A stretch of 64,000 nt of DNA from Alphaproteobacteria bacterium (GTDB lineage: Bacteria > Pseudomonadota > Alphaproteobacteria > CAAGCB01 > CAG-977). The first letter of the stretch is position 1; each line of letters opens with the position of its first letter. Positions 1-64,000 of this stretch are shown one piece after another. The notes beneath the pieces are model-generated. The model was given only the letters and a program-made list of their open reading frames with translations. It was not told the DNA's origin and did no database searches. The DNA is taken from assembly GCA_024413465.1 (NCBI GenBank), contig JAKSVU010000002.1:75063-139062 (forward strand). The letters are read 5' to 3'. The position numbers and the translations under genes are program-made.

Positions 1-177
1 TTGTATATGCCAACACCAAAAGTAAAAGTCGTTGATACTGTAGGAGCGGGGGATGCTTTTTCTGGAGCATTTTTAGCAAGTTTAATTCAGGGAAAATCGG
101 TAGCAGAAGCACATCAACAGGCTGTAAAAATTTCAGCCTTTGTCGTAGGACAATCTGGTGCTTGTCCTGAATACTAA
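1..177 (+). CDS. PfkB-family carbohydrate kinase, C-terminal fragment (5' partial)
   Basis: Frame 1 is open from the window edge to TAA at 175-177. It encodes ...VGAGDAFSGAFLASLIQGK..., the GAGD anion-hole motif typical of the C-terminus of ribokinase/PfkB kinases. Confidence 0.6.
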   Translation: MYMPTPKVKVVDTVGAGDAFSGAFLASLIQGKSVAEAHQQAVKISAFVVGQSGACPEY

Positions 178-264
178 GATTTTATCAAAAAAAGTTGTAA
201 CCAAATTTAATAAAAATCGTTACACTAGTAGACAAGTAATTTTAATTTAGAAAAGGTTCTTTTT

Positions 265-2034
265 ATGGCTGATATATTAACGATGATAGTTTGTGATGCA
301 AATGGAAATGTGAAAACAAGTAAAGACGATAAAATTGTTACTAAGGATCAAGCAAAGGGATTTTATATTTTTTATGCTAAAAAGAATGTTGATGCCACAA
401 GTAAAAGCGAAATTATTTTGACTATGCCTGTTGGGGGAAATCAAAATGGGTTGTTCCGTTTGCCACACGTTGGTGAAAAAGTTTTAGTATCACAGCAGGG
501 AAATCAATTCTTTTTGATTGCTTATTTGCCAGATACGGAAACGATGGAATTTCGTGAAGAAAGTGCAGATGTAACAGAAGCAAATGAAATTAAAAATTCT
601 GAAGCTTTAATGTTACGCTATAAGTCTCCAAATGCTTTTCCTAAGGAAAATAAGGGGCGAAGTAAAAAGGGTATATCTGAAATTAAATTTTCTACACAGA
701 AAACATACTGGCCTGAAAAAAAGGATACGATTAAATCTGGTAAAACAGTCGATTTTCCAAGTGTTGACAGAATTGACGTTTCATCTTCAGGAGATGTTAT
801 TACTACGGCTCAAAATTATAATGAAATCAATGCTTCTCGCGTAGGGATTTTTGCTGGTGTTCAGAGTGATTTGAAAAAATTAAAAGATAAAGCAACAACA
901 CCGACTGGTGACGTTGCTACAAATGGATTAGAAATTTTACCTCAAGATATTCCAGATGAATTTCCAAGATTTTCTTTGGGGGACGTGCAAATCCGAGCAG
1001 ATAAAAAGATCATGTTGTCAGCTAAGTCAGGAATTATTTTAAGATGTGGTCGTTCTACGATTACTATTGATGATACGGGAATTTGTCTAAAATCTGGAAA
1101 AATTGCGTCAGCTTACCCGACACCAGATGATTCGTCTATTTCAATTACACCAAGATCGGGAGTTTCTATTTCAGGAGACTTTTTGGGGTTAAGTGCAAAT
1201 ATCAAATATTCCATTTCAGAAAGAATGGGAGGGTCAATTTCATCTTTAGCTGGTGTTACTCGAATCAATACTCATGATTTTAGGGTATCGACGAATGCTA
1301 CGATAGAATATGCAAATCAGTGTTTTTGGGCAGGAGCTAGGGGGGTCGAACAAGCTCTCACGTATGTTTCTACTATAACTGGTAAACATGCAGGAGTTGA
1401 TGGAGAAAATGCAGATCATGGTACAATTGTCAGAAATCTTTTAAAACAAGGTGATAAAGTTGCAATTGCAAATGATGTTTTACCGTTGTTGAATAGCTTG
1501 TTTATCGAAGGAAGTGACCATAGACTTAAGGCAGGTGATAGAAATCACAAGGCGGATGAGACAAGATTTAAGGATCCATGTAGTTCAATGATTTCTGTTG
1601 CAAATATTATTTTTTCTATCTTACCAATTGTTAATATGGTTCTTGACATGTCAGTTCCTATGGAAAAAAAGCAAAATAAAGCTTATGCTGAATCGATGAA
1701 TATGATCAATAGCGCCTTATCCTATTCCGTTCTTGCTTATTTGGCAACGACAATTTGTACAGCAACGGCAGGTATCCATTATAATGAATTTGCGTTAAAG
1801 GGAAGCGGAGATATTGATTTGATTTCCAAAAAAATTCAGAAAACAGTTGCAATGAGTACAAAGGGATATTCACCTGTTGCAGGTGTGGGGATAGATGCAA
1901 CACTTAATACTTGGTGGAAAAAAGCTCTTGCTATAGTAGTTGCTGGTGCAGCAGGTGGTGTTGCAATTTGGCAAATAGCAGAAACTTTGCTAAAAAGAGA
2001 CGTTGAAACAATGAAAGATTTGCAGGAGTTATAA
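265..2034 (+). CDS. N-terminally truncated VgrG/gp5-like spike protein with C-terminal hydrophobic (putative membrane-inserting) helices
   Basis: 589-aa ORF with RBS AAAAGG upstream. Residues ~55-90 (GLFRLPHVGEKVLVSQQGNQFFLIAYLPD) match the gp5/VgrG OB-fold motif (FRIPRIGEEVLVEF..G....P.I.G..YN). The following NKGRSKKGISEIKFSTQK resembles the VgrG segment after the OB-fold (NKTRSGIKSRSS..NELRFEDKKG). The middle has beta-helix-like short repeats. The C-terminal ~190 aa contains three hydrophobic 22-24-aa stretches. Confidence 0.55.
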   Translation: MADILTMIVCDANGNVKTSKDDKIVTKDQAKGFYIFYAKKNVDATSKSEIILTMPVGGNQNGLFRLPHVGEKVLVSQQGNQFFLIAYLPDTETMEFREESADVTEANEIKNSEALMLRYKSPNAFPKENKGRSKKGISEIKFSTQKTYWPEKKDTIKSGKTVDFPSVDRIDVSSSGDVITTAQNYNEINASRVGIFAGVQSDLKKLKDKATTPTGDVATNGLEILPQDIPDEFPRFSLGDVQIRADKKIMLSAKSGIILRCGRSTITIDDTGICLKSGKIASAYPTPDDSSISITPRSGVSISGDFLGLSANIKYSISERMGGSISSLAGVTRINTHDFRVSTNATIEYANQCFWAGARGVEQALTYVSTITGKHAGVDGENADHGTIVRNLLKQGDKVAIANDVLPLLNSLFIEGSDHRLKAGDRNHKADETRFKDPCSSMISVANIIFSILPIVNMVLDMSVPMEKKQNKAYAESMNMINSALSYSVLAYLATTICTATAGIHYNEFALKGSGDIDLISKKIQKTVAMSTKGYSPVAGVGIDATLNTWWKKALAIVVAGAAGGVAIWQIAETLLKRDVETMKDLQEL

Positions 2035-2037
2035 GCG

Positions 2038-2424
2038 ATGGATGATAAGACAAAAGATGCTTTTAAAGAAATGGTAATGCCTTTAATTACAGGTATTGGG
2101 ACGACTATTGCTGTTGGTGCTATTACTTCTGCTTTAACAAAATATTTGGTTACAAATTTTGAAGAAAAAGATGTGACAGGAGATCGAGAGGTAAAACCTA
2201 CGGATACGGAAACAACTGTTAATAAAGCTGAGGTTTCAGGAAATGAAACTGAAGGAAAGTTAGCAAAAGATGGCGTGAATGGAACTGAAGGCAAAATTAA
2301 AGCAAACGAAACAAAAGGAATTGCTTCGACAGCTGAAGCAACTGCTGCTGATGCTGGGGCTCAAGCATTGCGTACAAAAGCTGGTGCGATGGAAGTTAAA
2401 ACAAAAGGATTGGAAATCCAGTAA
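2038..2424 (+). CDS. small single-pass membrane protein with Thr/Glu/Gly/Lys-rich tail (possible immunity/accessory protein)
   Basis: ATG lies 4 nt after the upstream stop, with an AGGAG-like RBS (caggag). One hydrophobic helix (PLITGIGTTIAVGAITSAL) is followed by low-complexity ETEGK/TEGK repeats. Confidence 0.45.
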   Translation: MDDKTKDAFKEMVMPLITGIGTTIAVGAITSALTKYLVTNFEEKDVTGDREVKPTDTETTVNKAEVSGNETEGKLAKDGVNGTEGKIKANETKGIASTAEATAADAGAQALRTKAGAMEVKTKGLEIQ

Positions 2425-2492
2425 AAATATAGCATTTATATGTGTGATAAATATGATTTTTAGTGAATAAAAGAGGACGAGGAAAATATAAA

Positions 2493-3746
2493 ATGAGCGA
2501 TAAATTAGAATGGCGAAACAGACATTTTGCATTGCTGAGATGTAAAGATTTGAAAGATGCAGTTGATTCTGAAAAATATGTGTGTCGTCCTGATTTGAAA
2601 GATTTTTACAAGAAAAATTTAGTCGAAGACGTAATTTGGGATTTTGCGGATGCCGGACGATATAAATGTGCTACAGAATTAATGGGATACGTTGGTCATC
2701 ATCGGGCAGTAGTTTGGTGGGCATATCAATGTGCGTTATCTTTGATGGAAGAATTGGAAAAAAATCCAGCACCAACTGTCGATATTGATAATATTGGAAA
2801 ATCATTCGAGCCAGAAGTTCCTGATTTTGCCAAGGTTGAAATTCCTAAGATTACGCCGGAACAACAAGGTGAAATTGATAAAAATATGGCGAATTTAAAC
2901 CAAAAAGTTCAGGAATTGCGTGCAAAATGTGATCCAGAATTGTTGGGGATGGCTGATGAATTGATGGATACTTTTTATCAAGAATTTAAAAAAGTTCACG
3001 GGTATACACCACTTGAATTGATAGATTTAGCTGGAAAAAAATATAGGGAAGAAATTGAGCAAGGAAACGTTGATAGAAACAGTCCTATTTTTAAAGAGTG
3101 TGAAAAGATAAAAGCTCAACTTCAGAACGTTCGTAAGGAAACTTTAGATACGATTCATACAGTTCTCCCTCCTGAATTGCCAGAAGTGAAGAAAGAACAA
3201 TCTTTAAAAGCAATAAAATCTGTTTATAACTGGATTTTGGCTCCAGATGAAATTAACGCAAAAATCTGCTTAGATTGTGGAAATGCTTGTCCAGATGCTC
3301 CGGCTGGAATTTTGGCATATTGTGCATTTTGGGCTTGGGGAGATATGCTTCCTGGTGAAAAAACAGATGTCGTTGTTAAAACACCTGCAGGTTTAATGTC
3401 AAACGGGATATCTCAATTTTTGTTGATGTGTGCTTTGCATAAAGGAGGAACGCGTAAATTAAAAGAACGTTATGCCGAATATTTTAGATTAGGTGTTGAT
3501 GTTTTGACAGGCAGAAATCTTTGGGATGAAGCAGTGATTTCTGGGGAAGTTCCTCATGAAAAATTCCTTCAAGAAAATGAAAATTCAAATGGCGTAGAGG
3601 TTAAGAAAACTTCTCCTGTTCAAGCTGAAGTGAAAGAAAATGATAAAAAAGTGGATGAAAATTCTGATATAGATGATTTTGAACGGAAGGTTACTCAAGC
3701 TGGCTATAGAAAAGAGAAAAAATATACTCGTTGGAAACCAGAATAA
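2493..3746 (+). CDS. hypothetical protein (Cys-containing, no recognised family)
   Basis: The ORF is open from GTG 2463; ATG 2493 is preferred because of the RBS AAGAGGACGAGGA. It is the third gene of the same operon and is followed by the terminator at 3771-3807. Confidence 0.5.
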   Translation: MSDKLEWRNRHFALLRCKDLKDAVDSEKYVCRPDLKDFYKKNLVEDVIWDFADAGRYKCATELMGYVGHHRAVVWWAYQCALSLMEELEKNPAPTVDIDNIGKSFEPEVPDFAKVEIPKITPEQQGEIDKNMANLNQKVQELRAKCDPELLGMADELMDTFYQEFKKVHGYTPLELIDLAGKKYREEIEQGNVDRNSPIFKECEKIKAQLQNVRKETLDTIHTVLPPELPEVKKEQSLKAIKSVYNWILAPDEINAKICLDCGNACPDAPAGILAYCAFWAWGDMLPGEKTDVVVKTPAGLMSNGISQFLLMCALHKGGTRKLKERYAEYFRLGVDVLTGRNLWDEAVISGEVPHEKFLQENENSNGVEVKKTSPVQAEVKENDKKVDENSDIDDFERKVTQAGYRKEKKYTRWKPE

Positions 3747-3770
3747 TTAGAGGGTAGTCGTTTTTATTGT

Positions 3771-3807
3771 AAGGGGAGTCTGAAATTACAGATTCCCCTT
3801 CTTTTTT
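3771..3807 (+). terminator. Rho-independent terminator
   Basis: Hairpin aaggggagtctg/cagattcccctt followed by the T-run cttttttg. Confidence 0.6.
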
Positions 3808-3947
3808 GAAATGGAAATTTTTCCCTTGATGTTTTTTGATTGATTTTCTAAAAAAAGACAATTTTATTGATAAAAATAAAAAAAATACTTTGACGAAAGG
3901 CTCCTTTTTGGTGTTTACTTGCCATAATAAAAATAGGGAAAGTTTGA

Positions 3948-4190
3948 ATGAAAAAAGAAGAAATAGAGGCCTTGTGTTTTGAGGATGCTTTACATGAGTT
4001 GGAGAGCATTGTGAGCAAGATGGATAATGGACAAGTCAAGCTCGAGGATGCAATCAGTATGTATGAACAAGGCAATTTGTTGCGTAAACAATGTGAAAAA
4101 AAATTAGCAGAGGCTCGTTTGAAGGTGGAACAAATTACCACTTCAACTGCGGGACAAGCGATAGGATTAGAACCTTTTAAAGCGGAGTAA
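3948..4190 (+). CDS. xseB: exodeoxyribonuclease VII small subunit
   Basis: 80 aa. FEDALHELESIV...LEDAISMYEQG..L...C matches the XseB family pattern. It lies in the conserved xseB-ispA-dxs arrangement. Confidence 0.85.
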   Translation: MKKEEIEALCFEDALHELESIVSKMDNGQVKLEDAISMYEQGNLLRKQCEKKLAEARLKVEQITTSTAGQAIGLEPFKAE

Positions 4191-4196
4191 AATTTT

Positions 4197-5087
4197 ATGG
4201 TAGATTTAGTTAGAGAATTAAAAGAAACTGCAAAAGCAACCAGAAATACGATAGATCGTTTGTTAAAAGTTCCAAATGGAATGGAAAAGCGCGTTGTTGA
4301 AGCAATGAGATATTCTGTTTTGGCTGGTGGGAAGGCTTTGCGTCCGTTTATGGTTCTTGAAAGTGCAAAATTGTTTGACGTTGAACAAGAACGCGCTTTG
4401 CGTGTAGCTGCAGCTTTGGAAATGGTTCATTGCTATTCTTTGATTCATGATGATTTACCAGCAATGGATAATGATGATATGCGTCGTGGTCAACCTACTT
4501 GTCATAAACAATTTGATGAAGCTACTGCTATTTTAGCGGGAGATGGTTTGTTGACACGTGCTTTTGGTGTCATTTCAAGTGATGAATGTTTATTTGAACC
4601 TCAAATTAGATGTAAATTAATTCACCGTTTGGCAAAAGCTGCCGGAATGACCGGTATGATTGGTGGCCAAATGATGGATATTTTGGCAGAAACAGAAGAA
4701 GAAATGAAATTGCCAGATGTTATTAGATTACAAGAATTAAAGACAGGTTGTTTGTTCTCTTTTGCTTGTGAATCTGGTGCTGTCATGGGCAAAGGATCTT
4801 TGGAACAACAACAAAAATTGCGTGATTATGCTCGTCACTTTGGATTAGCTTTCCAAATTGCTGACGATATTTTGGATGTTGAAGGCGATGCAAACGTTGT
4901 TGGAAAGGCAGTTCGTAAAGATTTGGATGCTCATAAGGCAACATTTATCTCCTTGTTAGGTTTAGAAAAAGCAAAAGAACAAGCAAGATTGTTATCTCAG
5001 CAAGCTGTAGATAGCCTAGCTGGTTTTGATGGTCGTGCAGACAATTTGCGTGAATTAGCACGTTATATTGTGGATCGTAAATCATGA
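4197..5087 (+). CDS. ispA: farnesyl/geranyl diphosphate synthase
   Basis: Both aspartate-rich motifs are present (LIHDDLPAMDNDDMRRG and FQIADDILD). Confidence 0.9.
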   Translation: MVDLVRELKETAKATRNTIDRLLKVPNGMEKRVVEAMRYSVLAGGKALRPFMVLESAKLFDVEQERALRVAAALEMVHCYSLIHDDLPAMDNDDMRRGQPTCHKQFDEATAILAGDGLLTRAFGVISSDECLFEPQIRCKLIHRLAKAAGMTGMIGGQMMDILAETEEEMKLPDVIRLQELKTGCLFSFACESGAVMGKGSLEQQQKLRDYARHFGLAFQIADDILDVEGDANVVGKAVRKDLDAHKATFISLLGLEKAKEQARLLSQQAVDSLAGFDGRADNLRELARYIVDRKS

Positions 5088-6988
5088 TTGATAACGAATC
5101 TGAGTATTCAGATTTATTAAGTCAGATAAATTCTCCCGTCGATTTGCGTCAGTTGCCAATTTGTGATCTTCCTAAATTGGCTCAGGATATTCGTCATAAA
5201 ATTATTGACGTAGTGTCAAAAACGGGGGGACATTTGGGGTCAAGTCTTGGTGTCGTTGAATTAACAATCGCCTTGCATTACGTCTTTAACACGCCGGATG
5301 ATAAATTGATTTTTGACGTGGGACATCAATGTTATACCCATAAATTGTTGACGGGAAGACGCGATCGTTTTGATAAGTTACGCCAAGAAGGTGGCTTGTC
5401 TGGTTTTACGAAACGGTCAGAAAGTGATTTTGATCCATTTGGAGCAGGACATAGTTCTACGTCTGTTTCTGCAGCTGTTGGTATGGCTGCTGGACGTGAT
5501 TTGACAGGACGTAAAAATAATGTGATTTGCGTTATTGGTGATGGATCAATGAGTGCTGGTATGGCATTCGAAGCATTGAATAATGCTGGTGATACAAATC
5601 GCAGAATGATTGTTATCTTGAATGACAATGATATGTCTATTGCTCAACCAGTGGGAGCTTTAAGTCATCATTTATCACAAATTTTGTCTTCTAAAAAATA
5701 TATGTCATTGCGTCAGACTGCTTTGGAAATGTCTGAACGCTTGCCTCAATTTGTGAAAAAAATGGCATTGAAGGTTGAACATCATGCTAAAGGGTTAGTA
5801 ACGGGAGGAACTTTGTTCGAGGAGTTAGGGTTATATTACGTTGGCCCAATCGATGGACATAGTTTTGATCAACTGATTCCAATTTTGACGAACGTGCGTG
5901 ATGCTCCAGAAGAATGTCCTATTTTAATACACGTTGTTACACAAAAGGGAAAAGGTTATGCTCCAGCTGAACAAAAGCCATCAAAATATCATGGAGTTTC
6001 TAAGTTTGATGTAACAACAGGTGAATTTGTCCCAAAAACAAATAAGAATCCAACTTTTACACAAACTTTTTCGGATACGTTGGTTTCGATGGCTGCTCAA
6101 GATTCAACAATTGCTGCAATTACTGCGGCAATGCCAAGTGGAACGGGACTAGATGCTTTTTCACAGATGTATAATTCTCGTTTTTTTGACGTTGGAATTG
6201 CAGAACAACATGCTGTTACTTTTGCTGCGGGGTTAGCTTGTGAAGGGGTAAAACCATTTGTTGCCTTGTATTCTAGTTTTTTACAAAGAGCATACGATCA
6301 AGTTTTGCATGACGTTGCTTTACAAAATTTACCAGTTCGTTTTTGTATAGATAGAGCAGGATTTGTCGGTGATGATGGTGCAACGCATCATGGGGTGTTT
6401 GATTTGGCAATGCTTTGTCCGATTCCAAATATGATTGTTATGGCTCCATCTGATCAGCAAGAATTGCAAAAAATGTTGCTGACAATGCAAGAAATTAATG
6501 ATCATCCTTCAGCTGTTCGTTATCCAAGAGGAAGTGGGGAATGTGTTGAATTGGCAAATAACGTGGAACCTTTGGAAGTTGGTAAAGGTCGAGTTTTGCG
6601 CGAAGGAAAAAAGGTTGCAGTCGTTTCTTTGGGAACAAGATTGAAAGCTTGTTTAGATGCTGCAGATTTAGTTAAAAACCATAAAAATTTTGAGCCAACA
6701 GTTGTTGATGCTCGATTTGCTAAACCTTTTGATAAAGATTTGATTCGTCAATTAGTGAAAAAGCATGATGGATTGGTTTTTGTTGAGGAAGGTGTTACTG
6801 GTGGTTTCGGAACGATGGTGATGAACTGGATGACAAATGAAGGTTTGTCAGATGGTGTTAAATTACGTTGTTTAACGGTTCCTGACGTTTTTGTAGAACA
6901 GGCAACAGCTGAACGACAATATGAATTAGCAGGCTTAGATGCTAAGCATATTAGTCAAGTTATAGAATCTATCGCAGGCAAAAAATAA
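5084..6988 (+). CDS. dxs: 1-deoxy-D-xylulose-5-phosphate synthase
   Basis: 634 aa with a TPP-binding GDG...N motif and transketolase-like domains. It overlaps the ispA stop by 4 nt. Confidence 0.95.
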   Translation: MIDNESEYSDLLSQINSPVDLRQLPICDLPKLAQDIRHKIIDVVSKTGGHLGSSLGVVELTIALHYVFNTPDDKLIFDVGHQCYTHKLLTGRRDRFDKLRQEGGLSGFTKRSESDFDPFGAGHSSTSVSAAVGMAAGRDLTGRKNNVICVIGDGSMSAGMAFEALNNAGDTNRRMIVILNDNDMSIAQPVGALSHHLSQILSSKKYMSLRQTALEMSERLPQFVKKMALKVEHHAKGLVTGGTLFEELGLYYVGPIDGHSFDQLIPILTNVRDAPEECPILIHVVTQKGKGYAPAEQKPSKYHGVSKFDVTTGEFVPKTNKNPTFTQTFSDTLVSMAAQDSTIAAITAAMPSGTGLDAFSQMYNSRFFDVGIAEQHAVTFAAGLACEGVKPFVALYSSFLQRAYDQVLHDVALQNLPVRFCIDRAGFVGDDGATHHGVFDLAMLCPIPNMIVMAPSDQQELQKMLLTMQEINDHPSAVRYPRGSGECVELANNVEPLEVGKGRVLREGKKVAVVSLGTRLKACLDAADLVKNHKNFEPTVVDARFAKPFDKDLIRQLVKKHDGLVFVEEGVTGGFGTMVMNWMTNEGLSDGVKLRCLTVPDVFVEQATAERQYELAGLDAKHISQVIESIAGKK

Positions 6989-7076
6989 ATAATTTAATGA
7001 AATGCTAGGTGACTGTTTTTTTATGAATTATTAATTTGAAAAATAATTATAAAAAAATGCTTGCATAATTTTGTTT

Positions 7077-7125
7077 TGTCAATATATAGTGGAAGTGAAG
7101 AGAGAAAACTCTCTATATTTAGTTT
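7077..7125 (+). promoter_or_regulatory. two NrdR-box-like 16-bp palindromes (tgtCAATATATAGTGg and tctCTATATTTAGTtt), centres 33 bp apart
   Basis: Each matches ~12-13/16 positions of the NrdR box consensus acaCwAtATaTwGtgt as I recall it. They lie 25-70 bp upstream of the NrdD-like mini-gene, after a TTGCAT -35-like hexamer at 7062-7067. Confidence 0.35.
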
Positions 7126-7149
7126 TTATTATTTATATAGAAGAAAAAA

Positions 7150-7344
7150 ATGAACGATAATACAGAAATTTTATTAAAAGATGAAGAACGCCAGCCTTGT
7201 GAAGTTTGGACAAGGGTAATGGGATATTTTCGTCCAATGTCAGAATATAATTATGGTAAAAAAAGTGAATTTGCTGAACGCCGTTATTTTAAACAAGATT
7301 TGGCAATGGAAAAAATTTGTAGTTGCCATCAAGCTGCAGAATAA
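7150..7344 (+). CDS. stand-alone NrdD C-terminal glycyl-radical-domain-like mini-protein (64 aa)
   Basis: TRVMGYFRPMSEYNYGKKSEFAERRYF matches the class III RNR glycyl radical motif RVCGYLGSP..FNAGKQ.EV..R. It is flanked by Cys residues (C17, C58, C60). A terminator follows directly. Confidence 0.55.
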   Translation: MNDNTEILLKDEERQPCEVWTRVMGYFRPMSEYNYGKKSEFAERRYFKQDLAMEKICSCHQAAE

Positions 7345-7365
7345 AGAATTAAAATTGTAAAAATG

Positions 7366-7395
7366 AAAAACAGGAGATTTTCTCCTGTTTTTTTG
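7366..7395 (+). terminator. Rho-independent terminator (A-tract upstream, possibly bidirectional)
   Basis: aacaggaga ttt tctcctgtt followed by tttttg. Confidence 0.6.
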
Positions 7396-7496
7396 TTAAG
7401 GGCAAAATATGCCTAGTTTGATGTGATATTAACTTTTTTTTAAATGAATCAAGATAAGCTGACTGTATATCTATGGATGACAGAAGGAATCAGGTT

Positions 7497-10400
7497 ATGC
7501 GAATAAAAAAGAATTGGAAATTTGCTGGATTGTTAATGCTTTCAACGGCATTGATGCCTGTTCCTGGATATACAAGTGCTACATTGGAAATTTCAAGCCA
7601 ACCCTTAGGGAATCAATACGTTGATGAGCGAACGGCCACGAATGATGTCGAAATTACATCCACTGGAGATATTAAGTTTAATTCAAGTTTTAAGGAACTT
7701 TGGTCATATTACAGTTATGTCACGAATGAGACAGGAGAAGTTTCTTTTGAAAGAATAGGTGACACAGTGACATATACACCTGAACAAGTTCAAAGTGCAC
7801 CGCAAGATTATAAAGGTGATATTGTTTTTAGTAGTAGCGGAAAATTTTCAGATTCGGATGATGCTGGGATACGAATTTACAAAGGGTTAGATGTTTTAGA
7901 GATTGGGCAAAGTGAAATTCAGACGCCGGGGAATATAATTATTCAAGCAGGAACTTTTAATTTTACTCAAAAACAAGGTGAGATTCTGTTAAGAAGATCT
8001 GCTAGTGGTAATTTTACGATTAATGGGGGAAAATTTGTTGTTGGAGAACATGGTAAAGCTCTCATCGGTCAAAAGTTTTATTCTGATGGTGGTTTTGGGA
8101 AAACAAGTACTAAACTTTTTATTAACTCAGGAACTTTAGATATTGCAGCTGGAGGAATTTTACAATTTAGTGGATATAACGTTCAATATGGAGGCGGTTC
8201 TACTAATAAAGTTATGATAACAGATTCTTCTGCGGGAATTTTATCCTTTATTGGGGGAAATAGTGAGTCAGCTAAAACCATAGATATTAAAGATTCAATT
8301 GATTTAAGCCAAGGGGAATTGAATTTATATTCTGGAAATATGATTTTAAATGCTGATGTAACCGTTAAAAAATTTAGTTTTGGAGATACAACGGATGTTG
8401 ACGCTACAATTTTAGGAATTAAAACTCCAGAAGGACAAATTTTGAACGTTGATAAAAGTCATCATCTGACAGTTTCTGAAGATTTTGTTATGAAATCAAA
8501 TTCTCATCTAATTGGTGATGGTGTTCTTTCACTAGAACATGGAGCGAGTGCGACTTTTGGTATTTTGGATTTTGGAACGATTTCAGTAAGTGGTCAAAAT
8601 GGAAGTGATGTCTATGGAACAATCACTTTTATGGGGGCAGCCAATTTGATTAATTTGGAAGCTGAGGGGTCAAAAATTCAAAATAATTCTAATTTAACAG
8701 TTGAAAATTTGACTTTAAAAGCAAATGGGGCTGATAAATCTGAACTTACTTTGGCAAAGGCTGATGAAGGTGGAACTGCATATTTGTATATAGACCATTT
8801 TGATATTGAAGGTGGAACGGTTGTATTTAATCAAGATAGTCAATTGTACATTAGGAAAGATGCGATAATTAATGAATTGACAACGATAAATGGAAAAGGA
8901 ACAATTAATTTTACCAGTGATCCTAGCAAGGAAACAGGTGTTTTAGAATTTAAAGATTCCGTTGAAAATTCAACAAAAACTATTTCAATTGCGGAAACAA
9001 TTAATTTAGTTGTTGGTAATGGAGGAACCGTAGATTTTAATTTATCAAATGGTTTGACTGGTTTTAATCTTGTAAGTGTAGAAGATGGACTGCTAAAGGT
9101 CTCTCAATCAGAAAATATAATACATAAACTTGTTTTGGGACAGGCAGCTTCTTCGAAATCTTTTGTGCTACAAGTTGCAGAAGGAGCTACTTTAAATTTT
9201 GATAAATATGCGTATATTTATCCTGGTGCTCAGCTGAATATTGATGGAACGTTATCCATTAATGGAACGACAGATGAAGGGGAATATGTTGTTTCTGGTA
9301 AATCATCAACGATAGCTGCTGCAAAGGGAACTGAAACAAATGTGGTTGGTTCTGGAACTTTACAATTAATTGGTAAGATCACTTCAAATGCATCCTATAA
9401 CATTGAAAATCTTGTTATTGGTGATGGAACAACGACGACGGTTACGCATGATACAAGAGGAACTTCTTCTTCAGATTGGTCAAGTCAACATTTCGCTCAA
9501 AATTTAACAGTCAATGCAAATGCAATTTTAAACATTGACGGTGGTGAATTGGATACAGCAGGATTAAGTGGTGATGGGACAATAGTTATCAATACAAATG
9601 GAATTTTAGGGGTTGATTCTACTTCAGAATTAACAGGCGTTGGTTCAATTTCAGGTGATGGAACGTTAAAATTATTAAACGCTACAAATATGACATTGTT
9701 AGCAGATTCATCGTCTTCTTTAAAGGTTTCAATCGGAACTGGAACTTTAACAATTGGAACGGATGGTTCAACATCAAATACAAAGTTTGGTTCATTGTCA
9801 TTTAATGATTCTGCGAATGGTGGTTCTGTTGTTATCAATGATGGAAGTTCACTTTCATTGGGCTCAATTAATGTTTCTGGGAAATCAAGTTTAATTGGAA
9901 AAGGGAGTTTATATTTAGCAACAGCTCCAGCAGATTATGGAAAAATTTCCTATATTTCTGGTGGGGGAAATTTAGATTTCAATAAAATTGAAATTACTTA
10001 TGGTGGTTTAATTGTTTCTAGATCAGGAAAAATTGAAGATTTAACTACAATCGGTTTACAAGTTTCTGGATCAGGAACGTTATTGAATGTTAATAAAATA
10101 ACGGCTGATGGAAATTCTGGGGGGATTGGTCTTACAGATGGGGCGTCACTTCAAGTTGAAAAATTTATGACTTCAAGTACTGTTGTTGGAACTGGAACGT
10201 TAGTGGCGGGAGAAGGACAATTTGATTCACATGCAGTTTCTGATTTTATGGGGTATGCTTATCCTGTGTTAGATACGCTAGATAAATCTTTGTCAGGAAT
10301 ATTGACTGTTCAGGGTGAGATAAATAATGTTCGTGTAACTCAAGGAACATTAGAAATAGAGGGAACTAATCATTTTTATGCGAGTGAGTTGACAAAGTTA

Positions 10401-13400
10401 GGTTTGACTGTTCAAAATATTGATGTTTTAAGTGGAGAATTAAAGAATTCATCTAATGGCGGAGAAGGGTTAATAGTTTCTAATTCTGGACATTTTGGGA
10501 ATGGAACAATTGGTGGATTAAGTAAATTAACTGCAGCTAATAATGATGTTAGATTCACATTTGATGGTACAAATACCCTTGTAAGTTATGATATGAATAA
10601 TACGAATTCTGTTGTTCAGATTAATCAAGGGGGAACCTTAAATTTAAAAGATTGGTCAAATGAAACGACTGATCATAAGTTTATAGGGGCAGGAACTTTA
10701 TCTGTGCAAAAGGATTCAGGAGAATTAAAGTCCACAATTGAAAATTTAGGTGTGTTAGAAATTAATGCTTCTTCCTTTACGTTATCGTCACAATTGAATA
10801 ATTTGGGTGAATTAGATTTAGAACAAGGTGGTACAACAATTGCTTCAAATGGAACTGTTGGAACTTTAGTAATTGATCAATCTTCAACAATTGTTAATGG
10901 AACACTTACAATTACGAATAAACTAGACGTTCAAGAAGATACTTCAGGTACAGGTACGTTCATTATTCAATCTGGTTCTGCTGATTTTGGTGCTAACTTT
11001 GCAGGTAATTTAGAAATTGGTTCTGTTGCAAATATCAAAGAGAATATTTCACTTGGAAATGTTACATTCTCTTCAAGTAACGGTGGAACATTGAATATTG
11101 AAGAAGGAAAAACGTTAACTTTGAGTTCTTTGACAACAAGTGGAAGAAACGTTGTTAATGGTGCAGGTGTTTTAGCTGTTAGTGGTTCAGGATCAAGTTT
11201 TGGTGCTCCAATCAATGGATTAGGAAAGTTAGATTTAAAAACGTCTAGTTCAGATGCTACTTTTAATCGAAGTGCAAATATTTCAGAAATTTCATTTGCC
11301 GGAGGTAGTTCAGTTACAGTAAATTCTGGATATACGTTGACTGTATCGACGTTGTCAGGAACAGGAACTCCGAGTGTCCAGGGAGCTGGAACGTTTTCTT
11401 TTGATGGTAATACAAGTGAGTCAGATTTGAACGTTGGTAGTGGATTAGGAACGTTAAACGTTATTTCTGGTAAAATAAAAATAGTTGAAGACGGAACAAT
11501 CGGAAACGTGTCTTTGTCTATGGGTAATTTAGCTGTTGCAGATGGTAAGACTTTGACGGTAAATAACATAGATGGAGCAGGTGAATTATCTGCTGAGGGA
11601 AGTTATTCTGCTAAGTTAGTTCTTAACAATTCTGCAAATTTTGTAAAGAACGTTTCTAACTTTAATACGATTATGTCAACGGGAAGAACTGTTTTTCAGA
11701 ATGGAATTGATGTTACAAACTTGAATATAGCTTCAGGAATGACTTCAATTAATGGAACTTCAAATACAATTGGAACGCTAACAATTGATGGAACTTTGGA
11801 TATTGGTGGGTATCAAAAAGTAAATGCTACAAATGTTACCTTTAATCCAGGTTCTTCCTTAAATTTGAATATTAATCCAGAATCGCTAGCTTTAGGGCAA
11901 ATTCAATCTTCAAATGTAACAATTAATCCTAATGTAGCTTTAAATTTGAATATCGGATATGGTGTGAAAAAGGATGGGATGGAATTCCGAGTTGTTGATG
12001 GCGGTGTTCCTAATGGTGAATTTTCAGTGGTTTCAAATAATCGCTATAATTTGACAAATACAAATTGTTCAGGTGGCTTGTGTTATAAAATTGTTCAGAC
12101 TGCAACAGGGGAAGAAGTTGTAAATCAGTCTGGAGGAAGTAACAATGATGCTGCAGTTGCAAGGGCTGTTTTAGATAGTGAAATTTTCAAACCAACAGAT
12201 AGATTCTACCCAGTTGCGGTACGATTGTATGATTTGTCTTTATATGGAAGTGCCAAGGAATATCGTGATGCTTTGACAACAGTTGCACCTGATGTGACAG
12301 GATCTGCGATGAAGCAATCTATTGACGTCCAATCACAAATCACAAATATTGCTTTTTCAAGATTACAACGGTTGGGGAGTAATTTAGGATCAAGAGCAAC
12401 AAATTATGGTTATAAAAAAGCCTATGGACATGCAGGTGGTAATTACTATAAATATCGTGGTAATTCTAGAAGTTCGTACAGAAGTAGTGATTTAGGTGAT
12501 ATCAAAAAATATAAGCGAAACAATGAATATGAATATTATCGTGTAAAACCGACTACCGTCCAAAAGTATGATGCTAGAAAGTATAATCGTTATCAAGATG
12601 TAACACCTACAACAGGAAAAGTAGAAACTTCGGTTGCTCCAAATTATCAAAAGTATTATGGAGCTTCATCTTCGGATCCAAAACGTTATGAAAGATTTAA
12701 AAATTCCTATGGTGTGTATGAAAATAATGAACGTTTAGATTCTACAGATCCGAAGAAATATTCTCGTTCTCGTGATACCATTTTATATCAACAAGAAAAA
12801 ACACAAACTGTTTTGACTCCGGAAAAGAAGTATCAGCGTAAGATTTTACAGCCATCATCAAATGGAACGGTTGTTGCAGATTCTATGAAATATAAACATA
12901 CAGGATATCAACCTTTCCAAAATAGACTTGATTTTGGCGTATGGGCAGAAGGTTTCTTCAATACAAACGAATATAAAAATGAAAATGATCCAGATGGGTT
13001 CTCTTCGGATACAACCGGATTTGCAACAGGTATGGATATCTCATTTCTTGATATGTTTGCATTCGGCGTTGGGTATTCAAATTCACAAACAGATTTGAAG
13101 ACGTTGAATCGTAAGACTGACGTTAATGGAAATACGTTCTTTATGTATGGTATGGTTAAGCCTAATAATTTCTACGTCAGTGGATTCTTGGGCTTTACAT
13201 CAAATGAATATAAAGAACATAAGAAGATTAAAGGCATTAAAGAAATCGAAGATAATTATGATGGTAGTTCAGTCGGAGCTCAGATTAATATTGGTTATGA
13301 TTTAGGACAATGGCATCCAGAAGTTGGTGTTCGCTATACCAATGCAAAATTTGATGCAAGAACTGATTCTGTTGGTCAAAAGGTTGATTCATACAGTGGT

Positions 13401-13718
13401 ACCGTTGGTACGGCATTGGCAAATGTAACATATGAGACGGATTTACGTAGAACTGATTCCGATGTTGTTTCTGCTGATTTTAGCGTAGGAGTTTCTTATG
13501 ATTTCAAAACAGCAAAACAAAAAAATACTGTTGCTTTAGAAAATGGATCAAGTTATACCGTTGAAGGAGCTTCTTTGGATAAGTTTGGTATTGAAGCCGG
13601 AGCTGGTATTTCATATAAGGCAAATGATCACGTTGAATTTCGTGCTGAATATGATTGCGATTATAAAAAAGATTTCATATCACATTCTTTGAAAGCACAT
13701 GTTCGTTATAACTTTTAA
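7497..13718 (+). CDS. giant classical (type Va) autotransporter with beta-helical passenger and C-terminal beta-barrel
   Basis: The ORF opens at 7473. ATG 7497 is preferred (RBS AGGAA; signal peptide MRIKKNWKFAGLLMLSTALMPVPGYTSA). There are ~1600 aa of Gly/Thr/Ser/Asn-rich pseudo-repeats (GTL, NGT, LxV), then a Y/K-rich linker. The last ~300 aa have alternating hydrophobic beta-strand patterning and end in the aromatic residue ...RYNF. Confidence 0.85.
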   Translation: MRIKKNWKFAGLLMLSTALMPVPGYTSATLEISSQPLGNQYVDERTATNDVEITSTGDIKFNSSFKELWSYYSYVTNETGEVSFERIGDTVTYTPEQVQSAPQDYKGDIVFSSSGKFSDSDDAGIRIYKGLDVLEIGQSEIQTPGNIIIQAGTFNFTQKQGEILLRRSASGNFTINGGKFVVGEHGKALIGQKFYSDGGFGKTSTKLFINSGTLDIAAGGILQFSGYNVQYGGGSTNKVMITDSSAGILSFIGGNSESAKTIDIKDSIDLSQGELNLYSGNMILNADVTVKKFSFGDTTDVDATILGIKTPEGQILNVDKSHHLTVSEDFVMKSNSHLIGDGVLSLEHGASATFGILDFGTISVSGQNGSDVYGTITFMGAANLINLEAEGSKIQNNSNLTVENLTLKANGADKSELTLAKADEGGTAYLYIDHFDIEGGTVVFNQDSQLYIRKDAIINELTTINGKGTINFTSDPSKETGVLEFKDSVENSTKTISIAETINLVVGNGGTVDFNLSNGLTGFNLVSVEDGLLKVSQSENIIHKLVLGQAASSKSFVLQVAEGATLNFDKYAYIYPGAQLNIDGTLSINGTTDEGEYVVSGKSSTIAAAKGTETNVVGSGTLQLIGKITSNASYNIENLVIGDGTTTTVTHDTRGTSSSDWSSQHFAQNLTVNANAILNIDGGELDTAGLSGDGTIVINTNGILGVDSTSELTGVGSISGDGTLKLLNATNMTLLADSSSSLKVSIGTGTLTIGTDGSTSNTKFGSLSFNDSANGGSVVINDGSSLSLGSINVSGKSSLIGKGSLYLATAPADYGKISYISGGGNLDFNKIEITYGGLIVSRSGKIEDLTTIGLQVSGSGTLLNVNKITADGNSGGIGLTDGASLQVEKFMTSSTVVGTGTLVAGEGQFDSHAVSDFMGYAYPVLDTLDKSLSGILTVQGEINNVRVTQGTLEIEGTNHFYASELTKLGLTVQNIDVLSGELKNSSNGGEGLIVSNSGHFGNGTIGGLSKLTAANNDVRFTFDGTNTLVSYDMNNTNSVVQINQGGTLNLKDWSNETTDHKFIGAGTLSVQKDSGELKSTIENLGVLEINASSFTLSSQLNNLGELDLEQGGTTIASNGTVGTLVIDQSSTIVNGTLTITNKLDVQEDTSGTGTFIIQSGSADFGANFAGNLEIGSVANIKENISLGNVTFSSSNGGTLNIEEGKTLTLSSLTTSGRNVVNGAGVLAVSGSGSSFGAPINGLGKLDLKTSSSDATFNRSANISEISFAGGSSVTVNSGYTLTVSTLSGTGTPSVQGAGTFSFDGNTSESDLNVGSGLGTLNVISGKIKIVEDGTIGNVSLSMGNLAVADGKTLTVNNIDGAGELSAEGSYSAKLVLNNSANFVKNVSNFNTIMSTGRTVFQNGIDVTNLNIASGMTSINGTSNTIGTLTIDGTLDIGGYQKVNATNVTFNPGSSLNLNINPESLALGQIQSSNVTINPNVALNLNIGYGVKKDGMEFRVVDGGVPNGEFSVVSNNRYNLTNTNCSGGLCYKIVQTATGEEVVNQSGGSNNDAAVARAVLDSEIFKPTDRFYPVAVRLYDLSLYGSAKEYRDALTTVAPDVTGSAMKQSIDVQSQITNIAFSRLQRLGSNLGSRATNYGYKKAYGHAGGNYYKYRGNSRSSYRSSDLGDIKKYKRNNEYEYYRVKPTTVQKYDARKYNRYQDVTPTTGKVETSVAPNYQKYYGASSSDPKRYERFKNSYGVYENNERLDSTDPKKYSRSRDTILYQQEKTQTVLTPEKKYQRKILQPSSNGTVVADSMKYKHTGYQPFQNRLDFGVWAEGFFNTNEYKNENDPDGFSSDTTGFATGMDISFLDMFAFGVGYSNSQTDLKTLNRKTDVNGNTFFMYGMVKPNNFYVSGFLGFTSNEYKEHKKIKGIKEIEDNYDGSSVGAQINIGYDLGQWHPEVGVRYTNAKFDARTDSVGQKVDSYSGTVGTALANVTYETDLRRTDSDVVSADFSVGVSYDFKTAKQKNTVALENGSSYTVEGASLDKFGIEAGAGISYKANDHVEFRAEYDCDYKKDFISHSLKAHVRYNF

Positions 13719-13973
13719 TGATTAAAAATTTCCCTTGATTAATAAGGCTGTAAAAAGCCCCGAAGATTTTAATAGCATTTTTCAGGGAAATTTTTTGTCG
13801 CTTTTTCTTAAAATATGACAAGTTTTGGTATTTTTTTCTGATATATATTTGTTTGAAACAGAAAAAGTTTCATTTTTGTTCTTTTTATACTTGAAAAATG
13901 AGAACAAATTTGGTACATATAGTTCAATGTTGATTTTAAATTGAATTTATGAAATAACAGAAGGACAAAAAAG

Positions 13974-15041
13974 ATGAGTGATGAACAACAGGATTTACAT
14001 TTGGTGGATAAGAAAACAATGGAAAAAGAAAAAGCATTACAAGCAGCATTAAGTCAAATCGAACGTTCCTTTGGTAAAGGAGCCGTTATGCGTTTGGGAC
14101 AACAGAGTGATGCAGAAGGAATTCAAACAATTTCTTCTGGATCTTTAGGGTTAGATATTGCATTAGGAATTGGTGGACTTCCTCGTGGACGTATTATTGA
14201 AGTTTATGGTCCAGAAAGTTCTGGTAAAACGACGTTAGCTCAACACGTTGTTGCTGAAGCTCAGAAAAACGGGGGGCAGTGTGCTTACGTTGATGCTGAA
14301 CATGCTTTAGATCCTACTTATGCCAAAAAATTGGGTGTTGATATTGATAACCTTTTGATTTCACAACCTGATACAGGGGAACAAGCTTTGGAAATTGCAG
14401 ATACACTTGTTCGTTCTGGAGCAATAGACGTTTTAGTTGTCGATTCTGTTGCAGCTTTGGTTCCAAAGGCAGAATTAGAAGGGGAGATGGGAGATTCACA
14501 CGTCGGATTGCAAGCTCGTTTGATGTCCCAAGCTTTGCGTAAGTTGGCAGGTTCCGTAGCCCGTTCTAATACGTTGGTTATTTTTATTAACCAATTGCGT
14601 ATGAAAATCGGCGTTATGTTTGGTAATCCTGAAACAACAACAGGTGGTAATGCTCTGAAATTTTATGCTTCTGTTCGTATTGAAATTCGTCGTGGTCCTC
14701 AAATTAAAGATAAAGAGGAAGTTGTTGGAAATAGTGCAACAGTAAAAGTTGTCAAAAATAAAGTTGCCCCTCCATTCAGATCAGTTGAATTTGATATTAT
14801 GTATGGGGAAGGTATTTCTAAAACAGGTGAATTAATTGATTTAGGTGTAAAAGCTGGATTGATTGAAAAGGCAGGTGCTTGGTTGTCATACGGAAAAGAA
14901 CGTTGGCAAGGAAAAGAAAATGCTCGTGCTTTCTTGAAAGAAAATCAAACTGTTGCCGATGAATTGGAACAAAAAATTCGAGAAAAAGCAGGATTGTTAT
15001 CTAATAAGATGATAAATGAAGAACCTGAAGAGGAAAATTGA
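13974..15041 (+). CDS. recA: recombinase A
   Basis: Walker [10 protein letters not shown] plus the rest of the RecA core. The RBS is aaggacaaaaaag. Confidence 0.95.
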
Positions 15042-15064
15042 TTTCACAAATTAGCTATTTCAAA

Positions 15065-15103
15065 ATAAGGCAATTCAAGTAATAAGTTGCCTTATTTTTT
15101 TTG
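15065..15103 (+). terminator. Rho-independent terminator after recA
   Basis: ataaggcaa...ttgccttat followed by ttttttt. Confidence 0.6.
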
Positions 15104-15120
15104 AATTATTTAAAAAAATA

Positions 15121-15150
15121 AAAAAAAACCTAGCTTTCGCTAGGTTTTTA
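15121..15150. terminator. bidirectional hairpin terminator (A8-stem-T5) downstream of the minus-strand tRNA genes
   Basis: aaaaaaaa cctagc tttc gctagg ttttt. Confidence 0.5.
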
Positions 15151-15152
15151 AT

Positions 15153-15227
15153 TGGCTCCGCGAGTAGGATTCGAACCTACGACCAGCCGGTTAACAGCCG
15201 GCTGCTCTACCGCTGAGCTATCGCGGA
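15153..15227 (-). tRNA. tRNA-Asn (anticodon GTT)
   Basis: The reverse complement folds as a cloverleaf: acceptor TCCGCGA/TCGCGGA, anticodon loop CTGTTAA, T-arm GGTTCGAATCC, 3' CCA encoded. Confidence 0.85.
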
Positions 15228-15236
15228 ATGATAGCT

Positions 15237-15310
15237 TGGAGGCCGAAACCGGAATCGAACCGATATACAAGGATTTGCAGTCCTCTGCATAACCATTCTG
15301 CCATTCGGCC
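15237..15310 (-). tRNA. tRNA-Cys (anticodon GCA)
   Basis: Reverse complement GGCCGAATGGCAGAATGG...CTGCAAA...GGTTCGATTCC...CCA. Confidence 0.85.
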
Positions 15311-15441
15311 CTTTTCGGTATAGTCTCAATCGACAAGATGGATTTATATACCTATAAAAGTAACTCGTCAATAGAAAAAATAAAATTTTTTACTTTTTTT
15401 TTCAAATGGAAAAATAATCGCAAGAACAAGTATTTCTACGC

Positions 15442-15471
15442 TTGACAAACTTGTTTTTATTTTTTTAAAAT
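15442..15471 (+). promoter_or_regulatory. sigma70-like promoter for hupB (TTGACA-N18-TAAAAT)
   Basis: Perfect -35 hexamer, 18-nt spacer, 5/6 -10 match, ~35 nt upstream of the hupB ATG. Confidence 0.4.
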
Positions 15472-15505
15472 GCCTTTGTATTATTCATTTATGAGGAGTT
15501 TAATT

Positions 15506-15778
15506 ATGAATAAAGCAGAATTAGTTGCAGCAATTGCAAAGAATGCAGGTTTAACAAAAGTTGATGCTGAAAAAGCATTAGAAGCTACAATGGACGCAAT
15601 TGAAGCAACATTGAAAGCTGGTGACGAAGTTCGTTTGGTTGGCTTCGGTACATTTGCTGTTGCTACACGTAAAGCAACAGTAGGTCGTAACCCTCGTACA
15701 GGTAAGGAAATTAAAATCCCAGCTTCTAAAGCTCCAAAATTCAAAGCTGGTAAATTATTGAAAGATGCTTTGAATTAA
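15506..15778 (+). CDS. hupB: DNA-binding protein HU
   Basis: MNKAELVAAIA...GFGTF...RNPRTG is the HU/IHF signature. The RBS GAGGAG supports ATG 15506 rather than the longer ORF from 15470. Confidence 0.9.
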   Translation: MNKAELVAAIAKNAGLTKVDAEKALEATMDAIEATLKAGDEVRLVGFGTFAVATRKATVGRNPRTGKEIKIPASKAPKFKAGKLLKDALN

Positions 15779-15800
15779 TCTTTATTTTTTAAAGATTTCT

Positions 15801-15840
15801 AGAGATCTCTAATTATTCGTAATTAGAGATCTTTTTTTTG
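15801..15840 (+). terminator. Rho-independent terminator after hupB
   Basis: 13-15 bp stem agagatctctaatta/taattagagatct with a T8 run. Confidence 0.65.
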
Positions 15841-15903
15841 TTTTATTTAAGAAAAAGAGCGTGATAATATGACACCAAGTCGTTTTATAGAAAGTTAAAT
15901 AGG

Positions 15904-16590
15904 ATGTTTTCTCCAATCAACCTGAAAGAATTTTATCGAGTTTCTCGGAAAAATATGGTTTATAGACAAATTGTTCCCGAGGGTGTTACAGATTGGAATG
16001 TGTTAAATGCCTTAAAATCAGTTCCACGAGAGATTTTTGTTCCAGAACGTATTCAACCAAGAGCCTATATGGATCAACATATATATGTTGATTCTTATAA
16101 ATTCTTTTTAAAACCAGTTATTTTTGGAAAATTGTTGGAAAAAGCACATTTTACAAAAAATGATTTCGTCTTGAATTTAAATTGCCAGGGAGGATATACA
16201 ACTTTTGTTTTGGCAAAAATGACAAAAATGGTTGTTGGAATTGAAAAAAATATCAATTCATTTTATTTTGCAGAGGATTTTCAGGAAGAACATCAAATTG
16301 ATAATGTTGCTTTTTTTAATACTGAGGATTTAACTTTTTTGAAAAAACAATCTTTGTTTGATGCAATCTTTATCGATTCTATTATTCCAAGAATTCCAGA
16401 ACATATTGAAGATTATTTAACAGATAGTGGGCGGTTAATTTGTGTAACTCTTCCGTTAGATAGTAATATTGGAACTGCTGGGATTTACATAAAAAAACAA
16501 GGGAATTTAGAACTTAATTTTTCAATTGAAACAGATTTAAAATCATTTCCTCGAATTTTAAAAATTGATACAGAAGAATCTGATAACTAA
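15904..16590 (+). CDS. protein-L-isoaspartate O-methyltransferase family protein
   Basis: VLNALKSVPREIFVP motif and methyltransferase fold. Its position upstream of tolC matches Brucella-type synteny. Confidence 0.6.
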   Translation: MFSPINLKEFYRVSRKNMVYRQIVPEGVTDWNVLNALKSVPREIFVPERIQPRAYMDQHIYVDSYKFFLKPVIFGKLLEKAHFTKNDFVLNLNCQGGYTTFVLAKMTKMVVGIEKNINSFYFAEDFQEEHQIDNVAFFNTEDLTFLKKQSLFDAIFIDSIIPRIPEHIEDYLTDSGRLICVTLPLDSNIGTAGIYIKKQGNLELNFSIETDLKSFPRILKIDTEESDN

Positions 16591-16688
16591 AAATATGGCA
16601 ATTAATCTGTTTTTTTATCAACTATTTCTTGATATCTGTCAGTTTTACATATAAATATAATGTAAGTTTTTTAACCTAGGTGGATAAA

Positions 16689-18173
16689 ATGAATAAGAAT
16701 TTAATAAAATCAGTTTTGTTTTTAGGAACTTTTTTGTTGTCTGGAACTGCATCTGCAGAAATGACGTTGCAATCAGCACTGGAAAGAACATTTCAAGAGA
16801 ATCCAACTATTAAAGCTCAAGAACATTACGTCAATTCTGTGAAAGCAGAAATGGATAAAGCAAAGTCAGGTTTTAAGCCAACGGTTGTTGGGACAGGAAG
16901 TTATGGCAACGTTCATACTCATTCCAGAACAAATCCTATTCATTCGAATAATCATAGTAAGCCAGTCAATTATGGTGTTTCTTTAAAACAACCAATTTTT
17001 TCAGGATTATCCACTTACAATGAATTAAAAAAATCAAAGGCAGAATATAGTTCTGCAGAAGCAGCATTAAATCAGGTTCGTCAAGATGTTTTGTTGAAAG
17101 CAGTTGTTGCTTATACAGATGTTTTAGATGCTCAAGCTGTTTTAGATTTAAATATTAACAATGAAAAAGTATTGAAGCGTCAGCGTGATTATACGTCAGA
17201 TCGTTTTCAAGTTGGTGAATTGACAAGAACGGATGATGCTCAAGCAAATGCAAGATATGCTGGTGCTCAATCAGATTTAATTAAAGCGGAAGGTGATATG
17301 AAGGTCGCCTTGGCTGCTTTTGAAGAAATAGTCGGTGTTCATTTGGAAGATCCAAGAGAGTTAGTTGAACCTGTTATTGCAATATTGACGGAGACTCTTC
17401 CAGATCAATTAAAAATTGCATTTTCAGATGTTAATAAAGCTGTTGATATTGCTTTGAAATTTAATCCAAATATTCTTGTTGCTGAAGAAAATTTAAAAGC
17501 TGCGAAGGCAAACGTAAGCGTTGCAAAAGCAGGATATTCTCCAATGTTAGATTTGGAAGCTGGATATAATGTTTATCGTGCTGGTCCACATGGAAGTAGT
17601 GGGTATGATTCAAATTATAAATCCATAGGGGATTTAGGTCGTGAACGTGGTGAAGAAGGTTCAGTTCGATTGGTTTTGACAGTTCCCTTTTACCAGGCAG
17701 GAACAGTAAGTGCTACCGTTAAGCAAACTTTGGGTATAAAGGAAAAAAGTGAGCAAAATTTAATTGACGTAAAAAGAAATGTTCAGAGAAATGTTACTGA
17801 GGCTTGGCAAAAATATCATTCTGTGCAAGATAGTTTGATTGCTTTGCAAGAGCAAGTAAAAGCAAATGAAATTGCTGTTGAAGGTGTAAAAAGTGAAGAA
17901 CAAAGTGGTGCTAGAACGACTTTAGACGTTTTAAATGCTGAACAAGAATTAAAGGCTGCTAAGGTTTCTTTGGTTAATGCTCAAAAAAATATGATTGATT
18001 GTACCTATAATTTATTGGCACAAATGGGGGCAATGACACCAAGTTTGTTAAACTTGTTTGAAACTCCGGTCGAAGTTGTTCCTTCACGAAAAGAGATGGT
18101 GGAAGAAAAAATTGAAAATATTGATGAAAATTCTTTGCCTGTTCAGCAAAAATTAACTAATGATGCTCAATAA
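16689..18173 (+). CDS. tolC: TolC-family outer membrane efflux protein
   Basis: Signal peptide plus two tandem OEP repeats. ATG 16689 with RBS AGGTGGA is preferred over GTG 16680. Confidence 0.8.
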   Translation: MNKNLIKSVLFLGTFLLSGTASAEMTLQSALERTFQENPTIKAQEHYVNSVKAEMDKAKSGFKPTVVGTGSYGNVHTHSRTNPIHSNNHSKPVNYGVSLKQPIFSGLSTYNELKKSKAEYSSAEAALNQVRQDVLLKAVVAYTDVLDAQAVLDLNINNEKVLKRQRDYTSDRFQVGELTRTDDAQANARYAGAQSDLIKAEGDMKVALAAFEEIVGVHLEDPRELVEPVIAILTETLPDQLKIAFSDVNKAVDIALKFNPNILVAEENLKAAKANVSVAKAGYSPMLDLEAGYNVYRAGPHGSSGYDSNYKSIGDLGRERGEEGSVRLVLTVPFYQAGTVSATVKQTLGIKEKSEQNLIDVKRNVQRNVTEAWQKYHSVQDSLIALQEQVKANEIAVEGVKSEEQSGARTTLDVLNAEQELKAAKVSLVNAQKNMIDCTYNLLAQMGAMTPSLLNLFETPVEVVPSRKEMVEEKIENIDENSLPVQQKLTNDAQ

Positions 18174-18238
18174 TAAAAGTTGATGACTTGCACCAATGCA
18201 ATGAAATGGGTATAAAGTTAGAAAATGGATTGTAATTA

Positions 18239-18949
18239 ATGACAGAACAGGTAGATACACAATCAATGGCCCAAATTATGGCCTCTATCAAAAACATTTT
18301 GTCTGAAGAAGATGAAAAAGTTGATGCGATTGATGCCAAGGAAGCACAGGAAAATAAAGAAAAAGCAGCTTTTAGTGTCAAAGATTTTGAAGATCCTCAT
18401 GCGAAAGTTAAAGATCCAGAACCAGAAACGGAGGATAGTCGAGAAGAGAAAGTTGTCGAATTAACTTCGGAAATGGTGATTGAAGAGGAACCTGCTGAGG
18501 TAAAATCTGAAGATAAGAAAAGTGAAGAACCTGTTGTTGAAGTGAAAAAAGAAGAAAAAATTGAACAACCAGTTTCTGAGGCTGTTGAGGAAGATGAGGA
18601 AGATTATAAACCTGTACCAGTTATTCCAGCTGAAGATGTGGTTGAAGAAGATTTGTCAAATTTAATGGCTGAACAAGATGAAAGTGTTGCTTCCATTGAT
18701 AATGATGATGAATCTCTAATGTCTGGGAGTGCTATTGAAGCTGCAACAAGTTCCCTATCTGCATTAAAATCAATAGCTGATGATGAAAGATTATCATTGG
18801 GACATGGTGGATTAACTATTGAGATTATTGTTCGCGAAACGCTGAAACCGTTGTTGCGAGAGTGGTTGAATAAAAATTTGCCTCCAATAGTGGAACGAGT
18901 TGTTAAAAAAGAAGTTGCCCATATTATTGATCGGCTGAATATCAAATAA
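18239..18949 (+). CDS. PopZ-like acidic protein with C-terminal DUF2497 domain
   Basis: Highly acidic Glu/Asp/Pro-rich body and a conserved C-terminal block IVRETLKPLLREWLNKNLPPIVERVVKKEV. It sits immediately upstream of valS, as popZ does in other alphaproteobacteria. Confidence 0.65.
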   Translation: MTEQVDTQSMAQIMASIKNILSEEDEKVDAIDAKEAQENKEKAAFSVKDFEDPHAKVKDPEPETEDSREEKVVELTSEMVIEEEPAEVKSEDKKSEEPVVEVKKEEKIEQPVSEAVEEDEEDYKPVPVIPAEDVVEEDLSNLMAEQDESVASIDNDDESLMSGSAIEAATSSLSALKSIADDERLSLGHGGLTIEIIVRETLKPLLREWLNKNLPPIVERVVKKEVAHIIDRLNIK

Positions 18950-18960
18950 TAAATTTTAAT

Positions 18961-18995
18961 ATCCTCAGACCGATAATATCTGAGGATTTTTTTTG
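18961..18995 (+). terminator. Rho-independent terminator
   Basis: atcctcaga...tctgaggat followed by T8. Confidence 0.6.
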
Positions 18996-19006
18996 AGGAG
19001 TTTTTA

Positions 19007-21652
19007 ATGTTAGAAAAAACGTATAATCCTGCTGAAGTTGAAACAAATATCTATGAAAAATGGGAAAAGTCAGGTGCTTTTGCATGTCATCCGGAAAGTG
19101 ATAAAGATCCGTATTGTATTATGATTCCACCTCCAAATGTAACAGGAAATTTACATATTGGTCATGCGTTAACTTTTACGATTCAAGATTCATTGATTCG
19201 TTATCAACGCATGAAAGGAAAAGACGTTTTGTGGCAACCAGGAACGGATCATGCTGGTATTGCAACTCAAATGGTTGTTGAACGTTTGTTGGCAAAGGAT
19301 GGAATTTCTCGTCACGATTTGGGGCGTGAAAAATTTATTGAAAAAGTTTGGGAATGGAAAGCTAAGTCTGGTGGACAAATTACAAAACAATTGCGTCGTT
19401 TAGGGGCTTCATTGGATTGGCCTCGTGAGCGTTTTACGATGGATGAAGGTTTGTGTCGAGCAGTTCGTCAAGAATTTGTTACATTGTATAAAGAGGGGTT
19501 GGTTTATCGTGCAAAACGGCTAGTTAACTGGGACCCAAAGCTTGAAACTGCAATTTCTGATTTGGAAGTAGAACAACGTGAAACTGTTGGAACAATGTGG
19601 TATTTCAATTACGTTGTAGAAAATGAACCAAACAGATTTATTACGATTGCAACGACTCGTCCAGAGACATTATTCGGTGATACTGCTGTTGCTGTAAGTG
19701 CAGATGATGAACGTTATAAAGATTTAATTGGCAAAAACGTTATCATTCCTATTTGTAATCGTGCGATTCCAATTGTTGCTGATGAACATGCTGATCCAAC
19801 AAAAGGAACTGGGGCTGTAAAAATTACACCAGCTCATGATTTTAATGACTATGAAGTTGGTAAACGCCATAACTTGCCAATGATTAATATCTTGGATTCG
19901 ACAGCTCACTTAAATGAAAATACTCCAAAAGAATATCAAGGCTTAACAACTGCAGAAGCTCGTGAAAAAGTATTGTCTGACGTTAAGGCTTTGGGGCTAT
20001 ACGTAAAGGAAGAACCAAATCCGATGACAATTCCTTATGGTGATCGTTCTGGGGTTGTTATAGAACCATGGTTAACTGATCAATGGTTTGTTGATGCTCC
20101 TAAATTGGCGGTTGAAGCAATTAAAGTTGTTGAAGATGGACGCATGGAATTTGTTCCAAAAACTTGGGAAAAAACGTATTTTGAATGGATGCGAAATATT
20201 CAGCCTTGGTGTGTTTCTCGTCAATTATGGTGGGGACATCAAATTCCTGTTTGGTATGGTCCAGATGGCCACTATTTCGTTGAGGAAAACGTAGAGTTAG
20301 CTCAAGCTGAAGCTGATAAATACTATGGAAAACACGTTGATTTAGTTCAAGATCAAGACGTTTTTGATACGTGGTTTTCTTCTGGTATTTGGCCTTTCTC
20401 AACGTTGGGATGGCCTGATCAAACGGAAGAATTAAAACGTTATTATCCAACGAACGTTTTAGTAACAGCTTTTGATATTATCTTTTTCTGGGTAGCTAGA
20501 ATGGTAATGTTGGGATTGCATTTTATGCATGATGTCCCATTTAAAACAGTCTACATTCATGCATTGGTTCGTGATGAACAAGGACGTAAAATGTCAAAAT
20601 CAAAAGGGAACGTAGTTGATCCATTGATTTTGGCGGATAAATATGGTGTCGATGCATTGAGATTTACTTTATCAGCTATGGCTGCACAAGGGCGTGATGT
20701 TTGTATGAGTGAATCTCGTGTTGAGGGATATCGTAATTTTGTTACGAAGATTTGGAATGCTGCTCGATTCTGTGAAATGAATCAATGTGTTGCTATTAAG
20801 GGATTTAATCCAAAATCTGTGAAAGAACAGTTGAATAAGTGGATTATTTCAAAAACGTCAGTTGCAATGAATAAGGTAGCAACTGCAATGGATGAATACA
20901 AATTTAACGAAGCTGCAGAAGCTGGTTATCAATTTGCATGGGGAACTTTCTGCGATTGGTATTTGGAATTTGCAAAACCATTGTTTAACGGTGATGATGA
21001 AAGTAAAAAGGCAGAAACTCGAGCAACTGCGGCATGGGTTTTAGATCATATCTTGATGATGCTACATCCAATTATGCCTTTTGTAACAGAAGAATTATGG
21101 TCAAAAGGTAATCATGAACAAATGTTAATTTCTACTCCATGGGAAGATTTATCTGAATTTGTTGACGAAAAAGCTGAAGCTGATTTGGATTGGGTTGTTG
21201 GTTTGGTCGGGGCAATTCGTTCTTTAAGAACTGAGATGAATATTGCTCCTGGAACAAAAATTCAAATGTTGTTGGCTGGGGCAAATGATGTCGAAGCGAA
21301 ACGTTTGGTCCAATTTAATACTTTAATTAAGACACTTGCTCGTTTGGAAAGTGCTGAATTGTCAACAAAAGCTGAAGATGCAAAAAGTGCAGCTCAAGTT
21401 GTATATGGAACAACAGCTGTTTTATTGCCTTTAGCTGGATTTATTGATGTTGCTAAAGAAACTGAGCGTTTGAATAAAGAGCTTGAAGGTTTGAATAAGG
21501 TCATTTCTGGATTAGAAGGTCGTTTAAATAACGAGGCTTTTGTCTCAAAGGCTCCAGAAAAAGTGGTTGCTGATCAACGCGTAAGGTTGGCAGAAGCAAA
21601 ATCAGGTGTTATAAAAGTTCAAGAAGCGCTGGCAAGATTAAAAGACTTATAG
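19007..21652 (+). CDS. valS: valine--tRNA ligase
   Basis: 881 aa with the HIGH motif (PPPNVTGNLHIGHAL), KMSKS and a C-terminal coiled coil. The RBS is GAGGAG. Confidence 0.95.
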   Translation: MLEKTYNPAEVETNIYEKWEKSGAFACHPESDKDPYCIMIPPPNVTGNLHIGHALTFTIQDSLIRYQRMKGKDVLWQPGTDHAGIATQMVVERLLAKDGISRHDLGREKFIEKVWEWKAKSGGQITKQLRRLGASLDWPRERFTMDEGLCRAVRQEFVTLYKEGLVYRAKRLVNWDPKLETAISDLEVEQRETVGTMWYFNYVVENEPNRFITIATTRPETLFGDTAVAVSADDERYKDLIGKNVIIPICNRAIPIVADEHADPTKGTGAVKITPAHDFNDYEVGKRHNLPMINILDSTAHLNENTPKEYQGLTTAEAREKVLSDVKALGLYVKEEPNPMTIPYGDRSGVVIEPWLTDQWFVDAPKLAVEAIKVVEDGRMEFVPKTWEKTYFEWMRNIQPWCVSRQLWWGHQIPVWYGPDGHYFVEENVELAQAEADKYYGKHVDLVQDQDVFDTWFSSGIWPFSTLGWPDQTEELKRYYPTNVLVTAFDIIFFWVARMVMLGLHFMHDVPFKTVYIHALVRDEQGRKMSKSKGNVVDPLILADKYGVDALRFTLSAMAAQGRDVCMSESRVEGYRNFVTKIWNAARFCEMNQCVAIKGFNPKSVKEQLNKWIISKTSVAMNKVATAMDEYKFNEAAEAGYQFAWGTFCDWYLEFAKPLFNGDDESKKAETRATAAWVLDHILMMLHPIMPFVTEELWSKGNHEQMLISTPWEDLSEFVDEKAEADLDWVVGLVGAIRSLRTEMNIAPGTKIQMLLAGANDVEAKRLVQFNTLIKTLARLESAELSTKAEDAKSAAQVVYGTTAVLLPLAGFIDVAKETERLNKELEGLNKVISGLEGRLNNEAFVSKAPEKVVADQRVRLAEAKSGVIKVQEALARLKDL

Positions 21653-21654
21653 AG

Positions 21655-21681
21655 AAAAGGGGAGTTAAATCTCCCTTTTTC
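21655..21681 (+). terminator. Rho-independent terminator after valS
   Basis: aaaggggag ttaaat ctccctttttc. Confidence 0.5.
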
Positions 21682-21754
21682 AATTATATTTCTTGCTATG
21701 TATATTCAATCCTTTATAATAAATTAATGTTTTTTTATTGTAGAGGGTTAAATT

Positions 21755-24415
21755 ATGCAGCCTTACATAAGAACAAAACAAGAAGTTCTTGAAGAACTAA
21801 ATGTTTTGGAGAGTAAAGGTTTGTCCGAGGAACAAGCCGTTGATAGCTCTGTTCGTTATGGAACGAATGAATTATCTAAGCCACCAACAGAATCTTTATT
21901 GAAAAAGATTTTTGAATCTTTAACAGAACCAATGGTTTTAATGTTGGAGATTGCAGCTTTAATAGCTTTAGGGGTAAATTATGCTCGTGGATTAAATGGT
22001 GAAGAAACTGAGTATATAGAATGTGTTGGAATTGTTGTTGCAATCGTTTTATCATCAGCTATTTCATTAATTATGGAAGGCAGGAGTGCAAAAGCATTTG
22101 AGGCTTTGAATAAAATTAAAGATGATGTGATGGTTCGTGTTTTCCGTAATGGAAAAGTTCGTTTGATCAATCAGAAAAATTTAGTTGTCGGAGATATCGT
22201 TTGTGTTGAAACTGGTGCGAAAATTCCAGCAGATGGAAGATTATTGGAAAGTACAAATCTCCATATAGAAGAATCTTCTTTAACAGGAGAAAGTGAAGCG
22301 ATAGAAAAAGAAGCTGATTTCATTTGTGAAGATGTAGATACACCGCTAGCAGAACGCAAAAATATGGTTTATTCTAGTACTTTTGTTACTCAAGGTTCTG
22401 GAAGAATGGTTGTGACTGCAGTTGGTGACGATACTGAGATTGGTAAAATAGCTCACGAAATTTCATTTGCAGAAAAAACGCAAACACCACTTCAAGCCAA
22501 ATTAGAAAAATTAGGAAAAACAATTGCGGTTTGGGGCATTTCCTTGGCAATGTTAGCTTTTGTTATTCAAACAGCTTTTTATCTTTACCGTGGAGAAGCT
22601 AATTTATCTAATATTTCTGAAGCCTTTATTACAAGCATTGTTTTGATTGTTGCTTCTGTCCCTGAAGGTTTGCCAACAACGGTTGCCATTTGTTTGGCCA
22701 TTAATATCATAAAAATGAGCAAAGAAAATGCTTTGGTCAAGAAAATGGTAGCGTGTGAAACAATCGGTTGTGTTAACGTCATTTGCTCTGATAAAACAGG
22801 AACGTTGACAGAAAATAAGATGACTGTTGTTGAAGTCTGTGAACATGGTACTATCATTGAACCAAATAAAGTTTCAGACACAAATCTTATTACGAATTTC
22901 TGTGTTAATTCAACTGGTGATATTGGATTTGATGAAAATAAGTATACGTTTATTGGAAATCCAACAGAATGTGCTTTATTAGTCGCTACTGATAAATCTG
23001 GTTTTGATTATAACCAAATCAGAAAATCACATGGTATCGTGCATTGTTTCCCATTTTGTAGCGAAACAAAAAATATGACAACGATAGTTCATGGAGAACG
23101 AGGATTAACGGTTTACACAAAGGGAAGTCCAGAGAAGATTTTGGCAATGTGTTCTTTGACAAATGAAGAACAAGAAAAATATGCTGAAATGATTTGTAAT
23201 TTCCAACAGAAGGCATATCGTGTAATTGGCTTCGCACATAAAGAAATGGCTGAAAAACCAAGTGATTTTGCAGAGGCCAGAACTTTAATTGAAGCAGGGT
23301 TAACTTTTGATGGATTTACAGCGATTGCAGATCCATTGAGACAAGATGTTTATGATGCCGTTCGAAATTGTGCAAAAGCTGGTATCGATATTAAGATGTT
23401 GACAGGTGATAATATTGTCACAGCGAAAGCTATTGCAACTCAATTAGAAATTTTAGATGAAAATCATATTGCGTTAGAAGCTAATGATATCAATGCAATG
23501 GATGATAATCAATTGGCAGAAACTTTACCAAAGATTCGAGTAATTGCTCGTAGTACACCAATTGTTAAAATGCGAGTTGTTAAATTATTGAAAAAACTGG
23601 GGAGTGTTGTTGCTGTTACAGGCGATGGAATTAATGATGCTCCAGCAATCAAAAATGCAGATATTGGCTTGGCTATGGGAATTTCAGGAACAGAAGTTTC
23701 CAAGGAAGCAAGTGACGTTGTTTTGTTAGATGATTCATTTTCAACAATTGTTAAAGCTATTAAATGGGGACGTGGAATTTATGAAAATTTCCAACGTTTT
23801 ATTTTATTCCAATTAACAGTTAACTTATCTTCGGTTGTTATTGTTTTAGCTGCAGTTTTGATTGGTCAACCAGCTCCATTTACAGCTTTACAGTTGTTAT
23901 GGGTTAATTTGATTATGGATGGCCCTCCAGCATTGACACTTAGTTTAGAGCCAGTTCGTGATTCTTTGATGAAAAATAAACCTACGCCTCGTAATGCAAG
24001 TATTGTTACTGGATGTATGTTGAAACGAATTGTAATGACTGGGATTTTAATATCGATATTATTTATGCTCCAATTCTGCTTTAATATCTTGAATATTTGT
24101 GATAGTCAGAAAGGTGCTTCGTTGTTTACCTTGTTTGTTATGTTCCAGTTGTTTAATGCATTTAATTGTCGTGAATTAAATACAAATAGTATGTTTAAAC
24201 ATTTCTTTGCTAATAGGGCAATGCTGATTGCTTTTGCAGCCACGATAGCTGTTCAAGTTGTAATTACTCAGTTTGGTGGAGATTTATTCAGCACTGGTAA
24301 CGGTTTAACTTTAAGATCATGGGGAAAGGTAATTGCTTATGCAATGACAGTTCCGTTGTTTTCTGAAATAGTTAAAATTATTCAAAGAATTAAAAATAAT
24401 ATATCGAAAAAATAA
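21755..24415 (+). CDS. P-type cation-transporting ATPase (type IIA, Ca2+-ATPase-like)
   Basis: Phosphorylation motif DKTGTLT, TGDGINDAPA motif and ~10 TM helices. Confidence 0.85.
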   Translation: MQPYIRTKQEVLEELNVLESKGLSEEQAVDSSVRYGTNELSKPPTESLLKKIFESLTEPMVLMLEIAALIALGVNYARGLNGEETEYIECVGIVVAIVLSSAISLIMEGRSAKAFEALNKIKDDVMVRVFRNGKVRLINQKNLVVGDIVCVETGAKIPADGRLLESTNLHIEESSLTGESEAIEKEADFICEDVDTPLAERKNMVYSSTFVTQGSGRMVVTAVGDDTEIGKIAHEISFAEKTQTPLQAKLEKLGKTIAVWGISLAMLAFVIQTAFYLYRGEANLSNISEAFITSIVLIVASVPEGLPTTVAICLAINIIKMSKENALVKKMVACETIGCVNVICSDKTGTLTENKMTVVEVCEHGTIIEPNKVSDTNLITNFCVNSTGDIGFDENKYTFIGNPTECALLVATDKSGFDYNQIRKSHGIVHCFPFCSETKNMTTIVHGERGLTVYTKGSPEKILAMCSLTNEEQEKYAEMICNFQQKAYRVIGFAHKEMAEKPSDFAEARTLIEAGLTFDGFTAIADPLRQDVYDAVRNCAKAGIDIKMLTGDNIVTAKAIATQLEILDENHIALEANDINAMDDNQLAETLPKIRVIARSTPIVKMRVVKLLKKLGSVVAVTGDGINDAPAIKNADIGLAMGISGTEVSKEASDVVLLDDSFSTIVKAIKWGRGIYENFQRFILFQLTVNLSSVVIVLAAVLIGQPAPFTALQLLWVNLIMDGPPALTLSLEPVRDSLMKNKPTPRNASIVTGCMLKRIVMTGILISILFMLQFCFNILNICDSQKGASLFTLFVMFQLFNAFNCRELNTNSMFKHFFANRAMLIAFAATIAVQVVITQFGGDLFSTGNGLTLRSWGKVIAYAMTVPLFSEIVKIIQRIKNNISKK

Positions 24416-24420
24416 GATGA

Positions 24421-24451
24421 AAAAGGGCTGTTAAAAACAGCCCTTTTTTTT
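24421..24451. terminator. bidirectional Rho-independent terminator between the ATPase gene (+) and htpX (-)
   Basis: aaaagggctgtt aaaa acagccctttttttt. Confidence 0.6.
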
Positions 24452-24486
24452 ATCTTAAAATCAAAAGTAGATTTAATTTGATGTTC

Positions 24487-25407
24487 TTATTTTAAAGAAC
24501 CAAAAATGCCTCCTGATTTCTTTTTATAAGAAATAACGTCAAATTCTTTTTCTAAAGCAGAGATTCTTTTATCTAAAAGAGGGTGGGTCATAAATAATTC
24601 TGTAAAATTTTCACCATTTGTGATTCCAAAAGTTTGTAGCGATTTTGGTAAATTCCCATTTTCAATGTTTTTTAAAGTTGTCAAAGCTGCAATCATATCT
24701 TGTGGACTTGAAGTTAATTCAGCGGAACCTGCATCAGCTTTGTATTCTCGTCTTCTAGAATATCCACAACTGATAAGCATTGCTAGAAAACCAAGAATAA
24801 ATTCAAGTAAACGAATAGTCATATATGATGAAGTATTATATCTGCGATTTGTATCTTCATTATTTCTGTTTTGTAAAAAGATAGTAATTATACGAGCTAA
24901 AAAGTAGACAAAAGTATTAAGAGTTCCTTGGAGTAAAGTCATTGTTACCATATCTCCATTTTTGATATGTGACATTTCGTGTCCAAGAACGGCTTTTATT
25001 TCATTTTTAGGCATGGATTTTAATAGTCCAGTTGATACAGCTATTAATGCACTATTTTTAAAAGCTCCCGTTGCGAAGGCATTTGCTGCCCCATTGTAAA
25101 TCGCAACTTCAGGCATAGTCAGTTGGGCATTTTCAGCTAAATCACTTACAGTATTCAATAACCATGCTTCTTCAGAATTTGTTGTATCAGGTAAAATCGT
25201 TTTTGCATTTACGGATAATTTTGCCATTGTTTTGGACAATAGTAGTGAAATAATTGATCCTGTAAATCCCCATATAGCGCATAAAGCTAGTAAACTGGAA
25301 AGATCATTAGATGCATAATAAGCATCTAATCCTAAGAATGAAACTATAAAGCCAATCGTTAAAAGGATGACAAAATTGATTAAAATAAATAAGAAAAATC
25401 GTTTCAT
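24487..25407 (-). CDS. htpX: M48 family protease HtpX
   Basis: HEMSHIKNGD zinc motif, N-terminal TM helices, RBS GGAGGA. Confidence 0.85.
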   Translation of the reverse strand: MKRFFLFILINFVILLTIGFIVSFLGLDAYYASNDLSSLLALCAIWGFTGSIISLLLSKTMAKLSVNAKTILPDTTNSEEAWLLNTVSDLAENAQLTMPEVAIYNGAANAFATGAFKNSALIAVSTGLLKSMPKNEIKAVLGHEMSHIKNGDMVTMTLLQGTLNTFVYFLARIITIFLQNRNNEDTNRRYNTSSYMTIRLLEFILGFLAMLISCGYSRRREYKADAGSAELTSSPQDMIAALTTLKNIENGNLPKSLQTFGITNGENFTELFMTHPLLDKRISALEKEFDVISYKKKSGGIFGSLK

Positions 25408-25490
25408 TTATTCCTCCAATTTTTAAATAAAATTCTAGATAATCATTATAAAATGATTTGTATGTTGTATCAACAAATGGCTGCGAATTA

Positions 25491-26546
25491 TTAGATTTTT
25501 TGTATACCAGATTTGAGTTGTCCACAGGCTGCCATTATTTCTTGTCCACGAGAAACACGAATTGGTGCAGCATAATGGTGAGCTTCAAGAATAGCTGCAA
25601 ATTTTTTGATTTTTGACATAGGAGAACATTTGAATGGACATCCAGGCCATTCATTAAATGGGATTAAATTGAATTTTACAGCTAATCCAGAAACTAATCG
25701 CATTAATTCATGAGCATCGGCTGGTGAATCATTAATCCCATCCAACATAACGTATTCCATTGTAATATAATTGCGTGTTCCAGCAATATCTTGAAACTTT
25801 TTACAGGCAACCATTAATTCTTTTAAAGGATATTTATGGTTGATTGGCATAATTTTATCACGAATTTCATTTGTCGGAGCATGCAAACTAACCGCAAGTT
25901 TTACGTCTAAGTCTGAGGCGATTTTATCTATAAGTGGAACTACACCAGATGTGGAAAGAGTAATTCTGCGTTTTGAAATAGCAATACCCTCTGGATCCAT
26001 AATGATCTTGAGAGCTTTCTTTGTATTTTCATAATTTAACAAAGGTTCACCCATTCCCATGACAACAATATTTGACAAATAGCGAGGTTCAATTGAAGGA
26101 CTAGGCCATTCATCATAACTATCTCTTGCAGCCATAAATTGTCCAACAATTTCTCCAGCTGTTAAATTACGTGTGAATTTTTGAGAGCCTGTGTGGCAAA
26201 ATTTGCAATCGTTTGGACAACCAACCTGAGTGGATATACAAACAGCACCACGATCTTCTTCAGGGATATAGACTGTTTCAACTTCTCGTTGATCAGTAAA
26301 TTGAAATAGCCATTTGCGAGTTTTATCCGTTGCTGTTAATTCACGAACAACTTTTGGACGATCTAATGTATATCCCTTTTCAATTAATTTTTGACGAAAA
26401 TCTTTCGCTAAACTCGTCATATCGTTAAAGTCAGTTTTTCCTTGCCAGTAAATCCAATGCCAAAGTTGTTTTGCACGAAATGCTTGTTCACCCATATTAA
26501 CCACTTCAGCGGTTAACTCTTCTTTACTTAAACCAATTAAATTCAT
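25491..26546 (-). CDS. rlmN: 23S rRNA/tRNA (adenine-C2)-methyltransferase RlmN (radical SAM)
   Basis: CPNDCKFCHTG radical-SAM motif and the overall RlmN length and pattern. Confidence 0.9.
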   Translation of the reverse strand: MNLIGLSKEELTAEVVNMGEQAFRAKQLWHWIYWQGKTDFNDMTSLAKDFRQKLIEKGYTLDRPKVVRELTATDKTRKWLFQFTDQREVETVYIPEEDRGAVCISTQVGCPNDCKFCHTGSQKFTRNLTAGEIVGQFMAARDSYDEWPSPSIEPRYLSNIVVMGMGEPLLNYENTKKALKIIMDPEGIAISKRRITLSTSGVVPLIDKIASDLDVKLAVSLHAPTNEIRDKIMPINHKYPLKELMVACKKFQDIAGTRNYITMEYVMLDGINDSPADAHELMRLVSGLAVKFNLIPFNEWPGCPFKCSPMSKIKKFAAILEAHHYAAPIRVSRGQEIMAACGQLKSGIQKI

Positions 26547-26905
26547 TGTGCTTTTCCTTTTGAGATGGAATTACTGCTCGTTGACCAAGAAATGAAGAAA
26601 AAGTCAGTACAAAACATTGCAATAACAGCCCAAATAAAATCACCAATAAGGTAGAAAAACATTAATTTTAAATCGAGTTCTCCATCATCTCGTAATGTTT
26701 TTTTGAAAATAAAACGATACATAAAGACAAATAATGCGATAAGCATGTATGGTCTTGAATCTGCAAGTCTTGAAAACTGTTCAGCTTCTTCAGCTGCTCC
26801 AAAAAAAGCCCAACATCCACAAAATATACCTATTAACGTGCAATGGTGAAATAAAACACCAGAAGTGAGTAATAGTGTAATTGTATGTATAATTCTAGAT
26901 ATCAC
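26543..26905 (-). CDS. small integral membrane protein (unknown function)
   Basis: GTG start with RBS aaggaaa. It overlaps the rlmN start by 4 nt (operon) and has three or four hydrophobic helices. Confidence 0.5.
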   Translation of the reverse strand: MISRIIHTITLLLTSGVLFHHCTLIGIFCGCWAFFGAAEEAEQFSRLADSRPYMLIALFVFMYRFIFKKTLRDDGELDLKLMFFYLIGDFIWAVIAMFCTDFFFISWSTSSNSISKGKAQ

Positions 26906-26954
26906 GGCAATTTCCTTTTTTTCTTAATCTATACTCGACAAGAAAATTTTACAA

Positions 26955-26988
26955 CAAAATAAAAAAGTGGAAATTTTCATTTCCACTT
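26955..26988 (-). terminator. Rho-independent terminator downstream of add
   Basis: On the minus strand: agtggaaatgaaaatttccact followed by ttttttatttt. Confidence 0.5.
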
Positions 26989-26999
26989 TCCTTTATTAC

Positions 27000-28271
27000 T
27001 TATCTATTTTTGCTTAACTTTTTCCGTAAAGCTATCATAGAAGCTTTTGGTTGAGCCTTTACTTTATCCTTGCGTTTTTGAATTTCGAGTTTTTTTGCGA
27101 CTTTTTCACTTTCCTTAACGCGATTTTCTAAACGTGCTTTCAAAATAGGATTTTTAGCATTTGCCGCTAATTCAGCCATTTCAGATCTATCTTTTTCATC
27201 CATTTTTGCATAAATAGATTCTTTTACTTTCTTTTTTGTCTGAACATCTGAGAATGAACATTCAATAGCAGATAAAGTAATGTCATACATTTCAGCTTTC
27301 GTAAAATCAAAAGCCTTTTTGCTGACGCGATGTTCCTTACCAGTATTTGTTCCAAAGATACCAGCATCATCAGGATTGATAGAAATCATAATGCCTGCGT
27401 CATACAATTTACGAGCAGGATGATTTGCTAAGTCTCCTTCAAGTTCATTGACAAGAATGCGATTTGATGTTGGGCAAACTTCAACCATAATTTTCTTTTC
27501 TGCCAAATCTTTCATTACTTGTTCATCTTGAATGGCAGAAACGCCATGACCGATACGACTTGCACCTAAGCGAACTGCATCTTTAATACTTTGTGGACCA
27601 CGAATTTCACCAGCATGAACTGCCAATTTTAAACCAGCTTGTTTAGCAATAGCTAAAGCATCTGCAAAGTCATCAAATTCACCGGAACGTTCGTTTCCAG
27701 CAATTCCAAAACCAGTCACCATAGGATGTGGATTATCACGAACAAATTTAGCCACATCCATAACACTTTCTGCTCCGAGATTACGGACTGCAGTTGCAAT
27801 AAAACGAGTTTCTAAACCAGTCTCTTCCTTAACATCTGCAGCTGCTTGACAAATAGCTCCAAGCATTGTTTGATATTTCTTTGCAGATAATTCGTCTTTT
27901 CCTGTTTCTGGATTTTTTTCAACAGCCATATGTGCTGGAGATAAAATCATTTCTGCATATACACCACCAGCTTGTGCATTTTTTGTTAAATAATCTTTTG
28001 CAACATCATAATAATCCTGTGGCGTACGAACCATAGAAGCTGCGGTGTCATATGTCGTAATAAATTGACCGAAATCGCTTTCATCATAGGCATAACGACC
28101 ATTTGGAAATTCTTTTTTGTCGTATTCACCTTCTTTAAATATGAAACCTGCTGGCAATTCTACATTGTGGCGAGCTGCCAATTTTTGAGCCATTTCAGGC
28201 GTAACAGTTCCTTCAATGTGTTCATGCAAAGTTGCTTTTGGCACTGAAGCTGTATCATAATTCTTATTCAT
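27000..28271 (-). CDS. add: adenosine/adenine deaminase-family protein with ~80-aa Lys-rich C-terminal extension
   Basis: N-terminal PKATLHEHIEG (metal-binding HxH), TIM-barrel ADA pattern and an extra K/R-rich tail. Confidence 0.8.
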   Translation of the reverse strand: MNKNYDTASVPKATLHEHIEGTVTPEMAQKLAARHNVELPAGFIFKEGEYDKKEFPNGRYAYDESDFGQFITTYDTAASMVRTPQDYYDVAKDYLTKNAQAGGVYAEMILSPAHMAVEKNPETGKDELSAKKYQTMLGAICQAAADVKEETGLETRFIATAVRNLGAESVMDVAKFVRDNPHPMVTGFGIAGNERSGEFDDFADALAIAKQAGLKLAVHAGEIRGPQSIKDAVRLGASRIGHGVSAIQDEQVMKDLAEKKIMVEVCPTSNRILVNELEGDLANHPARKLYDAGIMISINPDDAGIFGTNTGKEHRVSKKAFDFTKAEMYDITLSAIECSFSDVQTKKKVKESIYAKMDEKDRSEMAELAANAKNPILKARLENRVKESEKVAKKLEIQKRKDKVKAQPKASMIALRKKLSKNR

Positions 28272-28483
28272 TTTAACCTTCCTTCTTGCAGGGCCAATCC
28301 CTACAATTTTTTTAACTATTTATAAAATCCTTATCATACAGAATAATTTAAAAAGGTAGTTTTGTCAATAAAAATTTGTCTAGTTTGTCTAAAAAAAATT
28401 AAAAAAATGACAGGAAAAAGCCAATAGAACATATTAACTTTATTTTATTTTTTCAAAAATACAGGAAAAATTAACTTTTAGAA

Positions 28484-28529
28484 TCGAAAAAATAGAAAGC
28501 CTCCATATTGAAAAACTGTGGAGGCTTCT
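28484..28529 (-). terminator. Rho-independent terminator downstream of the guanine-deaminase-like gene
   Basis: On the minus strand: aagcctccacagtttttcaatatggaggcttt followed by ctattttttcg. Confidence 0.5.
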
Positions 28530-28550
28530 AATACAACAGTATAAATAAAT

Positions 28551-29822
28551 TTAAATCACCTTTCTACCTGCACTGAACACGTCTGTAATATTATGTTCTT
28601 GCATTAAATAGAATGAACGTTCAAAACGTTCGCGTAGTGTTAATTCACGAACTGGCTGTGAAAAATCAGAATCATCAATGACAATAGCATGTAATTCATC
28701 ACCGATGGCAAAACCATCTCCACCACCAAAGAATTTTGCTCCACCAGTTGTTGCAAGATAATATGCTTCTGCAACGGTTAAAAATTCATCAGTATAATCA
28801 GTTTGGATTTTTTTACCTTTTGACGCTTTGATTGCGTCTGTTAAAACGTGGTACATTTCAAGGTGACTACCACCAGCAATATCAGATGCTAATGTGACAT
28901 GAACACCTTCATTCATCATTTTACGAACAGGAGCAATTCCGCTAATTAAGTTAATATTCGAATCAGGACTATGTGCAACATAAACACCATTTTCAATCAT
29001 AGCTTGACGTTCACGTTCATCACTGTGAACACAGTGGGCCATGACAGTTCTGTCATTAAATAAGCCATATTTTTTATAAGATTCCCAATATTGTTTGCAA
29101 TCAGGGTGTAACTCGCGAACCCAAGCTACTTCCGAGGTGTTTTCAGATAAATGGGATTGAATTGGAAGATTTCGTTCATTAGCTAATTTACCCAAAAAAT
29201 CCATTAATTCATTTGTACAAGATGGTGTAAAACGAGGGGTGATAATTGGCTTAATGTATTTTAAATCAGCACAATCATCTAACCATTTTAAAGTTTCAGT
29301 TTTTGATTGTTCTGTTGTTTCAGTCAAAATGTCTCCACTGTTTCGATCCATATTAACTTTGCCAACAAAACCAGTTAATCCCACTTTTTCAAAAATGCGC
29401 ATCAAAATATTAGTTGATTCACGGTGTAAAGATGAAAAAGTGCAGCAACGAGTTGTTCCATTGCGAATCATTTTATTTGCCAATGCGGTGTAGCATTTGG
29501 TCGCAAATTCTGTGTTAGCAAAATGAGCTTCAGTATTAAAGGTATATGTGTTTAGCCATTCAAGTAATGGTAAATCCATCCCCATTCCTAACATTGGATA
29601 TTGAGGTGCATGAAGGTGGGTATCACAAAAGGCTTGTAAAATAAGTTTATCGCCGAAATCATGTTTGATAGCATTTGCTGTATAGTTTGCAGGAATTTCT
29701 GCTTCATTTTTGTATAACCCTGCAATTTTGCCATCATTCAAAACCATATATCCACGAGAGAGAATTTCAAGTGTTCCAAACTTTGGCGCATGAATAATAT
29801 TACCAATTAAAATTTCATTCAT
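28551..29822 (-). CDS. guanine deaminase-like amidohydrolase
   Basis: FCDTHLHAPQ (HxH metal site) plus later His/Asp residues of the amidohydrolase superfamily. It is adjacent to add. Confidence 0.7.
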   Translation of the reverse strand: MNEILIGNIIHAPKFGTLEILSRGYMVLNDGKIAGLYKNEAEIPANYTANAIKHDFGDKLILQAFCDTHLHAPQYPMLGMGMDLPLLEWLNTYTFNTEAHFANTEFATKCYTALANKMIRNGTTRCCTFSSLHRESTNILMRIFEKVGLTGFVGKVNMDRNSGDILTETTEQSKTETLKWLDDCADLKYIKPIITPRFTPSCTNELMDFLGKLANERNLPIQSHLSENTSEVAWVRELHPDCKQYWESYKKYGLFNDRTVMAHCVHSDERERQAMIENGVYVAHSPDSNINLISGIAPVRKMMNEGVHVTLASDIAGGSHLEMYHVLTDAIKASKGKKIQTDYTDEFLTVAEAYYLATTGGAKFFGGGDGFAIGDELHAIVIDDSDFSQPVRELTLRERFERSFYLMQEHNITDVFSAGRKVI

Positions 29823-29995
29823 TGTCTCAATCTTTTACGTTCGTTAATTCATGCCACTTAAGGCGTATCATCTTATCATTATTAGGGAAGGATTGTCAAT
29901 TTTACTTTTTGATTTAAATTAGCTTAATTTTAATGTTTATTTTTTTTGTAATTTTGATATTGTCAATGAAGCATAACTCTGTATTTAAGGAATAA

Positions 29996-31789
29996 ATGAT
30001 GTCATTTTTAAAGAAAAAAAAGAAAGATTTACCACCAATTACAAAAGAAAATGTTTTGATGTATAAACGTGTATGGATGACATACATTGCTCCTAAATGG
30101 AAGTGGTTGGTAGCATCAGTTGCACTTATGTTAATCGCATCAAGTTTTGATGCTTTGTTGGTGATGCAATTAAAGCCAATATTTGATGAAGTTTTTATTG
30201 ATAAAAATCAAACAATGTTGTTGGATATAGGGTTAAAAATTTTGGCTCTTTATTTGGTAAAAGGAACTTTCAGTTATACTCAAGCATTAGTAATGACTAA
30301 ATTATCCATTTTTGTCATTCGTGACATGCAATTTGAGGTCTACAAAAAGCTTTTACGCATGGATAGTAAATTTTATCAAAAACATACTTTAGGCGAAATT
30401 TTAACTCGTTTTGGTTCTGACGTAAGTACGATTAAAAGTGCGACTTTAGGGTCATTAATTACATTTGTTCGAGATGCAGGATCTGTTTTTTTCCTAGTAA
30501 TAGTGATGTTTTATCAATGTTTTGAAATGGCTTGTGTCGTTTTCTTTGTTTTCCCATTGGGCATTTGGCCAATCGTAATTTGTGGTAAAAAAATGAAGAA
30601 AAAATTTAAGCGTAATCGTAAAGTAGGTGAAGATTTCTTTGATATGATTACTCAATCTTTCAAAGGCATAAAAATTGTTAAGTCATATTGCACAGAAGAT
30701 TTCGAATTTAATAACGTAAAATCTTCTATCGAAAAAATGAATAAATTGTCATTTTCAATGGCATGTATTGATTCACTACAACATCCTTTGATGGAATTCA
30801 TAGGTGGTATTGGCATGACCGCTGCTTTAGCGTATGGTGGCTATGAAATTATGAAAGGTAATATGACACCAGGAAACTTCGTCGTGTTCCTGTTGGCTAT
30901 TGTTGCCGCATATAAGCCAATGAAACAGTTAGCGAGTGTTCATATGACATTGCAAACAGGTATAGTATCAATGGAAAGATTATTTTCTATGATTGATATT
31001 GAACCTGCAATTAAGGATAAGCCTGATGCAAAACCTTTGGTGATTACTGAAGGTCGAATTGAAATGAAGAATATTTCCTTTTCTTATGATGACGATGGCT
31101 TAAAGGTTTTAAAAAATGTTTCTGTTGAAGCAAAACCAAATGAAACGATTGCATTTGTTGGTCATTCTGGATCTGGGAAATCAACGTTGATTAATTTTAT
31201 GCCAAGATTTTATGATCCTGAGACAGGATATGTAAAAATTGATGGTCAGGATGTTCGAGATGTGACTGTAGAAAGTTTGCGTCGTCAAGTTGCTTATGTT
31301 TCGCAGGATGTTGTATTATTCCATGATACGATTAAAAATAATATTCGTTATGGAAATCCAGATGCAACGGATGAACAGGTTATCGAAGCAGCAAAAGCTG
31401 CTGCTGCTCATGATTTTATTATGCAAACAGAAAATGGTTATGAGACAGTTCTAGGAGAACAAGGTGCGGGGTTGTCAGGTGGTCAACGTCAAATGATATC
31501 AATTGCTAGAGCTATGTTAAAGAATGCTCCTATTTTATTGTTGGATGAAGCAACCGCTGCATTAGATTCAAAATCAGAACATATTGTTCAACAATCTTTG
31601 GAACGTTTGATGCAAAACAGAACAACTATTGTTATTGCTCATAGATTATCAACAATTGTACATAGTGATCGTATTTTCGTATTTAGCGAAGGTGAAATTG
31701 TTGAACAGGGAACACATGATGAATTGGTTGCTTTAGATGGTATTTATGCTCAAATGTATAAAATTCAATTTATGAAAGAAGATGAATAA
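29996..31789 (+). CDS. ABC exporter, fused permease/ATPase (MsbA-like lipid exporter)
   Basis: Six TM helices followed by an NBD with Walker A GHSGSGKST, signature LSGGQRQ and Walker B LLLDEAT. Confidence 0.8.
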   Translation: MMSFLKKKKKDLPPITKENVLMYKRVWMTYIAPKWKWLVASVALMLIASSFDALLVMQLKPIFDEVFIDKNQTMLLDIGLKILALYLVKGTFSYTQALVMTKLSIFVIRDMQFEVYKKLLRMDSKFYQKHTLGEILTRFGSDVSTIKSATLGSLITFVRDAGSVFFLVIVMFYQCFEMACVVFFVFPLGIWPIVICGKKMKKKFKRNRKVGEDFFDMITQSFKGIKIVKSYCTEDFEFNNVKSSIEKMNKLSFSMACIDSLQHPLMEFIGGIGMTAALAYGGYEIMKGNMTPGNFVVFLLAIVAAYKPMKQLASVHMTLQTGIVSMERLFSMIDIEPAIKDKPDAKPLVITEGRIEMKNISFSYDDDGLKVLKNVSVEAKPNETIAFVGHSGSGKSTLINFMPRFYDPETGYVKIDGQDVRDVTVESLRRQVAYVSQDVVLFHDTIKNNIRYGNPDATDEQVIEAAKAAAAHDFIMQTENGYETVLGEQGAGLSGGQRQMISIARAMLKNAPILLLDEATAALDSKSEHIVQQSLERLMQNRTTIVIAHRLSTIVHSDRIFVFSEGEIVEQGTHDELVALDGIYAQMYKIQFMKEDE

Positions 31790-31808
31790 AATATTCGGAG
31801 ATTAATGT

Positions 31809-32753
31809 ATGGATAAAGTTGCAGTTCTTATTCCTTGTTATAATGAAGTTCTTACAATTGAAAAAGTTGTTCGTGATTTTAAGGCAGCTTTGCCTGAAGC
31901 CGTAATTTACGTATACGACAATAATTCAACCGATAATACTGCAAAAGTGGCAGAAAAAGCAGGTGCAATTGTTCGATATGAACATCAACAAGGAAAGGGA
32001 AATGTTATTCGCCGTATGTTTGCAGAAATCGATGCTCAATGTTATTTGATGGTTGATGGCGATGATACGTATCCAGCAGAAGCTGCAAAAGAAATGGTCG
32101 AAAAGGTATTGAATGATAAATCTGATATGGTTGTTGGAGATAGGTTGTCTTCAACATATTTCGAAGAAAATAAGAGACCATTTCACAATATTGGAAATAC
32201 CTTAGTTCGCGCTAGCATTAATACTCTATTCAAAAATAATATCAAAGATATTATGACTGGATATAGGGCCTTTAGTTATAGATTTGTAAAAACATTTCCA
32301 GTCTTATCGAAAGGCTTTGAAATCGAAACAGAAATGACTATCCACGCTATTGATAAAAATATGTTTGTTGAAAATGTGGTTATTAATTATCGTGATCGCC
32401 CAGAGGGAAGTGAGTCTAAATTAAATACGTATACTGACGGTTTTAAAGTTTTGAAAACAATTGCACGATTATTTTCAACGTATCGTCCTATGAAGTATTT
32501 TAGTGGTTTGTCTGCCTTGTTGTTATTGATAGCGACTGGATTTTTTGTTCCAGTCTTGATTGAGTATATTAAAACAGGATTAGTTCCGAATTTTCCAACC
32601 TTGATTGTTTGTGGTTTTGTTGTTATTGCTGCAATTCAATCTTTTTTTGCTGGATTGATTTTGCATAATAATTATCAAAAAAATCGTCAAGATTTTGAAA
32701 TGAATCTATATAGAGTATCATCGGAAGAAAAAGAAAAGTTAGGTAAAATCTAA
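31809..32753 (+). CDS. GT2 family glycosyltransferase (polyprenyl-phosphate sugar synthase-like) with C-terminal TM helices
   Basis: LIPCYNE...YDNNSTDNT...DGDD pattern of the GT-A fold plus two C-terminal TM segments. Confidence 0.8.
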   Translation: MDKVAVLIPCYNEVLTIEKVVRDFKAALPEAVIYVYDNNSTDNTAKVAEKAGAIVRYEHQQGKGNVIRRMFAEIDAQCYLMVDGDDTYPAEAAKEMVEKVLNDKSDMVVGDRLSSTYFEENKRPFHNIGNTLVRASINTLFKNNIKDIMTGYRAFSYRFVKTFPVLSKGFEIETEMTIHAIDKNMFVENVVINYRDRPEGSESKLNTYTDGFKVLKTIARLFSTYRPMKYFSGLSALLLLIATGFFVPVLIEYIKTGLVPNFPTLIVCGFVVIAAIQSFFAGLILHNNYQKNRQDFEMNLYRVSSEEKEKLGKI

Positions 32754-34232
32754 GTGAAGAAACAGTTATATTTATTAAAAAATATCATATTGAATATATT
32801 CAATCATATAAATCAACATCCGATTTATGCATTTATATCCATTTTTATAGTGTTGTTTTTTGTTACTTTTTATAAGTTTATGAATAAACATTTTACAGGT
32901 TTTACTCCTGAAGAGATTCTTTTTTTCCTTCAAACTCCGTGGACAGGTGTTGATGGTAATATGCTTTTAAAGTTTATAAAAAATTGCCTAGCAACTCCAT
33001 TACTTATCTCGTTCATCCTGTGTAATTTAAAAAGAATAAAATTGAATGTTAACTTTAAATCTTACAAATTTGTTGTAAAAAATTTGAATTTTATTTTATT
33101 TGTTTTTGCCTGGATTTGTATTTCTAAAGGGCTACTAACAAATAAAGATTTAAAAAACTTTTTAGATTTTTTTAACGAAGAATATTCAACTTTTTATGAA
33201 GAAAATTATATTTCAGTTTCAAAAGATGATTTAAAAATAGAGAATAAAAAAAATTTAATTTTTATTATTGTGGAAAGTTTGGAACAAACTTTTTCTGATT
33301 CTGAAGTATATGGAAAAAATTTAATACCTAATTTATCTAAATTAGATGGAATAAAATTTTCAAATTTTGAAAATGGGTATGCTACCGATTATACAGCAGG
33401 GATGATTATAGGTTCTTTTACAGGTTTGCCTCCATATCTTTCTTTGCGAGATTTAAATTATTATGGTCATTTGCAAACGCCATATCCTGCGATACTTTCT
33501 TTAGGGCGAGTGTTGAAAAATAATGGTTATCATACATCTTATATTTTGGGAAGTAAGGCTGAATTCGCAGGAACAAATGAGTTTTTATTTACTCATGGAA
33601 TTGATGAGATGATAGATAGAGGGGATATAGAGAAAGAGTTTCCAAATTTAAAAATAGCAGGGAAATGGGGGTATGGAGATTCAGATGTTTTTTCTGTTGC
33701 TCAGTCGAAATTAATAGAGAGTGTTGCTGACGGAAAAAAGAATTTTTTTATGATGATTTCTACAATAGATACACATGGCAATTATAAGCCTTCAGTCCCA
33801 ATAAATAAGTATGAAAATAAATATGAAAATGGAATCTACAATGCAGATGCAAGTATAGCGAACTTTATCAATTGGGTAAAAGAACAAAGTTTTTACAAGG
33901 ATACTGTAATTGTTGTTGTTGGTGATCATTTGAGAATGGGGAGGGATATTAAATATCCGACATATAGAACGATATTTAATTTATTTATGAATACAGAAAA
34001 GTCTTCTGTAAATATAAATAGAAAATTTTCCCAAATAGACTTGGGGCCAACAATATTGGAAGCTGTAGGAATAAAAATTAAAAACGATGCCTTAGGTTTG
34101 GGGAGATCTGTTTTTTCTGATGAGAAAACATTGTTGGAAAAATATGATACTAAAGATCTTTTTGATTTGATGAAAAAAAAGAGCAAATTTCTTAAAAATT
34201 TATGGTATGGCCCAACAAATAGTTCAGATTGA
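32754..34232 (+). CDS. membrane-anchored sulfatase-family transferase (LTA synthase/phosphoglycerol- or phosphoethanolamine-transferase-like)
   Basis: Five N-terminal TM helices followed by a sulfatase domain (IVESLEQT, GYATDY, VVVGDHL). The GTG start abuts the upstream stop. Markedly AT-rich. Confidence 0.7.
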   Translation: MKKQLYLLKNIILNIFNHINQHPIYAFISIFIVLFFVTFYKFMNKHFTGFTPEEILFFLQTPWTGVDGNMLLKFIKNCLATPLLISFILCNLKRIKLNVNFKSYKFVVKNLNFILFVFAWICISKGLLTNKDLKNFLDFFNEEYSTFYEENYISVSKDDLKIENKKNLIFIIVESLEQTFSDSEVYGKNLIPNLSKLDGIKFSNFENGYATDYTAGMIIGSFTGLPPYLSLRDLNYYGHLQTPYPAILSLGRVLKNNGYHTSYILGSKAEFAGTNEFLFTHGIDEMIDRGDIEKEFPNLKIAGKWGYGDSDVFSVAQSKLIESVADGKKNFFMMISTIDTHGNYKPSVPINKYENKYENGIYNADASIANFINWVKEQSFYKDTVIVVVGDHLRMGRDIKYPTYRTIFNLFMNTEKSSVNINRKFSQIDLGPTILEAVGIKIKNDALGLGRSVFSDEKTLLEKYDTKDLFDLMKKKSKFLKNLWYGPTNSSD

Positions 34233-34335
34233 TAATAATTTAAATTGATTTAAAAGATGCAGAACAATGGTTTTCAATTTAAATAATAAATCCAACGGTT
34301 GCCGTTTTTATGTATTGTTTTATAATGTCTTTTTT

Positions 34336-34827
34336 TTAAATAAATAGCACAATAAAATACATAATAATAGTCGCGTATAATCCAGCAAAAACGTCGTCAG
34401 TCATGACACCCCAAGCATTTAGAACTTTTTCATCAAAATATTTGACTAATCCCATTTTCTTGATGTCAAATAATCTGAATAATCCAAAGCCAACTAAATA
34501 AAGCCACCAATGTTCCAAATTGCCTTGTAATTTGTTACCGATTAATAAAAAAGCGAGTGTTTGGCCGACAACTTCATCAATAACAATCAATGAAGGATCA
34601 TGTTCTGTATATTTTAAAACTTCAACAGAAGCCAGAGTGCCCAATAAAAATGTTATTGTTGCAAAAATTACGATACCTAGCCATCCATAGTGATAGACAA
34701 TAAAAGCAACAGCGGGGATTGTTACAAGAGATCCCGCAGTACCACTAGCTTTTGGACAAAAACCAACTCCAAAAACAGAACAGATGGTGTAACAAATAAA
34801 TTTATAAAGTTTGCTTAAATTATTCAT
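34336..34827 (-). CDS. pgpA: phosphatidylglycerophosphatase A
   Basis: Alignable to the E. coli PgpA core (IDEVVGQ..., FRLFDIKK..., MTDDVFAG). Confidence 0.8.
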   Translation of the reverse strand: MNNLSKLYKFICYTICSVFGVGFCPKASGTAGSLVTIPAVAFIVYHYGWLGIVIFATITFLLGTLASVEVLKYTEHDPSLIVIDEVVGQTLAFLLIGNKLQGNLEHWWLYLVGFGLFRLFDIKKMGLVKYFDEKVLNAWGVMTDDVFAGLYATIIMYFIVLFI

Positions 34828-35567
34828 TTGTTTTGTCCTAAAAAAGTTTTTTGTTGTAATTCATTAAATGATTTTAGTTCAGTGCCATTCAGGATGATTT
34901 CTTCGGCTTCAATGACAGATGGTTGACGATACTGTTCAATCGAAAATTTCTTTAAACTAAGTTCTTTTGCTTTGTATTTCTTTTTGTTAAATAAAACTCG
35001 CCCATTTTCAACTTCAGCTTGTTCAATTTCTAATTTTAAAGTAGAGGCAACAAAAAAATCTTTTGTGTCAGACGTATCAACGGATTTCAAATTGACAATA
35101 TGAATTTTATCAGCTGAAAAAGTATATGGATGAGGATGATTTTGGATTATTAAATTTTTTGTAGAAAATTTTTCTATTTGTAAATCACCAATAGTGGGCT
35201 CCTTTGTCTTAAAGTAAGTCAAAAGTTGCTTAAAATCAATGCGTAACGTTCCAAATATCATAGAACCAGATGTAATTTGTGATACTTTGCTTTCACGAAA
35301 ATTTATTTTAAAGTTTGTAAATTTGAGTGTAATTTTATCTTCTATTTCAAAAAAATCATACGAAATATCAGCCCAAGTAATAGATTGAAATCCCTTTGTA
35401 ATCAGGAAATCAGCAAAAGCTTCGCCTAAATTATCTTTTGTTCTAGATGAATGAGGTAAATTTATCTTGAAAGGTCCATCTGGTAAAGGTTCTTTTGGAT
35501 CGTGGTAAACAGCATCTTGAGCATGAACTGGAAATGCTAATAAAATTAATAAAATAAATTTAATCAT
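34824..35567 (-). CDS. periplasmic hypothetical protein (signal peptide)
   Basis: Signal peptide MIKFILLILLAFPVHAQ. It overlaps the pgpA start by 4 nt (operon). Confidence 0.5.
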   Translation of the reverse strand: MIKFILLILLAFPVHAQDAVYHDPKEPLPDGPFKINLPHSSRTKDNLGEAFADFLITKGFQSITWADISYDFFEIEDKITLKFTNFKINFRESKVSQITSGSMIFGTLRIDFKQLLTYFKTKEPTIGDLQIEKFSTKNLIIQNHPHPYTFSADKIHIVNLKSVDTSDTKDFFVASTLKLEIEQAEVENGRVLFNKKKYKAKELSLKKFSIEQYRQPSVIEAEEIILNGTELKSFNELQQKTFLGQNK

Positions 35568-35628
35568 TTTGACCTTTTTAATATGTTTCGTTATGATGAA
35601 AATATACTTTATTTTTATGAAGATAACA

Positions 35629-36312
35629 ATGAATTTTACGACACAGTTATATAAGGCTAGTTTTATACAGAGAAATGCTAAATTATTGGCAGAAGTTCAA
35701 TTGGAAAGTGGTGAATATGTTTTTGCATATTTGCCTAATATGACAGATTTAAATGGAATATTATTTCCAGGTTGTGAAGTTTATTTATCATATAATACAA
35801 GTGAATTTAAAAGATTACATTACGTTGTTGAATTGGTAAATACGGGAGCCTGTTTGGTCGGCGTGAACGTTGATCATCATTTAGATTTGTTTGTTGAGGC
35901 TGTGGGTGGTTTTCCTGAATTATCTGTATATAAAACAATAATGCCCGCAGAAGAACATACTGTCTTTGATGCAGAATTGATATCAGAACAGAATGAACGT
36001 GCCTTTGTTATCATTGCTCCTATTTACGAAAAAAATGGTATGGCGCTGACTTATCCAGATAGTATTATGGTAGGAAATCGTCAAATTATTCGTCAAATTA
36101 ATCAGGCATTGGATGATAAGTGTAAGGTATACCTTTGTTTATTAGCTCAACGTCAGGATTTTATGGAAGCTAAAATTAATTGGCAAGTTGATCCTGCTTT
36201 TGTTGTAGAGTTAAAAAATTTATGTGAAAAAGGTTTGGAAATTTTTTGTTGTGGTTGTAGTGTAACGATGCAAGGAATCCAAATTATCAATCGATATCCA
36301 TTTAATATTTAA
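35629..36312 (+). CDS. sfsA: sugar fermentation stimulation protein SfsA-like
   Basis: Collinear similarity to E. coli SfsA (N-terminal LIQR...LA.V, CPNT-like segment, C-terminal GVE.. core). The start is uncertain; the ORF is open from TTG 35569 and alternative ATGs lie at 35617 and 35629. Confidence 0.55.
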   Translation: MNFTTQLYKASFIQRNAKLLAEVQLESGEYVFAYLPNMTDLNGILFPGCEVYLSYNTSEFKRLHYVVELVNTGACLVGVNVDHHLDLFVEAVGGFPELSVYKTIMPAEEHTVFDAELISEQNERAFVIIAPIYEKNGMALTYPDSIMVGNRQIIRQINQALDDKCKVYLCLLAQRQDFMEAKINWQVDPAFVVELKNLCEKGLEIFCCGCSVTMQGIQIINRYPFNI

Positions 36313-36324
36313 GGGCAAAAAATT

Positions 36325-37134
36325 ATGGCGAAATCAGGTAAAGTTGTTATTCATACAGATCCTGCAGATTTTGAAGGTATGAGAAAAGCTGGGAAATTAG
36401 CGGCTGAAACATTAGATATGATAACTCCATACGTTGAGGCAGGAATAACAACTGAAGAATTAGATAAAATATGTGATGATTATATTAATGCACATGGAGG
36501 TATTTCTGCTTGTAAGGGATATCATGGTTATCCAAAATCTGTCTGTATTTCTTTAAATCACGTGATTTGCCATGGGATTCCAAGTGATAGAAAATTAGTA
36601 AACGGTGATATTTTAAATATTGATGTAACGACGATTGTAGATGGATGGTATGGTGATACAAGTCGTATGTATACTGTTGGAAAATTATCAGTCAAAGCAA
36701 AAAAATTAGTGGATATCACTTTTGAAACAATGTGGCGTGGTATTGAGCAAGTTAAACCAGGAAATACTCTTGGTGATATTGGACATGCTATGCAATCTTT
36801 TGCTGAAAAGAATAGATGTTCTGTAGTAAAAGATTTTTGCGGACATGGTTTGGGAAAAATATTTCATGATGCTCCAAATGTGTTAAATTATGGAAAGCCT
36901 CATGAGGGATTAGTTTTAGAACCAGGAATGTTTTTCACAATTGAACCAATGGTCAATACAGGTGGAGATGAATTGAAAATTTTAGCAGATGGTTGGACAA
37001 CGGTTACGCGTGATATGGGATTATCTGCACAATTTGAACATTCTTTGGCAGTGACGGAAACAGGGTATGAAATCTTTACAAATTCACCAAAAGGATTAGA
37101 TCATCCACCATATGATTTAAGTTCTTTTAAATGA
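36325..37134 (+). CDS. map: type I methionine aminopeptidase
   Basis: 269 aa with the metal ligand pattern (D..D, H, E, E) and a typical Map sequence. Confidence 0.95.
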   Translation: MAKSGKVVIHTDPADFEGMRKAGKLAAETLDMITPYVEAGITTEELDKICDDYINAHGGISACKGYHGYPKSVCISLNHVICHGIPSDRKLVNGDILNIDVTTIVDGWYGDTSRMYTVGKLSVKAKKLVDITFETMWRGIEQVKPGNTLGDIGHAMQSFAEKNRCSVVKDFCGHGLGKIFHDAPNVLNYGKPHEGLVLEPGMFFTIEPMVNTGGDELKILADGWTTVTRDMGLSAQFEHSLAVTETGYEIFTNSPKGLDHPPYDLSSFK

Positions 37135-37805
37135 GTGAAGAAAACCAACCAAAACATCGAGAACACGTCCGCAAAAGATTATTAGCGGGTGGAAATGAGT
37201 CTTTTCTGGATCAGGATATTGTTGAAGCTTTATTATTATCTGTTGTAAAACGGCAAGATGTAAAAAAAAGGTCCAGAGATTTAATTGATAAGTTTAAAGA
37301 TATTCGGGGAATATTGACAGCCTCTCCTGATGAATTACGCACAATTGATGGTGTAGGAGATTCTATAGTTTGTGTTTTTAAAATTGTTCATGAAATTGCG
37401 AATAGGTTTGCTAAACAGTCCATTAAAGATGGCAATGTTTTGAATAATATGGATGATTTGATTGCGTATCTTCGTATAAAAATAGGACATGAACATAATG
37501 AAAGTTTTATCGTTTTATTTTTGGATAATTCCTATCGAGTTCTAGGTGAATTTGATATTCAAGGGACAGCAAATCAGGCTCTTGTTTCTCCGGCTGATAT
37601 CACCAAAAAGGCTTTAAATATAGGGGCGGTTCATGCAGTAATTGCTCATAATCATCCTTCGGGAGAAATTCAACCTTCTCAACCAGATAAAGAATTGACG
37701 AAAAAATTGAAGAATATTTTTCAAAGTTTATCAATCAATTTGATTGATCATATTATTATATCGTCTGCAGATTTTTATTCTTTCAAATTGAACAGGTTAT
37801 TATAA
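37131..37805 (+). CDS. radC: RadC-family JAB-domain protein
   Basis: HNHPSG JAMM motif and an N-terminal HhH-like region. It overlaps the map stop. Confidence 0.85.
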   Translation: MSEENQPKHREHVRKRLLAGGNESFLDQDIVEALLLSVVKRQDVKKRSRDLIDKFKDIRGILTASPDELRTIDGVGDSIVCVFKIVHEIANRFAKQSIKDGNVLNNMDDLIAYLRIKIGHEHNESFIVLFLDNSYRVLGEFDIQGTANQALVSPADITKKALNIGAVHAVIAHNHPSGEIQPSQPDKELTKKLKNIFQSLSINLIDHIIISSADFYSFKLNRLL

Positions 37806-37864
37806 AAAAAGACAACGACAGAAAAACTATCATTGTCCTTTTAGGAGTTATAACCAAATAAAAT

Positions 37865-39202
37865 TTATCTACTAATCTGTTTGGATTGTGCAACCAACAT
37901 TGTAACTGAAGAATTGCTTTTAGATTTTTGTTCAGCTAAATTATCGGAAGCTTTCAAATTTAATTTTTTTATTCCTTGTTGAACAGATTTTATCATGTCA
38001 TTTGAAAGAGGAATATCAACAGTTGACGTATATAATTTTGCAGAATCAACTTTTAAACGATCTGAAATAGATTTTGGTAATTCGACTTTATCAACAATTT
38101 CAGGATTAAATCCCATACGAATTTTTTTTGCCATGAACAAATAAAGTTTTTCATCTTGAAGTGTTTGTTCTGCCTGAGGATTTTTTTCTCCTTTAATAGC
38201 GGATTGATTTATTTGTTCTACGGCATCTATTGTTTTCAAGATAGAATAATAGATAGGCTTGTCATTCGTAGCAAAAGAACACTTTTTACTGATATCTTGG
38301 CGTGTTTCTGTAATGTATTTATCCGCATAAAAATGATCATTTTTGTTTTTCAAATCTCGTAAAGGCATTTGAGCAACAGTATCGTCGTTATCTTGTCCAT
38401 AACAAACAGCCCCAGCATTATAAATTTCTAAAAATGCTTGAGTGAGATTGTGAATTTGTTTTGCTTTTGGTGTTAAAACGAATTGTTCGAAATCGGGAAC
38501 TTTATCTCCGCCACAGAATGCTTTGATATCTTTTGGTGTGCCATGAACAAGAGGACCTTTTTCATACGAATTTTGACCTAAACAACTGATAACACTTTCA
38601 ACGTCATACCCATTTTCATAGGCTGCTGTAATTCGTTCATCATCATACCAACCACGATAAGCCCCAGCTACACCGTCCTTTTCCCAACCATCTGCAATTT
38701 GAGTATACGTTCCTGCAAAAGCATCACGGGGAGCTGTGTCACCAAGCTCTGCCCATTCATTACAAGCTTTATAAGCTTGAGATTGAGCATCAGCTTCTGT
38801 TGCACGATAAATCATCTGATTTGTTTCATAATCTAAATGTTGGCTTTCATATTCACCACGACCTGCATGGTCTTGCCACAAATGGCGAGCTTCATGAACC
38901 AGACAAGACCGTAATTTGTCTATTCCACATTTTTTATTTAGCGTAATAATGTTTTGGCTTGGTGTATAGCAACCAACAGATTTTCCTAAATCATCAGCCA
39001 ATTTAAAAGGAGTTTCATGTTTTTTCATTTCATCCAAAGCTTCACGACCTGTTGGAATTTTATTCAAGGATTGAAGAATTTGTTCAACCATTAAATAGTC
39101 GCTTTGTTTGCAAATGACGGTTATGCCTTCAATTTCCCATTCGTGTGGACGTTCTTTTGTCTGAAAATCACTTTGTAAAAATATATCGTTAAAGGCACCC
39201 AT
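37865..39202 (-). CDS. HExxHxxQD zincin-like (DUF4157-like) protein, paralog 1 (445 aa)
   Basis: GCYTPSQNIITLNKKCGIDKLRSCLVHEARHLWQD. No signal peptide is evident. It lies 9 bp downstream of paralog 2 on the same strand. Confidence 0.55.
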   Translation of the reverse strand: MGAFNDIFLQSDFQTKERPHEWEIEGITVICKQSDYLMVEQILQSLNKIPTGREALDEMKKHETPFKLADDLGKSVGCYTPSQNIITLNKKCGIDKLRSCLVHEARHLWQDHAGRGEYESQHLDYETNQMIYRATEADAQSQAYKACNEWAELGDTAPRDAFAGTYTQIADGWEKDGVAGAYRGWYDDERITAAYENGYDVESVISCLGQNSYEKGPLVHGTPKDIKAFCGGDKVPDFEQFVLTPKAKQIHNLTQAFLEIYNAGAVCYGQDNDDTVAQMPLRDLKNKNDHFYADKYITETRQDISKKCSFATNDKPIYYSILKTIDAVEQINQSAIKGEKNPQAEQTLQDEKLYLFMAKKIRMGFNPEIVDKVELPKSISDRLKVDSAKLYTSTVDIPLSNDMIKSVQQGIKKLNLKASDNLAEQKSKSNSSVTMLVAQSKQISR

Positions 39203-39211
39203 TTTAATACC

Positions 39212-40315
39212 TTATCTGTTGTTTAACTTGTTTTGTAAAGCTTGTTGCATTGCTACGGATTTTTTTGAATCTCTCGTTGTTTTAGGGGCAGATCTAGATC
39301 CGGCACATATCATTGCAGAAGGATCATTTTCTATATTATCAAAAGTTTTTTTGTTTTCAGTCGAATACATTTTCATATAAGACTTGTCTTCTTTTGAAAA
39401 CAAGAAATGAGAACGGAAATTTTTCTCAATCATTTTAATTGATTCAAAACCAGCAGGAGAAAGTGATAGAGCTTCTGGAGAAGTCAAATAATCAGCATCA
39501 ATTTTTTTATTTAATCCTGGTGTTATGAAAATTTTATCTAACACGTCTTGGTTTGATATTTGCCCACGCAAAGAATCAGATTGAGTAAAATTTTGCTCTC
39601 TACCTTTTAAACCATACTTAATCGCATAAATATGATCTTTTTCATAAGATTGTTGATAGTGAGGATAGTTATACCATTCTTTGAAAGCTTTCTCACTTGC
39701 TTTATCCAAATCTCCAGATTCACTCATTTCTTTATCAAAAACTTGATACATTGGGAATTGAGCAACATGGGACAAAACTTCAGGATATTTATCTTTTATT
39801 TGATAAGCAAAACGAGCTTCTTCAGTCCAAGCTGCAGCTTCACAAGCACGATTAAATTTGAATTGGTCTGCAATATTTAATGAAGATGAATCACTTAATA
39901 ATTGATTTGAATCTGTATCTTGAACAGCATGAACCATTTCATGAAATGCAGTCGCAGCCATTCCTGCTATACTAGAATGTTGGCAAGGACATAACATAAT
40001 TCTTTTATTTCCACCAGACATTGATCCATCAGCATCACCACCATAAGCATTAAACGTAAATTTAAAGCCGGCAGCAGCAACTCTATCAATCAAATCTTTG
40101 CCTGCAGGAACGGAAGAAATAACATCAAATACCTGTTTTAATTGTTCTTTTTCAACTTCTTGAGGATCGCGAACATTTCTAACAGTTCTAGAAACATAAC
40201 CTGCCGTCAAAACGTTTTCAAAAGCAACCTTTAAAGTTCCTTCCATATCTTGACGATTAGGAACAGGTTGTTCGACTTCTTTTTTCTTTCCGAATATATC
40301 TGACAAGAAAGACAT
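39212..40315 (-). CDS. HExxHxxQD zincin-like (DUF4157-like) protein, paralog 2 (367 aa)
   Basis: GGNKRIMLCPCQHSSIAGMAATAFHEMVHAVQD. The RBS is AAGGA. Confidence 0.55.
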   Translation of the reverse strand: MSFLSDIFGKKKEVEQPVPNRQDMEGTLKVAFENVLTAGYVSRTVRNVRDPQEVEKEQLKQVFDVISSVPAGKDLIDRVAAAGFKFTFNAYGGDADGSMSGGNKRIMLCPCQHSSIAGMAATAFHEMVHAVQDTDSNQLLSDSSSLNIADQFKFNRACEAAAWTEEARFAYQIKDKYPEVLSHVAQFPMYQVFDKEMSESGDLDKASEKAFKEWYNYPHYQQSYEKDHIYAIKYGLKGREQNFTQSDSLRGQISNQDVLDKIFITPGLNKKIDADYLTSPEALSLSPAGFESIKMIEKNFRSHFLFSKEDKSYMKMYSTENKKTFDNIENDPSAMICAGSRSAPKTTRDSKKSVAMQQALQNKLNNR

Positions 40316-40406
40316 AATTTTATATCCTTATTAACTATAGTTATGTTATATTTATCGCAAATTAATGTTTTTGTCTATAATTTTTTTCTAAAAAGGCGTA
40401 AAAATC

Positions 40407-40622
40407 ATGAAAGAATATAAGGTTGTTGTTTGGTCAGAATCAATGCTTTCGAAATTTTTCTTTGGTGAAGGAAAAGTAAACGAACGCAGTGTCGAAGATT
40501 TGTTGAATAAATATGCTCGTGAAGGATGGGAAGTTAAGACCCTTTCTCGTGAAAATCGCAGAACACTCCTTTTTGCAAAAAGAGAAGCTCTTGTTTTTAT
40601 TTTAGAAAGAGAAGTACGATAA
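40407..40622 (+). CDS. DUF4177-like small protein
   Basis: MKEYKVV....LLNKYAREGWEVKTLS....LLFAKRE matches the DUF4177 pattern. Confidence 0.55.
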   Translation: MKEYKVVVWSESMLSKFFFGEGKVNERSVEDLLNKYAREGWEVKTLSRENRRTLLFAKREALVFILEREVR

Positions 40623-40640
40623 AAAAAAGCAAGATAAAGA

Positions 40641-41135
40641 TTATCTTGCTTTGTCTGCCATTAACTTATTTAAAACGGCTTGGTTTGAACTTTTTGATTC
40701 AATAGGTGAATCAAAATTTTCTGCCATTTTATGTAAAATGTTTAAATTTGGAACAGTGTACGTATGTTGCCCATTTGACATAGGAACGTAATAATCAGAC
40801 CAAACGTCTTTTGCGCCCATTTTTTTCATTTCTTCAGCGATACGACGATCTGCAAATAAATGACATTTTGGATAAAAAACATCCTTGCGTCCCGGAGCAT
40901 ATTCATAACTGGTTAAACAATAAACACCATTATTGTATCCGATGGCTGGAGTTGGATCATCTTTCAATCTGCGAACAGCGGCTTCTTTTTCGGAAAGATC
41001 GACAGAATGAATTCCTTTTTCACCCAAATTGCTGTATTGCATATTTACGTCAAAATCGATAAATAAATTTGCTGTTTTAGGATTTGCTTTGATAAACTTC
41101 TCTAAAAATCCGACGTTTTTTGTATCTATTTCCAT
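40641..41135 (-). CDS. hypothetical protein (164 aa, no recognised family)
   Basis: Good RBS (tGAGGAAtaatt ATG) and soluble composition. Confidence 0.5.
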   Translation of the reverse strand: MEIDTKNVGFLEKFIKANPKTANLFIDFDVNMQYSNLGEKGIHSVDLSEKEAAVRRLKDDPTPAIGYNNGVYCLTSYEYAPGRKDVFYPKCHLFADRRIAEEMKKMGAKDVWSDYYVPMSNGQHTYTVPNLNILHKMAENFDSPIESKSSNQAVLNKLMADKAR

Positions 41136-41153
41136 AATTATTCCTCACAAACA

Positions 41154-42146
41154 ATGTTGAGAAGAATTGTAGAGCATAATCGCAGAAAAGGAAACTATTT
41201 TTTCAAAGGATCCTTAATTCTATCAACATTTTATCCGATTACTATTTATGGAAATGGTGAGAAAAATCAAGTTGATGTATCAATAGAATGTTCTGAAATA
41301 TTTTCAAAAGCAGATAATTTACAAGGGCTCTTATGTAATGCTAAAAATATTATTGAACAGTTTGATGTTAAAGAAAAAGAATTTGTCGATGTTTTAGAAA
41401 TCGCAAAAAGTAATTTAGAGAATTTAGAAAATAGAATATCCTGTGCTGATGAAGATATTAAAATCATTTTAGATAATCGAAAACAGTCTGATCAAGAATT
41501 GAATAATGTACTAGGAATAAAACAATCTTTTGAAAATAATTGCGATAAAGTAAAAGAATTATTGGATGAAAATGAGCAATTGAAAATTGATTTAAAAAAT
41601 CAAATTCAAAGAACAAAAGAGTTAAATCAAAAAATAGAGGATTTGATACCAGGGGCAACATCTGTTGGACTGGCTTCTTCATTTAATAAAAAAGTATCAG
41701 ATTTAACACCATCAAAATATATTTGGTTATCAATTTTTATAGGATGTTTAATTTGGCTATTTATTGTAATTTTAAATATAAATAAGGAAGAATTATCCGG
41801 AGCCAATGATATTCAATACCTTTTTAAAAATATTCCATTTGTGATAGCTCCGATTTGGGGCGGATGGTTTTCTGCAAGAAGTTATGGTCATATTGTTCGT
41901 TTGCAAGAAAAGTATAATTATAAATCGGCAATGTCCATAGCTTTTGAAGGATATAAAAAGCAATTTGCAGATATTAAAACTTCTGAATCCGTGGAAGGAA
42001 TGCTTTCAATATTATCGATGAAAGTATTATCAGATAATCCCTCTGATGTATTTGAACGAGGATGTAATGATGAAACACCTTTTCACAGTATAATTAGTAA
42101 ATTTATAAAAACTTTCTCAAAGAATAAGGAAGAAAATAAAATCTAA
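41154..42146 (+). CDS. hypothetical coiled-coil membrane protein (start uncertain)
   Basis: Long ORF with a coiled-coil-prone middle (ENLENRISCADEDIKIILDNRKQSDQELNN...QLKIDLKNQIQRTKELNQKIEDL) and one TM helix (YIWLSIFIGCLIWLFIVILNI). The annotated ATG is only 18 bp from the divergent gene start and lacks an RBS. Confidence 0.4.
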   Translation: MLRRIVEHNRRKGNYFFKGSLILSTFYPITIYGNGEKNQVDVSIECSEIFSKADNLQGLLCNAKNIIEQFDVKEKEFVDVLEIAKSNLENLENRISCADEDIKIILDNRKQSDQELNNVLGIKQSFENNCDKVKELLDENEQLKIDLKNQIQRTKELNQKIEDLIPGATSVGLASSFNKKVSDLTPSKYIWLSIFIGCLIWLFIVILNINKEELSGANDIQYLFKNIPFVIAPIWGGWFSARSYGHIVRLQEKYNYKSAMSIAFEGYKKQFADIKTSESVEGMLSILSMKVLSDNPSDVFERGCNDETPFHSIISKFIKTFSKNKEENKI

Positions 42147-42192
42147 CAGAAAAATTAGAATGGTAAAATTTACAGAGGTATATAACATTATG

Positions 42193-43962
42193 TTCAAAAA
42201 GTTAAAGCAAAAAATTCTAAGTTTACCGATGTTTGTGAACTATCGCAAGATGTGGCCATACGTTAAACCATATTCTTTTCGCGCTATTTGTGCGGTATTG
42301 GTGACTTTGCCAATTGGTTCATTTGATGCTTTGACAGCTTGGATTTTAAAACCTTATATGGATGTTGTTTTGGTTGAAAAACAGGTAGCTGCAGCGTCTT
42401 TGATGCCATTGGTTATTGTGGCAGGCAGCTTTTTACAAAGTTTTTGCAACTATGCAGCAACATACTTGAATACTTGGGTTGGTCAAAAAATTACAATCAA
42501 GCTGAAAGGTGATTTGTATCATAAATTGTTGGAAAAGGAAGCAAACTATTTTGATCATACTTCCTCTGGCGACATTATTATGAATTTTTCAAAATGTGCA
42601 GAAACAGCTTGTAGTGGATTGTTGGCAAACGTAAAATTGTTCACAACACGTATCTTTTCATCTATTTCTTTGATTGGTGTTTTGTTTTGGAATTCTTGGC
42701 AATTGTCTATTGTTGCTTTGCTTTTTATGTTTGGAGCATTATTGCCATTAACAAAAGTGCGTAAGAAGATAAAATCAATTATGTCAAAACAAATTGGTGG
42801 AATGGCAGCAATAACAACCCATTATAATGAAACGTTTGCAGGAAACCGTATTATTGCTTCGTATAATTTGCATGAATATCAAGAAAAGAAATTTATGAAT
42901 GATCTGACTGGATTGTTCAAAGTTTCTATTAAGATGGTGCAAAAAACAGGAATGTTGTCCCCGATGATTCACTTTATTATTTCTTTGGGGATTGCTGGGG
43001 CAATTTGGTTGGGAAGTTATTTGATTGTTACTCATCAAATCAGTAGTGGTAACTTCGTTTCCTTTATTGCTGCTTTGTTGATGTTATATGGCCCAATCAA
43101 AGGAATTGGAAATACGTTCACCTCTGTTCAAATGTCTTTCATGATGATGGATCAAGTTTTTGCAACTTTAGAAAGTATTCCAACTATTCGCAACGTTGAT
43201 AATCCAGTTCATATTGATGGAGTTCATAAAGATATCGTTTATGATCACGTCAATTTTGAATATATTCCAGGTAAGCCAGTATTAAAAGATATCAATGCCA
43301 AAATAGAAATTGGTAAAATGTATGCGTTTGTTGGTAATTCTGGTGGTGGAAAGACAACGTTTGTCAATTTAATACCTCGTTTTTATGATATTAAGGGTGG
43401 AAGTATTTTAATTGATGGCGTATCTGTTAAAAATATAGATTTACATGATTTAAGAGAAAATATAGCGATTGTGTTCCAGGATAATTTCTTGTTCAATGGA
43501 ACGATCAGAGAAAACATATTATTGGGCAAAAAAGATTACAAAGAAGAAGATTTACAGAAAGCGATTGAATCAGCTTGCTTGACTGATTTTATCAAAACTT
43601 TGGATAAAGGGTTAGATACTGAAATCGGGGAAAGAGGAGTTTTGTTGTCTGGAGGACAAAAACAACGAGTGGCTATCGCAAGAGCGTTTATGAAAAATGC
43701 ACCGATTGTTATTTTGGATGAAGCAACGTCTGCTTTGGATAATAAGTCAGAAGCGATTGTACAACAAGCTATTGATAATTTGATGAAAGACAGAACTGTT
43801 TTAGTGATTGCGCACAGATTATCTACCGTTAAAAATGCTGATAAGATTTTTGTGATTAATGAAGGAAATATTGTTGAAGAAGGAACTCACGAAGAGTTGA
43901 TAGCATTAAAAGGTGAATATGCAGCTTTGTATGAAATGCAATTTAAGACAAAGAAAAATTAA
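42193..43962 (+). CDS. ABC exporter, fused permease/ATPase (second MsbA-like paralog)
   Basis: Six TM helices plus an NBD (GNSGGGKTT, LSGGQKQRVAIARA, ILDEATSALD). ATG 42193 (MFKKLKQ) is preferred over 42160. Confidence 0.8.
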   Translation, partial: FKKLKQKILSLPMFVNYRKMWPYVKPYSFRAICAVLVTLPIGSFDALTAWILKPYMDVVLVEKQVAAASLMPLVIVAGSFLQSFCNYAATYLNTWVGQKITIKLKGDLYHKLLEKEANYFDHTSSGDIIMNFSKCAETACSGLLANVKLFTTRIFSSISLIGVLFWNSWQLSIVALLFMFGALLPLTKVRKKIKSIMSKQIGGMAAITTHYNETFAGNRIIASYNLHEYQEKKFMNDLTGLFKVSIKMVQKTGMLSPMIHFIISLGIAGAIWLGSYLIVTHQISSGNFVSFIAALLMLYGPIKGIGNTFTSVQMSFMMMDQVFATLESIPTIRNVDNPVHIDGVHKDIVYDHVNFEYIPGKPVLKDINAKIEIGKMYAFVGNSGGGKTTFVNLIPRFYDIKGGSILIDGVSVKNIDLHDLRENIAIVFQDNFLFNGTIRENILLGKKDYKEEDLQKAIESACLTDFIKTLDKGLDTEIGERGVLLSGGQKQRVAIARAFMKNAPIVILDEATSALDNKSEAIVQQAIDNLMKDRTVLVIAHRLSTVKNADKIFVINEGNIVEEGTHEELIALKGEYAALYEMQFKTKKN

Positions 43963-43980
43963 TAGAGATGGTTTTTATAG

Positions 43981-44061
43981 CCCCCTCACCAATCTTTTGT
44001 AAGGTTCGTTTTGTTAAAACTCACCAACAAAAGATGTCCTCTCCCTACAGGGCGAGGTGAG
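43981..44061. repeat. nested palindromic intergenic element (REP/terminator-like)
   Basis: Perfect 9-bp inverted repeat atcttttgt...acaaaagat, flanked by ccccctcacc...ggcgaggtgag, between convergent genes. Confidence 0.35.
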
Positions 44062-44072
44062 AATTTTTGATT

Positions 44073-45263
44073 TTATTTTGATATTAACCAATTTAAAACG
44101 TTTAATCGCTTGATGCCATCATAATTTTCGTTTGGTAGATAATCTAGCGTTAGCAGATATTTCGGGTGATTGTCTTTTATGTTTTGAAGTGGTTTTAGTT
44201 CTCGCTTCAAAACGGTTTCATCCAGAATAGTCTGAGATATTTGATAATAAACAGTTTCTTCTTGATTGACTGCCACAAAGTCTACTTCTGTATCGGCTAA
44301 TTTCCCGACGAAAACGGTATACCCTCGTCTAATCAATTCGAGATAAACGATGTTTTCCAATAAATGTCCGGTATCTGATCCTTTTTTACCTAATAAAGCG
44401 TATCTAATTCCAGTATCTACAAGGTAATATTTGTCTCCGCTTTGTAAATATTTTTTACCTTTAATATCATAACGGGAGGCTGGATATAAAATAAAACTTT
44501 CTGTCAAAGCATTCAGATATTTTTCAACTGTTTGAGGAGATATTTTATAACCAGCAGAAGTCATTGTATCACTGATCTTTTTTACAGAAATAACGTTTCC
44601 AACAGTATCAAATATAAATTTTAAAATTCTGAGAACTTCAGAAGTATCTGATATTTTATGACGAACTAAAACGTCTTTGATGACGATGGAATTAAGAATA
44701 TCGGATAAATAATTTTTGATAGAGGCGTCATCATTGATTTGTAACACGAATGGAAATGAACCATATTCTAAATAACGGGCATATTCTGCTTGTAAATTTG
44801 GATTTTCCGTTTTTGAAATAAATTCTTTAAAAGAAAGAGGAAGCATTTTTATTTCAACGTAGCGACCAGATAATAAAGTTGCCAGTTCTCCGGATAATAA
44901 AAAAGCATTTGATCCTGTAACGTAGATATCAAAACCTTCTTGAATATATAAACTATCAATTGCTTTTTGAAAATCTGCTACATTTTGAATTTCATCCAAA
45001 AAAATATAGTTCTTTTTCCCTTTTTGTGCGTGTTTCATTACAAAATCATATAATTTTTTTGGTTCTAATAAATCGCTGAATGCCATATCTTCAAAATTAA
45101 TAGACTGAATTTGTTTGGCAGAAACGCCATTGTTTTTTAAGTATTCTTGAAATAAAAGAAATAGCGTAGATTTACCACAACGCCGAACACCAGTTACGAC
45201 TTTGATTAATTGTTTATCCTTGAAGGTAATCAATTTATTTAAATATTCCATCCGTTCTATCAT
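44073..45263 (-). CDS. AAA+ ATPase with C-terminal DUF4143-like domain
   Basis: Walker A GVRRCGKST, Walker B IFLDEIQ, and a C-terminal region typical of the DUF4143 ATPase family. Confidence 0.7.
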   Translation of the reverse strand: MIERMEYLNKLITFKDKQLIKVVTGVRRCGKSTLFLLFQEYLKNNGVSAKQIQSINFEDMAFSDLLEPKKLYDFVMKHAQKGKKNYIFLDEIQNVADFQKAIDSLYIQEGFDIYVTGSNAFLLSGELATLLSGRYVEIKMLPLSFKEFISKTENPNLQAEYARYLEYGSFPFVLQINDDASIKNYLSDILNSIVIKDVLVRHKISDTSEVLRILKFIFDTVGNVISVKKISDTMTSAGYKISPQTVEKYLNALTESFILYPASRYDIKGKKYLQSGDKYYLVDTGIRYALLGKKGSDTGHLLENIVYLELIRRGYTVFVGKLADTEVDFVAVNQEETVYYQISQTILDETVLKRELKPLQNIKDNHPKYLLTLDYLPNENYDGIKRLNVLNWLISK

Positions 45264-45551
45264 GGTAACCTCTTTGTTATTTTTTTTAATTCTATTTTAA
45301 ATTTTTATAAAAATCAATAAAAGTTTAAATTGTATTTTAAATAATTTCTAATACGTGATGAGGGAAGGTGTCTGGGAATTTGTTGTGATGTTCATCCCCC
45401 TAACATGTGGGAATAAAATTGGCGTCAGGAACTTTGTTCATTCACTCTTAAGGGCAGCGAGAAGATGGATAATAAATCTTTCCGTTAAACTTATTGATTG
45501 TAAAAATGAATTGGTGTAAAATCGCGTAAAATTTTTTTATGAGGTTTTATA

Positions 45552-47033
45552 ATGATTGTAGCTCAAATTAATCCAATTGCCGGTGATTTAGAAGGTAATT
45601 TGGCTAAAATGTTCCACATTGCAGACCAATGTACAACAGCTCCTGGCGAAACTTTAATTTTCCCAGCTTACGCTTTGACAGGGTATCCATTAGGTGATTT
45701 GGCTTGCGAAAAAGACTTTATCGTTCGCGTTCATCAAATGGTTGAAAAATTATTCCACAATGAACATCCGGTTATTACGGCTATTCCTGATGGCAGTGGA
45801 AAAGCGACTCCTGTTATGGTTACTGCTAAAGGTGTTCAATTTGGAACGAAGTTTACCATTATTCCAGGATTGACAGTGGCTGTTTCCGTTGGTTTCGAAC
45901 CAGTCGATTGCGATGGAACAGATAAATTGATTATTTTGGATGCTCAACCATATCGCGTTAGTGGTGCATTAGAAACGTTAGAATATGCTCGTATGTTTGC
46001 AAGTCGTATTCGTTTACCTTTGGCTTATTCCAACTTGGTTGGCGCAAGCGATGGAAACGTCTTTGCCGGCGGTTCATTTATGTTGGATTGTGATGGTGGT
46101 TTCGTTTCTTGTTTGCCTTTGTGGCAAGAAGGTTTCGCTGATATTGGTGAAATTCATTGGCCATGGACAGAAGAACCAGAAAATACTTGGCATGCTTTGA
46201 CAATGGGTGTCAAAGACTTTGTTGCTAAAAATGGATTTAAAGACGTCTTAGTCGGTTTGTCAGGTGGTTTTGACAGTGCTTTGTGTGCTGCAATTGCTGT
46301 TGATGCTGTTGGTGCAAGTCATGTCAAAACAGTTATGATGCCGTCTCCATATACTAGTGAAGATAGTTTGAAAGACGCAAAAGCTGTTGCTGATTGTTTG
46401 GGCGTTTCTTATGACGTTTTGCCAATTAATGATTTGATGAATTGCTTTGACAAGACTTTGTCCCCAATGTTTAAAGGAATGGAAAAAGATACGACAGAAG
46501 AAAATATTCAGGCTCGTATTCGTGGAACGATGTTGATGGCATTGTCGAACAAGTTTAAAGCTTTGTTGTTGTCAACTTCAAATAAATCAGAAGCTGCCGT
46601 AGGTTATTCAACTTTGTATGGTGATATGTGCGGTGGTTTGGCTCCGATAAAGGATTTGTATAAAACTCGTGCGTATGATTTAGCGATTTGGAGAAATAAT
46701 AATCATCCTCGTTGGATCGATAATGATATCAAAAAGGTTATGCCTTATGAATTGATTACAAAAGCTCCATCAGCTGAATTGCGTCCAGATCAAAAAGATT
46801 CAGACAGTTTACCATCTTATGACAAATTGGATAAGATGTTGGAAATGTTTATTGAACAAGATTCTTCTATTGAAGAAGTGATTGCCGCTGGATATGATGA
46901 AAAAGACGTCAAACGCGTGTTCAATTTATTACATAAAGCAGAATTTAAACGCCAACAGAGTGCTGTTGGAATCAAGATGTCCAAACGGTCTTTTGATGCC
47001 GATTGGATTTACCCAATTACGAAAAAGGTATAA
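45552..47033 (+). CDS. nadE: NAD+ synthetase (short CN-hydrolase-like N-domain plus NAD synthase domain)
   Basis: PP-loop SGGFDSA and the NadE C-terminal domain. The RBS is GAGG. Confidence 0.85.
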   Translation: MIVAQINPIAGDLEGNLAKMFHIADQCTTAPGETLIFPAYALTGYPLGDLACEKDFIVRVHQMVEKLFHNEHPVITAIPDGSGKATPVMVTAKGVQFGTKFTIIPGLTVAVSVGFEPVDCDGTDKLIILDAQPYRVSGALETLEYARMFASRIRLPLAYSNLVGASDGNVFAGGSFMLDCDGGFVSCLPLWQEGFADIGEIHWPWTEEPENTWHALTMGVKDFVAKNGFKDVLVGLSGGFDSALCAAIAVDAVGASHVKTVMMPSPYTSEDSLKDAKAVADCLGVSYDVLPINDLMNCFDKTLSPMFKGMEKDTTEENIQARIRGTMLMALSNKFKALLLSTSNKSEAAVGYSTLYGDMCGGLAPIKDLYKTRAYDLAIWRNNNHPRWIDNDIKKVMPYELITKAPSAELRPDQKDSDSLPSYDKLDKMLEMFIEQDSSIEEVIAAGYDEKDVKRVFNLLHKAEFKRQQSAVGIKMSKRSFDADWIYPITKKV

Positions 47034-47038
47034 TTAAA

Positions 47039-48385
47039 GTGATAGTAGTTCGTTTTGCCCCAAGCCCGACGGGATATATGCATATCGGGAATTTGCGTAC
47101 AGCCATGTTAAATTATTTGTTCGCTTTGAACAAAAAACAAGCTGGTGAAGACGTTTCTTTTGTTTTGCGTATGGATGATACAGATCGTGAACGTTCTAAA
47201 CCAGAATATGAAGCTGCTGTTTATGAAGGTTTGAATTGGATGAATGTCAAATGGGACAGATTAGAACACCAATTCCAACGTTTAGAACGCTATAATGAAG
47301 TTTTAGAACAATTACGCAAACAGGGTCGCGTTTATGCTTGCTATGAAACAGCTGAAGAATTGGAATATAAACGCCGTCGCCAATTGGCTCGTAAAATGCC
47401 ACCTATCTATGATCGTGCAGGAATGCATTTGACCGAAGAACAAATTAAGGCTTATGAAGCTGAAGGCCGTAAACCTCATTATCGTTTTGTTTTGGAACAT
47501 AAAGAAATTTCTTGGGACGATATGGTTCGTGGACATTGCACTTATCATGGTGATAAATTGTCTGATCCTATTATCGTTCGTGAAGATGGTACTTTCCCAT
47601 ATATGTTGCCATCAGTCATTGATGATATCGATTTTGGGATTACACATATCATTCGTGGGGAAGACCATGTTACAAATACTGCTGTTCAAATTCAGATGTT
47701 TGAAGCTTTGGGGGCTCCAATCCCAGTATTTGGCCATCCACCATTATTAACAGGTAAGGAAGGTAAATTGTCAAAAAGAACAGGTTCTGTCAGCTTCCGT
47801 GAATTGCGTGCTGATGGTATTGAACCAATGACAATTGCTTGTTTGTTGGCAAAGTTAGGAACTTCTGACGCTGTTGTCGTTGAAAATACGTTGGAAAAGT
47901 TAGCTCCTCATTTTGATTTAACAAAATTTGGTCGTGCTCAACCTCACTTTGATACAGAAGATTTGTTCAAGTTAAATCCTCGTATCGTTCACGCATTAGA
48001 TTTTAATGACGTCAATAATCGTTTGACAAAAGACGGAAAAGAACCTGTCAGTGAACAGTTTTGGAATGCTGTTAGCCCAAATATCGACAAGTTTGCAGAT
48101 ATTTATAATTGGATTGATATTTGTGGTTCGGAAAAAGTATTTGACTTGTCCGCAGAAGATCGTGAATTTGTTCGTCAGTCTGCAGATTTGTTAGAAAATA
48201 AACCTTTTGATGAAACAACTTTTTCAGAATGGACTGCTAAAATTAAAGAAAAAACAGGCCGTAAAGGAAAAGATTTATTTCATCCATTGCGTTTAGCTTT
48301 GACTGGTTTAGAACAAGGTCCAGAATTGAAAATGTTGTTACCAATTTTGGGATATGAAAAAACGATTGCAAGATTAAAAGGATAA
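47039..48385 (+). CDS. gltX: glutamate--tRNA ligase
   Basis: HIGH motif (PSPTGYMHIGNLRTA) and KMSKS-like KLSKR. The GTG 47039 start (VIVVRFAPSPTG) is preferred over the upstream TTG that overlaps nadE. Confidence 0.9.
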   Translation: MIVVRFAPSPTGYMHIGNLRTAMLNYLFALNKKQAGEDVSFVLRMDDTDRERSKPEYEAAVYEGLNWMNVKWDRLEHQFQRLERYNEVLEQLRKQGRVYACYETAEELEYKRRRQLARKMPPIYDRAGMHLTEEQIKAYEAEGRKPHYRFVLEHKEISWDDMVRGHCTYHGDKLSDPIIVREDGTFPYMLPSVIDDIDFGITHIIRGEDHVTNTAVQIQMFEALGAPIPVFGHPPLLTGKEGKLSKRTGSVSFRELRADGIEPMTIACLLAKLGTSDAVVVENTLEKLAPHFDLTKFGRAQPHFDTEDLFKLNPRIVHALDFNDVNNRLTKDGKEPVSEQFWNAVSPNIDKFADIYNWIDICGSEKVFDLSAEDREFVRQSADLLENKPFDETTFSEWTAKIKEKTGRKGKDLFHPLRLALTGLEQGPELKMLLPILGYEKTIARLKG

Positions 48386-48390
48386 TTTTG

Positions 48391-49758
48391 ATGAAACTAT
48401 ATGTATCAAATACGATGACACGCACCAAAGAAGAATTTATTCCTTTGGATGAAAAACACGTTCGTATGTATGTGTGTGGTCCTACGGTTTATGATAGAGC
48501 TCACATTGGAAATGCACGCCCGATTATCGTGTTTGATACGTTGTATCGTTTGTTAAAATATCTTTATCCAAAGGTAACTTACGTTCGTAATATTACTGAC
48601 GTTGATGATAAAATTATCAAAAAATCTCAGGAAAGTGGTGAACCGATTAATGTGATTACTGAAAAAACAACTCGTTTTTTCCATGAAGATATTTCACACT
48701 TAAACGTTTTAAATCCTAATGTTGAACCAAAAGCGACTGCTCATATTCAAGATATGATTGCTTTAGTTCAGAGATTGGTTGATAACGGGCATGCTTACGT
48801 TGCAGAAGGACACGTTTTGTTTAGCGTTGAAAGTATGCCAACTTATGGAAGATTATCCAAAAAATCTATGAAAGAATTGCGGGCAGGAGCAAGAGTTGAA
48901 GTAGCTCCATATAAAAAAGATCCTGCAGATTTTGTTTTATGGAAACCATCTGATGCAAATCAACCAGGGTGGGATAGTCCATGGGGATTTGGTCGTCCAG
49001 GTTGGCATTTGGAATGTTCTGCAATGAGCTCCAAATATTTAGGCGAAACGTTTGATATTCATGGTGGTGGTTTGGATTTAATTTTCCCTCATCACGAAAA
49101 TGAAATTGCTCAATCTTGTTGTGCTTTCGGTCATGATTTTTATGCAAAATATTGGATGCATAATGGCCATTTGATGGTAAATGGTGAAAAAATGTCTAAA
49201 TCATTGGGGAATTTTTTCACTATTCGTGAAATTTTAGATCAGGTTCCTGGTGAGGCTTTCCGTTTATATACATTGGGGACTCATTATCATCAACCGTTGA
49301 ACTGGATGGCTGACGGATTAAAGCAAGCAAAAGGAACAATGGATCGTTTCTATACGGCTTTAAGAAATACACCAGATGTTGATTTGTCCGATGCTAAACC
49401 TGCAGAAGAAGTGATTGAAGCTTTGTGTGATGATTTGAATACACCAAAGGCAATTTCTGTTTTACATGCTTTGGCAACCCAATTGAATAAAGATAAATCT
49501 GCAGAAACGAAAAAAACGTTATTGGCTTCTGCTCAACTGATGGGATTATTATATCAATCTGCAGAAGAATGGTTTAAAAATCAATCTGCAGAAGAAGGTT
49601 CTTTATCTGAAGCCGATATTTTAGCTTTAATTCAGAAACGTGCAGATGCTCGTAAGGCAAAAGATTTTGCAACGGCTGATGCTGTTCGTAAAGAATTGGC
49701 TGATAAAGGTGTTGTGATTGAAGATACGCCTAATGGGACTCAGTGGAAACGCGTATAA
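48391..49758 (+). CDS. cysS: cysteine--tRNA ligase
   Basis: HIGH motif ([16 protein letters not shown]), KMSKS motif and a zinc-binding Cys pattern. Confidence 0.9.
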
Positions 49759-49780
49759 TTAAATTGATTTTATAAGGCAT

Positions 49781-50195
49781 CTGTCGTGTGCTTCCGGTAC
49801 TTGAATGCTCACGTACAATATGTACGTTCCGCTTCTGCGTTTCGGTTCACACTTCCATCTGCACTTCTAAAATCAATTTTGGGAAATCTGTCGTGTGCTT
49901 CCGGTACTCGAATGCTCACGTACAGTATGTACGCTCCGCTTCTGCGTTTCGGTTCATACTTCCATCTGTACTTCTAAAATCAATTTTTGGAAATCTGTCG
50001 TGTGCTTCCGATACTCGAATGCTCACGTACAGTATGTACGCTCCGCTTCTGCGTTTCGGTTCATACTTCCATCTGCACTTCTAAAATCAATTTTTGGAAA
50101 TCTGTCGTGTGCTTCCGGTACTCGAATGCTCACGTACGGTATGTACGCTCCGCTTCTGCGTTTCGGTTCACACTTCCATCTGTACTTCTAAAATC
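49781..50195. repeat. tandem repeat, 107-bp unit x ~3.9 copies (units begin 49781, 49888, 49995, 50102), each with an internal hairpin
   Basis: Exact 107-nt periodicity of ctgtcgtgtgcttccggtac...; copies are >90% identical. Each unit carries the hairpin acgtaca-ata-tgtacgt (gta loop in copies 2-4). Confidence 0.9.
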
Positions 50196-50323
50196 TGATT
50201 TGAGTAAGCGTCTGTTGAATATTTTTGATTGAAATTAGATTTTGTCATTTTTTTGTCACTATTCTTTTTTTGAAAATTGTCGTATATTAAACTTAGATTA
50301 GAAAATTTTTGGGAGAGGTCGCG

Positions 50324-50866
50324 ATGGTAAAAAATTATAGATTTTCATTGTTGACGGCAGGTTTTGTTTTGTTATGTAGCTCTGTTCAGGCAGAAGATTT
50401 GTCCGCAGATCCTTGGACACAACCAAATCCAACGGAAAACGTTGTTAAGGTTCAACAAGTTGGTCCTGTGATTTATGGAGCTCAACCTTATCAACCAACA
50501 TATGAAGGTGGGGCTTCAAACGTTTGGAATACGAAAATGCCAGAATTTACAGGTGAAATGACAACTTGGAATGATGGGCAAGGACAAAAGGTTAATGCTC
50601 CTGAAGTAAATATGCATAACATTCTTTCAATAACTGAACATTTAAGAAGAATGGGATATAAGATTCCAACCAGTTTTGAAGAAAAAGTAAAAGCTGCTCC
50701 TGAAGCTGTTCGTGTTAGAATTAAACAAGCTATGTCTGATATGGCGTCTGCAAGTGATCCTTTTTCAAAATCAGCACAGTTTGCTAGAAAAACATTGGAA
50801 CAGGAAACAGGGATGACGTTTGATAACGTTATTGGAAATTCGCTTGATTTATTATCATCAAAATAA
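50324..50866 (+). CDS. secreted/periplasmic hypothetical protein
   Basis: RBS GGGAGAGG followed by a signal peptide MVKNYRFSLLTAGFVLLCSSVQA. Confidence 0.55.
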   Translation: MVKNYRFSLLTAGFVLLCSSVQAEDLSADPWTQPNPTENVVKVQQVGPVIYGAQPYQPTYEGGASNVWNTKMPEFTGEMTTWNDGQGQKVNAPEVNMHNILSITEHLRRMGYKIPTSFEEKVKAAPEAVRVRIKQAMSDMASASDPFSKSAQFARKTLEQETGMTFDNVIGNSLDLLSSK

Positions 50867-50885
50867 GATAAAAGTTTTAGTGCAG

Positions 50886-50921
50886 AAAGGGCAGAATGAA
50901 AATATTCTGCTCTTTTTTTTA
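50886..50921. terminator. bidirectional Rho-independent terminator
   Basis: agggcagaat gaaaat attctgctc followed by T8. The T-run overlaps the stop of the minus-strand marR-like gene. Confidence 0.6.
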
Positions 50922-51278
50922 TTCATCCATATTTACGGTTGTTTTAGCTTGTTCAGAAATAATATCACCCATTGCTGTGACAAAAGCAGCCCCTTGAATA
51001 GTTCTTTCAACTTTTATGATACGGCGATCTTTTTCATCAGTTTGTCTTTTTACAAAACCTAAAGCACTTAATTTATCAACAGCTCGGGTAATTGCAGGTT
51101 TAGCGATATTTAATTGAGAAGCTAATCCTTTAATCGTGTGAGGAGGTTGGGATAAGTAAATATGTAAAAGAACGGCGGTTTGACGGGCTGATAAGTCGGA
51201 GGCATCTTCACCTTGACGAACAAATTCAAACATCACTTTGCGCCATAATTCAAGGCCTGAAAAAGGAGTAATATTCAT
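50919..51278 (-). CDS. MarR-family transcriptional regulator
   Basis: Winged-helix pattern (LSARQTAVLLHIY...IKGLASQLNIAKPAITRAVDKLSALGFV.R..D..DRR). Confidence 0.7.
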   Translation of the reverse strand: MNITPFSGLELWRKVMFEFVRQGEDASDLSARQTAVLLHIYLSQPPHTIKGLASQLNIAKPAITRAVDKLSALGFVKRQTDEKDRRIIKVERTIQGAAFVTAMGDIISEQAKTTVNMDE

Positions 51279-51280
51279 AA

Positions 51281-52606
51281 TTATTTTCCTGCAATTGACA
51301 TATTAGGGATTTGGCAAGTTGGAACATTTATTTTATATCTGTCTTCTAAATCATTTGCAATAGACATTGTTTTAAACATATCTACCAAGTTTCCAGCAAT
51401 TGTGATTTCATTAACTGGTGTCGTAATTTTTCCATTTTCAATTAAAAAACCAACAGCCCCTCGACTATAATCTCCGGTGATCAAATTAACGCCTTGCCCA
51501 ATTAATTGTGTTACATATATTCCATATTTGATATCAGAATATAATTCTTCTGGAGTTAGAGTTCCTCCATTCATTTTTATATTGGCAACGAAATTGCCAA
51601 CTCCAAAAGGAGCTCCATTGGAAGTTGGAGCTAGGTTTAATTGACGAGCATAACGTAAATTCAGTAACCAGGTTTTCAAAATACCATTTTCAATAAGATT
51701 TTTTTTGTATTTTGGTAAACCTTCTCCATCATTAGAAGCTGAACCTAAGCCACGTTGAATAAATGGATTTTCTTCAATTGTAACATTTGATGAAAAAACT
51801 TGTTTATTCAATGAATCTTTTAAAAAGGTAGTTCCTTTTGCAACGGCTGCACCACTAATAGCAGATAAAAATTCAAGAATTAGTCCTCGATTTAATTTAC
51901 GGTCAAGAATGACGTCGGCTTTGCATGAATCAATTTTTTTTGCTCCTAATTTTTTAGCAGCACGATCTGCTGCTTCAAGAGCGATTTCTTTATTACTTTT
52001 TAAATCCGAATAATAAACAGCTTCTGATGATGAGTAATCAAGTTGCATTTCATCGTCTTTTTTTGCAAGAACACAGACACTGTTCCCAGATTTTGTTTTT
52101 TTATTTTCATGTTCAAAACCATTTGTTGTCGCAAGATAACTTTTTGTTTTTTGATAATAAGCTCCAGCTCCATCAGAATTTGAAATCATAGGTTGATGCA
52201 AAGCAATTTCTTCTATTTCAAGAGCATTGTTGAGTAAAAATTCAGAAGAATATTCTTTTTCATCCCACAAGTCAAAATCTTGAAATTCTGTTGCATATTG
52301 ATCAGAATTGGGCAAACCACAGTAAGGGTCTTCAGGTAAAACTTTTGCCATATCAACAGCACGCTGAGCAAGACCATCAAGTGTTTCTTTATCAAAAGAG
52401 TTCGTAGAAACAGTAGAACTTCGGTGACCAACAAAAACATTTAATTTTATGTTTTCAGTTTGAGTGTTATCAATGTTTTCTAATTTTCCCATTCTGCAAC
52501 TGGATGAAAGTGAGCATGATGAAGAACTGATTGCTTGAGCATCTGTTGCCCCATATTTTTTCGATTGTTCGAGTAGATATTGAACGGCTTCTTTTGAAGA
52601 AAACAT
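51281..52606 (-). CDS. pmbA: TldE/PmbA-family metalloprotease
   Basis: Family-typical length and C-terminal GxxGD-rich region. ATG 52606 with RBS AAGGAA is preferred over TTG 52630. Confidence 0.8.
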   Translation of the reverse strand: MFSSKEAVQYLLEQSKKYGATDAQAISSSSCSLSSSCRMGKLENIDNTQTENIKLNVFVGHRSSTVSTNSFDKETLDGLAQRAVDMAKVLPEDPYCGLPNSDQYATEFQDFDLWDEKEYSSEFLLNNALEIEEIALHQPMISNSDGAGAYYQKTKSYLATTNGFEHENKKTKSGNSVCVLAKKDDEMQLDYSSSEAVYYSDLKSNKEIALEAADRAAKKLGAKKIDSCKADVILDRKLNRGLILEFLSAISGAAVAKGTTFLKDSLNKQVFSSNVTIEENPFIQRGLGSASNDGEGLPKYKKNLIENGILKTWLLNLRYARQLNLAPTSNGAPFGVGNFVANIKMNGGTLTPEELYSDIKYGIYVTQLIGQGVNLITGDYSRGAVGFLIENGKITTPVNEITIAGNLVDMFKTMSIANDLEDRYKINVPTCQIPNMSIAGK

Positions 52607-52724
52607 TTTAAATTCCTTTCTTTTTTTCAACTTATAACAGATTTTAAAGTAGATTGGTAATTTTTTATTTTATAAAAACAGTAATTTGTGGTATTTTTGT
52701 CGAAAAGATGGAAAGTGTGAAAAA

Positions 52725-54446
52725 ATGGTTGGAAATGCGAACGTTGAATTAACAAATGAACAATTGAATCGATTGTTTGAAATCGGTATTTCTTTATCTG
52801 CAGAACAAGATATGGATGTCTTGTTAGAAACTATTTTGTCCGCTGCAAGAGAATTTACGAATGCAGAAGGTGGTACGCTTTATTTGATGAATGAAGCTAA
52901 AAACCAGTTGATTTTCTCTATCGTTCAAAATGATAAGTTAGGAATTAAGATGGGGGGAACTTCAGATAAAAAAGAAATTCCTTTTCCTCCATTATATTTA
53001 TATGATGAAAATGGTGAGCCAAATAAAAAGAATATTGCATCGTATACAGCATTGACAGAAGAAGTGGTAAATATTCAAGATGCATATGATATTTCAAAGT
53101 TTGACTTTACAGGAACTATGAAATTTGATGCAGCTTCACATTATCGTTCAAAATCCTTTTTAACAGTTCCTTTGAAAACAAGAAGTGGTGAAGTTGTTGC
53201 CGTTATGCAATTGATTAATTCTCGTAATGATGAAGGAGCAACGGTACCATTTTCTCCGTCTGTTCAGAAATTAGTTGAAGCTCTTGCTTCAAATGCAGCT
53301 ATTGCTATCGATAACCAAAGATTGATTAAAAATCAAAAACATGTGTTTGAGGCATTTTTGGAAGTGTTTGCTCGCGCGATCGATGAAAAATCACCTTATG
53401 CGGGAATGCATTGTCAGCGTGTTCCTGAAATTGCTAAGATGATTGCTTTTGCAGCCGTTGCAGATGATACGGTATTTAAAGATTTTGAATTGTCTGAAGA
53501 TGATTGGTATGCCTTCCACTTGGCTTCTTGGTTACACGATTGTGGTAAGGTAACAACTCCAGAATATATTATGGATAAAGCTACTAAGTTAGAGTGTATT
53601 ACGAACAGAATCCATGAGGTGCGTGCTCGTTTCGAAATTTTAAGACGTGATGCACATATCGAATATTTGAAAAAACGTTTGCAAGGTAAAATACCTGCAG
53701 AACAACTTGTAAAAGAATTTAATAAAAAAGTTGCAGAATTAACTTCTGATTTCCAATTTATTGCAGATGTAAACGTTGGTTATACACCATTAAGTGAAGA
53801 AGATTTAGCTCGTATTCAAAAAATTGCTCACAGAACCTATCATCGTTATTTTGATAAATTAGCAGGTTTGTCTTGGGATGAAGTGGAGCGTATGAATGAG
53901 AATATGCCTCCAGCAGAAAATGATAAGGAACCTTTATTAGAAGACCGTATAGATCACGTTTTTGGTGGATATAATCGTGGTGAAATACATAACTTATCTA
54001 TTATCCAAGGAACTTTAACGTCTGAAGAAGCTAAAAAAGTTCGTGAACACGTTGAAACAACAATTCAAATGTTAAAGACTATTCCTTTCCCATACAACAT
54101 TAGAAATGTTGTTGAATATGCCTCAGGGCACCATGAACATATGGATGGGACAGGTTATCCGAACCATTTAACAGGAGACAAAATGTCTATTCCTGCCAGA
54201 ATTTTAGCTATTGCAGATTGTTTTGAAGCGTTGTCTTCGAGTGATCGTCCTTATAAAAAGATTAAAACACTTACGCAAATTTTAGCCATTATGTCTGAAA
54301 AAGCAAAAAGTGGTCATTTAGATCCAGACTTATTCAACTTGTTCTTGAAAGAACGTGTATTTGATGAATATGCAAAGGAATATATGAAACCAAAACAGAT
54401 TGATGACGTTGATATTACAACGTATCTTGTGCGTGCAAGGTCATAA
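52725..54446 (+). CDS. GAF domain + HD-GYP c-di-GMP phosphodiesterase
   Basis: HDCGK and HHEHMDGTGYP motifs with an N-terminal GAF-like domain. ATG 52725 is preferred. Confidence 0.8.
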   Translation: MVGNANVELTNEQLNRLFEIGISLSAEQDMDVLLETILSAAREFTNAEGGTLYLMNEAKNQLIFSIVQNDKLGIKMGGTSDKKEIPFPPLYLYDENGEPNKKNIASYTALTEEVVNIQDAYDISKFDFTGTMKFDAASHYRSKSFLTVPLKTRSGEVVAVMQLINSRNDEGATVPFSPSVQKLVEALASNAAIAIDNQRLIKNQKHVFEAFLEVFARAIDEKSPYAGMHCQRVPEIAKMIAFAAVADDTVFKDFELSEDDWYAFHLASWLHDCGKVTTPEYIMDKATKLECITNRIHEVRARFEILRRDAHIEYLKKRLQGKIPAEQLVKEFNKKVAELTSDFQFIADVNVGYTPLSEEDLARIQKIAHRTYHRYFDKLAGLSWDEVERMNENMPPAENDKEPLLEDRIDHVFGGYNRGEIHNLSIIQGTLTSEEAKKVREHVETTIQMLKTIPFPYNIRNVVEYASGHHEHMDGTGYPNHLTGDKMSIPARILAIADCFEALSSSDRPYKKIKTLTQILAIMSEKAKSGHLDPDLFNLFLKERVFDEYAKEYMKPKQIDDVDITTYLVRARS

Positions 54447-55150
54447 TGCAAATCCGGTTATTTGTACAAGTTTCACTTAATATTGGACAAACGATTTCTT
54501 TGTCTGATGAGCAGGTTCATTATTTAAGAAACGTTTTACGATGTGAACCAGGAATAGAAGTATATTTGTTTAATGGTCAGGATGGAGAATATACAGGTGT
54601 TTTATCCGCCTTGTCCAAAAAAGAGGCTATTGTTCAAGTTTGTCGTCAATTAAAAAAACAACCTGAAAAACAAAATATCCATTTATTTTTCGCTCCCTTG
54701 AAAAGAGATTGTTCAGAATTGGTTGTTCAAAAAGCAACTGAATTAGGGGTAACAAAAATTACGCTTGTTTTGACAGAGTATACGTCAAATAAGCATATCA
54801 ATTTAGATCGTTTCAAGTCCATTGTATTAGAATCTTGTGAACAATGTCGCAGATTAGATGTTCCAGAATTAGGACAGATGGTTGATTTAAAAACGTTGTT
54901 GTCAGAATATGATGAAACTAAGCCAATGTTGGTTCATTTGGATGAAACAGGGCAAGGACAAAAGGCTGAAGTCGTTTTTAAGGGCAAAAAGGAAATAGCA
55001 TTTTTAACTGGTCCAGAAGGGGGATTTTCTGAAACAGAGCGAAATTTAATTAAAAATGCTAAAAATACGATTGGTTTAGATTTAGGACCACGAATTTTAA
55101 GAGCTGAAACAGCAAGTATTGCAGCAATATCTTTATTTACCTGTAAGTAA
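54446..55150 (+). CDS. rsmE: 16S rRNA (uracil1498-N3)-methyltransferase
   Basis: 234 aa; the N-terminal PUA-like region and C-terminal SPOUT region resemble RsmE. Confidence 0.8.
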   Translation: MQIRLFVQVSLNIGQTISLSDEQVHYLRNVLRCEPGIEVYLFNGQDGEYTGVLSALSKKEAIVQVCRQLKKQPEKQNIHLFFAPLKRDCSELVVQKATELGVTKITLVLTEYTSNKHINLDRFKSIVLESCEQCRRLDVPELGQMVDLKTLLSEYDETKPMLVHLDETGQGQKAEVVFKGKKEIAFLTGPEGGFSETERNLIKNAKNTIGLDLGPRILRAETASIAAISLFTCK

Positions 55151-55210
55151 AAAGTTATTGAAAAATTATCATAAAACCTTTATAAATTGAAAGATTATAA
55201 GGAGTAAGTT

Positions 55211-55855
55211 ATGAAAGTTTTTCTTTTTTGTAAAAAAGTTGTATATTTAATTTTAGGTCTGTTATTTTGTGGTATAGGGACAGCTTTCGCTGTTCGGGCT
55301 AATCAAGGAGTTAGTCCCATATCCGCTCCGCCTGTTGTTATGGCAGATATGTTTTCAGGAATTAAATATTTTGGTGGTCCCTTAGCTTTTTGGACCGTTG
55401 TATATAATGGTGTTTTCATATTTTTACAAATGTTTTTGTTAGGAAGAAAATTTACACTTAAATATTGGTTGGAATTCCCAGCATTGTTCATTTTCGGATA
55501 TTTTATTAGTGCAGGGATGTGGTTAACACAATCATATGTCCCCACATCTTATATCCTTTGCTTTGTTGAAATGTTGCTAGGCTGCGTGGCTATGGGATTG
55601 GGAATTGCATTAGAATTACATGCAGATCTCACCTTTTTATCAGGGGACGGCTTTGTAAGTGTTGTTTCGAATAAATACCATTTGAATTTAGGCAAAGTTA
55701 AAATTATGTTTGACGTTGGTTGCGTCATTATTGCCGTTGCAATCAGTTATTTTGGTTTAAGTGGAAAAATTATTGGTATTCGTGAAGGAACGATAGTGGC
55801 AGCATTGCTTGTTGGTCCGATTATTAATATGTTTTTGAAATTCTTAAAAAAATGA
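55211..55855 (+). CDS. integral membrane protein (unknown function)
   Basis: RBS AAGGAG and five or six TM helices. Confidence 0.5.
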   Translation: MKVFLFCKKVVYLILGLLFCGIGTAFAVRANQGVSPISAPPVVMADMFSGIKYFGGPLAFWTVVYNGVFIFLQMFLLGRKFTLKYWLEFPALFIFGYFISAGMWLTQSYVPTSYILCFVEMLLGCVAMGLGIALELHADLTFLSGDGFVSVVSNKYHLNLGKVKIMFDVGCVIIAVAISYFGLSGKIIGIREGTIVAALLVGPIINMFLKFLKK

Positions 55856-55868
55856 GTCATCACATCTA

Positions 55869-57299
55869 ATGATCAAAAGAAATCTGTTTGTTTTCTGTTG
55901 TATCTATTGTCTATCATGGTCATTGTTTCCATTGATTAGAAATTGTTTGCCTATGGATACAATGGAAGCTGTTTACTGGGGAAATTATTTAGAATGGGGA
56001 AATTATAAACATCCTCCTTTTTCTGGATTTGTTGCAAAATTTTTCTTTGATTTATTAGGAAAAACAGATTTTTCTTTATATTTTTTAAGTCAAGTTTGTA
56101 TTTCAATAGCTCTTGTTTATATTTATCGTTTAGTTAAGGTTATGGTAAATGAAAGAAGAGCCGTACAAGCTGTTTATCTGTCAACGGGTATTTTATATTT
56201 TAATATATTGGCTGTTGAATTTAATACGAATGTGTTATCAGTTCCGTTGTGGGCGATGAATGCTTTTTATTTTTATCAAGCAGTTCGTAAAAATAAAATG
56301 AAACATTGGATTGTTTTGGGTATTACTGCAGGACTGAATGTTTTAACAAAATATACAGGCGGTGTTTTGTTAATTGGAATGGGCGTATATATTCTTGCAA
56401 CTCAATCAGGACGAAAACAGCTAAAACACATTGGACCATATTTAACTTGTATAAGTTGTATTGCTGTTCTTATTCCACATATATTGTGGTTATTTCAATA
56501 TGATTTTTTGCCTTTGAGATATATTGCGGGGCGTGGTGGACATGAAAATTCGTTTTTATTAGTTCATTTTGTTCAGCCTATAAAATTTGTTTTGTCTCAG
56601 ATAGCAAATGTTGTTCCAGTTATATTGATTTACTTTATTCTGCGTTTTAAATCAAAAGACGTTTTAAAATTGTCGGGTGTACAGGTTCAATTTATAAATC
56701 TTGTTTTGATTTTCCCGATTGTCTTTATGGCGGTATTGGGTGGAATATTAGGCGTTTCAATGCGATCAATGTGGGGGACAGCAATGATGTTTCCTGTTGG
56801 GATATATTTTGTTTTATTATTGCCTATTCGTGAAGAAGTAAGACTAGAAAAGGTAATGTATTCTCTACTTGCTTTATTGCTGATTGTATTCTTTTTATCA
56901 AATGAAGTAAAAGTTCGTGAAAAAGTAAAATTAGATCCCAGAAAATTTGCACAAGATATAACTGAAAAATGGCAGAGTGAATTCCATCGTCCTTTAAAAT
57001 ATGTTGGAGGAGACGTTTTCTACATTGCTCCTGTATCATTGTATAGTTCTGATCATCCAACTCCAATCGGTGATGAATTAGAATTAAATCCCTGGTTAGA
57101 TCAACAAGATATTCTTCATTATGGTGGAGTGGTTGTAAAAGGATGTAAATCAAAAAAATGTGATGGTGGATGTGAATCATTTTCACCAAAACAAAATTAT
57201 TCTGATACAATGGTATATCAAGTTGATTTAAAAACATTGTTTGGAAAAACAAAAACAATAAAAGTTCGTTATTGCTTTATGAAGCCTCAAGGAGATTAA
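55869..57299 (+). CDS. ArnT/PMT-like polytopic membrane glycosyltransferase (GT83/GT39-like; LgmB-like)
   Basis: ~11 TM helices with an N-terminal loop pattern (YWGNY...KHPPFS). It is the first gene of a four-gene co-directional cluster. Confidence 0.7.
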   Translation: MIKRNLFVFCCIYCLSWSLFPLIRNCLPMDTMEAVYWGNYLEWGNYKHPPFSGFVAKFFFDLLGKTDFSLYFLSQVCISIALVYIYRLVKVMVNERRAVQAVYLSTGILYFNILAVEFNTNVLSVPLWAMNAFYFYQAVRKNKMKHWIVLGITAGLNVLTKYTGGVLLIGMGVYILATQSGRKQLKHIGPYLTCISCIAVLIPHILWLFQYDFLPLRYIAGRGGHENSFLLVHFVQPIKFVLSQIANVVPVILIYFILRFKSKDVLKLSGVQVQFINLVLIFPIVFMAVLGGILGVSMRSMWGTAMMFPVGIYFVLLLPIREEVRLEKVMYSLLALLLIVFFLSNEVKVREKVKLDPRKFAQDITEKWQSEFHRPLKYVGGDVFYIAPVSLYSSDHPTPIGDELELNPWLDQQDILHYGGVVVKGCKSKKCDGGCESFSPKQNYSDTMVYQVDLKTLFGKTKTIKVRYCFMKPQGD

Positions 57300-57302
57300 A
57301 TT

Positions 57303-58355
57303 ATGTCAAAAAATCAGCATCAATTATTAAGCATAATTATTTCAGCTTTTAATGAAGAAGGAAATATTGACGCTTTATATGCAGAATTGAAAAAAGTTTT
57401 ACCAAACGTTGATGTGCCAAACATTGAGATAATTTTTGTAAATGATGGCTCTACAGATTCAACTGCTGAAAAAATTAAAAAATTACAAACAAAAGATAGT
57501 CGCGTCAAATTAGTTGATTTTAAACGTAATTTTGGTCATGAAATTGCTATGACAGCCGGAATGGAATATGCAAAAGGTGATGCTTGCATATTTATGGATT
57601 CAGATTTGCAACATCCACCTGTATTTATCAAGGAAATGGTAGATAAATGGAATAAAGGAGCAGATATTGTTTTAACACGTCGCATAGATAACGTGGCAAC
57701 AAGTAAACTTTACAAATTTATGTCTGCAGCATTTTATAAAATATTAAATTTATTATCTGATACAAAAATTCCTGAAAAAACACCAGATTTTCGTTTGTTA
57801 GATAAAAAGTATACGTCTTTTTTGAAGCAATTTAATGAAGGAGAACGATTATTCCGTGGATTGCTTAATTACATTATGCCAAATGAAGGTGTTGAATATA
57901 TTGAATTTTCAGCTCCGGAACGTTTTTCAGGAACGACGAAGTATTCGTTTGCTAAAAGTTTAGCTTTGGCTTTTTCAACTATCGTTCAATTTTCTGTAAA
58001 ACCGTTGCGTTTTTCAATATACTTGGGTGTATTAACAGCTACATTTTCATTGTTTATGGGCGCATATTTCTTCATTGAATATTTCTTTTTAAATCAACCA
58101 ACACCAGGTTTTGCAACTTTGATGACAATGATTGGTTTTTTGGGTGCAGTCCAATTGATTATGTTAGGAATAGTTGGTGAATATATTGGAAAAATTCATA
58201 TGGAAGTCAAAAGACGTCCATTGTTTATTGCTGATTATATTGAGGCTCAAAAAGTAGAAAAGGTTGCTAAAAAATCTTTTATGACAGAATTAACAAAAAA
58301 ATCTCAAATGAAAAAGAATATTCTAAAAACTAAGAAAAAGGTGGAACAAAAGTAA
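57303..58355 (+). CDS. GT2 polyprenyl-phosphate hexosamine synthase (ArnC/LgmA-like)
   Basis: LSIIISAFNEE...VNDGSTD...DSDLQHPP matches the ArnC/DPM1-type GT2, plus two C-terminal TM helices. Confidence 0.8.
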   Translation: MSKNQHQLLSIIISAFNEEGNIDALYAELKKVLPNVDVPNIEIIFVNDGSTDSTAEKIKKLQTKDSRVKLVDFKRNFGHEIAMTAGMEYAKGDACIFMDSDLQHPPVFIKEMVDKWNKGADIVLTRRIDNVATSKLYKFMSAAFYKILNLLSDTKIPEKTPDFRLLDKKYTSFLKQFNEGERLFRGLLNYIMPNEGVEYIEFSAPERFSGTTKYSFAKSLALAFSTIVQFSVKPLRFSIYLGVLTATFSLFMGAYFFIEYFFLNQPTPGFATLMTMIGFLGAVQLIMLGIVGEYIGKIHMEVKRRPLFIADYIEAQKVEKVAKKSFMTELTKKSQMKKNILKTKKKVEQK

Positions 58356-59174
58356 ATGGTGCAGTTCATTGTTAATGCAGATGATTTTGGTGCATCAAAA
58401 GGAATAAATAAGGCAATTGAAACAGCTTTTAAAGGCGGATGTTTAAATTCGACATCTTTGATGGTAACAATGCGTTATGTTTCAGAGGCAGTATCAATCG
58501 CTAAGGAAAATCCAGAATTAAAAGTTGGATTACACTTAAATCTAACAAATGAATATAGTGCTTGTAAGGCTGAGAAAATACCATTGTTAGTTAATCAAGA
58601 TGGAAAATTTAAAAATGGTTTTTTAAATTTGTTTATTTTGTCTTTGCTTCATCCTATTCAGTTTAGAAAACAGATTTTAAAAGAAACAATTGCTCAGGTT
58701 CTTTTATATAAAAAAACAGGATTAGAGTTTGCTCATATAGATTCACATCGTCATGTCCATCATATTCCAGCTATTTTCAAGATTGTTCGTAAAGTGGCTA
58801 AAAAATATAATATTGATCGTATTCGAGTTGTAAATGAACGCGTTTTTCATACGTATAAATGTAATAAAGATAGATCATTTTTATTCGATGGTGGGTTAAT
58901 TAAGTGGGCTGTTTTAAAATCAATGTATGTTTGGAATCATTATTTCCCAAATGTTTATTTTTATACTATTTTGTATACGGGGAAAATTTATAAAAGTAGA
59001 TTTGAAAATTTTAAAATGCCAGCAGGTTTTGAGGCATTAGAAATAGGAATCCATCCAGGAATGCCAGAATTAGATAAAGATGATCACGTCTTTGATGAAG
59101 CATTTTTATTGCCAGCAAGAACAAAAGAATTTGAAACAGTTTCCACAAAAAATTTGTTGGACGATGTTTTATGA
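58356..59174 (+). CDS. YdjC-family carbohydrate deacetylase (NaxD/LgmC-like)
   Basis: N-terminal IVNADDFGASKGINKAI...TSLM is the YdjC/ChbG signature. Confidence 0.7.
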   Translation: MVQFIVNADDFGASKGINKAIETAFKGGCLNSTSLMVTMRYVSEAVSIAKENPELKVGLHLNLTNEYSACKAEKIPLLVNQDGKFKNGFLNLFILSLLHPIQFRKQILKETIAQVLLYKKTGLEFAHIDSHRHVHHIPAIFKIVRKVAKKYNIDRIRVVNERVFHTYKCNKDRSFLFDGGLIKWAVLKSMYVWNHYFPNVYFYTILYTGKIYKSRFENFKMPAGFEALEIGIHPGMPELDKDDHVFDEAFLLPARTKEFETVSTKNLLDDVL

Positions 59175-59617
59175 GTTTCATTTGGCGTTTATATAAAAAA
59201 GTTGAAGATTTTTGGTTTACCTTTCCTGAAAAATTAAGATATTTATTGGTGGGTGGATTTAATACTGTTTTTGCATATGGCGTTTATCTGTTTTTTTTAC
59301 AAATATGTCATTTTTCTTATAATAGTTCTTTGTTTTTACAAAATTTTATTAGCATCAACGTTTCTATCTTTACGATGAGATATTTTGTGTTTCAAAGTCA
59401 TGGTCGGTTTTGGGCTGAATTTTTTAAAGCTTGGCAAGTTTATATTTTGATGTTGTTGTTAAATTGTGTGTCATTAAATGTGTTAGTTCAATGGTTGCAT
59501 TTACATCCAGCATTGGCACAGGGATTATATATTTTCTTTGGAACAATTATATCCTTTTTATTGCATAAATATTATTCTTTTAAAAAAAGAAATGCAGAGA
59601 ATTTTTCTAAAAAATAA
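59171..59617 (+). CDS. GtrA-like small membrane protein (putative polyprenyl-P-sugar flippase component)
   Basis: 148 aa with 4 TM helices and the N-terminal LRYLLVGGFNTVFAYGVY GtrA pattern. It overlaps the upstream gene. Confidence 0.7.
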   Translation: MSFIWRLYKKVEDFWFTFPEKLRYLLVGGFNTVFAYGVYLFFLQICHFSYNSSLFLQNFISINVSIFTMRYFVFQSHGRFWAEFFKAWQVYILMLLLNCVSLNVLVQWLHLHPALAQGLYIFFGTIISFLLHKYYSFKKRNAENFSKK

Positions 59618-59687
59618 TTGAAAAAAAAGATTATTAAGCTTAAATTGTTATCTTAACAAAATAAAGAATTTTTTAGGAGTTTGGACT

Positions 59688-60602
59688 ATGTGTTGCTGTG
59701 CGTTATGTAAAAATAAGTGGTTCGCACCAGTTTTGTGCGTGGTATCAATTTGTGCATGGTATTTTGTGAAAACATATAATCATATTGATATTTTTAGTAT
59801 TATGAACGTTGATCCCGTTGAAATGACGGGAACTGCAAAAACACCATTTATTTTTTCTATGTGTCTGTTGTTTACAGTAAATTTCATTGCTGTTCTATTC
59901 TATCTTTTTTATAGGTTAGCAAAAAAATTTGAAGGATCTATTTTATGTGGTCCTATTTTAGCAGTTACTGTATTGGCTTATTTATGCTTGATGGGAGGTT
60001 TGTTTTATCCAACTTCTTGTTGGGATTTTATGACACGCGAAGGTGGTCCTGTTGATATAACAACCTATACCTCTTATGTGGTCTTTTTCATAACAATGGT
60101 AAAAGTGCGTCAAGATTATACAGCAACGAAACAGGATAAAGTTCATTGGTGTTTATTCTCATTTTTTGCTTTAATTTGTTTGTTGCGAGAAATGGGAGCT
60201 CAACATTGGTTGCCAAGTAAGGATTCAACTTCATTCAAGATTAAATTTTTTACAAATCCAATGAATCCAATACATGAGAAGATAATTGCTGGAATAATTG
60301 TTTTGATAGTTGTAGCGGCTTGTTTATATGCTGCATATAAGTGGGCTATTCCGCTGGTAAAAGGTTTTTTTGTAAGGCGTTGGGGAGCGTGGCTTGTCGG
60401 TACAATGATAGGATGTGGTTTGCTCTGTAAAGTTTGTGACAGAATGAATGGCTTTTTAAAATCGATCGGATATGTTTGGGAAAGAAGACATTTTACTTAT
60501 GGACTGAATGCTGTTTTTGAAGAAGGTCTTGAAATCATGCTGCCAATTTTGGCAACGGTTGCTTTATTGGCTCATCACAAGAATAAAGATGCTTTTTACT
60601 AG
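59688..60602 (+). CDS. integral membrane protein (unknown function)
   Basis: RBS AGGAG and ~8 TM helices. Confidence 0.45.
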   Translation: MCCCALCKNKWFAPVLCVVSICAWYFVKTYNHIDIFSIMNVDPVEMTGTAKTPFIFSMCLLFTVNFIAVLFYLFYRLAKKFEGSILCGPILAVTVLAYLCLMGGLFYPTSCWDFMTREGGPVDITTYTSYVVFFITMVKVRQDYTATKQDKVHWCLFSFFALICLLREMGAQHWLPSKDSTSFKIKFFTNPMNPIHEKIIAGIIVLIVVAACLYAAYKWAIPLVKGFFVRRWGAWLVGTMIGCGLLCKVCDRMNGFLKSIGYVWERRHFTYGLNAVFEEGLEIMLPILATVALLAHHKNKDAFY

Positions 60603-61522
60603 AACTCGTCTCCCCAAGATGATTTTTTAGCAGATTTATAATTTTCTTTATTTGATTTTGTAATAATTCGGTTTTCTGTACCGGAATTTGTACAAAGGGA
60701 TAGGGTAATTTTCCCAGAAGAAATTTGAGGGTGTCTCAAAATTCTGTTTTGTGGTAATTCTACCGGTGTTTTTGAAAAAGCTAAAAAGGTAAATTTTTCA
60801 TCTTCAAAAGGTGCAGAAGCATTTTTCAATGCTTTGTGTAATTTTGATCTTTCAACGCGAACTGCAAAATGACACCACTCTGTACACAAATTTGTACGTG
60901 GACAGGGTGCTATCATATAAGCTCCGTTATTAATTAATTCTTGTCTGATTTTTTGCATCATTTCTGATGTCTTAGGCATCGCATTATCAATTAAAATTAA
61001 AGTAGATTTTGAGATATTCCAAAGTTTTAATGCGCTTTCAACGGGATTTGAAAGCTCGTTTAAAACATAAGCTGAGACAACTAAATCTGCAGTTTGATTA
61101 AATGTATCAGTTAATATATTTTTAGATGACCAATCACAAAATGGTGCTAATTTTTTGCCAATATCCGATTGTGTTTTTTGAGTTTCAAAGCTTGTTATTT
61201 GTGCTTGTTCAAAGAACTGATGTATAGCAATAGAAGTAGCTCCAGTTCCTGCCCCAAAATCAAAAATAGTCTTAATTTCCGTATTGATTTTTGGAGTTAC
61301 TACTTGAAATGATTTATAACAAGCTGAATAGGTTGCAGGCATACGACATAACGCATAAGTTAAAGATTGTTCGATTGTTCTTAAATCTTTATTTTTATCA
61401 TGAATGTATTTATTAGATAGGTCTGAAGCAGTTTGTTTTAATCCCCTCAAACCAGATAAATTATTATCTGATTTAAGGGTATAATATAAATTTTCAAGAT
61501 CCTGTTGAAATGGATAAATCAT
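60599..61522 (-). CDS. Rsm22-like class I SAM-dependent methyltransferase with C-terminal Cys cluster
   Basis: IFDFGAGTGATS SAM motif and CP..C..WCHF. It overlaps the pyrG stop (operon). Confidence 0.6.
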   Translation of the reverse strand: MIYPFQQDLENLYYTLKSDNNLSGLRGLKQTASDLSNKYIHDKNKDLRTIEQSLTYALCRMPATYSACYKSFQVVTPKINTEIKTIFDFGAGTGATSIAIHQFFEQAQITSFETQKTQSDIGKKLAPFCDWSSKNILTDTFNQTADLVVSAYVLNELSNPVESALKLWNISKSTLILIDNAMPKTSEMMQKIRQELINNGAYMIAPCPRTNLCTEWCHFAVRVERSKLHKALKNASAPFEDEKFTFLAFSKTPVELPQNRILRHPQISSGKITLSLCTNSGTENRIITKSNKENYKSAKKSSWGDEF

Positions 61523-63159
61523 AACAAAGAGGATAATTGTAAAGCAGCTTGAATAAAGCCCTTGAAAATAGGATGTGCATTAAAAGCACGAGATTTAAAT
61601 TCTGGATGGAATTGAACTGCAATATAGAATGGATGATTTTTACATTCAATAATTTCTGGTAAAATACCATCAGGAGATTTACCTGAAATGATGAATCCTT
61701 TTTCTTCCAATTTTGATGCAATTTCCATATTCACTTCATAACGATGGCGATGACGTTCATAAATCATGCCGGCATTATTATAGAGTTTTGATGCTAGAGT
61801 TCCTGGTTGTAAACAACATGGATAAGCACCTAATCTCATAGTTCCACCAACATCTGTATTTTCAGTTCGGATTTGTTTTTGTCCGTCCTTTTCCCATTCT
61901 GTCATTAAAGCAACAACAGGAGTACAATTTTTTGTAAACTCTGTTGAATTTGCATTAGCAATCCCTAAGACGTGACGGCACGCTTCAATAACGGCAGTTT
62001 GCATACCTAAACAAATTCCAAAGAATGGAATGTTATGTTTACGTGCATAAGCTTCAGCGATAATTTTTCCTTCAATACCACGATTTCCAAAACCGCCAGG
62101 AACAAGAATACCATGAATATCTTTGAACGTATCATCAATTTGTTCTGCAGTTTTATGCTCTAAAGAATCAGCTTCTAACCAAGTAATGTGAACTTTAGTT
62201 TTCAAAGCAATTCCAGCATGGCAAATAGCTTCATTTAAAGATTTATAGGCTTCTAATAAGCTAGTATATTTCCCAACAACAGCGATGTTGACGTGATGTT
62301 CCCAATTGTTGATAACTGAAATGACATTTTCCCATCTTGATAAATCTGGTTTTGGTGCAGTATCCATTTTGAAATAGTGAAGGATGCGTTCATCAAGACC
62401 TTCTTCGTGATATTGTAATGGGATTTTGTAAATGCTATCCGCATCCAAAGCAATAATAACATCTTCTGGAGAAATGTTGCAGAATAAAGCAATTTTAGAG
62501 CGTTCACTTTCAGATAACATCATTTGTGAACGACATAACAAAATATTTGGTTGAATACCTGTTTCTTGAAGTTGTTTTACAGAGTGTTGAGTTGGTTTTG
62601 TTTTTAATTCACCAGCAGTTGGAATGTAAGGCAAAAGTGTCAAATGAAGAAATAAGCAATTTTCTTTTCCAATTTCATTTGCATATTGACGAATAGCTTC
62701 AAGAAATAATGTTCCTTCAATATCACCAACAGTTCCGCCTATTTCGTACAGAACAAAATCTTCATCGGTTAAGTCTGATTTGATAAAGTTTTTAATTTCG
62801 TCTGTGACATGTGGAATTGCTTGAACTGTAGCCCCCAAATATTCACCTTGACGTTCTTTTGTTAAAACGTTGTAATAAATTCTTCCACCAGAAATAGAGT
62901 CTGTTTTATGGCAAGGATTATCTATAAAGCGTTCATAATGTCCAAGGTCAAGATCTGTTTCAGCACCATCTTCTGTGACAAAGACTTCACCATGTTGATA
63001 TGGGGACATCGTGCCTGGATCAAGGTTTAAATATGGATCCATCTTACGCATACGAACTTTGTATCCTCTGGCTTGTAGCAAAGAACCTATAGCTGCAGAA
63101 GCCATACCTTTTCCAAGAGAAGAAACAACGCCACCTGTAATAAAAATGTATTTTGTCAT
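61519..63159 (-). CDS. pyrG: CTP synthase
   Basis: 546 aa with an N-terminal synthetase domain (GGVVSSLGKG), the GATase triad region and RBS AGGAG. Confidence 0.95.
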   Translation of the reverse strand: MTKYIFITGGVVSSLGKGMASAAIGSLLQARGYKVRMRKMDPYLNLDPGTMSPYQHGEVFVTEDGAETDLDLGHYERFIDNPCHKTDSISGGRIYYNVLTKERQGEYLGATVQAIPHVTDEIKNFIKSDLTDEDFVLYEIGGTVGDIEGTLFLEAIRQYANEIGKENCLFLHLTLLPYIPTAGELKTKPTQHSVKQLQETGIQPNILLCRSQMMLSESERSKIALFCNISPEDVIIALDADSIYKIPLQYHEEGLDERILHYFKMDTAPKPDLSRWENVISVINNWEHHVNIAVVGKYTSLLEAYKSLNEAICHAGIALKTKVHITWLEADSLEHKTAEQIDDTFKDIHGILVPGGFGNRGIEGKIIAEAYARKHNIPFFGICLGMQTAVIEACRHVLGIANANSTEFTKNCTPVVALMTEWEKDGQKQIRTENTDVGGTMRLGAYPCCLQPGTLASKLYNNAGMIYERHRHRYEVNMEIASKLEEKGFIISGKSPDGILPEIIECKNHPFYIAVQFHPEFKSRAFNAHPIFKGFIQAALQLSSLL

Positions 63160-63302
63160 TAATCCATACTCCTAAAATTTTCTCTTATCATATAAAAGGG
63201 AGGAAAAAAGTAAAGGAATAAGATAGAAAATTTTGATAAACTGATATAATCTTAATTTTTGAAAGAAATGTAAATTTTTCTAAAAGTAAATAAGGAGAAA
63301 AT

Positions 63303-63818
63303 ATGAAAATTGTTATTTTGAATGGAAGTCCAAGAAAAGATGGAAATACAGCCTTTATGGTTAAAAATTTTGTAGATGCAATAGATCAAAGTAAACACGA
63401 AGTTTCTATTGTAGAATGTGCTCACAAAAAAGTGTCAGGATGTTTAGCTTGCGAATATTGCCACACAAAAGGAAATGGAAAATGTATTCAACAAGATGAA
63501 ATGCAGGAAATAATTCCCTTGTTAGAAAATGCTGAAATGTTAGTTTTAGCATCACCTGTTTATTATTTGACAATGTCTGCTCAACTTCAAGCAGTCCTTC
63601 AAAGAACGTATTGTATGATGAAACCACCTAAATTGAAAAAGATGGCATTATTATTGAGTTCACATTCACCTGAAGTTTATGATGCTATTTTAGCACAATA
63701 TCATGCAATCGCAGGATTTTGGGGAGTTGAAGATTGTTTTTCAATAACAGCTTTTGAGGGAGAAAATAAATCTGAAAACTTAAAACAAAAAATAAAGAAT
63801 GTGGCTAGTCAAATTTAA
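63303..63818 (+). CDS. flavodoxin-fold NAD(P)H-dependent FMN reductase / iron-sulfur flavoprotein-like
   Basis: MKIVILNGSPRKDGNT motif and a Cys cluster (CLACEYCHTKGNGKC). Confidence 0.7.
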   Translation: MKIVILNGSPRKDGNTAFMVKNFVDAIDQSKHEVSIVECAHKKVSGCLACEYCHTKGNGKCIQQDEMQEIIPLLENAEMLVLASPVYYLTMSAQLQAVLQRTYCMMKPPKLKKMALLLSSHSPEVYDAILAQYHAIAGFWGVEDCFSITAFEGENKSENLKQKIKNVASQI

Positions 63819-63821
63819 TGA

Positions 63822-63853
63822 AAAAAGGCTTCAAATATTGAAGCCTTTTTTAT
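63822..63853 (+). terminator. Rho-independent terminator
   Basis: aaaaggcttcaa atat tgaagcctttttt. Confidence 0.6.
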
Positions 63854-63935
63854 TAGGGATTTAGTTGTAAAAAGTAAATCTTTTTTAAGAATTTGGGTTT
63901 TATAATCAATAAAAGCTTTATGAAAGGTGTTTCTT

Positions 63936-64000
63936 ATGAAAAAGTTATTAGCTTTGTGTTTGGTTTGTATGTTGTCAGGTTGTTATATACCTAGAAATTC
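63936..64000 (+). CDS. lipoprotein, N-terminal fragment (3' partial)
   Basis: MKKLLALCLVCMLSGC lipobox, running to the window edge. Confidence 0.4.
   Translation, partial: MKKLLALCLVCMLSGCYIPRN

Follow-up and report, generated by a model that had tools for sequence, protein, structure and literature searches.

Uncultured gut Alphaproteobacteria share a genuine, conserved cluster of four genes, which encode a polytopic GT-C glycosyltransferase, a GT2 glycosyltransferase, a YdjC-family deacetylase and a GtrA-family small membrane protein. On balance, we favour the reading that these genes form one operon, whose products use a polyprenyl-phosphate carrier to add a free-amine hexosamine to the cell envelope, most likely to LPS in its lipid A or inner-core region. 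In this proposal we infer the identity of the sugar, the order of the steps, the role of the flippase and the acceptor. The interpretation as a pathway of the Lgm, Flm or Arn type is partly supported, and to regard the cassette as a variant of the known hexosamine-modification pathways is plausible, though unproven. In its favour are the modelled fold of the GT-C, whose best solved match is the lipid A transferase ArnT, and the independent linkage of GT-C, GT2 and YdjC genes in Variovorax paradoxus.

The four ORFs are co-directional on the + strand and span exactly positions 55869-59617 of the window, that is, of the whole 64,000-nt stretch of DNA that was analysed. The gene for the GT-C (476 amino acids (aa); 55869..57299; Pfam PMT_2, E 5e-37) is followed after 3 nt by that for a GT2 of the GtrB/CsbB/PgfS type (350 aa; 57303..58355; Pfam Glycos_transf_2, E 2e-34) and then, at 0-nt spacing, by that for the YdjC-family deacetylase (272 aa; 58356..59174; Pfam YdjC, E 3e-50), which overlaps by 4 nt (-4 nt spacing) with the gene for the GtrA-family protein (148 aa; 59171..59617; Pfam GtrA_DPMS_TM, E 4e-17). 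This spacing is co-transcription-like; a promoter and terminator scan gave no signal above shuffled expectation. The initial annotation had delimited the same four ORFs, with coordinates that match the ORF list exactly; its four family assignments are borne out by Pfam, and its membrane topologies agree with hydropathy for all four proteins. Downstream of the cassette lies a gene for a 304-aa membrane protein, which has no family match and is conserved solely in near-identical contigs; its single-sequence AF2 model (pLDDT 47) is useless.

Conservation was followed across 80 related loci, which are species-level representatives from uncultured gut and rumen Alphaproteobacteria. All four genes are found in identical order and on the same strand in 71 of them, and in 4 further loci the GT-C is missing solely owing to a contig end. 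The GT2 and YdjC genes are neighbours in 79/80 loci, and a GtrA homologue sits at the corresponding position in 75, being missing beside the cassette in the other 5. An arrangement of this kind is far beyond chance and, since the order is kept in 71/80 loci despite unrelated flanking genes, selection acts on the four-gene unit. Genes for a Pfam-less protein of ~1,050 aa and for an SPFH/NfeD pair flank the cassette most often, and no consistent LPS neighbour emerged when the flanks of the 80 loci were surveyed for LPS-gene enrichment. An LpxA-like gene and autotransporters are carried by related MAG loci. The host is a diderm and has LPS-type genes; the window contains genes for an autotransporter, a TolC-like OEP and a pair of MsbA-like transporters. 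Of the cassette's components, the GT-C is conserved least (median identity 33% vs 62% for the GT2), with only 30-40% identity among species whose GT2 proteins are 58-76% identical, and the acceptors could therefore vary.

The GT-C is polytopic by hydropathy, and its AF2 model (pLDDT 94.5) shows about 11 TM helices, with an alpha/beta domain at the C-terminus. In a Foldseek comparison with the PDB, the top match of this model is ArnT (5F15; TM 0.65, 11% identity, E 1e-5), and every other GT-C fold is at a TM of about 0.5 or below. The features of an ArnT-like GT-C_A fold are present, namely a polytopic protein that carries a conserved acidic motif in its first periplasmic loop and ends in a periplasmic domain. 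The first-periplasmic-loop motif, P-M-D30-T-M-E33 ... W37-G ... W-G-N-Y-K47-H48-P49-P50 (55956..56018, + strand), contains the residues D30, E33, W37 and P49, which are invariant in an alignment of 58 GT-C sequences, and K47 and H48, which are at least 90% conserved in the same alignment. In an hhalign alignment, KHPP is placed opposite FEKP of E. coli ArnT. By general knowledge of GT-C enzymes, this motif would hold putative catalytic acidic residues and a putative carrier-phosphate-binding Lys, and the protein is predicted to be a periplasmic-face transferase that moves a sugar from a polyprenyl-phosphate carrier to an envelope acceptor.

The initial annotation had called this protein ArnT-like, a label that stands for the fold but not for the sequence. 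No match to PF02366 was found in the GT-C, whereas E. coli ArnT scores 211 bits against this Pfam model, and at E <= 1 neither phmmer with the single GT-C sequence nor a 58-sequence GT-C profile recovered an ArnT chain from the PDB. With hhalign giving 37.6% probability for the pairing with E. coli ArnT, the sequence links sought by phmmer, PDB profile, hhalign and BLASTP are all negative or marginal, and membership of the ArnT family (GT83/PF02366) was rejected, so that the analogy to LgmB and FlmK is one of fold and context only. Judged by its sequence, the GT-C belongs instead to a large uncharacterised PMT_2 subfamily, with about 4,900 relatives at E < 1e-3 and the motif PxDxxE...WGxxKHPP, whose members are annotated merely as ‘glycosyltransferase family 39’. 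PMT_2 enzymes serve many kinds of acceptor. The gene context of distant GT-C homologues is mixed, many being stand-alone or paired just with a GT2. One distant relative has lipid A late-acyltransferase-like, KdsB-like and PAP2 genes at a distance of 2-5 kb, and another adjoins a PAP2 phosphatase on a Pantoea plasmid; these contexts, including the one near lipid A/Kdo genes, are suggestive only.

The GT2 has the architecture of a carrier-lipid GT2, composed of a cytoplasmic GT-A domain with D99-S-D101 and C-terminal TM helices at residues 239-257 and 273-291 (by hydropathy), and it ends in a Lys-rich tail. Its full-length matches in the PDB are Synechocystis GtrB (sll0501; 239 bits) and ArnC (103 bits), and among the NCBIfam models it scores 255.6 bits against PgfS, below the cut-off of 500, and 111.5 bits against ArnC. 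The earlier label ‘ArnC-like’ is generic, GtrB being much closer. The protein is predicted to be a polyprenyl-phosphate HexNAc synthase, the specificity for HexNAc being deduced from the neighbouring deacetylase gene; GtrB, its closest solved relative, makes Und-P-glucose and not the HexNAc-linked lipid.

The YdjC protein has no hydrophobic segment by hydropathy and can be aligned with 2I5I and 7VI8, two YdjC proteins of solved structure. Residues N7-A-D-D-F-G12, H60 and H127-x-D-x-H-R-H-x-H135 are invariant among 32 homologues, and the motif quoted in the initial annotation, IVNADDFGASKGIN...TSLM, is found at residues 5-36. As read from these sequence features, the protein is soluble and cytoplasmic with its catalytic and metal motifs intact, and the reaction predicted for it is the deacetylation of polyprenyl-P-HexNAc to polyprenyl-P-HexN. 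By hydropathy, the GtrA-like protein contains 3-4 hydrophobic segments; it may serve the lipid-linked sugar as a flippase or as an accessory subunit.

In the proposed model, the GtrB-type GT2 would use UDP-HexNAc and undecaprenyl phosphate (Und-P) on the cytoplasmic face of the membrane to produce Und-P-HexNAc, from which the soluble YdjC protein would strip the acetyl group to generate Und-P-HexN. The GtrA-family protein may then help the lipid-linked sugar to reach the periplasmic face, where the PMT_2 GT-C would move the HexN onto an acceptor located in the inner membrane's outer leaflet. On lipid A or the inner core, such a cationic sugar would offset the charge of phosphate or Kdo and, in the gut, raise resistance to cationic peptides of the host. 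The order of events suggested previously for the locus (polyprenyl-P-HexNAc synthesis, deacetylation, flipping and transfer) is consistent with the gene set.

The closest parallels come from systems that modify lipid A. The Bordetella lgm locus, according to its published description, likewise consists of four co-directional genes for a GT2, a polytopic GT-C, a deacetylase and a small membrane protein; it measures 3.49 kb in B. holmesii (PMC5454989), compared with 3.75 kb here, and a free-amine hexosamine is the predicted product of the present cassette as well. In Bordetella, lgmA, lgmB and lgmC are required for the addition of GlcN to lipid A and lgmD is dispensable (PMC4993483), which is paralleled by the missing GtrA gene at 5/80 related loci. 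The systems differ in that the transferase gene comes first in the cassette, a contrast with Bordetella already drawn in the initial annotation, and in that LgmB is called an ArnT ortholog in the literature while the GT-C described here has no sequence-level match to ArnT. The cassette here belongs to an uncultured alphaproteobacterium of gut type and has no BvgAS-type regulator close by. In Francisella and A. baumannii, a GT2 is described to produce Und-P-HexNAc, NaxD to convert it to Und-P-HexN and a GT-C to transfer the sugar to a lipid A phosphate (PMC11279074, PMC2233673), a sequence of steps like that proposed above; NaxD, itself a YdjC-family protein, deacetylates Und-P-GalNAc before the transfer to lipid A (PMC11279074). 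The Francisella genes for FlmF2, NaxD and FlmK are adjacent (FTN_0544-0546; PMC4688374), but no GtrA-type gene is described in this locus, and FlmK was identified as a homologue of PmrK/ArnT (PMC2233673), whereas the sequence of the GT-C does not mark it as an ArnT.

The enterobacterial Arn pathway shares the same general plan: a GT2 that has TM helices at its C-terminus places an N-acylated amino-sugar on Und-P, the sugar is de-acylated on the cytoplasmic face and flipped, and a GT-C finally transfers it to lipid A. This GT-C, ArnT, is the best solved fold match of the transferase described here, and ArnC is clearly homologous to the GT2 (103-111 bits). The Arn deformylase ArnD is, however, of the NodB type and not YdjC, its flippase ArnE/F is SMR-like and not GtrA, the genes for the sugar-nucleotide enzymes ArnA and ArnB are absent here, and E. 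coli ArnT belongs to PF02366 whereas the GT-C matches PMT_2 only. GtrA/GtrB/GtrC systems, which glucosylate O-antigen and so have glucose as their sugar, also combine a GtrA-family protein with a GtrB-type GT2 (239 bits) and a polytopic transferase, but to our knowledge they have no deacetylase and their GtrC proteins are not PMT_2 enzymes. Assignment of the cassette to a three-component system of the GtrABC type was rejected, its transferase being a PMT_2 protein and the YdjC deacetylase an integral and conserved part of it. An uncharacterised locus in the betaproteobacterium Variovorax paradoxus (CP063167, INQ48_32825-32840) has adjoining genes for a GT39/PMT_2 protein from the subfamily of the GT-C, a GT2 and a ChbG/HpnK-family deacetylase. 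Its GT39 is 24% identical to the GT-C over 425 aa (E 2e-26) with the motif PxDxxE...YKHPP common to both, and the two GT2 proteins are 32% identical; it differs in its divergent orientation, the absence of a GtrA gene, an attached ‘ester cyclase’ gene and a YdjC protein with weak similarity to that of the cassette (48 bits).

The carrier-lipid pathway may operate as proposed and yet serve another acceptor, such as O-antigen, capsule or exopolysaccharide, periplasmic glucans or a surface or periplasmic protein, a possibility that we take seriously without expecting it to be correct. The PMT_2 family is broad and the GT-C is not ArnT by sequence and diverges fast (30-40% identity where the GT2 has 58-76%); the nearest relatives of the GT2 are GtrB and PgfS, whose roles are in the glycosylation of O-antigen and of proteins; the flanks of the cassette in gut MAGs are not LPS-specific; and many distant GT-C relatives are stand-alone or paired only with a GT2. 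On the other hand, ArnT is the best fold match by a clear margin, some GT-C relatives lie near lipid A, Kdo or PAP2 genes and, as established knowledge has it, the characterised carrier-lipid HexNAc deacetylases of the YdjC family, the only ones that we know of, all feed lipid A modification. A related and similarly tentative proposal takes its start from the GT-C subfamily, which is tied to the HexNAc-deacetylation branch in the gut and rumen Alphaproteobacteria lineage and independently in Variovorax: the acceptor might be a protein, Kdo or core, or some further glycolipid of the outer membrane, and not a lipid A phosphate, which would amount to a new cationic-sugar modification of the envelope. 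In that case the cassette could be a constitutive defence of these commensals against antimicrobial peptides of the host, the role played by LpxF in Bacteroidetes.

The remaining explanations concern the sugar and the deacetylase. It is improbable that the GT2 resembles GtrB in producing Und-P-glucose, with the YdjC protein acting on a different acetylated substrate and the transferred product being no amino-sugar. This would accord with the 239-bit match to GtrB, an Und-P-Glc synthase, but the GT2 and YdjC genes are adjacent in the window, where their spacing is 0 nt, and also in 79/80 loci and again in Variovorax, which is hard to explain without a shared substrate. We give very little credence to a hopanoid side-chain pathway of the HpnI/HpnK type, in which the GT2 would add GlcNAc to bacteriohopanetetrol and the YdjC protein deacetylate it. 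HpnK (TIGR03473) is the top NCBIfam match of the YdjC protein, which aligns to HpnK-annotated proteins at about 100-106 bits, compared with 48 bits for the GT39-linked YdjC of Variovorax, and HpnK-annotated plasmid genes are among its top tblastn matches; the plasmid matches in Azospirillum and Methylobacterium have no GT-C or GT2 of the cassette type adjacent. The HpnK score of 159 bits is, however, under the curated cut-off (232.6). The GT2 matches HpnB only marginally (E 8e-4) and HpnI not at all, and it is built like GtrB, with two TM helices at its C-terminus; the GT-C transferase and GtrA protein have no place in the Hpn pathway. No shc or hpn genes were found in the window or beside the cassette in related loci. 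An HpnK identity of the YdjC protein was rejected on the cut-off and the absent hopanoid context, so that a hopanoid assignment of the GT2 and YdjC proteins, which the initial annotation had named among the findings that would overturn its reading, is not borne out. Least credible of all is a ChbG-like chitobiose deacetylase for sugar catabolism as a chance neighbour of glycosyltransferases: the score of 127.9 bits against the ChbG model (NF002559) lies under the cut-off of 227, and chance is at odds with the fused-like spacing and a four-gene order kept in 71/80 species. As no chb or PTS genes were found near the cassette, this identity was likewise rejected on cut-off and context.

If our preferred reading, a cationic hexosamine on LPS, is true, the cassette would be the first predicted envelope charge-modification system of uncultured low-GC Alphaproteobacteria from human and ruminant guts, and it could explain the tolerance of these bacteria to host defensins and polymyxin-type peptides. 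It could also explain how TLR4 sees their LPS. The initial annotation had expected TLR4 recognition to be dampened, which is wrong for Bordetella, where the GlcN modification raises human TLR4 and NF-kB activation (PMC11401268, PMC11895810, PMC4993483), an effect that runs opposite to the usual ‘stealth’ assumption. Finally, it would provide a function for a large subfamily of PMT_2 GT-C proteins now labelled just ‘glycosyltransferase family 39’.

The four genes at 55869-59617, all on the forward strand and found in the ORF list at exactly the coordinates claimed in the initial annotation, are tightly packed, with gaps of 3 nt and 0 nt followed by a 4-nt overlap. They encode a GT-C glycosyltransferase (476 aa; 55869-57299; Pfam PMT_2, E 5e-37), a GT2 enzyme (350 aa; 57303-58355; Glycos_transf_2, E 2e-34), a YdjC-family deacetylase (272 aa; 58356-59174; YdjC, E 3e-50) that contains the YdjC motif quoted in that annotation, and a GtrA-like protein (148 aa; 59171-59617; GtrA_DPMS_TM, E 4e-17). 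In a hydropathy scan the GT-C protein showed nine or more hydrophobic segments and the GtrA-like protein three to four; the YdjC protein had none, and GT2 had a pair of C-terminal helices (239-257 and 273-291). All four families are already named by standard annotation pipelines.

Across a lineage of uncultured gut bacteria, the whole cassette is conserved. Scanning one genome per species yielded 271 YdjC relatives, and the best 80 of these were examined further; nearly all come from metagenome-assembled genomes (MAGs) labelled ‘uncultured Alphaproteobacteria’, which were sampled from the rumen and from the guts of humans (Hadza, Nepal), deer, yak, sheep and horses. When the four proteins were searched against these 80 loci by tblastn, 71 carried the complete cassette with order and strand kept. 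The GT-C gene was missing in four loci, solely because the contig ends there, and the GtrA gene was missing from its usual position in five; in one locus (L082) an aldo-keto reductase gene follows YdjC where GtrA would stand. Median identity to the window proteins is 62% for GT2, 51% for YdjC, 48% for GtrA and 33% for GT-C. As the closest YdjC among the species representatives is only 59% identical, the window's own species is absent from them. The exact YdjC protein is recorded solely from assembly GCA_024500545.1, and contigs 98-99% identical to it were seen in two sequencing runs; the window may derive from a symbiont or contaminant within a large, possibly eukaryotic, assembly.

The flanks vary between lineages, and it is therefore the four genes that are conserved as a unit. 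In the window, a YitT/YczE-like (DUF6198) membrane protein gene (55211-55855) ends 13 nt upstream of the GT-C start and may thus be co-transcribed; it shows no linkage to the cassette in other species and is kept only in near-identical contigs. A predicted membrane protein of 304 aa (59688-60602, same strand) follows 70 nt downstream; it has no Pfam or NCBIfam match, its homologues are confined to near-identical contigs, and its single-sequence AF2 model was unusable (pLDDT 47). Beyond it lies an Rsm22-like methyltransferase gene on the reverse strand (60599-61522; Pfam ‘mitochondrial small ribosomal subunit Rsm22’, E 1e-50), the ends of which overlap the coordinates of the 304-aa ORF and of the CTP synthase gene. 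In 31 gut-MAG loci, a divergent gene directly upstream of the cassette encodes a Pfam-less, Lys/Ala/Glu-rich protein of ~1,050 aa (2279-5407 in locus L017), with a gene pair of the SPFH (stomatin-like) and NfeD-like types after it.

The GT-C transferase is the most divergent component. A full HMMER search returned ~4,900 relatives at E < 1e-3, few of which were found by a word-indexed search because the family diverges fast; in a 58-sequence alignment D30, E33, W37, P49, Y162, P203 and Y218 are invariant, and K47 and H48 nearly so. The description ‘ArnT-like’ holds at the level of fold: the AF2 model has high confidence (pLDDT 94.5) and its best solved match is ArnT (5F15; TM 0.65, 11% identity), with ALG9, STT3/PglB, PMT, Emb and Aft enzymes at TM of about 0.5 or less. 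It does not hold by sequence, as searches of the PDB with the sequence and with its profile gave no chain, not even ArnT, at E ≤ 1, and Pfam gave no PF02366 match; E. coli ArnT, by contrast, matches PF02366 at 211 bits and PMT_2 at just 37. Direct comparison with E. coli ArnT gave 37.6% probability over 173 columns in hhalign and a patch of just 67 residues in BLASTP. A fold match without a sequence match indicates that the protein is ArnT-like in fold, yet belongs to a separate, uncharacterised PMT_2 subfamily.

Elsewhere in the window, a 2,081-aa autotransporter (7473-13718), matched in Pfam solely by its C-terminal beta-domain, and an outer-membrane efflux protein resembling TolC (16680-18173) mark the organism as a diderm; taken with two MsbA-like ABC transporters (TIGR02203, 564 and 515 bits, slightly below the cut-off of 602), they show that it has an outer membrane and genes for LPS-type export. 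The higher-scoring transporter (29996-31789) opens a possible second envelope-modification module (29996-34827), in which it is followed by a GT2 that resembles polyprenyl-phosphate sugar synthases of the Dpm1/AglJ kind (31809-32753; 220 bits to AglJ), an OpgB/phosphoglycerol-transferase-like member of the sulfatase family (32754-34232) and, on the opposite strand, PgpA (34336-34827); the second MsbA-like paralogue lies at 42160-43962. Two tandem paralogues of 445 and 367 aa (37865-40315, reverse strand) belong to the putative metallopeptidase family DUF6782. An intergenic 107-bp tandem repeat (49779-50195; 3.9 copies, 96% matches), located after the cysteinyl-tRNA synthetase gene (48388-49758), accounts for three spurious entries in the ORF list, which overlap one another.

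The cassette probably specifies a carrier-lipid amino-sugar pathway. In the proposed model, GT2 would load N-acetylhexosamine (HexNAc) onto undecaprenyl phosphate at the cytoplasmic face, the soluble YdjC enzyme would remove the acetyl group from the lipid-linked sugar, the GtrA-family protein may assist its translocation, and the GT-C enzyme would pass hexosamine to an acceptor at the periplasmic face. Among solved proteins GT2 is closest to GtrB of Synechocystis (sll0501), which makes polyprenyl-phosphate glucose (239 bits, full length), against 103 bits for ArnC, and its NCBIfam scores (PgfS 255.6 bits, ArnC 111.5 bits) each fall under the equivalog cut-off, which makes it a GtrB/CsbB/PgfS-type carrier-lipid synthase; ‘ArnC-like’ is thus acceptable in a generic sense but should read GtrB-type. 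That the cassette supplies a glucose donor is improbable. In the YdjC protein, N7-A-D-D-F-G12, H60 and H127-x-D-x-H-R-H-x-H135 are invariant among 32 homologues and align with the motifs of solved YdjC proteins. A role in hopanoid modification, for which the initial annotation had named HpnI/HpnK assignment as the sign, is very unlikely, since the protein fails the HpnK model (159 bits versus a cut-off of 232.6), and chitobiose catabolism is unlikelier still, the ChbG model failing as well (127.9 versus 227). The gene content and the analogy to an amino-sugar pathway proposed initially were right. Published precedents come from Francisella, with NaxD, FlmF2 and FlmK, and from Bordetella, with LgmA-C (PMC11279074, PMC2233673, PMC4993483). 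In its enzymatic logic the cassette follows Lgm, Flm-NaxD and Arn, the last of which uses different protein families; its transferase, however, is drawn from a distinct, unstudied PMT_2 subfamily, and a GtrA protein forms part of it. The suggestion that such a modification dampens TLR4 recognition was mistaken for Bordetella, where modification with glucosamine increases the activation of human TLR4 and NF-kB (PMC11401268, PMC11895810).

As to the acceptor, we lean towards LPS, in lipid A or the inner core, and only tentatively towards a lipid A phosphate specifically; that the same pathway serves a different acceptor is the less likely, though main, alternative. Neighbourhood hints are mixed overall and favour LPS without proving it. 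In locus L095, PAP2 genes and genes resembling KdsB and the lipid A late acyltransferases stand 2-5 kb away from a GT-C relative. Another relative, carried by a Pantoea plasmid, has a PAP2 phosphatase and the Bor and Ail/Lom genes for serum resistance in its vicinity, and in one group of gut MAGs an LpxA-like gene occurs 3 kb downstream of the cassette. Autotransporters are common near the gut-MAG cassettes, but the most frequent neighbours there are not LPS genes.

Some other GT-C family members stand alone, in Proteus and in four further loci (L092, L093, L096 and L101), and some have a GT2 partner only (L094 and L097). In a plasmid collection, a Variovorax paradoxus GT39 protein proved related to the window GT-C (24% identity over 425 aa, E 2e-26) and shares its PxDxxE...YKHPP motif. 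In this cluster (L088; CP063167, 400914-405037) its gene lies beside, and divergent from, those for an ‘ester cyclase’, a deacetylase of the ChbG/HpnK family and a GT2 that is 32% identical to the window GT2. The GT-C subfamily is therefore coupled to GT2 and YdjC proteins in two proteobacterial classes, and V. paradoxus, a cultured betaproteobacterium with an as yet uncharacterised cluster, offers a tractable organism in which to probe its function.
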